Shown: positions 1 through 25,537 of the stretch, one piece after another
How the letters are laid out: each line of letters opens with the position of its first letter
How positions within the stretch are numbered: the stretch's first letter is position 1
Source of the DNA: Candidatus Hermodarchaeota archaeon
GTDB taxonomy: Archaea > Asgardarchaeota > Lokiarchaeia > Sigyniarchaeales > SOKP01
Direction of reading: 5' to 3'
Length of the DNA: 25,537 bases
Assembly (NCBI GenBank): GCA_048885525.1
Contig: JBHLLP010000050.1
Location: 1-25,537, forward strand
Translations under genes and position numbers: made by a program
Notes under the pieces: model-generated
Told to the model about the DNA's origin: nothing
The model's database searches: none
Seen by the model: only the letters and a program-made list of their open reading frames with translations

Positions 1-92
1 AGATCATTTATAATTTGGAGAGCTTCTTTAAATTTGCTTTCCTCATATAATTTTTTAGCTTGAGATAACTCGTATGTAATGGAATTTAACAT
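1..92 (-). CDS. N-terminal fragment of a probable TPR/helical-repeat protein (runs off the window edge)
   Basis: Manual translation from ATG at 92..90: MLNSITYELSQAKKLYEESKFKEALQIIND..., open to position 1. The A-x2-L-Y-x3-K-F-x-E-A-L pattern resembles a TPR helix pair. Not in the ORF track. Confidence 0.5.
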   Translation of the reverse strand, partial: MLNSITYELSQAKKLYEESKFKEALQIIND

Positions 93-275
93 GCTGTCAT
101 ACAAAATGACTTTATTTTTTTCTATTAATCTCGCTTAATTTTGCTTTTTTCATATTAAACAACTAGGATTAAATTTAGATCAAAATACATAAGAGTTTAC
201 TCAGTATTTAAATCTTCCTCTATAACAAGTTCATTTAAAGCGAATAGAAAACTGAATTTAATAGAAATATTAACT

Positions 276-1016
276 TTAAACGTTTTTGATTAAGGTTTCT
301 AATTTAACCATTATTTGTTCATCAATACGAGCTCGCTTAATTTTTCTTTTTAATTCAAAAAGAGCAGCAAGCGGTAAAGACATATCAAAATATACAAACG
401 CCTCTTCAGTATTTAACTCTTCTTCCATAGCGAGTTTATGTAATTTGAAAACATATTCTGTACGTAAATCCATTAGTTTTTGAGCCCGGCTTTTATCAAA
501 ATATAAAAAAACTGGAGCATCAATATAGGATAAGAATTCATCATAAGTTTTTTTTGCTTTTGTAATATCACCTAGCTGATCTTGAAGAAGATCTAATAAT
601 GGATCCAGATAATCCAGTAATTGGGTTATATTATAGCTCAAGTTTCGATAATTATTAATTTCCCTTTTGAAGAATTTTTGAAGTTGTTCAGGGTCTTTTG
701 AAAAATTTAATTCTTCAGACTTTATTTCTTTTTTTTTAAATTTTGGATTAATTTTATAGATCTTTGGTGGTATTCTGCCTTTTACAGGTTGTTCTCCAAT
801 ACTTGATATAAGAAGCCCATCCTTTTCCATTAACTTAAGATGTCTAGCTACAGTTGATTTACTATGTTCTAAATAATGGGCAATTTGAGTAACATTCAAT
901 TCATTATGAAGTTCAAGGATAGCCCAGATATCAAAACGTAATTTATGCTTTGCTATTAATTTATCCCATTCTCCTTCATTTTTTTTACTAACTTCTGTAT
1001 CCACTTGATTTCTCAA
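276..1016 (-). CDS. ArsR/HTH_20-like winged-helix transcriptional regulator with helical C-terminal domain
   Basis: LRFDIWAILELHNELNVTQIAHYLEHSKSTVARHLKLMEKDGLL...GRIPPKIYKI is a typical wHTH. TTG start preceded by AAGGAG on the minus strand. Confidence 0.8.
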   Translation of the reverse strand: MRNQVDTEVSKKNEGEWDKLIAKHKLRFDIWAILELHNELNVTQIAHYLEHSKSTVARHLKLMEKDGLLISSIGEQPVKGRIPPKIYKINPKFKKKEIKSEELNFSKDPEQLQKFFKREINNYRNLSYNITQLLDYLDPLLDLLQDQLGDITKAKKTYDEFLSYIDAPVFLYFDKSRAQKLMDLRTEYVFKLHKLAMEEELNTEEAFVYFDMSLPLAALFELKRKIKRARIDEQIMVKLETLIKNV

Positions 1017-1113
1017 ACTCCTTTAAAAATTGGATATTTAAATTTTATTTGAATATTATTTATTTTGTTAAGTAATATTTAATCTTTTTTCTAATTAATT
1101 AAAATAGTCTAAA

Positions 1114-1240
1114 TTATTATTGAACGTTATTAATTTTTATTTTTATATAATATATAACGATATAAGATATTTAAATTTGATCATAACATTTAAATACGAA
1201 ACGTTCTATTTTTAAGATAATATGGCACGTTCATTAATAA
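1114..1240. promoter_or_regulatory. Candidate operator pair (14-bp inverted repeat) in the divergent promoter region
   Basis: TTATTATTGAACGT (1114-1127) and ACGTTCATTAATAA (1227-1240) are reverse complements at 13/14 positions. A third ACGTTC core lies at 1201-1206. Confidence 0.35.
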
Positions 1241-1330
1241 GTAAAAATTTAGTTCACTTATTTTTAGGTGCTATAATGCCATAGAAAATAAAAAAAAAAT
1301 TTAAAAACAAAATTTAGAGTTGATAGAGAA

Positions 1331-2107
1331 ATGAGTAGATCAAAAATAGCGACAAAGTTAACTCTATTAGCCTTACTTATATTTTTAATATCTCCTTTCA
1401 TTTCAACTGTTTATGGGGCAAAAACCGAAAGTGTGAGACCTATAGAAGACTGGATATACGGCAATGATCATGATAACTGGGATCCTACTAATACATATCC
1501 CTGGTTCGACCATACATTAACACAAATAGGAAACCCGTTTGGGAATTGGCGTGGATATATTGACCCTGAATCTTTACTTGCTATTCATTTTGATTGGGTA
1601 GCTCTCAATGATGAGATAGAATATGATGGATTTGTACTCGAAACATCCATGCCTGATGGATCTTTAAAGATTAAAGTACACTTACATGTAAAAGGATTAT
1701 ATGTAGAGGTTTATAATGTTAAACCAGAAGGTCCATTGGATTGGTCGGGTTTTCAAGATCTTGCCTTTGTAGGATACATGGATTATCTATTCGAATATGA
1801 ATTTGTTATTTATCAAGAACCTGGGGCCCAACTCCCTACATTTATCGACATTTGGGTTGGTTTGGTGAATGCGTACGAAATTTCAATCAAATCAAATGGA
1901 ATAGCAACTGGACACCGTGTTCAACCTGGCTGGTTACCTCCAGAATTGCCTGGGCGAATACCCTACTGGTGGTTTTTACCACCAGAACAACCCCCTGCTG
2001 ATCCACCAATACTCATGGAGGAAGCAAAAGTAATAGTAAATCAGATAGGGATCAATCATCCTAAGATTGATAATTTTTGGCCAATTGAAATGATTAAATT
2101 GATTTAA
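1331..2107 (+). CDS. Secreted hypothetical protein
   Basis: Basic N-terminus plus hydrophobic stretch (KLTLLALLIFLISPFISTVYGA) consistent with a signal peptide; beta-rich body and a Pro/Trp-rich segment near the C-terminus. No family recognised. Confidence 0.7.
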   Translation: MSRSKIATKLTLLALLIFLISPFISTVYGAKTESVRPIEDWIYGNDHDNWDPTNTYPWFDHTLTQIGNPFGNWRGYIDPESLLAIHFDWVALNDEIEYDGFVLETSMPDGSLKIKVHLHVKGLYVEVYNVKPEGPLDWSGFQDLAFVGYMDYLFEYEFVIYQEPGAQLPTFIDIWVGLVNAYEISIKSNGIATGHRVQPGWLPPELPGRIPYWWFLPPEQPPADPPILMEEAKVIVNQIGINHPKIDNFWPIEMIKLI

Positions 2108-2269
2108 GAGTGTAGGTTTAATAATGAAAGGTAAAGTTATAATTTTTAAACAGAATATAGAAAAAGGAGGAATATGTTTAGCTAAATGGGTTTCTCGAAT
2201 GACCACACTTATACCAATATACCTCTATTCTATATGTTTTTTTTTATTTTTTACGTGTAAACAAGTGTC

Positions 2270-5059
2270 ATGACATTATTTAAAAACAAATTAGTGAGAA
2301 ATAATAAAATGATTAAAAAAAAAATAATCAAAATTCGTAAATCGGGAACAATTTCGAAAATATATAGTATTTTGATGATTTTATTGCTGAGTTTTGTAGT
2401 TTTTCAAATATATTTACCCGTAGTAAGAGAAGCTGAATTCAATAGTGACGATGATTTAAATCTTAAAGTAAGCACACAATCAATATCACCAATATTACTC
2501 GGTAGCTATAGTGATGGACTTAATGATGCTAAAGATGTACAAGTATGTGGTGATATTGCGTATGTAGCAGATTATGGGGATGGATTAAATATTATTAACG
2601 TGAGTGATCCAACTTCTCCAAAATTACTTGGCAAATACGGAGACAATCATAATGAATCATGGAGATTATATGTTACTGGGAATATTGCTTACGTGGCTGA
2701 TATAAGCAATGGTTTGGAGATCATTGATGTAAGTGATCCAACCCTTCCAACATTGCTAGGAAAATATGGTGATGAGTTTAATCAAACATGGGATGTGTAC
2801 GTGACAAGTAATATTGCCTTCGTGACTGACGGAGAAGATGGCCTTGAAATAATTAATGTTAGTAACCCAAGTAATCCAAAAGAAATAGGGTATTTAGATT
2901 TTGATAAAAATGCTAAAGGAATTTTTGTCTCTGGTAATTATGCTTATGTAACATATTGGGCAGGAGGTATACGAATCATTGATATAAGAGATTTAAAAAA
3001 TCCAAAAGAAATTGCAGATTTTAATGATGGTGGAAATACTCTAGGGGTAGTTGTGCATGATAATATTGCCTACGCAGCAGATGTTGTGGGTGCCTTAGAT
3101 ATTATTGATGTAAGCAACCCAAATAAGCCCGTCAAATTAGGAAAATTTATTGATGACTTCGGTCCACATCAAGTATATGTTTCTGGTAATATCGCCTACT
3201 TAACAAATTATGCAGAAGGTTTAAAAATAATTGACGTAACTGACCCAACCAAACCCATTTTGCTTGAAAATTTTTATATTGGAAATAAACAATCATATGG
3301 GATTCATGTTATTGGTGATATCGCATATTTAGCAGATGGCATAGACGGTTTGGAGATAATTAATATAGGGTACAAGAGTGGGCAATGGTTAAATTCTTCA
3401 TTATTAGGCAAGTATGGTGATGATTATAATCTTACTTATAGTATGTATGTTTCTGGTGATATTGCTTATATAGCTGACTTAGAAGATGGATTAGAAATTG
3501 TTAATATGAGCAATCCAACCAAACCTATATTACTCGGTAGGTATAGTAATGATAATAACAAGGCATGTCGTTTAGATGTTTCTGGAAATATCGCTTATGT
3601 ACCGGAATTATCATTTGGGTTGGATATTATTAATGTTAGTGATCCGACCAACCCTACATTACTCGGTAAATATGGTGATAATTTTAATAAGTCATTTAGC
3701 GTAGATATTTCGGGTAATATCGCGTATATAGCAAGTCTAGGTGAGGGACTAGAAATAGTTAACATAAGTAACCCGAAAAAACCTCTATTACTCGGTAGGT
3801 ATGGTGATGATTATAATCAGTCTTTTTATGTGAAAATTTCTGGTAACATTGCTTATGTGGCGGATGAAGCAGATGGATTAGAAATCATTGATGTGAGTGA
3901 CCCAACTAAACCTACACTCCTTGGTAAGTATGGCGATAGTTATAATATGACGTTTGGTGTATATGTTTTAGATTGTATTGCTTATGTGGCAGATGAAGCA
4001 GATGGATTAGAAATCATTGATGTGAGTGACCCAACCAAACCTACTCTCCTTGGTAGATATACTGATGATTATAATGGTGCAGATAACGTATATGTTTCTG
4101 GGAATTTTGCTTATGTGGCAGATTGGTTTGATGGCTTGGAAATTATCGATGTAAGTGATCCTACAGATCCTAAAGAAGTTGGATTTTTTAATGATGGTGG
4201 AATTTCAACAGATGTTTACATATCAAAGAATATAGTTTATGTAGCAGATTATTTATATGGTGTGGAGATCATTGATCCGGGTTTAGATAATGATGATGAT
4301 TATCTTTCAAATGTTCAGGAAATTAAGTTTCATAATACTAATGTGAATGATCCAGACACAGATCAAGATGGACTATCTGACTATGATGAGATTGAAACTT
4401 ATATTACCGATCCTAAAGATGAGGATAGTGATGATGATGGATTAGAGGATGGCGATGAAATTTCTTACTCTACAGATCCTAATGATGAGGATTCTGATAA
4501 TGATAAGATTTTGGATGGGGAAGAAGTTATAGAAGGTTCTGATGGATATATTACAAACCCAAACAATGCTGATAGTGACGATGATGGATTGATTGATGGA
4601 TATGAAATTACTAATAGTACAAATCCAAATGATTCAGATTGTGATGATGATGGCTTGTTGGATGGCGTAGAGGTCATTACCCATGGAACTGATCCATTGA
4701 ACAATGATACGGACAACGATTTAATGCCTGATGGATGGGAGGTACAATATGAAACAAATCCTTTAGTATATGATAAAGATGAAGATTCTGACGTGGACGG
4801 CTTGACCAATTATGAAGAGCTTTTAAATGGGACAGATCCTAGAGATGATGATACTGATGATGATGGGTATCTTGATGGATGGGAAGTGGATAATGGGTAT
4901 AATCCATTGGATCCAAATGATCCTCCTCCACCGAGCAGATTACCAGAATTCTTTTGGCAAATTTTAATTTCTGTAGCTGGAGCAGCAGCAGCTGGTATTG
5001 TTGGACTTATGTTTTTCTTAATTAAAAAGAGAATGAAAAAGAAGACCTTAGGTGAATAA
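2270..5059 (+). CDS. Membrane-anchored surface protein: 14 LVIVD repeats, 9 DxDxDG-type Ca-binding (TSP3-like) repeats, C-terminal TM helix
   Basis: Repeats of IAYVAD..GLEIIDVSDP; acidic repeats such as DTDQDGLSDYDE and DTDDDGYLDGWE; PPPP linker, TM (FFWQILISVAGAAAAGIVGLMFFLI) and KKRMKKK tail; N-terminal hydrophobic segment. True start may be the ATG at 2309. Confidence 0.9.
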   Translation: MTLFKNKLVRNNKMIKKKIIKIRKSGTISKIYSILMILLLSFVVFQIYLPVVREAEFNSDDDLNLKVSTQSISPILLGSYSDGLNDAKDVQVCGDIAYVADYGDGLNIINVSDPTSPKLLGKYGDNHNESWRLYVTGNIAYVADISNGLEIIDVSDPTLPTLLGKYGDEFNQTWDVYVTSNIAFVTDGEDGLEIINVSNPSNPKEIGYLDFDKNAKGIFVSGNYAYVTYWAGGIRIIDIRDLKNPKEIADFNDGGNTLGVVVHDNIAYAADVVGALDIIDVSNPNKPVKLGKFIDDFGPHQVYVSGNIAYLTNYAEGLKIIDVTDPTKPILLENFYIGNKQSYGIHVIGDIAYLADGIDGLEIINIGYKSGQWLNSSLLGKYGDDYNLTYSMYVSGDIAYIADLEDGLEIVNMSNPTKPILLGRYSNDNNKACRLDVSGNIAYVPELSFGLDIINVSDPTNPTLLGKYGDNFNKSFSVDISGNIAYIASLGEGLEIVNISNPKKPLLLGRYGDDYNQSFYVKISGNIAYVADEADGLEIIDVSDPTKPTLLGKYGDSYNMTFGVYVLDCIAYVADEADGLEIIDVSDPTKPTLLGRYTDDYNGADNVYVSGNFAYVADWFDGLEIIDVSDPTDPKEVGFFNDGGISTDVYISKNIVYVADYLYGVEIIDPGLDNDDDYLSNVQEIKFHNTNVNDPDTDQDGLSDYDEIETYITDPKDEDSDDDGLEDGDEISYSTDPNDEDSDNDKILDGEEVIEGSDGYITNPNNADSDDDGLIDGYEITNSTNPNDSDCDDDGLLDGVEVITHGTDPLNNDTDNDLMPDGWEVQYETNPLVYDKDEDSDVDGLTNYEELLNGTDPRDDDTDDDGYLDGWEVDNGYNPLDPNDPPPPSRLPEFFWQILISVAGAAAAGIVGLMFFLIKKRMKKKTLGE
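3848..4055 (+). repeat. Near-identical intragenic direct repeat (2 x 79 nt, 129-nt period)
   Basis: 3848-3926 vs 3977-4055 match at 76/79 nt; the three differences (GCG/GCA, ACT/ACC, ACA/ACT) are synonymous. Confidence 0.85.
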
Positions 5060-5163
5060 ACTAAGTAAAAACAATTTTATAGAACTAAATCTATTCTTTT
5101 TAATTTTATTAACTTAACCTAAACTTCATAGACTCAATTAAACCTCAAAAGATAGAAAAAATA

Positions 5164-6057
5164 TTATTTGATAACATATACAAGCTTTTGACCTTCTTGT
5201 TCTTCAAGGTTTAACTCTCGTCGGATGGCATTTCGTACTAAATACCCTCCAACGTGCAATATTGAGTCTTTTAGAATAGAATCTTGATCCATTGAAGCAT
5301 TACAAGGGTAAGCATGATGTGCTTTACTTATTCTTTCATTTAAGGAAAGTGCTCCACTCTTTCCATTCTTGAAATATTTTGATTTCAATTGTTGACAAAT
5401 ATAATATGTACTTCCACATGGAGCACTCTGAATTACACAGGTGTCTTCAATGGATTCACCATCTTTACTTAATAGAAATGAGACAATTGGTTCTCCTATT
5501 TTGTAATATTTAATAAACTCATCAATGAAATTATGATTTTTTGTTAAATTAAAACCAATTTTGTTATATTCATTTAACTCTTTACTTAATGAGCAAAAGG
5601 GTTTAGGGAAAGCTGCTTGAATACCATACTGTTCAAATTCTTCTAATACTTGCACTTGGAGCCCAGCAGGTACCCATTTTGGATCTTCTATTGGGACAAT
5701 AACAGCTCTTATACTCCTATCTTTTAGATAATAAGGAAGACCAGAGAGTAAATCTTGGTGAATTCCAACAACCATTAAATAATCTAATTGAGGAAGATTT
5801 TTTGGGAGATATAATTCTGGTTCTTCAATAAATTCAGGAGCATTTTCACCAACTTTTTCATAAAAATAGATGGAACTAGCAAAATTCTTAACATACTCAC
5901 GGCACTTATCACATTTAACATTTTGTTCTAAAACTTCACATGCTTTACAAAATTCTTCATTATTAATGAGATTCCCAACAAACTTTTGAGTTAACATCTC
6001 TGTTTCTGGTCCAATACCGTAAAGTACTCCAAGTTTATATCTTTTCTCAGTCAACAT
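5164..6057 (-). CDS. DUF166 family protein (often loosely annotated 'thymidylate synthase'), Cys-rich
   Basis: Motifs PEFIEEP, HQDL, PKPFCSL, SAPCGST, YPCNASM..D...D.ILH recalled as characteristic of DUF166; additional N-terminal CKAC...CDKC. Confidence 0.75.
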   Translation of the reverse strand: MLTEKRYKLGVLYGIGPETEMLTQKFVGNLINNEEFCKACEVLEQNVKCDKCREYVKNFASSIYFYEKVGENAPEFIEEPELYLPKNLPQLDYLMVVGIHQDLLSGLPYYLKDRSIRAVIVPIEDPKWVPAGLQVQVLEEFEQYGIQAAFPKPFCSLSKELNEYNKIGFNLTKNHNFIDEFIKYYKIGEPIVSFLLSKDGESIEDTCVIQSAPCGSTYYICQQLKSKYFKNGKSGALSLNERISKAHHAYPCNASMDQDSILKDSILHVGGYLVRNAIRRELNLEEQEGQKLVYVIK

Positions 6058-6124
6058 TAAAATGAAATAATTATTTGCTTTTATTTGTAATTTTAATACT
6101 CTATAAAGAATATATTAATTTGGC

Positions 6125-6136
6125 TGAACATGTTCA
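6125..6136. promoter_or_regulatory. Perfect 12-bp palindrome TGAACATGTTCA, candidate operator
   Basis: Self-complementary; lies 68 nt upstream of the DUF166 start in a divergent intergenic region. Confidence 0.35.
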
Positions 6137-6290
6137 ATTACAAAATATCTTCTTAAAATTTTTACAATATATTAAAAAATAATTTTGAATAAAATTAGAC
6201 TCTCTAATATGAATTAAGAATTATATAATATGAATGATTTATTACATAGAAAATAGAAATTAAGAAATCTTAAAACACTGAGGTGCCAAG

Positions 6291-6548
6291 ATTATTAACA
6301 AAAATGAACTATCCAAGAACCATGAAGAAATTTTAATTGGAAGAGTAAGGTTATATAAAGGAATTATAATTCTTATCGGACTCTTTACATTTTTAGGACT
6401 TCTAATTTTATCTACATTGATGATTCCTTCCCATATAGGAGATCTTTATCTCTTGATAATAGGATTAATTGTTATTATATTTCCGTATTTAGTAAGTATA
6501 TTTATTATTATTAGTGATCAACGTGAAATGAAAAGACAAAAAAAATGA
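6291..6548 (+). CDS. Small two-TM membrane protein (about 85 aa), probable ATT start
   Basis: Stop-free frame 6282-6548 encoding IINKNELSKNHEEILIGRVRLYKGIIILIGLFTFLGLLILSTLMIPSHIGDLYLLIIGLIVIIFPYLVSIFIIISDQREMKRQKK; GAGGTG at 6280-6285 sits 5 nt before ATT 6291. Not in the ORF track. Confidence 0.55.
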   Translation: MINKNELSKNHEEILIGRVRLYKGIIILIGLFTFLGLLILSTLMIPSHIGDLYLLIIGLIVIIFPYLVSIFIIISDQREMKRQKK

Positions 6549-6574
6549 TGTTATTTTCTCCAATTTTATACAGT

Positions 6575-7033
6575 CTAATCTTCAGAATATATTGCCATAG
6601 TACTTCTACTTTCTTCCACTCTTACTGAAATCTTTTTATCTAAGTACACTTCTTTTAATTTACTATGAATATATTTTGCTAAAAGTTCGCTTGTAGTAGC
6701 CTGCAATGGTAAAAAGAAAACATCTTCTCTAGGAAACACATATCTTTTGTTAGGTGCTATAATTTCTATGGAATCTTTCTCCTCTCTTATTTCTAATTCA
6801 TCAGATTTTGTCGGTACCAGAATATAATGGTCCATAGGTTTAATTATAGACATTATTTTTTCCTTTAAATCATTAAAATCTACAACAAAATGATTTTTAT
6901 CAAGATCAGCACTTACTTCAACAGAAACATAATAATTGTGACCATGCAGCCTTGTACACTGAAGAGGCTCTTTTAAGAAGTGACTAGCACTAAATTTAGC
7001 TTCTATTGACTGCACACGTACCTTAAATCCCAT
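6575..7033 (-). CDS. queD: 6-carboxytetrahydropterin synthase / 6-pyruvoyl-tetrahydropterin synthase family (T-fold)
   Basis: FSASHFL, CTRLHGHNY (C-x3-HGH), VVDF..LK, MDH, TTSELLA and VEES motifs. Confidence 0.85.
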   Translation of the reverse strand: MGFKVRVQSIEAKFSASHFLKEPLQCTRLHGHNYYVSVEVSADLDKNHFVVDFNDLKEKIMSIIKPMDHYILVPTKSDELEIREEKDSIEIIAPNKRYVFPREDVFFLPLQATTSELLAKYIHSKLKEVYLDKKISVRVEESRSTMAIYSED

Positions 7034-7210
7034 ATATAGATTGTCTCTGTTATTAATTTATTATCTTCGATTTTTTGTATGTTAGAAGCTCTTTGAAATT
7101 TTTATATTTTATGTTTAAAAACAATAAATATGAAAATAATTTCTTTAGAATAAAGCATACTAAATCTATAAGATAATTCGAAAAAAAATATTCAATATTA
7201 TACTATAGAT

Positions 7211-8821
7211 ATGAGTTTTACCTTTTATAATAAACTTAAAGATGTTCATGAGATGGAGTACAAGAAATTAGTTATTACAGGCGCTAATGGGTATTTAGGA
7301 AAGCATTCAATAACTTCAGCGATTCAAAAAGGTTGGGAGGTGGTTGGTATTGTACGACGAGAGGATGCGGCTAAAGAAGTAGAAGCTCTTGGTGCTAAAG
7401 CTGTAATTATTAAAGATTTTAATCTTGATTCTTTAAAAAAAGTTCTTGCTGGTTGTAAAGCACTCCTTCATTTTAGAGCTGTGGTGTGTGGGTCTGAAGA
7501 TCTTTTTAAAAAGATTAATGTTGAAGGAATGAGTATTTTAATTGAGGCTGCTCTCGAAGCAAAAGTTTCTAGAATAATCTTTCCTTCAGGTTTAGGAGTT
7601 GATAGATATGGAATAGAAGAATGGGCTAATAATGCTTATTTCTACTCAAAGCATGAAGCTGAGAACATTCTTAAAAATGGAAATATTCCTTATGTAATTT
7701 TTAGACCTTCTTATATATTAGGTCCTAATGATGAACTAATACCAGACATGATAGACCAAATTGGAAGGGGAATTGTCCAAGTTGTTGGAAATGGCAAAAT
7801 ACCTATGCAGCCTGTATTTGTTAAGGATGCAGTGAACGCATTCTTAGCTGCTGCTGATGGAGGGGGGAGAAATAATCAAATTTTCGATCTGGTTGGTCCT
7901 GAAATTATGAATATGCTTCAATTAATTGAAATGGTTGTTAAGAATATGATAGAATTAGGTTTCAATATTCCTCAACCACGAATCAACAATATAAGTTTTG
8001 AAGAAGCTCCAGAACGTCTAGGAATTTGCAAAGAAATGATTGATGTAATGAGATGCGATCTTACCTCAAATGGCAATATTGCTTCCAAAGCATTAGGATA
8101 TAAATTATCGGATATAAATGCTGCAATAAAAGCAGCAATTGTAGCAAAAATGTTTCCCGAAACAAAAGAAAAAGGAGATAAAGCTATTATTTTATTATCT
8201 GGTGGAATTGATTCTGCTGTTGCACTTTATTGGGCATACCATAAAGGTTATGGCTTAATTGCAATTTCATTTGATTATCATCTACGACCAGAAAATGAAA
8301 AAAAAGCAGCCTTAAAATTAGCAGAAAGTCTCAATATTAAAGTTATAGAAATTCCAATACCTTTTATTAAGGAATCAATAGACTTACGAATAGAAGGATT
8401 TCCTATACCGAGTGCTGTTCACGCTCCTGAAGGATTTATTCCCTCTCGTAACCTTGTTTTTTATTCTATTGCATCTTATTATGCTGAAGTTTTTGGATGC
8501 AAAGTTATAATAGGTGGGCATATATCAGTTGACCCTCAAAATTTTCCAGATGCAGATCCACATTTCTTCAATTCTCTTGAGGCACTTATCAATAAAGGAA
8601 AACATAGTAAAGATAAGAATGTGATAAAATTCCTATTTCCATTAGCAAAAGAGACTAAATTGGATGTAATAAAGTTAGCAAAAAAACTAAAGGTTCCTTT
8701 AGAATGGACTTGGAGCTGTTATAGTGATGGAAATGAACCATGTGGAAAATGTATCTCTTGTAGAAAAAGGGAAGAAGCTTTTATTAGATTAAATTATTCT
8801 GATCCAAAATTTATCTTATAA
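7211..8821 (+). CDS. queC: Fusion: N-terminal atypical/extended SDR (NAD(P)-binding epimerase-like) + C-terminal QueC (7-cyano-7-deazaguanine synthase-like)
   Basis: N-domain: TGANGYLG, YFYSK (YxxxK), FRPSYILG. C-domain: LLSGGIDS PP-loop, IPSRNLVF, FPDA, WSCY...PCGKCISC Zn site. One continuous frame. True start may be the ATG at 7253. Confidence 0.85.
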   Translation: MSFTFYNKLKDVHEMEYKKLVITGANGYLGKHSITSAIQKGWEVVGIVRREDAAKEVEALGAKAVIIKDFNLDSLKKVLAGCKALLHFRAVVCGSEDLFKKINVEGMSILIEAALEAKVSRIIFPSGLGVDRYGIEEWANNAYFYSKHEAENILKNGNIPYVIFRPSYILGPNDELIPDMIDQIGRGIVQVVGNGKIPMQPVFVKDAVNAFLAAADGGGRNNQIFDLVGPEIMNMLQLIEMVVKNMIELGFNIPQPRINNISFEEAPERLGICKEMIDVMRCDLTSNGNIASKALGYKLSDINAAIKAAIVAKMFPETKEKGDKAIILLSGGIDSAVALYWAYHKGYGLIAISFDYHLRPENEKKAALKLAESLNIKVIEIPIPFIKESIDLRIEGFPIPSAVHAPEGFIPSRNLVFYSIASYYAEVFGCKVIIGGHISVDPQNFPDADPHFFNSLEALINKGKHSKDKNVIKFLFPLAKETKLDVIKLAKKLKVPLEWTWSCYSDGNEPCGKCISCRKREEAFIRLNYSDPKFIL

Positions 8822-8913
8822 TTATTTCTTTATATTTTAGAAGGAAAGTTATTAAAACCAAAAATACTATGATATAAATAAAGAATTCAATAATGCAAAT
8901 ATAATCAAATCTT

Positions 8914-9567
8914 ATGATTCATTCTGAAGAACTTAGTTTAAAGGAAGAGGAACAAGAGATTGTCATTATTTGCCCTACATGCAAAACAAAAAAAGAATTG
9001 AAAATACCAACTAAAATTATTAATCAAGCTAAACAATTAACCACTGTTTCTATTCCTTCAGGGACAGTATGTGAACATGGTTTTCAATCTTTTGTAGATA
9101 AAAATTTCAAAGTCCGTGGATATCAAAAAGTAGACTTTGAATTCTCTCATATGGAATTTTTTGAAAGTGGTGGTGAGGTAGCAGAACCGGATGATCATAC
9201 ATCTAGCCTTAGTTCACAGCAATTGTTTCAAGATATTATAAACCTATTAAGAAGTTATATTGATGATAAGGAAATCCTCGGTAGCGGGATGTTTACTGAA
9301 GATGGACATATTTTATATAGTTCTTTACCAAGTAATACACTTTTTTCTATCGCAAAAGAGTTTGAAGTTCGAAGTGAGAAAAAATTAAGTAATTTAAAGA
9401 AAATGTATCTTGAGTTAGAAAACAATCAAAAAATATGTACTAATTATATTGAAATACAAGGTATGAGGTTCGCTCTCGTACTCTTTTTCTCCCATACAGT
9501 CAAACTTGGGATGGGCAATCTATATCTTAACGATTTGGTAAAAAAAATAAGAAATTTAGAAAGTTAG
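8914..9567 (+). CDS. Zn-knuckle (CPxC...CxH) + Roadblock/LC7-like domain protein
   Basis: CPTC...VCEHGFQSFVDKNFKVRGYQ N-domain; C-domain has a helix-b-b-helix-b-b-b-helix pattern (ILGSGMFTEDGHILYSSL ... ALVLFF..TVKLGMGNLYLNDLVKKI) like Roadblock/MglB. Confidence 0.6.
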   Translation: MIHSEELSLKEEEQEIVIICPTCKTKKELKIPTKIINQAKQLTTVSIPSGTVCEHGFQSFVDKNFKVRGYQKVDFEFSHMEFFESGGEVAEPDDHTSSLSSQQLFQDIINLLRSYIDDKEILGSGMFTEDGHILYSSLPSNTLFSIAKEFEVRSEKKLSNLKKMYLELENNQKICTNYIEIQGMRFALVLFFSHTVKLGMGNLYLNDLVKKIRNLES

Positions 9568-9672
9568 AGAATTTTAATGTATTTCTATTCTTTAATTATT
9601 TATAAATAGTTATAAATATGGCTTTAATTATGTGCTTTATCAGAGTACAAATTTAAACATCAAAACTAGAAA

Positions 9673-10509
9673 ATGGACATCCATAAGATAAAAACTAAAA
9701 TGTTACAAGATTTAAAAGAGCAAATTCCAGAGCTTTTAACAGATCAAATTCAAATTTCAGAAATACCGAGTAAAAAAAATTCTGTTATTTTATTAAGATT
9801 TGATAAAAAACCTTCCAAATTACCACAAGAATTCATAGTTAAAATTTTTAGAACTGAAAATATCGCTAATGAGATTAACATCCTTAATAGACTAAAAAAT
9901 CAAAAATTTAATGTTCCAAGCATTTTATTTTATCATACTCCTTATTTATTCCTCGAAAAAGTTGATGGTATAAATTTATGTGATTTTATTAATGAAAGAT
10001 TAAAAGGAACAGAGAAGTTAGATGATTTGGGTTCTGAAACAAGAACTCAAATTGTGAAGAGCGTACAAAGACTTGCCGAATTTATCGCCCAATTCCATGA
10101 AAAAAATTTTGTAAGAAAAATAAGTAAAACAAAAAGGAAATATGTTCTTTGTAAAGGCGACACACGGCTAAGAGATTTCATTTATGATGATGTGAACGAC
10201 GTTCTATATGCAGTAGATTTTGAGGAAGCTTTCGAGGGTAATCATATTGAGGATTTAGCTTGGATCTGTACTTCTCTTCTCGATACAGACCCAGGAATAT
10301 TTGAAATGGAAGAACCAAAACATAAGACAGAACTTATAAATATCTTTCTAAGAAGATATTACCAAAAAAATCAAAAATTTCCATTTGACTTCAACTATTT
10401 GGCTGAAAAAATAATTGATGATTTAAATATAGTTATAGAAAGGAGAAATCTTCCTTATGGCACAATTAGCAAGAATCTTTTTCTAGAAGATATTAGCAAA
10501 GAAATGTAG
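9673..10509 (+). CDS. Protein-kinase-like fold phosphotransferase (APH/RIO/Bud32-like)
   Basis: FIVKIF (beta3 Lys), NEINIL (alphaC Glu), LFLEKVDG hinge, KGDTRLRDF catalytic loop, AVDFEEA metal-binding loop, EDLAW. Confidence 0.75.
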   Translation: MDIHKIKTKMLQDLKEQIPELLTDQIQISEIPSKKNSVILLRFDKKPSKLPQEFIVKIFRTENIANEINILNRLKNQKFNVPSILFYHTPYLFLEKVDGINLCDFINERLKGTEKLDDLGSETRTQIVKSVQRLAEFIAQFHEKNFVRKISKTKRKYVLCKGDTRLRDFIYDDVNDVLYAVDFEEAFEGNHIEDLAWICTSLLDTDPGIFEMEEPKHKTELINIFLRRYYQKNQKFPFDFNYLAEKIIDDLNIVIERRNLPYGTISKNLFLEDISKEM

Positions 10510-10709
10510 GTATATCTTCCTATACTGAAAAATAAAATTTAAGGAAAGGAGCAGATTTTAACTTAAATTCTATTAAAATCACCAAAATCACTATTAATCC
10601 GAATATGAATCTGTGGATTTCATTAATATAGGATTAGGATAATTAGTAGAATTATTTAATTCTAACATACAAAATTGAATAAAATTTAAAAATAAAATAG
10701 AGGATTAAA

Positions 10710-11138
10710 ATGATTTTTCAACTAATAGAAGCATTAATGGTTACTCTTATTGTATTAATTGTAGTTGCGGTTCTAATGTTTCTTATTGGTGTTTTTGTCA
10801 CTAAATGGTATGCTGGTAGGAAGGGTTGGGACGAAACGTTTAAAACCGCTCTTATTGTAAATCTTGTGTGGTTTGTACTAGGAATAATAATAAGTTTAAT
10901 ATTTTCTTTTGCTATGCCAGGACTTCAATCATGGATAATTGATATTATAGAGCTTATTATAAACATAATTATTGGTGCAATTGTTGTTATGAAGATTTAC
11001 AATAAGGAATTTGGCGAATCCTTGCTATTTGTTATTGTAATCCAGATAATCTTATTCATAATTGCTATTATCCTTGGTTTTATATTGGGATTTATTATTG
11101 CAATGATAATCTTAGGCTCTTTTACCCTCGGATTCTGA
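10710..11138 (+). CDS. Hypothetical integral membrane protein (4 TM)
   Basis: Four long hydrophobic segments separated by short charged loops; GAGGA upstream of the ATG. Confidence 0.75.
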   Translation: MIFQLIEALMVTLIVLIVVAVLMFLIGVFVTKWYAGRKGWDETFKTALIVNLVWFVLGIIISLIFSFAMPGLQSWIIDIIELIINIIIGAIVVMKIYNKEFGESLLFVIVIQIILFIIAIILGFILGFIIAMIILGSFTLGF

Positions 11139-11155
11139 TTCTGAATAATTCAAAA

Positions 11156-11177
11156 TTTTTCCCTTTTTTTTTATTTT
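11156..11177 (+). terminator. Oligo-T archaeal-type terminator candidate
   Basis: T5-CCC-T9-ATTTT shortly after the stop at 11138. Confidence 0.4.
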
Positions 11178-11397
11178 ATCATTTCTTTATTCAAAAAAAT
11201 AACAAAACAACTCTATAAATTAATTACCAAAAATTTCAGGTTTAACTTAAGATATTTTTTTAAGGAGTTATCAGTGGTTTTAACAGATATTGCTAATTTA
11301 GACATTTTACGAACATACTAAAAATCAAAATTTAATAATAATTACCCCATTATTTTTACAAAATGTAAATAAAACTTTTTTTAAAGGAGTAATTAAT

Positions 11398-12144
11398 ATG
11401 ACTCTTACCGATACAAAATCATCATTAAAAAAAATACTTTCCATTATTGAAGAGCTTAATGGATTAAATTCAAATTCAATACCTAAATTACAGACGCAAC
11501 CCAATAATCTACTCGAACAAATTGGAAAACTTGAAGAAGCTAAAACTAATGATTTAAAAATTATTGAATCTAATGATGATGAAATCAATTCTTTAAAAAA
11601 TAAAATTTCTCAGAATCAACGGGATATTACCTCATTAGAAGAAAGTAATGTTGAGCAGAATAATCAGCGGGAAATTCTTCTTAGCAAAATTCAAGATGCA
11701 CAAAATGAATTAAATGAAACCCAAGCAAAAATTATAGCGCGAAGGGAGGAATTAGCAACTCGTAGTAATCGTTTAGATCAGCTAGAGAATAGAATTGTTG
11801 AGTTAAAAGACATTCAAGAGAAATTCGATAATAAAATGAAAGAATTTGAAACTCAACTTCAAGAAGCATATAATAAAAAAGAAAAGTTTAGTAATTCATA
11901 CGCAATGCGAACAGCTGCAATGAAGTCTTTGATTAAAGCTGGGTATATACAATCTGCCCAATTAAAACTTATACAAGCATTACAGCCAAATACTACTCTT
12001 GAACTAAAAGCTATAGTTCAAGCTATGGGTTTAAGGGAAGATGTGGCTAAAGATATACTCACAAAAATGGTTCAAAAAAATTGCCCAATTGAATATGATG
12101 AGGGAAGAGGTACAGTAACATTAAAAGAGGAGGTGGATTTCTAA
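11398..12144 (+). CDS. Long coiled-coil protein with C-terminal winged-helix domain (A)
   Basis: About 150 aa of heptad-like E/K/Q/N/L sequence, then QLKLIQALQPNTTLELKAIVQAMGLREDVAKDILTKMVQKNCPIEYDEGRGTVTL (HTH plus beta-wing). AAGGAG RBS. No Walker A motif. Confidence 0.75.
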   Translation: MTLTDTKSSLKKILSIIEELNGLNSNSIPKLQTQPNNLLEQIGKLEEAKTNDLKIIESNDDEINSLKNKISQNQRDITSLEESNVEQNNQREILLSKIQDAQNELNETQAKIIARREELATRSNRLDQLENRIVELKDIQEKFDNKMKEFETQLQEAYNKKEKFSNSYAMRTAAMKSLIKAGYIQSAQLKLIQALQPNTTLELKAIVQAMGLREDVAKDILTKMVQKNCPIEYDEGRGTVTLKEEVDF

Positions 12145-12872
12145 TGAGTTCACAAGATATTTTAGCATTAATCGAACAATTTGAAACCGCTTATGATACT
12201 TACTGGCAAGTTCTCCAAAAACATAATGAGGAAGTGCTTTCTCGATTAAGAGAAGCATGGCGTTATATGCAAACTGAACAAAAGGAAGAAGAAAGCATAA
12301 AAGAAAAATTATCAACTCAAAATTCAGAATTAACTGAATTAAGAACAAAGTCAGAAGAATTAGATAAAACTATAGAAGGATTAAAAACAAAAAAGGATGA
12401 ATTAGCTTCGAAGATTTCTGAGCTAACAAATAATTTGGAAACCAATGTCAACGATTTAAAAAAACCTGCATTTGAACTTGCTCAACTTGAAGACAAACTT
12501 AATGCTGTAAATGAAAAAATCACTGCTAAAGAAGAAGAGAAAACATCATTAGATCAAAAAACAGTTGAAGATGAAAATCGAGAAGTAGAGTTAAAAAATA
12601 CCTTTCAGAAAAAGATGGATGAGTTAGAATCTAAAATTAATCAAATGAGACAAAAAAATTTCTTTACATCATTCTTGATTGAAAATTCTGACGAAGAGAT
12701 TCATGAAGTTGATATTATTGCGACTATTATGGATAAGGGAGAAGCAAAATTAGACGATCTAAAGAAACTTCTCGATGTTCCACCAATAATGGCAGTTAGA
12801 ACCATCAAACAACTAGCAGTTAAGGGAATTCTTAACCTTGATGAGAATAGTGGAAAAGTATCTTTACCTTAA
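12144..12872 (+). CDS. Long coiled-coil protein with C-terminal winged-helix domain (B)
   Basis: Heptad-like body, then EVDIIATIMDKGEAKLDDLKKLLDVPPIMAVRTIKQLAVKGILNLDENSGKVSLP. TAATG stop/start overlap with gene A; GAGGAGGTGG RBS inside gene A. Confidence 0.75.
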   Translation: MSSQDILALIEQFETAYDTYWQVLQKHNEEVLSRLREAWRYMQTEQKEEESIKEKLSTQNSELTELRTKSEELDKTIEGLKTKKDELASKISELTNNLETNVNDLKKPAFELAQLEDKLNAVNEKITAKEEEKTSLDQKTVEDENREVELKNTFQKKMDELESKINQMRQKNFFTSFLIENSDEEIHEVDIIATIMDKGEAKLDDLKKLLDVPPIMAVRTIKQLAVKGILNLDENSGKVSLP

Positions 12873-12879
12873 ACTGTGA

Positions 12880-12894
12880 TTTTTTTTTATTTTT
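12880..12894 (+). terminator. Oligo-T terminator candidate
   Basis: T9-A-T5 beginning 8 nt after the stop at 12872. Confidence 0.45.
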
Positions 12895-13010
12895 AAATTT
12901 TATTTTAAAAATATCATGAATTTCCAATTACAAAGATCTTAAATATTTTGATATTTATTTTTTAAAGTATCATATTGAATTTTTAATATGATAATTGAGG
13001 TAAGAAATTC

Positions 13011-13907
13011 ATGAAAGATTTTAGGGATAAAGTAGCCGTTATTACTGGTGGCGCAAGTGGGATTGGTCTTGGAATTGCAAAAAGAGCAATCAAGGAAGGG
13101 ATGAAAGTTGTTATTGCCGATATTGAGGAACAAGCATTAGCATCAGCAGAAGACATTTTAAAGAAATCTGGAGGTAGCGTTTTTGCTGTGCTTACAGACG
13201 TTTCAAAAGCAGATCATATTGAAAGATTAGCTCAGAAGACACTAGATACTTTTGGTAAAGTGCACTTACTTTGTAATAATGCAGGGGTTGGTGCAGGGGG
13301 AATTCTTTGGGAGACTCCATTAGCTGAATGGGAATGGATTATGAATGTAAATTTGTGGGGTGTCATCCATGGGATTCGAATATTCGTTCCCATCATGCTT
13401 AAACAAGATGAAGACTGCCATATCGTCAATACAGCCTCTTTAGCAGGTTTGGCTACATCTGGTTATGAAGGTGTTTATACAATGACTAAACATGGAGTAG
13501 TAGCTCTTTCTGAGCAATTATCTAACGAACTCAGTGCTTTTAATTCAAAAATTAAGGTGTCAGTTCTCTGTCCTGGTTTTGTAAAAACAAATATTTTAGA
13601 ATGCAAAAGAAATTGCCCCGAAGATGTGCCTAATCGTGATATTGATTATAAAACGGCTGTAGAAAATGTTCTTAAGAAACATCCTGAAGCTGCAGAACAT
13701 GCAAATATATTTATGGCTATGTGGGAAGCAGGAATGTCTCCTGATAAAGCCGGTGATATTGTGTTTGATGCAATTAAAGATGAGGCTCTTTATATTTTAA
13801 CTGATACGGGACTTGTGTTTAAGAATATGGTAAAGGAAAGAATGAATGGAATCATTGATGCATTCAAACAAAACAAGCATTATGGACGTACAATAATTGA
13901 AGGTTAG
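13011..13907 (+). CDS. Classical short-chain dehydrogenase/reductase
   Basis: TGGASGIG, ADIE, CNNAG, NTASLAG, YTMTK (YxxxK), CPGFVKT; GAGGT RBS. Confidence 0.93.
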   Translation: MKDFRDKVAVITGGASGIGLGIAKRAIKEGMKVVIADIEEQALASAEDILKKSGGSVFAVLTDVSKADHIERLAQKTLDTFGKVHLLCNNAGVGAGGILWETPLAEWEWIMNVNLWGVIHGIRIFVPIMLKQDEDCHIVNTASLAGLATSGYEGVYTMTKHGVVALSEQLSNELSAFNSKIKVSVLCPGFVKTNILECKRNCPEDVPNRDIDYKTAVENVLKKHPEAAEHANIFMAMWEAGMSPDKAGDIVFDAIKDEALYILTDTGLVFKNMVKERMNGIIDAFKQNKHYGRTIIEG

Positions 13908-13914
13908 TCAAAAA

Positions 13915-13955
13915 TTCTCTTTTTTTTACTTTTTCTTTATTCGGTTTATTTTTTT
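13915..13955 (+). terminator. Oligo-T terminator candidate
   Basis: Several T runs immediately after the SDR stop. Confidence 0.4.
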
Positions 13956-14043
13956 CTGCAAGCTTTAAATTAAAATAAATTAAAAAAAATTAATTGATTA
14001 ATTCCTTTTTTTTAAGATTCTTTATATTTTTTTAAACTTTAGG

Positions 14044-14067
14044 CGTTATGTCCCAGCGGTAATAACG
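14044..14067. promoter_or_regulatory. ModE-like operator upstream of tupA
   Basis: CGTTATGTCCCAGCGGTAATAACG = CGTTAT-N12-ATAACG, the dyad and spacing of the ModE box; 63 nt before the tupA ATG. Confidence 0.65.
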
Positions 14068-14130
14068 TTTAAATTTGAAGATGTTTTTGAATAAGTATCA
14101 GATTTACATATAAAAATTGATTGAAATATT

Positions 14131-15165
14131 ATGTCTACGACAAATTCGTTAAAAGCAAAATTAAGTGAGCATAAGACAGCTGTTATATTAGCAGTGATAA
14201 TTATTGCAGGAGGTTCAATTGGTGCATATTTCGTGATTGACTATTTGAATGCTCAAAATCCAGAAAAAATAACATTAGCAACAACAACTTCTACATATGA
14301 TTCAGGATTATTGGATTATTTGCTTCCAAAATTTACTGAACAAACTGGAATTCAAATTAAAGTGCTATCAGTCGGTACAGGTACTGCAATACAATATGGG
14401 AAAGATGGGAATGTTGATGTAATTCTTGTTCATTCAAGATCGAGAGAAGATGATTTTGTCAATGCAAGTCTTGGTGTTGATGGGATTCCATATGGAATAC
14501 AACGCGCTTGTATCATGTTCAATGACTTTATAATCATTGGTCATTCTTCCAATCCAGCTAATCTTATTCCTGGTGATAACATAACAACTGCTATGACGAA
14601 ATTAAAAGATGCAATCGATACAGGTAATATGACTTTTTATTCAAGAGGAGATAATTCTGGGACTCATTCAAAAGAAAAAGAATTATGGGCTCAAATTGGT
14701 ATTGTAGCAGCTACAAGATGGAGTGCCCAACCAGATAAATACACAGAAACAGGACAAGGTATGGCAACGACTTTACTAATGACTTATGAAGATGTTGATG
14801 CAGCTCATGAGGGATATACTATTGTGGATAGAGGTACATGGCTTTCATTCAATGATACTTACACTTCTCTGAATATTTTGGCTGAACCTATTGTTGGTGA
14901 AGATTTTTTACTTAATCTTTATGGTGCCATACCAGTTAGTCCCATTTTACATCCCCATGTAAAATATCTATCTGCATGTAGATTTGTTGGTTTTTTAACA
15001 TCTCCTTATGGTCAAGCCTTAATTAATAAATATAAAAAAAATAATGCTGTTTTATTTCACGCAAATTTTGGAACATGTGATAATAGTACTAGTTGTACTA
15101 CTACTGAAAATGAAGTCGTAATGTGGGCTCCTTTTCAAGCAGAATTTGCAGGTTTAACAATCTGA
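14131..15165 (+). CDS. tupA: Tungstate ABC transporter substrate-binding protein
   Basis: LATTTSTYDSGLL (TupA TTTS signature), VGTGTA, DVILVH, SRGDNSGTHSKE, GQGM, YTIVDRGTW; N-terminal TM anchor. Confidence 0.92.
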   Translation: MSTTNSLKAKLSEHKTAVILAVIIIAGGSIGAYFVIDYLNAQNPEKITLATTTSTYDSGLLDYLLPKFTEQTGIQIKVLSVGTGTAIQYGKDGNVDVILVHSRSREDDFVNASLGVDGIPYGIQRACIMFNDFIIIGHSSNPANLIPGDNITTAMTKLKDAIDTGNMTFYSRGDNSGTHSKEKELWAQIGIVAATRWSAQPDKYTETGQGMATTLLMTYEDVDAAHEGYTIVDRGTWLSFNDTYTSLNILAEPIVGEDFLLNLYGAIPVSPILHPHVKYLSACRFVGFLTSPYGQALINKYKKNNAVLFHANFGTCDNSTSCTTTENEVVMWAPFQAEFAGLTI

Positions 15166-15227
15166 AAAAAATGTTAATTAATTATTTTTTTAAATTCAAA
15201 TCTAAAAAAGGAATTTAAGGTGGAATT

Positions 15228-15923
15228 ATGGCAAATGATATTTTAGAGGGAATTATAGAAGCGTTAAGGTTGATGTTTACTTTTGATCCTGAACTGTGGA
15301 GTGTAATTGGTACATCTTTCCGTGTATCATTGACTTCAACATTTTTAGCGGCTTTGGTGGCATTGCCAATCGGTTCATTCATAGGTTTAAGAGAATTTAG
15401 AGGAAAAAAGGGATTGACAAATCTAATCAACACATTTATGGGTTTTCCTCCTGTTGTCGCCGGTTTAATCGTATATTTACTACTTTCTCGAAATGGACCA
15501 TTTGGTGATTTAGGATTACTCTATTCAACAACTGCCATGATAATCGCTCAATTTCTTTTAGCAATTCCAATAATTATGGGTACGGCAAAAGCGGCTATTG
15601 AAAGTATTGATCCTGCTTTAAAAGAAACAATTCTTTCCCTAGGGGCAAATGAACGCCAATTATGGTGGGAATTAATAAAAAGCTCAAGGAAATCCATAAT
15701 TGCTGGATTTCTCGTAGCTTTTGGTCAGGCAATTTCAGAGGTGGGGGCTGTTATGATTGTGGGAGGTAATATTCGATGGGAAACAAGGACATTTACCACT
15801 TCTATTGTGCTTCAAACACGTATGGGAGAATTTGGGATGGCAATTGCTTTGGGGGTAATACTTATTTTAATAGCGTTTATTGTAAATTACGGAATGACTC
15901 GTCTACAATCTGGAGTTGAATAG
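15228..15923 (+). CDS. tupB: Tungstate ABC transporter permease
   Basis: MGFPPVVAGL, LLSRNGPFG, ISEVGAVMIVGGNI...TRTFTTSIVL; directly follows tupA. Confidence 0.92.
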   Translation: MANDILEGIIEALRLMFTFDPELWSVIGTSFRVSLTSTFLAALVALPIGSFIGLREFRGKKGLTNLINTFMGFPPVVAGLIVYLLLSRNGPFGDLGLLYSTTAMIIAQFLLAIPIIMGTAKAAIESIDPALKETILSLGANERQLWWELIKSSRKSIIAGFLVAFGQAISEVGAVMIVGGNIRWETRTFTTSIVLQTRMGEFGMAIALGVILILIAFIVNYGMTRLQSGVE

Positions 15924-17016
15924 TGTGAAACTACTTGAAGTTAAAAATTTGAGCAAACACTATTATAAAAGAGATAAATCAACAATAAAAGTACTTTCTG
16001 ATATCAGTTTTTCATTAAAAAAAGGAGAATGTTTTGTTATAATTGGTCCAAATGGAAGTGGTAAAACTACATTATTAAGATTGATTAGTTTATTAGATTC
16101 ACCTACGCAAGGTCAAATAGTTTATAATAAACAAAATATAACTAAAATTTCAGGAAAAAGATTAACGCAATATCGAAGAAAGTTCTCATTTGTGAGACAA
16201 AAACCTGTAGTGCGTAACACCACAGTATATAATAATATCGCATATGGTTTAAAGGTACGAGGGATTAAGCGAGAAAAATATGATGCAGTTGTAAATGAGA
16301 CTATTGAATTCATAGGACTTAAAGGTATGGAGAATAAAAACGCAAGATCTTTATCTGGTGGTGAAATGCAACGTGTTGCAATTGCTATGAATTTCATTAT
16401 TAATCCTGAGATTTATCTATTAGATGAAGTTTCAGCTAATTTAGATTCGATGAATGTCAAATTATTAGAAGATTTTATACTAAGAATAAAACAAGACAAC
16501 AAAAAAACCATTATTATGAGCACCCATGATCCCATTGAAGCAATAAAATATGCAGATCGCATTGCAGTGTTAAATAATGGACAAATAACCCAAATTGGAT
16601 CCCCAAATGAAATATTTACAGCACCAAAGGATGAATTTACAGCTCTTTTTGTAGGATATGAAAATGTTTTATATGGTATAGCAAAATTAGATCAATCTAC
16701 TGGGTTATCCCAAATTAAAGTAAATGATCTGATAATTACAGCATCAAGTCAAAAAGAGGGGGAAGTAAAAGTATGTATTAGACCAGAAAGTATTGGAATC
16801 GTTAAAGAACCTCCTAAGAATACAAGTTATAGGAATACTTTTAAAGGTCAAATAGAAACCATACGTGATTTAGGAAATATTTGTCATTTAATAGTCAAAA
16901 GTGGATCTGAGAAGTTTCTTATAACAATAACAGAGCTTTCAAAAAAGAATTTAAAATTAAAATTTGGTTCTGAGGTATATATCAATTTCAAAGCAACAGA
17001 TGTCAAAATTTTGTAG
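15916..17016 (+). CDS. tupC: Tungstate/molybdate ABC transporter ATPase with C-terminal TOBE domain
   Basis: GPNGSGKT, LSGGEMQR, YLLDE, STHD; C-terminal IRPESI...SYRNTFKG...FKATDV is TOBE-like. TTG start overlaps the tupB end. Confidence 0.88.
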   Translation: MNSVKLLEVKNLSKHYYKRDKSTIKVLSDISFSLKKGECFVIIGPNGSGKTTLLRLISLLDSPTQGQIVYNKQNITKISGKRLTQYRRKFSFVRQKPVVRNTTVYNNIAYGLKVRGIKREKYDAVVNETIEFIGLKGMENKNARSLSGGEMQRVAIAMNFIINPEIYLLDEVSANLDSMNVKLLEDFILRIKQDNKKTIIMSTHDPIEAIKYADRIAVLNNGQITQIGSPNEIFTAPKDEFTALFVGYENVLYGIAKLDQSTGLSQIKVNDLIITASSQKEGEVKVCIRPESIGIVKEPPKNTSYRNTFKGQIETIRDLGNICHLIVKSGSEKFLITITELSKKNLKLKFGSEVYINFKATDVKIL

Positions 17017-17077
17017 AGTTTTCTATGGTTTTAAAATATTAATTTGGCAAAACCTCAAATATACTATTTTAAATCAA

Positions 17078-17788
17078 TTATATCCCCAAATAAACTTTCC
17101 TTATTCGAGGTTCTTTTACCAATTCTTCTTTTGTACCTCTTATTTCAATTTTCCCTTCTTCAAGAACATGAATTGTATCTGCTACGTCCATTGCTAAATG
17201 CACATCCTGTTCGACTATTAAAGTTGTTGTTCCTTCTTGTTTTATTTTTTTAATTGCTCTAAATATCTTTTTTTTTACACTAGGTGCTAAACCTACGGAT
17301 GGCTCATCCAATAAGAGGAGTTTTGGATTTGACATTAACGCACGAGCTATTGCAAGCATTTGTTGTTCACCACCACTTAACAATCCAGCCGTTTGTTTTC
17401 GTCTTTCTTCTAATTGAGGGAATATTTCATAGACAAAATCTCTCAATCTCTTATATTCTTTTTTATTGTTTATAAAATATGCTCCCATTCTGATATTGTC
17501 TGCAACATTCAAATCATAAAATAATCGGCGACGATCTGGACTTTGAGAAATTCCTTTTTTCGCAATTTTATGTGCTTTTAAGCCATCGATTCTTTCACCT
17601 AAGAATTCTATTCTTCCACTACTGGGTTTTTCTAATCCAGATATTAATCTAAGTAAGGTTGATTTTCCAACTCCATTTGGACCAATAATGGCATTAAGAG
17701 ATTTTGCTTCAATTCTTAAATTGAGATCTTCAAGTACTCTCGCTTTTCCATAATAATGATAAATCTTTTTTAATTCAAGCATATTCAT
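17078..17788 (-). CDS. livF: LivF-type ABC ATPase (branched-chain amino acid transporter family), stand-alone here
   Basis: GPNGVGKS, FPQLEERRKQTAGLLSGGEQQMLAIARALMSNPKLLLLDEPSVGLAP, IVEQD, VYLG C-terminus. Confidence 0.88.
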   Translation of the reverse strand: MNMLELKKIYHYYGKARVLEDLNLRIEAKSLNAIIGPNGVGKSTLLRLISGLEKPSSGRIEFLGERIDGLKAHKIAKKGISQSPDRRRLFYDLNVADNIRMGAYFINNKKEYKRLRDFVYEIFPQLEERRKQTAGLLSGGEQQMLAIARALMSNPKLLLLDEPSVGLAPSVKKKIFRAIKKIKQEGTTTLIVEQDVHLAMDVADTIHVLEEGKIEIRGTKEELVKEPRIRKVYLGI

Positions 17789-18090
17789 AAACCTAAAATT
17801 ATGTTTAAGTAGGGGAATACTTGAACTTTGTTATTATAATATCAATTTTTTTGCTTCCAATTTGTATTCATAATAATGTACTTACAAACTCTTTATCAAA
17901 TTATGTTTAATTGTCAAGTTCTTTTAAATCTCAAGGTGACTGATATAGAAATCTTATAAGTAAACTCTTATAATTTATAGCAAGGAACTTTTAAAACTGG
18001 GAAAACTTACATGATTTAATTATAAAATCATATCATTCTTCCTTATTTTTCCTATAAAAAACTACACACGTTAGATTTGACGAAGTTTCG

Positions 18091-19140
18091 ATGGAGAGAA
18101 AAAGAAAAATTTATTTAGAATACATTGGAATTCTTATTTTGTTATGTCTTCCCCTATTTGGATTGATTGGGCTCGTTATTAGCAGAAATATAATTACTCC
18201 CAATGATGAGTTTTTTGTAGTAACTAAGGGAGAAATTCCGTTTGTTCCAGTTAATACTTGGAGTTTAACAATTGATGGACATGTTAACAATAGTTTAACT
18301 TTTATGTATTCTAACCTTACCTCTCTCCCTTCAAAGGAAGTTTTTGCGACGCTACAATGTGTTGATGGACCATATGGAACAGCTATATGGAAAGGAATTC
18401 CTATTAAAAATCTACTAGATTTGGTACAGGTAAAAACTGGGGCTCTAGACGTTATATTTTATGCTGCAGATGATTATTCTTCTTCATTAACTATTGAAGA
18501 AGTAAGTGTAGACAATATTCTTTTAGCATATGAAATGAATGGGGAAATACTTCCGGTTGAACAAGGATTTCCAGTTAGAGTAGTCGCTCCAAACCATTTA
18601 GGGTACAAATGGGTGAAATGGGTCGTAAGAATTGAGATTGTAAATTATGACTATATTGGTTTTTGGGAAAGTCGGGGATGGAGTGATAATGCATATCGTA
18701 CACCCTTCACTGACTGGATCTTACATGCTGAATTACTAGCGATTTCTTTTCTCTTGGGGGGGATTGCTTTAATGTCCGGATTAAAAAGGTCTCCGGCTAC
18801 AGAATTCTTTCGCGATCTACCTAAGTTTATAAATAAAAAGTTCCATATTGTTGTTGGTATAGGGTATTTTCTCACATCTCTAAGCACTTTCTTTTATTGG
18901 GTAATTTCTACAATCTTAAACAGAGGAGCCATATTTTATACAATTCATGGTATAACCGCTCTTATTTCTATGATACTTGTAATACCGGGTATTATTACAG
19001 GTTTTAAAAAATCAAGAAAGAGAGATAATAAAAAAAGAACATGGCATTATAAATGGAATTTATATTCTTTTTATTCATTTTTAATTACAGTCATTTTAGG
19101 ATTTGCATTGATATTTATTAGATTGTTATATTTATATTAG
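18091..19140 (+). CDS. Sulfite-oxidase/MsrP-family molybdopterin domain fused to a 4-TM, 4-His cytochrome b561-like domain, with N-terminal TM anchor
   Basis: TPNDEFF, TLQCVDG (Mo-ligand Cys), WKG, LLAYEMNGEILPVEQGFPVRVVAP...GYKWVKW, GFWESRGW; then TM helices each starting with His (ILHAEL, KFHIVV, TIHGIT, TWHYKW). Confidence 0.85.
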   Translation: MERKRKIYLEYIGILILLCLPLFGLIGLVISRNIITPNDEFFVVTKGEIPFVPVNTWSLTIDGHVNNSLTFMYSNLTSLPSKEVFATLQCVDGPYGTAIWKGIPIKNLLDLVQVKTGALDVIFYAADDYSSSLTIEEVSVDNILLAYEMNGEILPVEQGFPVRVVAPNHLGYKWVKWVVRIEIVNYDYIGFWESRGWSDNAYRTPFTDWILHAELLAISFLLGGIALMSGLKRSPATEFFRDLPKFINKKFHIVVGIGYFLTSLSTFFYWVISTILNRGAIFYTIHGITALISMILVIPGIITGFKKSRKRDNKKRTWHYKWNLYSFYSFLITVILGFALIFIRLLYLY

Positions 19141-19214
19141 AATTTTGAATTACTAAGAAGAATGTTTTATATTTTAAACAAAATTAATAAACCAATCACA
19201 ATTATATTCATCAA

Positions 19215-19238
19215 CGATATGTCTAATAAAACACATCG
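19215..19238. promoter_or_regulatory. Second ModE-like operator upstream of moaC
   Basis: CGATATGT-CTAATAAA-ACACATCG: 8-bp arms complementary at 7/8, same 24-bp length as the tupA site, left arm 7/8 identical to it; 24 nt before the moaC ATG. Confidence 0.55.
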
Positions 19239-19262
19239 CGTTCAATAGAGATTAAACTTAGA

Positions 19263-19697
19263 ATGATCGATATATCTGAAAAAGATACAATTATTAGGAT
19301 CGCAGTGGCATCTGGTAAGATTAAATTAGAAAATGAAACGATAGAAAGAATTAAAAACAAACAACTGAAAAAAGGAGATGCTTTTTCTGTAACAAAAGTT
19401 GCTGCAATTAATGCCATTAAAAAAGTACCGGATTTAATTCCGTTTTGTCATCAAATTCCTATAACAAATATAGATATAGGTTTTGAAATTGAAAATAATA
19501 CTATTAAAGTGACATGTAAAGTCAAAAGTATTGCTAAAACGGGTGTTGAGATGGAAGCATTAACTGGAGTAAGTGTTGCTCTTTTAAACTTATGGGATGT
19601 AGTTAAAATGTATGAAAAGGATGAAAAGGGTCAATATCCGTCAACACTTATCTATGATATTAAGGTTGAGCAAAAAGTTAAAGAAAAGGAAAATTAA
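19263..19697 (+). CDS. moaC: Cyclic pyranopterin monophosphate synthase
   Basis: MIDISEK, KKGD, LIPFCHQI, KTGVEMEALTG, WDVVK. Confidence 0.95.
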   Translation: MIDISEKDTIIRIAVASGKIKLENETIERIKNKQLKKGDAFSVTKVAAINAIKKVPDLIPFCHQIPITNIDIGFEIENNTIKVTCKVKSIAKTGVEMEALTGVSVALLNLWDVVKMYEKDEKGQYPSTLIYDIKVEQKVKEKEN

Positions 19698-19700
19698 AGT

Positions 19701-20621
19701 ATGAAAGATAAATGTAATAGAGAAATCAAGCATCTTAGATTTTCAATTACTTCGAAATGTAATTATAATTGCATTTATTGTGACCAAGAAGGTTTTATCC
19801 CAAAAACATCAGAACTAACTGTGGAAGAGATAACTAAATTATGTAAAATTTTAGCTGAAATTCTAAAAGTTACTAGGATTAAATTCACAGGAGGAGAACC
19901 ATTGTGTAGAGAAGAGATTGTAGAAATAATTAAAAATGTGGCTGATTTACACCTCTATAAAGATATTTCTTTAACTACTAATGGTTTTCTATTATACGAA
20001 AAAGCAGAAGAATTATTTAAAGCCGGATTAAATAGGATAAATGTATCTTTAGCATCACTTAAACCAGAAGTATATAATAAAGTATATGGTTCAGACTCTT
20101 TGGATAAAGTTTTAAAAGGTTTACAAAAAGCCAAGCAAGTAGGATTTGATCCAATAAAATTAAATTTTGTGTTAATGAAAGGGATTAATGATGATGAACT
20201 AGAGTCTATGTATGAATTTTGCGCAAAAAATGGTTTTGTTCTTCAACTGATTGAATTACATGAGGTTTCAGATGTAGTAGGAGGAAATGGTGAATTTTAT
20301 AAGAAACACCATTTAGACGTTAAATCAATCATAAAAGATCTAGAATCGAGGGCAAAACAAATATTAATAAGAGGTTCTATGCAAAATAGAAAGATTTTCA
20401 TATTACCTAATTCTGCAACAATTGAAACAATCACTCCTAGTCATGAATTTTGTATGGGGTGTACTAAACTTCGTGTTGGATGTGATGGAAATCTATTTGG
20501 ATGTTTATATCGATCTGATCTTGGAAAAAATATTAAAGAAGCTCTTCATAATCACCATTCATTATCAAAATATGAACAAATTGTAAAACAAGTTGTGGAC
20601 TCTCGAGAGCCTTATTATTGA
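19701..20621 (+). CDS. moaA: GTP 3',8-cyclase (radical SAM), archaeal type
   Basis: LRFSITSKCNYNCIYC, KFTGGEP, TTNG, RINVS, KLNFV, FCMGCTKLR...CL; REPYY C-terminus. Confidence 0.95.
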   Translation: MKDKCNREIKHLRFSITSKCNYNCIYCDQEGFIPKTSELTVEEITKLCKILAEILKVTRIKFTGGEPLCREEIVEIIKNVADLHLYKDISLTTNGFLLYEKAEELFKAGLNRINVSLASLKPEVYNKVYGSDSLDKVLKGLQKAKQVGFDPIKLNFVLMKGINDDELESMYEFCAKNGFVLQLIELHEVSDVVGGNGEFYKKHHLDVKSIIKDLESRAKQILIRGSMQNRKIFILPNSATIETITPSHEFCMGCTKLRVGCDGNLFGCLYRSDLGKNIKEALHNHHSLSKYEQIVKQVVDSREPYY

Positions 20622-20645
20622 TATTTACAAAAACTGAGTAGAAAA

Positions 20646-20924
20646 ATGGAAATAGTAGTTCTTTATTTCGCTGAATTTAAGGATATAACAAAAATAGAGA
20701 AAGAGAAGTTTATTTTAACTGAATCCACTTTGGATAATTTATTAAAGTTATTATTTGAAAAATATAAGTTAAAAAATTTACTTTGGGATGAAAAAATCCA
20801 AAAAATACATAATTTAATTTCAATCATAATAAATAATCAAGCTATCCACGAGAAAGATCCATCCTTAATTAACTTAAAAGATGGGGATACAATTGCTTTC
20901 TTATTACCGGTTTCAGGAGGATAA
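20646..20924 (+). CDS. moaD: Molybdopterin synthase sulfur carrier (MoaD/SAMP-like beta-grasp)
   Basis: V.YFA N-terminus, LKDGDTIAFLLPVSGG with terminal Gly-Gly; lies between moaA and moaE. Confidence 0.93.
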   Translation: MEIVVLYFAEFKDITKIEKEKFILTESTLDNLLKLLFEKYKLKNLLWDEKIQKIHNLISIIINNQAIHEKDPSLINLKDGDTIAFLLPVSGG

Positions 20925-20929
20925 TTAAA

Positions 20930-21376
20930 ATGATCCCACATGAAGTAAATGTTAGATCTGGTATATATAATAAAGGAGAAATTGAAATAGACAATATAAT
21001 TAAATCTATACGAGCAAATCCCCTTATAGGAAAAGCGGGCTCTATTCATACATTTACTGGAATAGTAAGAGATAGTTCATTAAGTGGTAAACAAGTAATT
21101 AGGATGAAAATTGATGCTTATGATGAGCTAGCAAATAAGAGTATTATAAAAATATGTGAAGAATTGAAACAAAATGAAGGGATAATAGACGTAAAAATTG
21201 TACACTTAAAAGGGAATTTTGATCTATCTGAGGATTTAGTTTATGTTGTTGTAGCATCAGCCCATAGAAAAGAAGGATTCGAAGTAATAAAAAAAGCTGT
21301 TGATATGTATAAAAAAGAAATAGCGGTATGGAAAAGAGAAGATTTTAAAGATGGAACATCTGAATGGATCCATTAA
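20930..21376 (+). CDS. moaE: Molybdopterin synthase catalytic subunit
   Basis: GSIHTFTGIVR, IVHLKG, VVVASAHRKEGF, KKEIAVWKRE. Confidence 0.93.
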   Translation: MIPHEVNVRSGIYNKGEIEIDNIIKSIRANPLIGKAGSIHTFTGIVRDSSLSGKQVIRMKIDAYDELANKSIIKICEELKQNEGIIDVKIVHLKGNFDLSEDLVYVVVASAHRKEGFEVIKKAVDMYKKEIAVWKREDFKDGTSEWIH

Positions 21377-21444
21377 AAATGGTCTATAAAAGACTAAAAA
21401 GTAATTTATAAGTTATTGATATTAACAGAAAAATTGATTCTTAA

Positions 21445-22671
21445 ATGAAATTTTTAAAAACTTTAAGTATTGAAGAGTTCAAAAATATACTGAATTCGAT
21501 ACAGAAGATTAAAACAGAAGAAGAATTAGTTCCTTTAGAAGATTCATTTAACAGGGTTATTTCAAAAGATATTACGAGTAATATTAATGTTCCACACTTC
21601 CGAAAATCAAGGATGGATGGCTTTGCGTGCATTGCAGAGGATACTTTTAATGCTGAAGAAGATCACTTAGTTGAGCTTGAATTAATAGAGACAATACAAG
21701 CAGGAGACATTCCCCAAGAAAAGTTAAATCAAGGACAATGTTCTTATGTAGCTACAGGAGCAGCTGTCCCTGAAAACTCAGACGGAGTAGTAATTGTTGA
21801 ATTTACTGAAAGCAAGGGCAATAAGATTTTAATATCTAAAGCTGTTACTCCTGGGACACACATTATTGATATCGGGCATGATATAAAAAAAAACTCTATT
21901 ATTGTTAAAAAAGATTCTTTAATTGATTTAGCTAGTATGGGTATTCTCGCTTCCTGTGGGATAAAACAAGTATCTGTATATAAGGTACCAATAGTAAGTC
22001 TGTTAAGTACGGGGAATGAATTGGTAAGTCAGGATATAAAAGAATTAGAAGTTGGTAAAATTTATGATGTAAATTCAATTGTTTTGAAAAGAGCTATTCA
22101 AAATACAGGTGTCCAAGTGAATTTCTTAGGGGTTGTTAAGGATGAGTATAGTGAATTGAAGAATATGATTGATAAAGCATTGGATATTAGTGAAATAGTT
22201 ATTTTATCTGGAGGCACTTCTAAAGGTGAAGGAGACTTAGGACCAAAAGTTTTAGAAGAATATAAAGATATTGAAATTTTAGTTCATGGAGTAAAGATAA
22301 AACCTGGAAAACCCATTATTTTTGCTAAGATGAAGGAAAAAATATTATTTATTTTACCAGGTTATCCAGCTTCTGCTCTAAGCTGTTTTTATTTGTTTAT
22401 TGATACTTTTCTAAGAAAATTATCGGGATTTCCTTTAAGAGAAACAACAGCAAAGGAAATGGAAGTTGGAGAAAGAATGTATAGTATTATTGGTAGGCAT
22501 GAATTTAAAGCAATTAAAATTCAAGAAGATAATGGTGTAAAAAAAATATTTCCTATCAAAACAGGTTCAGAGGCAATAAGCACTATGTTCTATGCTGATG
22601 GTTATATAGAAATTGAGGAATTAGAATCAATTATAGAAAAAGGAGATAAAAGGAGGGTTTTTTCCTTCTGA
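21445..22671 (+). CDS. moeA: Molybdopterin molybdenum/tungsten transferase (paralog 1)
   Basis: PHFRKSRMDGFA, ATGA, STGNEL, SGGTSKG, KPGKP, LPGYP. Confidence 0.93.
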   Translation: MKFLKTLSIEEFKNILNSIQKIKTEEELVPLEDSFNRVISKDITSNINVPHFRKSRMDGFACIAEDTFNAEEDHLVELELIETIQAGDIPQEKLNQGQCSYVATGAAVPENSDGVVIVEFTESKGNKILISKAVTPGTHIIDIGHDIKKNSIIVKKDSLIDLASMGILASCGIKQVSVYKVPIVSLLSTGNELVSQDIKELEVGKIYDVNSIVLKRAIQNTGVQVNFLGVVKDEYSELKNMIDKALDISEIVILSGGTSKGEGDLGPKVLEEYKDIEILVHGVKIKPGKPIIFAKMKEKILFILPGYPASALSCFYLFIDTFLRKLSGFPLRETTAKEMEVGERMYSIIGRHEFKAIKIQEDNGVKKIFPIKTGSEAISTMFYADGYIEIEELESIIEKGDKRRVFSF

Positions 22672-22695
22672 TTAAAAACAATCAAATACAAATTA

Positions 22696-23265
22696 ATGAT
22701 AAAAATGAAAGAAAAAATTAAAATACCAGAAGCGCATAAAAAAAAAGCACCAAAAGAAATTAATTTAGCCCTAATAATAGTAAGTACAAGTCGATTTAAA
22801 GAGCTGAAGTCAGGAAAAACAACTACAGATAAAACAATTCCTAAGGTAGAACGATTACTGAAGAATAATTTATCAATCTCATTAACTTGTACAAAAATTA
22901 TTCCTGATTCTGAAGAATATATAAATAAAATCTTAATAGAATTAATGAAAGATGATACTATTGACTCAATCATCTTTAGTGGAGGTACTGGATTATCACC
23001 AAAAGATATCACATTTGAAACTTTAGAACCTCGATTAGAAAAAAAAATTGATGGATTTGGAGAACTTTTTAGATCCCTTTCTTATAATGAAATTGGTACC
23101 TCAGCTATGTTATCGAGAGCAACAGCTGGTATCTTGAGGGGTAAAAAAAAAAATAAAGTTGTTTTTTTACTTCCAGGTTCTCCAAATGCTGTGAGATTAG
23201 CTATGGAAAATATAATAATCCACGAACTAGGGCATATTCTCTATATAATCAATAAAGAAGAGTGA
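22696..23265 (+). CDS. moaB: Molybdopterin adenylyltransferase (MoaB/MogA family)
   Basis: IIPD, SGGTGLSPKDITFE, IDGFGELFR, AMLSRATAG, LPGSPNAV. Confidence 0.9.
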   Translation: MIKMKEKIKIPEAHKKKAPKEINLALIIVSTSRFKELKSGKTTTDKTIPKVERLLKNNLSISLTCTKIIPDSEEYINKILIELMKDDTIDSIIFSGGTGLSPKDITFETLEPRLEKKIDGFGELFRSLSYNEIGTSAMLSRATAGILRGKKKNKVVFLLPGSPNAVRLAMENIIIHELGHILYIINKEE

Positions 23266-23271
23266 ATTCAT

Positions 23272-24519
23272 TTGGAAAAACTGAGAAAAATAGGATTTTC
23301 AAAGTTAACTCCTTTAGAGGATGCTTTAGAAAAGCTCTTTTCTCATATTAAGGTAAATAATTTTGAACAAATTGATATAGATAAAGGATTAAATCGTATA
23401 TTAGCAGGAGATATAGTTAGTGAAATAAATATTCCTCCTTTTGATCGGTCAGCTATGGATGGATATGCCATTAAAGCAGAGGATTCATTCGGGGCATCTC
23501 CAAAAAATCCTAAACAAATAAAACTTATCGGTACTATCGAAATTGGTGAATTTTCTACTTTTAAACTTAATAAAGGTGAAGCGATCAAAATATCTACTGG
23601 AGCACCTATACCAGATGGTTCTGATGCGGTTATAAAAATCGAGGATACAGAAATTAAAGAAAATTTAATTAATCTTTATACATCAATTGTTCCTGGCAAA
23701 AATGTATCAAAGAAGGGAGAAGACATTAAATTAGGAACTAATGTTTTAAAAAGCGGGATAGAATTAAAAGCTGAACACATAGCACTTTTAACTTCATTAG
23801 GATTTAAAAAAATAAAGGTTAGAATAAAACCAACAATAAGTGTTTTTGCTTCGGGAGATGAATTATTAGAACCTGGTACTACACTTCAACCTGGTAAAAT
23901 TTACAATTCGAATACCTCAATGATTTCTGCGTTAGTAAAATTATATGGAGGAGATGTCATTAGAGCTGAGAGAGTAGTGGATCAAAAGGAGGCAATTAAA
24001 AAAAAAATATTTGAAGCAGCTGGACAGTGTCAAATAATAATATTTACTGGGGGTACTTCGGTTGGAACTAAAGATTATTTACCGGATGTTATTAGCGAAT
24101 GGGGTAAAGTTTTAACACATGGTATTGCAATGAGACCAGGATCACCAGTTTTATTAGGACTTTTAAATGATAGTCTAATTTTTTGTTTACCGGGAACTCC
24201 CGTAGCCGCATATGTTTCATTTTTAAAAATTTCAGGACCTGCTATTAGAAAAATAATGGGTTGTTCTGTCTTAGATCCGAGAATTGAAGTGGCTGCAATA
24301 ATTAATAAGGATGTTCCTGTCTCTGGCTTAGGTATATTACATTATTTAAGAGTAAAAATAGAAAAACAAGAAAATGATTTTGTTGCTATTCCAATTAAAT
24401 TGAAAGGATCTGGTGTAATCAGCTCATTAACACACTCAGACGGAATAATTGAAATTCCCGCAAATCAAGAAGGACTAAAAAAGGGAGATAAAGTTATTGT
24501 AAAACTCCTTCCTAAATAG
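23272..24519 (+). CDS. moeA: Molybdopterin molybdenum/tungsten transferase (paralog 2)
   Basis: PPFDRSAMDGYA, ISTGAPIP, SGDEL, TGGTSVG..D, RPGSP, LPGTP; TTG start. Confidence 0.93.
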   Translation: MEKLRKIGFSKLTPLEDALEKLFSHIKVNNFEQIDIDKGLNRILAGDIVSEINIPPFDRSAMDGYAIKAEDSFGASPKNPKQIKLIGTIEIGEFSTFKLNKGEAIKISTGAPIPDGSDAVIKIEDTEIKENLINLYTSIVPGKNVSKKGEDIKLGTNVLKSGIELKAEHIALLTSLGFKKIKVRIKPTISVFASGDELLEPGTTLQPGKIYNSNTSMISALVKLYGGDVIRAERVVDQKEAIKKKIFEAAGQCQIIIFTGGTSVGTKDYLPDVISEWGKVLTHGIAMRPGSPVLLGLLNDSLIFCLPGTPVAAYVSFLKISGPAIRKIMGCSVLDPRIEVAAIINKDVPVSGLGILHYLRVKIEKQENDFVAIPIKLKGSGVISSLTHSDGIIEIPANQEGLKKGDKVIVKLLPK

Positions 24520-24632
24520 AAATCATTTATATATTATTAATTACGGTTTAAAAAAAAGATTTAACAAGATAATTCTTGATATTTAACAATTTCAATATTT
24601 AAAGCTACAATATTCATGAAAAATTCTTCTTA

Positions 24633-24646
24633 TTAGGTATAACTAA
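24633..24646. promoter_or_regulatory. DtxR/MntR-like operator upstream of the FTR1 permease
   Basis: TTAGGTATAACTAA, 12/14 self-complementary, resembling the TTAGG-N4-CCTAA dyad of DtxR/MntR-family boxes; 90 nt before the ATG. Confidence 0.45.
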
Positions 24647-24736
24647 AAAGCGGAATCTTTTTCTAAATTATAAGTATAAAGTGTAAATTTGATAACTATT
24701 TTAGTTCAATTAGAACATACAGTTAAGGTATCATAG

Positions 24737-25537
24737 ATGGCAACATTTATAGATTTGATAACACCAACATTTTTGGCATTTAGAGAAGGATTAGAAGCAA
24801 CGTTAGTAGTTGTAATTATACTTTTGTATTTAAGGAAGACAAATCAACGAAAATATAATAAATATGTGTATTTAGGGGCTATTTTAGCAACAATCTCCAG
24901 TATAATTTTTGCTGTTATTTTTTCTGTGATATTTGGGGGATTTTCAGGGACTTTAGAGCAGCTATTTGAAGGGTTTACATTTATAATCTCAGGAGTTTTT
25001 ATTATAACTCTGATTCTATGGGTGAGCAAAGAAGGTCCTAAAATGAGGGTGAATCTGGAGAAAAAAGTTGAGGAATCGATTGACACTCAAAAAGTCTTTT
25101 CAATTTCGATTTTAACATTTGTAATTATTATCCGTGAGGGGATTGAATTAGTTCTCTTACTAACTGGTACTGCTTCAATTGGTTCAATTTCTCAAATTAT
25201 AAGCATATTGGGCGCAGTTATTGGCATAGGATTATCGGTATTTATCGGTATTTTAATATTTTATGGCATCAGAACTATTAATCTTTCAAGCTTTTTTAGA
25301 ATTACTAATATAATTCTGATTTTTTTTGCTGCGGGTTTAATCACTTATGGTATACACGAATTAATCGAAGCAGGCGCTATAAATCCTATAATAAATGAGG
25401 TATGGAATATTAAGCACATATTACCTGAATCTTTTCCAGATGGGAATCCTGCAACTCCAGAATGGCTTGAAATAATTGGATCTTTGTTAAAAGCATTATT
25501 TGGTTATAATGCAAATCCTTCTCTGTTGGAACTAATA
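24737..25537 (+). CDS. ftr1: FTR1/EfeU-family iron permease (3' end outside the window)
   Basis: Manual translation MATFIDLITPTFLAFREGLEATLVV...IIREGIELVLL...FAAGLITYGIHELIEAG...LKALFGYNANPSLLEL; two RExxE motifs; open to the window end. Not in the ORF track. Confidence 0.92.
   Translation, partial: MATFIDLITPTFLAFREGLEATLVVVIILLYLRKTNQRKYNKYVYLGAILATISSIIFAVIFSVIFGGFSGTLEQLFEGFTFIISGVFIITLILWVSKEGPKMRVNLEKKVEESIDTQKVFSISILTFVIIIREGIELVLLLTGTASIGSISQIISILGAVIGIGLSVFIGILIFYGIRTINLSSFFRITNIILIFFAAGLITYGIHELIEAGAINPIINEVWNIKHILPESFPDGNPATPEWLEIIGSLLKALFGYNANPSLLELI

Follow-up and report, generated by a model that had tools for sequence, protein, structure and literature searches.

What do a QueD and a relative of QueC make in an archaeon that lacks the enzyme acting between them? 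To our knowledge, all described 7-deazaguanine pathways (queuosine, archaeosine, toyocamycin-type antibiotics, phage and Dpd DNA modifications) run through GTP cyclohydrolase, QueD, QueE and QueC, and we know of no alternative to QueE. In the Asgard lineage studied here, QueD and a QueC relative have been kept, QueE has been lost, and a reductase domain has been gained in that gap. We analyzed this arrangement in a window, meaning the whole stretch of 25,537 nucleotides from a Candidatus Hermodarchaeota archaeon (GenBank assembly GCA_048885525.1, contig JBHLLP010000050.1), starting from an initial annotation made from the sequence.

A conserved SDR-QueC-like fusion gene faces queD

The queD gene lies at positions 6575 to 7033 on the minus strand and encodes a PTPS-I type protein of 152 aa (PF01242, 3e-24, 85.7 bits; TIGR03367, 1.7e-21). 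Its sequence C-T-R-L-H-G-H matches the motif CxxxHGH, which marks QueD within COG0720, as opposed to CxxxxxHGH in PTPS-II (PMC5041015). It is the sole COG0720 gene of the host genome, and its product is 61-62% identical to the QueD proteins of canonical queE-queD-queC clusters in the sister genus. Motif and orthology both indicate an ordinary PTPS-I/QueD enzyme, which should make 6-carboxy-5,6,7,8-tetrahydropterin (CPH4).

The neighboring gene is divergent from queD, as initially annotated, and we confirmed the head-to-head order, which 42 of 44 Asgard loci share. Its ORF spans positions 7211 to 8821 on the plus strand, encoding 536 aa from 7211 according to the ORF list. The ATG at 7253 (M15), which gives 522 aa, is the equivalent of the start in most homologues and is probably the true start. 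The AT-rich intergenic region between the two genes (7034 to 7252) contains the shared promoter region, and the frame is already open there from the ATG at 7211; an Rfam search of the window, this region included, matched no family. The protein begins with an extended-SDR domain (7253 to 8146, plus strand; residues 15-312) that matches the Pfam families Epimerase (PF01370, residues 21-217, 1.3e-21), NAD_binding_10 (3e-19) and NmrA. It continues through a short linker, KMFPETKEKG (8147 to 8176, plus strand; residues 313-322), into a QueC-like PP-loop domain (8177 to 8818, plus strand; residues 323-536) matched by PF06508 (residues 324-526, 1.6e-48, 165 bits). The ORF list and Pfam thus bear out the original description of a complete SDR fused in frame to a QueC domain. 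That description had also considered the ATG at 8150, within the linker, as an internal start; this is codon M314, and given that most homologues have Leu there, it is not a conserved start.

A database search with the fusion returned 273 proteins at E ≤ 0.001, and both domain sets were present in all of the best 120, so that chance or an assembly artefact can be rejected. The fusion is found in more than 100 protein clusters, which show 52-78% identity, and one homologue is encoded on a 3.34-Mb chromosome; the notion that the fusion might be unique to one assembly therefore fails, and the distribution of the SDR plus QueC architecture, which had been suggested as a check, proved wide. In 115 fusions, both domains have kept their catalytic motifs and are under strong purifying selection. 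An AlphaFold2 model of the single chain reached a mean pLDDT of 94.3 and a pTM of 0.83, with pLDDT falling to 73 in the block of residues ~301-310, near the linker. These results confirm that the SDR-QueC fusion is real and conserved, and neither a chance product nor an assembly artefact. A literature search for a described SDR-QueC fusion found none, in keeping with the initial annotation, whose author knew of none.

Catalytic motifs are kept in both domains, and the QueC-like pocket appears remodelled

In the SDR domain, the dinucleotide-binding motif TGxxGxxG is present as T23-G-A-N-G-Y-L-G30. An alignment of 51 fusions shows no variation in its three motif glycines or in N26, and in the 115 fusions conservation of TGANG reaches at least 95%, as does that of the SDR motifs generally, which include a further one, FRPSYILGPxDELIP. 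The catalytic triad S126, Y143 and K147 is present (Y143-F-Y-S-K147); across an 18-member SDR alignment spanning three phyla, S and K are invariant and Y is at least 90% conserved. Residues R49-R50 form an NADP-type motif, which suggests a net NADPH reductase. Foldseek matched the SDR domain to NDUFA9 subunits and UDP-sugar 4-epimerases (probability 1.0), with a target-normalised TM of 0.62-0.77 for most matches listed. The nucleotide-sugar coupling once proposed for this domain finds no support beyond this generic epimerase-like fold.

The QueC-like domain carries the PP-loop SGGxDS as SGGIDS (residues 330-335), of which S, G, G, D and S do not vary among the 51 fusions, and a Zn site formed by C503-Y504, C511, C514 and C517, with Tyr directly after the first Cys and a first spacer of 7 residues versus 8 in the canonical C(x)8CxxCxxC. 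All the motifs initially reported (GxxGxxG, YxxxK, PP-loop, Zn Cys cluster) can hence be read in the translation. VPxRN is represented by I410-P-S-R-N414. The reported departure from the usual QueC motifs is equally evident: Y356-H-L-R-P-E-N-E363 (FDYHLRP being residues 354-360) stands in place of YxQxHxxE, F445-P-D-A448 (within QNFPDAD, residues 443-449) in place of YPDC, and the score against the QueC equivalog TIGR00364, 140.9 bits, is under the cut-off of 150.3. The Gln of YxQ, which most canonical Asgard QueCs keep, is absent from 13 of 13 aligned archaeal SDR-linked members, where a conserved Pro replaces the His; the Cys of YPDC is lost in all SDR-linked members. Compared with canonical QueC, this clade thus has a variable residue for Q, P for H, FPDA for YPDC and an additional GGH, so that its own motifs read YxxRP, GGH and FPDA. 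The domain shares only ~31% identity with canonical QueCs from its own archaeal family, and in a tree, the archaeal SDR-linked QueC-like proteins form one clade (support 95/90) from which canonical Asgard QueCs are excluded. The residues essential in E. coli QueC are Y35, R99, Y131 and Y189, and a Y131F mutant is partly active (PMC13329287); they correspond to Y356, R413, F445 and Y504 of the fusion. To judge from these motifs, the substrate pocket is remodelled relative to canonical QueC.

The host genome lacks QueE

The host genome is 99.3% complete and encodes one QueC, namely the fusion, one QueD, arcTGT and ArcS, the last of which was checked in this genome only. We searched it for QueE with three NCBIfam models and with a custom HMM and queries built from 12 Asgard QueEs, the sister genus included. 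Neither HMMs, phmmer, hmmsearch and tblastn nor a scan for the QGEG motif found one; they returned only NrdG2, MoaA, a PflA-like activase and generic radical-SAM proteins, and we rejected a hidden QueE on these grounds. A second QueC was not found either. The genome-wide check for a second queC, queE, arcTGT and arcS, also suggested at the outset, thus shows the first two to be absent and the last two present. With neither QueE nor a second QueC in a genome of this completeness, the known route to CDG is closed, and the earlier assumption that CDG or preQ0 would be available for tailoring by the SDR is not supported.

Closer to the locus, none of the window ORFs scanned is queE, tgt, arcS or folE, as had been noted, and the sole radical-SAM gene in the window is MoaA, at 19701-20621. 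A PADLOC scan of queD, the fusion and the downstream genes for 217-aa and 278-aa proteins gave only a generic QueC match (87 bits), and a defence-system reading of these four genes was rejected on that basis.

The fusion and QueE exclude each other across the family

We surveyed 81 genomes of the window's GTDB family. The fusion occurs in 33 of them, nearly always with queD alongside, a queE-queD-queC set is found in 16 others, and about 32 have neither. With the query used, a canonical queC was found beside queE in 11 of these 16. No genome of the window's genus (21 surveyed) has QueE, and searches of the 33 fusion carriers, many of them 95-100% complete, failed to detect it in all but one. 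This exception, G099, carries queE on a mobile island, ParB-FolE-QueD-QueE-QueC; none of the 33 has a host queE or a host canonical queC. A further genome, G128, has the canonical set, and its fusion has lost the PP-loop. Because the exclusion between fusion and QueE follows genera, it represents few independent events.

The single-copy queD is present only with the fusion or the canonical cluster, and its retention and loss go along with those of the fusion. In four genomes, only a ~100-aa 3′ remnant of the fusion persists beside a retained DUF166 gene, and queD is lost. The queD-fusion module is dispensable: several relatives have lost it by in situ deletion and still have arcTGT. This enzyme is encoded in 70 of the 81 genomes, in all three states (fusion, canonical, neither); as it also occurs in relatives without preQ0 genes, the presence of arcTGT and ArcS says nothing on the product of the module.

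Several candidate partners were rejected. The DUF166 neighbor is present in 75 of the 81 genomes and stays where queD and the fusion are deleted. The downstream Kdo/APH-like kinase is not conserved across genera, and shows weak similarity (E = 4e-4) to a kinase beside a bathyarchaeal gene pair described below. A small radical-SAM protein, P0121 on contig 6, was dismissed as a QueE substitute, being found in 29 of 81 relatives, in all three states, and absent from many carriers. The YhhQ-type transporter, considered as a marker of salvage, is sporadic and follows no clean pattern: it occurs in 19 of 81 genomes, about 11 of them fusion carriers, and is absent from the host genome. MptD (37 of 41 genomes) and GCHY-1 (64 of 81) occur whatever the state, which weakens a role of the module as a dihydroneopterin aldolase bypass; with GCHY-1/MptA and MptD present in all three states, it is not apparent why a new pterin product would be needed.

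The same SDR clade is linked to QueC-like and QueD proteins elsewhere

In rare Bathyarchaeia, the same SDR clade is encoded by a separate gene that overlaps a separate QueC-like gene. QueD is absent from four Bathyarchaeia/Nitrososphaeria genomes that carry this pair, so its substrate there cannot be CPH4 made de novo; QueE is absent from the one of the four that was checked. The pair was found in none of 99 further Bathyarchaeia genomes, which makes it too rare for the exclusion pattern to be replicated there, and a comparison of the bathyarchaeal pair neighborhoods revealed no recurring gene. In Vicinamibacteria, members of this SDR clade either are fused to a second QueD with the CxxxHGH motif or precede it as a separate gene. 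These bacteria also have a canonical queC-queE-queD cluster, and no QueC-like partner was found adjoining their SDR-QueD.

A QueE-free module that may act directly after QueD

Based on these data, we propose, with a probability of roughly 45%, that queD and the fusion form a two-gene, QueE-free module leaving the preQ0 pathway right after QueD, in which the fusion would consume CPH4 using ATP activation and NADP(H) redox chemistry. QueD would make CPH4 from the GTP-cyclohydrolase product, and the fusion protein would take it up; we infer this use from a genome without QueE, and CPH4 is accordingly a more likely substrate than CDG. The QueC-like domain would bind this 2-amino-4-oxopyrimidine carboxylic acid, ATP would activate the carboxylate, and the domain would then turn it into an amide or nitrile, or pass on the acyl-adenylate, while the NADP(H)-type SDR domain would perform a redox step on the same molecule. 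The candidate product is either a 6-substituted pterin or, through a route independent of QueE, a 7-deazaguanine (preQ0, or a surrogate that would serve arcTGT). The retention of the PP-loop, the Zn site and the counterparts of all four E. coli-essential residues argues for the module, and the gene-fusion links of the SDR clade to QueD in Vicinamibacteria and to QueC-like proteins in Bathyarchaeia would lend it independent support. Against it count the QueD-less Bathyarchaeia/Nitrososphaeria and the Vicinamibacteria that keep a canonical cluster, together with the presence of the usual archaeal pterin route in all three states and the few independent events behind the exclusion with QueE.

The proposed module has two sub-cases, which differ in their product. 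The QueC-like domain could adenylate CPH4, or salvaged 6-carboxypterin, at its C6 carboxylate, and the SDR could then reduce the acyl-adenylate with NADPH to 6-formyl- or 6-hydroxymethyl-tetrahydropterin, unless an amide or nitrile is formed. Such a reaction is consistent with the remodelled pocket, the NADP-type motif, the nature of CPH4 as, like CDG, a heteroaryl-type carboxylic acid, and the binding of nucleotide-linked substrates by extended SDRs; fusion or translational coupling would suit the hand-over of a labile adenylate, and salvage of an oxidised pterin acid would account for the QueD-less Bathyarchaeia. We nevertheless regard this sub-case as doubtful: an MptA-type cyclohydrolase and MptD already supply 6-hydroxymethylpterin in nearly all relatives, the Vicinamibacteria SDR-QueD has no QueC-like partner nearby, and the mutual exclusion with QueE and QueC is left unexplained. 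If a pterin derivative is made, CPH4 would be a branch point to a new cofactor or metabolite, and the name "7-cyano-7-deazaguanine synthase" that automatic annotation gives to these genes would be wrong. Alternatively, the SDR, alone or with the QueC-like domain, might contract CPH4 (or its nitrile or amide) to 7-deazaguanine without radical SAM, QueD and the fusion replacing QueE and QueC to provide preQ0 for arcTGT. The hole in the pathway lies exactly at QueE, the enzyme that follows has gained the new domain, and the SDR, whose fusion partner is QueD in one phylum but QueC in another, takes the pathway position of QueE. The mutual exclusion of the fusion with queE and canonical queC, the loss of the PP-loop in G128 beside a canonical set, the retained essential QueC residues and the similarity to epimerases, which use transient oxidation, point the same way. 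However, the contraction of a pterin to a pyrrolopyrimidine by an SDR is without chemical precedent, R49-R50 suggests net reduction in place of the redox-neutral QueE reaction, the bathyarchaeal pair lacks QueD, Vicinamibacteria with SDR-QueD retain QueE, and an altered QueC pocket would be unexpected were CDG still the substrate; we thus consider a QueE analogue unlikely. It is equally improbable that an SDR-QueC-like protein fed by QueD carries out radical-SAM-independent synthesis of the 7-deazaguanine ring in anaerobic archaea and, through SDR-QueD, in some Acidobacteriota. Making preQ0 in this way would nonetheless mean new ring-contraction enzymology and a missing archaeosine step in the closest archaeal relatives of eukaryotes, and an SDR performing the QueE step would be a second, unrelated solution for turning CPH4 into a deazapurine.

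Outside the proposed module, the QueC-like domain may be an ordinary QueC acting on CDG that comes from salvage or from an unlinked, unrecognised QueE substitute, with the SDR as an accessory step (e.g., reducing the nitrile or adenylate much as QueF would) or a redox sensor. The PF06508 score of 165 bits and the kept essential residues fit an ordinary QueC, as do the QueD-less bathyarchaeal pair, which would use a salvaged substrate, the YhhQ-type transporter in about 11 carriers, and the commonness of salvage in a family where arcTGT extends to genomes without preQ0 genes. Yet queD is strictly kept, adjacent to the fusion and co-lost with it, although no QueE uses CPH4; the host has no YhhQ, the TIGR00364 score is under the equivalog cut-off, and the substitute candidates fail, P0121 being sporadic over all three states and DUF166 universal. 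This makes an ordinary QueC a possible but rather questionable explanation. An artefact, through the merging of two genes or a QueE missed in incomplete MAGs, could be invoked since all data come from MAGs and unfused SDR and QueC-like gene pairs occur in other lineages. The same continuous frame in more than 100 independent clusters, one of them on a chromosome, the confident single-chain model, and carriers that are nearly all without a detectable QueE, apart from the mobile island of G099, make this extremely improbable, and the distribution of the fusion has already refuted it.

Relation to known enzyme systems

Canonical QueC, represented by B. subtilis 3BL5 and the E. coli enzyme, shares with the fusion SGGxDS, the Zn Cys cluster, the Arg of PxRN, an aromatic residue at the Y of YPDC, a Tyr following the first Cys and a queD neighbor. 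The fusion differs in its ~300-aa N-terminal SDR, YHLRPENE, FPDA and GGH, its separate clade, and a genome without QueE. In the GAT-QueC of Crenarchaeota, which serves archaeosine synthesis, an archaeal QueC domain is likewise joined to a second catalytic domain that adds a deazaguanine step; that partner is a glutamine amidotransferase acting after preQ0 insertion, whereas here it is an NADP-type SDR, no GATase family appears among the Pfam matches of the fusion, and the upstream QueE is missing. Carboxylic acid reductases combine an adenylation domain and an SDR-type reductase domain in one polypeptide. Their likeness to the fusion, ATP-dependent carboxylate activation and an NADPH SDR in one chain, is one of logic only: the fusion is without a carrier domain, and a PP-loop ATP pyrophosphatase serves as activator in place of an ANL adenylase. 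QueF, an NADPH-dependent preQ0 reductase of the T-fold that acts after preQ0 in bacteria, also brings NADPH redox chemistry to the deazaguanine pathway, but its fold is unrelated to the SDR of the fusion.

Within PF06508, canonical QueC constitutes cluster 1, and QatC/Cap9 is a case of the QueC fold put to new use (PMC13329287); here, in contrast, the partner is queD, and the four genes scanned in PADLOC gave no Qat or CBASS match. The PTPS and sepiapterin reductase of the tetrahydrobiopterin pathway (PMC5041015) couple a COG0720 T-fold enzyme to an SDR that acts on its pterin. The present QueD differs in having the CxxxHGH motif, and the SDR in being of the extended, NDUFA9/epimerase-like type rather than classical; the SDR-QueD of Vicinamibacteria has the same two-enzyme layout as PTPS and sepiapterin reductase.

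The SDR-QueC fusion is a real and constrained protein

The fusion ORF (7211-8821, + strand, 536 aa) encodes an extended-SDR domain at about residues 18-300 (Epimerase, 1.3e-21; NAD_binding_10, 3e-19; also NmrA and 3Beta_HSD in the Pfam/NCBIfam scan) and a QueC domain at residues 324-526 (PF06508, 1.6e-48), while TIGR00364 scores it at 140.9 bits, below the cut-off of 150.3. All motifs quoted for the two parts in the initial annotation were found at their positions. The fusion is real and constrained: it matches 273 database proteins, the best 120 of which combine the two domain sets and are 52-78% identical to it, showing that it is not confined to one assembly, and one homologue sits on a 3.34-Mb chromosome (CP070831.1). 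Across 115 full-length fusions, the SDR motifs TGANGyLG, VRR, S126, Y143xxxK147 and FRPSYILGPxDELIP and the QueC-like SGGiDS, IPxRN, GGH and Cys cluster are at least 95% conserved. The ATG at 8150 (codon M314), proposed as a relic or an internal start, is not a conserved position and is Leu in the consensus; in most homologues translation begins at the counterpart of M15 (nt 7253). The supposition that the architecture is undescribed held, a full-text literature search having found no description of it; it also goes unmentioned in a 2026 QueC-family survey, which leaves three archaeal clusters unanalysed.

An AlphaFold2 model built from 51 sequences (mean pLDDT 94.3, pTM 0.83) predicts with confidence a defined packing of the two domains. 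The folds nearest to it are those of the complex I subunit NDUFA9 and of UDP-sugar 4-epimerases or decarboxylases, so that the SDR part is modelled as a generic extended-SDR fold, to which these neighbours lend no specific function. The Arg-Arg pair after beta-2 suggests NADP(H) as cofactor and hence a net reduction.

queD is the only conserved neighbour of the fusion

Head-to-head with the fusion lies queD (6575-7033, - strand, 152 aa), a PTPS/QueD match that carries the QueD-type motif CxxxHGH of the COG0720 classes (PMC5041015). The two genes are adjacent and divergent in 42 of 44 Asgard loci, and queD is the sole neighbour conserved across the 17 fusion loci compared. The QueD of the window shares 61-62% identity with QueDs from canonical clusters, the same as with fusion-locus QueDs of another genus, which indicates that its QueD character is unchanged.

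Adjoining queD are a gene for a Cys-rich DUF166 protein (5164-6057, -) and, further out, one for a 929-aa LVIVD-repeat surface protein (2270-5059, +) with 12 LVIVD repeats, Asp-rich TSP3-type calcium-binding repeats and a C-terminal membrane anchor. The fusion is followed by a 217-aa protein without a Pfam match (8914-9567, +) and a 278-aa Kdo/APH-like kinase (9673-10509, +); at least the kinase is syntenic within the genus (7 of the 17 loci) but not in more distant fusion loci. By domain matches, 14131-24519 is a complete molybdenum-cofactor block: the genes of a molybdate ABC transporter (PBP_like_2, permease and a TOBE-containing ATPase) come first, and behind them lie those for a sulfite-oxidase-like molybdoenzyme, MoaC, MoaA, a MoaE-like protein, two MoeA proteins and a MoCF_biosynth protein. 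The window also encodes an ArsR/MarR-type regulator, a classical SDR and an FTR1 permease. The Pfam/NCBIfam scan revealed no queuosine or archaeosine gene among the remaining genes, in agreement with the earlier reading that queE, arcS and TGT-type genes are missing from the window, and the Rfam scan gave 0 matches.

Fusion carriers lack a host QueE

It had been left open whether a second canonical queC, queE, arcTGT and arcS lie elsewhere in the genome (87 contigs, 99.3% complete). Both arcTGT and ArcS are present, together with a GCHY-1 type GTP cyclohydrolase, MptD and one QueD, while the sole QueC is the fusion itself and no QueE is recognisable. Three QueE models had only the NrdG2 activase, MoaA and generic radical-SAM proteins as top matches. 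Queries from genuine Asgard QueEs, which adjoin QueC and QueD in relatives and include a sister-genus variant with EIFSSxQGEG and a longer Cys spacing, likewise recovered none by phmmer, custom HMM, tblastn or motif scan.

We then surveyed 81 genomes of the GTDB family for QueE, the fusion, QueD, arcTGT and GCHY-1. A full or nearly full fusion occurs in 33 of them, spread over most of the window's genus, most of a second genus (g4) and single genomes of three others. QueE is carried by 16, of which 11 have, with the query used, an adjoining canonical 240-aa queC that is only ~31% identical to the QueC part of the fusion; inspected loci in genus g2 show a queE-queD-queC cluster. About 32 of the 81 have neither fusion nor queE. 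QueD is single-copy and restricted to genomes with the fusion or the canonical partner set. In one genome with the canonical set (G128) a fusion copy has no PP-loop, and in four of the window's genus (G174, G162, G151 and G182) queD is lost and a ~100-aa 3′ remnant of the fusion persists beside the retained DUF166 gene, the module having been deleted in situ. A conserved yet dispensable module of two genes, queD and the fusion, occurring in place of QueE and canonical QueC, is well supported. Since arcTGT is found in 70 of the 81 genomes, also where every preQ0 gene is missing, it is here no evidence on the product of the fusion.

No host QueE was found in the 33 fusion carriers. The one apparent exception, G099, holds its QueE in a tightly packed, one-strand island (L039; contig 7, 58000-66316) with a ParB-like gene, several unknown ORFs, QueD, GTP cyclohydrolase I and a diverged QueC. 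Mobile elements with deazaguanine-based DNA modification typically have this gene set, and the island resembles a provirus or plasmid that encodes the whole preQ0 pathway for modifying DNA.

SDR-linked QueCs, the fusion among them, form a distinct subfamily

We searched the SDR domain alone against 1.84 billion representative proteins, which yielded stand-alone SDRs (39-47% identity) and more distant fusions, inspected their loci and scanned GTDB genomes. In Bathyarchaeia (Thermoproteota) the SDR gene abuts or overlaps a separate QueC-like gene, in one member of the Nitrososphaeria the two lie ~2.6 kb apart, and in one uncultured bacterium QueC precedes the SDR. In a maximum-likelihood tree, the archaeal SDR-linked QueC-like sequences, whether fused or separate, all fall in one clade (support 95/90) that excludes canonical Asgard QueCs and is marked by YxxRP for YxQxH, GGH, and FPDA for YPDC; a distinct subfamily is thereby well supported. 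The unfused pair is rare in the Bathyarchaeia, with 0 occurrences in 99 further genomes. QueD is absent from all four Bathyarchaeia and Nitrososphaeria genomes with the pair, and the only complete chromosome among them has no QueE.

In Vicinamibacteria (Acidobacteriota), members of this SDR clade (33-36% identity, with unchanged motifs) either form a fusion with a CxxxHGH QueD or have one encoded behind them (L113:6992-8272 and L111:6893-8316); this SDR-QueD architecture, too, appears undescribed. These genomes also hold a canonical queC-queE-queD cluster, making the SDR-linked QueD a second copy. The SDR-QueD gene of L113 adjoins purH.

A candidate role after QueD

Three observations point to a role after QueD without QueE: QueD is strictly kept and co-inherited with the fusion, there is no other conserved partner, and the pathway has a hole at QueE. 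We therefore favor, at a probability of roughly 0.45, direct use by the fusion of the QueD product CPH4 (6-carboxy-5,6,7,8-tetrahydropterin), whose carboxylate would be activated by ATP in combination with an NADP(H) redox step. Within this explanation a pterin derivative is a tentative candidate for the product, and preQ0 made by a QueE-free route a slightly less likely one. The QueE reaction is redox-neutral, unlike the net reduction suggested by the Arg-Arg pair. A simple de novo route is disfavored by the lack of QueD in the Bathyarchaeia and Nitrososphaeria pair genomes and by the canonical genes kept in Vicinamibacteria with SDR-QueD. Alternatively, the fusion could perform ordinary QueC chemistry on salvaged CDG, the QueE product, with the SDR as an accessory step, which we rate about as likely as the pterin product. 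Equivalents of the essential E. coli QueC residues Y35, R99, Y131 (F tolerated) and Y189 (PMC13329287) are all kept. The YhhQ transporter is absent from this genome and sporadic in relatives.

Two candidates for a hidden QueE substitute failed. P0121, a 223-aa radical-SAM protein of the window's genome without a clear family (contig 6, 22433-23101; CxxxCxxC at about residues 43-50), was rejected as a QueE substitute, being sporadic in all three states of the family (29 of 81 genomes). So was DUF166, which is universal: 75 of 81 relatives have it, frequently as two or three copies, and it occurs independently of the fusion. A bypass to 6-hydroxymethylpterin would not be needed, given that an MptA-type cyclohydrolase and MptD are present whatever the state.

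Follow-up and report, generated by a model that had tools for sequence, protein, structure and literature searches.

Genes A and B of the window, the whole 25.5-kb contig that was analysed, encode two proteins of the same architecture, a long coiled coil followed by a C-terminal winged-helix (wH) head, and together they constitute an Asgard-wide module that belongs to no named family. With moderate confidence, we propose that A and B are produced together and pair, parallel and in register, as a heterodimeric rod that works as a twin-wH adaptor, most probably in a DNA or chromosome transaction. The two proteins are branches of an Asgard-specific family that has three in all, the third being a single-gene paralog that we call S. 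Among prokaryotes, Asgard archaea are the nearest known relatives of eukaryotes, and missing links in cell biology are sought in their conserved uncharacterised proteins. The A–B module is retained in Loki-, Heimdall-, Hermod- and Baldr-type lineages and probably in Odin-type ones, and the combination of a fixed-length rod with two heads that would be paired marks it as a structural connector. Current annotations call its members 'hypothetical' or, in error, 'chromosome segregation ATPase'.

The original prediction described two open reading frames joined by a TAATG overlap, and both are present exactly at the positions given in Table 1. It also read strong ribosome-binding sites and flanking oligo-T tracts as signs of an operon; these motifs are indeed there, but taken alone they are weak evidence because the genome (3.58 Mb, 99% complete) is so AT-rich. 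In the proposed mechanism, A and B would be made together from this single two-gene unit. The genes around the pair in the window are unrelated to it: upstream lie a queD/queC-type pair, a Zn-ribbon protein, an APH/Kdo-type kinase-like protein and a small membrane protein, and downstream a short-chain dehydrogenase and a tungstate/molybdate-type ABC transporter. The upstream kinase and Zn-ribbon genes were considered as parts of the module and set aside, as outside Lokiarchaeia they are not kept beside A–B.

Table 1. Features of the A–B unit and of the two encoded proteins, in window coordinates.
Feature	Position	Strand	Description
Gene A	11398-12144	+	248 aa, P0001; coiled-coil rod and C-terminal wH; A branch of the family
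Gene B	12144-12872	+	242 aa, P0002; coiled-coil rod and C-terminal wH; B branch of the family
TAATG stop/start overlap	12142-12146	+	A stop TAA at 12142-12144, B start ATG at 12144-12146; one base in common
GGAG, ribosome-binding-like motif of A	11386-11389	+	8 nt 5′ of the A ATG; read from the sequence
GAGGAGGTGG, ribosome-binding-like motif of B	12127-12136	+	within the 3′ end of A; read from the sequence
T-run before gene A	11376-11382	+	just 5′ of the GGAG motif; read from the sequence
T-runs (T9, T5) after the B stop	12880-12894	+	candidate archaeal terminator; read from the sequence
A rod	11440-11892	+	residues ~15-165; single unbroken heptad register
A wH	11956-12123	+	residues 187-242; H1 187-194, b1 200-202, H2 203-210, H3 214-226, wing 231-242
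B rod	12165-12692	+	residues ~8-183; single heptad register 8-140, register shift 141-183
B wH	12702-12863	+	residues 187-240; H1 187-198, b1 200-202, H2 203-209, H3 214-226, wing 231-240

The pair is conserved far beyond close relatives of this genome. Loki-type MAGs hold more than 100 homologs each of A and B at 67–90% identity, with consecutive locus tags, and a phylum-wide genome search recovered weak but full-length relatives in distant families. Synteny across Asgard genomes had been set beforehand as a test that could refute the original prediction, and the pair proved to be co-conserved: at 20 of 20 distant loci examined, B follows A directly on the same strand. These loci come from Loki, Gerd/Heimdall, Hermod, Baldr and other MAGs and include a closed 4.94-Mb Heimdall genome; they encode A-type proteins of ~250 aa and B-type proteins of ~245–255 aa, separated by −11 to +27 nt, and no other neighbour is common to the pair across families. 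The pair itself is without an informative conserved neighbour. With the B-family profile, strong full-length matches (E < 1e-19) were obtained in 15 of the 30 Asgard families sampled. One of these 15 families has genomes of only 1.3–1.4 Mb.

A and B resemble each other as well. Pairwise BLAST detects similarity between them in the coiled coil only (E 1e-5), and the two family profiles align over their full length, wH included (hhalign probability 99.7, E 4.4e-26), which indicates that A and B are ancient paralogs. P0001 and P0002 lie in the order A then B and match the family profiles over their full length, junction helix and wH included. In a maximum-likelihood tree of 75 sequences, A, B and S form three separate groups (SH-aLRT 91, 88 and 100, respectively). 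Because all three cover the same families, the two duplications are older than the divergence of the Asgard classes sampled. The earlier reading of this DNA had missed both the full-length homology of A with B and the third, more widespread paralog. We found no paper that names the A/B/S family, and surveys of ESCRT (PMC10936438) and of TopoVI (PMC9665070) do not contain it; a search of the ESM Atlas returned Asgard clusters only, plus one possible Bathyarchaeota match at 0.77.

The rods of A and B are long, regular and constant in length. The power of the 3.5-residue hydropathy period stands at z = 10.1 in A (residues 37–165) and z = 11.6 in B (residues 20–172), values that none of 2,000 shuffles reached in either protein. 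A single heptad register runs through residues ~15–155 of A and 8–140 of B, ~140 residues each, and residues 44–181 of A are free of Gly and Pro; the unbroken register and this stretch without Gly or Pro indicate that the rod is continuous rather than a hairpin. Both rods comprise ~20 heptads, or ~20–21 nm at 0.15 nm per residue, in keeping with the 20–25 nm first claimed for the complex (~20 nm as computed here).

In both proteins the junction between rod and wH has the same residue number, with L178 of A aligned to L178 of B, and the secondary-structure elements of the two wH domains likewise bear the same residue numbers. Across lineages of 17–25% identity, the junction of A keeps within positions 174–184, and for the B anchor E188, which together with P214 is invariant in the B wH, the range is 187–199. 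Rod length is thus nearly invariant in both proteins across lineages. Two additional paralogous pairs depart from this length. In one, from a Loki genus (L052), each rod is extended, one by 33 and the other by 40 residues, a joint lengthening that amounts to one evolutionary event. The other (L051) is a counter-example to matched rods, its B′ rod being ~60 residues shorter and followed by a 290-aa acidic tail.

Database searches with the complete proteins were dominated by the coiled coil. Full-length Pfam and NCBIfam matches of A and B were coiled-coil noise only (tropomyosin, SMC, Rad50, myosin); PF24161, the precomputed domain of many homologs, corresponds to CCDC39 and is another coiled-coil model; and full-length profiles searched against the PDB were swamped by the coiled coils of myosin and SMC, so that C-terminal sub-alignments alone were informative. 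The IMG label 'SMC / chromosome segregation ATPase' is an error, since A and B are not ATPases: neither sequence has a Walker A motif, and SMC, Rad50 and ASRP models score 19–30 bits against cut-offs of 300–1087 bits (567–1087 bits for SMC and Rad50), in the coiled coil only. The original prediction had likewise judged an SMC label to be wrong for proteins with no ATPase motif. PADLOC searches with A, B and S matched JetC and LmuB, through the coiled coil only, so a known defence system is not supported.

Several lines of evidence suggest that A and B are partners of each other. First, A is strictly followed by B, with stop and start overlapping or nearly so, in every lineage examined. Second, the junction positions of the two proteins are identical and their rod lengths nearly invariant. 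Third, the A and B groups of the tree cover the same Asgard families and have similar internal groupings. Strict adjacency, nearly invariant rod lengths and similar tree groupings would all be expected of an obligate 1:1 partnership, and from co-conservation and matched geometry we regard an A–B heterodimer, as originally proposed, as likely. The same three observations count against an arrangement in which A and B each form a homodimer or a higher-order assembly (a tetramer, filament or lattice) and merely act in the same pathway, their genes lying together for that reason. We consider such an arrangement unlikely, even though S, a single gene in nearly all genomes, makes a homo-oligomer the probable ancestral state.

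Two further tests of pairing did less to favour the heterodimer and to that extent speak for homo-oligomers. Complex prediction for A with B gave an ipSAE of 0.52 (0.52, 0.54 and 0.52 in individual runs) against 0.00 for the best of three controls, a value that the tool grades as 'weak support' and that lies in a range where, barring a high prior, predictions are wrong more often than they are right: scores of 0.60 or less were given to 7 of 80 solved complexes and to both of the mismatched pairs that passed, and coiled coils are easily laid side by side. The partners had a pLDDT of at least 84 in these models, and at least 98% of the contacts were the same between runs. Mean g–e′ charge scores were 0.07 for AB, −0.04 for AA and 0.04 for BB, so that BB is not disfavoured and AB is not separable from the homotypic pairs, the automatic choice of axial shift being noisy. 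A 491-aa fusion of A with B (P0470) also exists, as one sequence on one 2-kb metagenome contig, where it may be an indel artefact.

If A and B do pair, they would do so parallel and in register, giving one heterodimeric rod of the length computed above, with the twin C-terminal wH domains next to each other at one end and a pair of short, conserved N-terminal helices at the opposite end. Such a rod would be an adaptor or spacer of fixed length, one partner being bound by its twin wH head and another by its N-terminal end. As the heads are neutral to acidic, their partner would more probably be a protein or a nucleic-acid structure than a specific DNA operator. The process served would most likely be a DNA or chromosome transaction, a proposal extended to A–B from its sister S.

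The C-terminal heads were examined separately from the rods. We modelled the C-terminal 80–90 residues of A and B with AlphaFold2 from family alignments and obtained models with pLDDT values of 80 (A) and 79 (B), both with the topology H1-b1-H2-H3-b2-b3. Foldseek matched these models best to MarR, SarZ, IclR, PCI, Z-beta and TrmBL2 (E 3e-3 to 6e-2). In VIA-align, the B wH superimposed on BlcR (Z 9.5, rmsd 2.0, 61 residues) and the A wH on the wH of BirA (Z 9.1, rmsd 3.2, 66 residues), hundreds of winged helices matching the two heads at Z > 5. PDB profile searches and Pfam tallies for 26 A and 25 B C-terminal domains agree on a MarR/TrmB-like wH; MarR, MarR_2, TrmB and HTH_27 were the commonest Pfam matches, MarR occurring in 14 of the 25 B members, and the best E value was 5.6e-8, to MarR_2. 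Models, fold searches and profile matches together establish, as originally proposed, that both C-termini are winged helices and that A and B have one architecture, and the heads are generic MarR/TrmB-like wH domains.

This fold raises the possibility that A and B are MarR/TrmB-type regulators or nucleoid-associated proteins, in which the wH would bind DNA and the coiled coil would dimerise or bridge distant DNA. Beyond the profile matches, such a role is consistent with structural neighbours that are mostly DNA-binding winged helices, among them the archaeal chromatin protein TrmBL2, and with the basic wH and DNA-enzyme contexts of S. Charge argues the other way: with a family median pI of 6.6 the A wH is roughly neutral, a median of 4.8 makes the B C-terminal domain acidic, and the complete A and B proteins have a pI of ~5. 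Furthermore, a coiled coil of ~140 residues is far longer than dimerisation would require; neither a target operon nor an arrangement of divergent promoters is conserved beside the pair; and of the two proteins in the window P0002 matches MarR at 15.6 bits, against the Pfam cut-off of 24.6, and P0001 has no MarR match. A DNA-binding regulator or nucleoid protein is, in our judgement, decidedly unlikely, and a protein-binding head is the more likely one for A–B.

The MarR/TrmB/TrmBL2 group is nearest to A and B in sequence profile and fold of the wH. In these proteins, however, the wH lies at or near the N-terminus, the dimerisation helices are short and the domain is basic, and none has a 140-residue coiled coil before the wH. 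The MarR arrangement, with dimerisation helices on both the N- and the C-terminal side of the wH, is replaced in A and B by a coiled coil and then a terminal wH.

In design, the closest analogue of the proposed A–B rod is Hop2–Mnd1 (PDB 4y66), in which two paralogous chains of ~200–250 aa pair as a parallel coiled-coil rod that has its wH domains juxtaposed at one end (PMC4402518). The likeness is one of resemblance and not of membership. Hop2–Mnd1 has an N-terminal wH, a rod of three kinked leucine zippers and heads that bind DNA (PMC4402518), whereas in A and B the wH is C-terminal, after the coiled coil, the heptad register is unbroken and the heads are neutral to acidic. The wH domains of Mnd1 and Hop2 do appear as weak matches of the heads (4y66_A at E 0.055 in the profile search; 2mh2 at Z 7.3, rmsd 1.8 over 57 residues), but the Mnd1 and Hop2 (TBPIP) families of Pfam are not among the best 25 matches of P0001 and P0002 (E ≤ 10) and are absent from the families tallied for the 26 A and 25 B C-terminal domains (E ≤ 1). 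Spc24–Spc25 resembles the proposed A–B rod in being a heterodimer of parallel paralogous coiled coils with paired C-terminal heads that acts as a fixed-length connector; the heads of Spc24–Spc25 and Ndc80–Nuf2 are RWD or CH domains in place of wH, and the one similarity to an Ndc80-type rod (2ve7, E 0.24) is coiled-coil noise only. The original prediction had offered both comparisons as architectural, and with a reversed wH order and no Hop2/Mnd1 signature they stay so.

An acidic or neutral winged helix would also suit a tether or scaffold in the cytoplasm, part of the Asgard membrane, cytoskeleton or small-GTPase systems (golgin-, SNARE- or kinetochore-like) with a purely protein-binding wH, as in ESCRT-II, cullins and CdvB. 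Several isolated findings are in line with this idea: an Arf-family GTPase gene lies directly 3′ of B in loci of a Gerd/Heimdall family (f29), a Roadblock/LC7 gene closes the cluster that contains S in family f9 (see below), one homolog carries the automatic UniRef label 'V-SNARE coiled-coil homology', and the CdvB wH (2xvc) is among the weak profile matches of the head (E 0.27). GTPase and Roadblock genes are, however, very numerous in Asgard genomes, which makes such adjacency weak evidence, and neither is conserved beside A–B across families; the upstream 217-aa protein in the window has no Roadblock match in Pfam. A and B also have no transmembrane segment, no SNARE match, no match to Snf7 in Pfam or NCBIfam and no link to an ESCRT locus, and we judge a tether of this type to be very unlikely. 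A CdvB-type ESCRT-III protein with a C-terminal wH was rejected separately, as A and B have neither the Snf7 core nor, given the unbroken register, a hairpin.

The proposed link of A–B to DNA comes through S, which emerged in several families in which the B profile found a single unpaired gene of ~225–260 aa. S occurs in 239 of 301 sampled Asgard genomes, including 82 of 90 high-quality ones, almost always in one copy. Its product is homologous to A and B and has the same order of coiled coil and C-terminal wH, with a conserved junction helix. It differs from them in three respects: S is a lone gene, whereas A and B are paired; the length of its rod varies (159–337 aa in total); and its wH is basic, with a median pI of 9.0 as against 6.6 for the A wH and 4.8 for the B C-terminal domain. 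In the present genome S lies at G000:C1:138086-138739, alone among metabolic genes.

The most informative context of S is in family f9, which comprises 16 genera. S is found there in 53 of 61 genomes, and all 23 of the high-quality genomes have it; no A–B pair was seen in the family. A co-directional cluster with gaps of 11–50 nt encodes, in order, Top6B, a divergent Top6A/Spo11-like protein, S, a 334-aa protein and Roadblock/LC7, and it is kept in 26–28 of 30 loci. Genomes that bear it have three Top6A and three Top6B genes; the Top6A linked to S scores 83–91 bits, against 176–190 bits for the two others. PADLOC found no match among the proteins of the cluster. S contexts in families other than f9 and f28 are uninformative.

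A second connection to DNA enzymes came from an exhaustive profile search, in which the S-type junction-plus-wH module (79–93 bits) was found to end 680–850-aa HhH–MutS domain V proteins of Heimdall and Hod. The f9 cluster and the MutS_V fusions tie the A/B/S family to DNA enzymes as indirect hints, lineage-restricted and concerning S. Two observations weaken the DNA link of A–B: the basic wH is found only in S, and the TopoVI-like context is confined to f9 and partly f28. The S branch, the TopoVI-like cluster of f9, the MutS_V fusions, the unbroken register of the rods and the charge contrast between the heads are new here.

A bolder reading would place A–B and S together in an undescribed Asgard DNA-transaction system, with S acting alongside a Spo11/TopoVI-like module and MutS-like proteins, and A–B as a counterpart, possibly a forerunner, of Hop2–Mnd1-type cofactors that act on recombination or segregation intermediates; we regard this as a long shot. 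The context of S, with its Spo11/TopoVI-like pair and MutS-like fusion, nevertheless yields a testable hypothesis on Asgard chromosome biology, and cultured Asgard strains together with recombinant expression make tests of A–B binding, partners and localisation feasible.

The order S, 334-aa protein, Roadblock recurs in family f28 as partial synteny. The 334-aa protein of f9 matches no Pfam or PDB profile, and by eye it carries a PD...E-x-K-like motif.

S, the third, single-copy branch of the Asgard A/B/S family of coiled-coil and winged-helix proteins, was present in 239 of the 301 Asgard genomes sampled. The genome of the window encodes one as its third family member, a 231-aa protein with a coiled coil and a basic winged helix, from a monocistronic gene surrounded by metabolic genes. 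In family f9, S lies in a cluster of conserved gene order: Top6B, a divergent Top6A/Spo11-like gene, S, a gene for a 334-aa protein and Roadblock/LC7. The 334-aa protein carries a PD...E-x-K-like motif, recognized by eye, and had no match in Pfam or the PDB. Genomes of f9 with this cluster each contain three Top6A/Top6B pairs. The cluster appears to be a TopoVI-like module that is so far undescribed and includes accessory proteins.

The family-specific module is also borne by MutS-like fusion proteins. Four of these, P0469, P0373, P0392 and P0372, all from Heimdall/Hod MAGs, have HhH_5 at the N-terminus, the ATPase of MutS domain V, and at the C-terminus an S-type coiled-coil junction with its winged helix.

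The adjacency of an Arf-family GTPase gene to B was not conserved in families other than f29, and a profilin gene adjoining S on the opposite strand at one Freyrarchaeia locus is probably coincidental.

Coordinates of S genes, neighbouring genes and variant family members
Feature	Location	Details
S gene, window's genome	G000:C1:138086-138739 = locus L116:7971-8666	− strand; outside the window
S/Top6 cluster, f9	loci L064-L093, e.g. L064:456-3666; G278:C18:42949-45354	genes co-directional
Arf-family small GTPase gene, directly downstream of B	L034:3492-4046, L042:3501-4040, L037:3247-3786	f29 (Gerd/Heimdall)
Profilin gene	L055:1011-1424	
S-type protein P0334	L110:4136-4668	177 aa, partial; E 2.4e-34
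HhH/MutS/S-type fusion P0469	L111:6001-8553	850 aa
Extra paralogous A′/B′ pair	L052:4986-6700	Loki family f1, another genus
Extra paralogous A′/B′ pair	L051:4986-7202	Loki family f1, another genus

P0334 comes from a 4.7-kb contig whose MAG bears the label Korarchaeota; unless the contig was mis-binned, the family extends beyond Asgard archaea. Homologs 77–90% identical to the window's proteins, from one batch of NCBI MAGs, carry Thor-, Odin-, Heimdall-, Hod-, Hermod- or Promethearchaeota labels, and these phylum-level labels cannot all be right.

P0470, a 491-aa in-frame A–B fusion on a single 2,087-bp JGI contig, is missing the terminal part of A's wing. The fusion may be natural; otherwise it is an artefact of an indel or of assembly where the stop and start codons overlap. 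Among the extra A-type and B-type paralogs (A′ and B′), both L052 proteins are lengthened, to 283 and 288 aa, and B′ of L051 has a short rod followed by a 290-aa acidic low-complexity tail.
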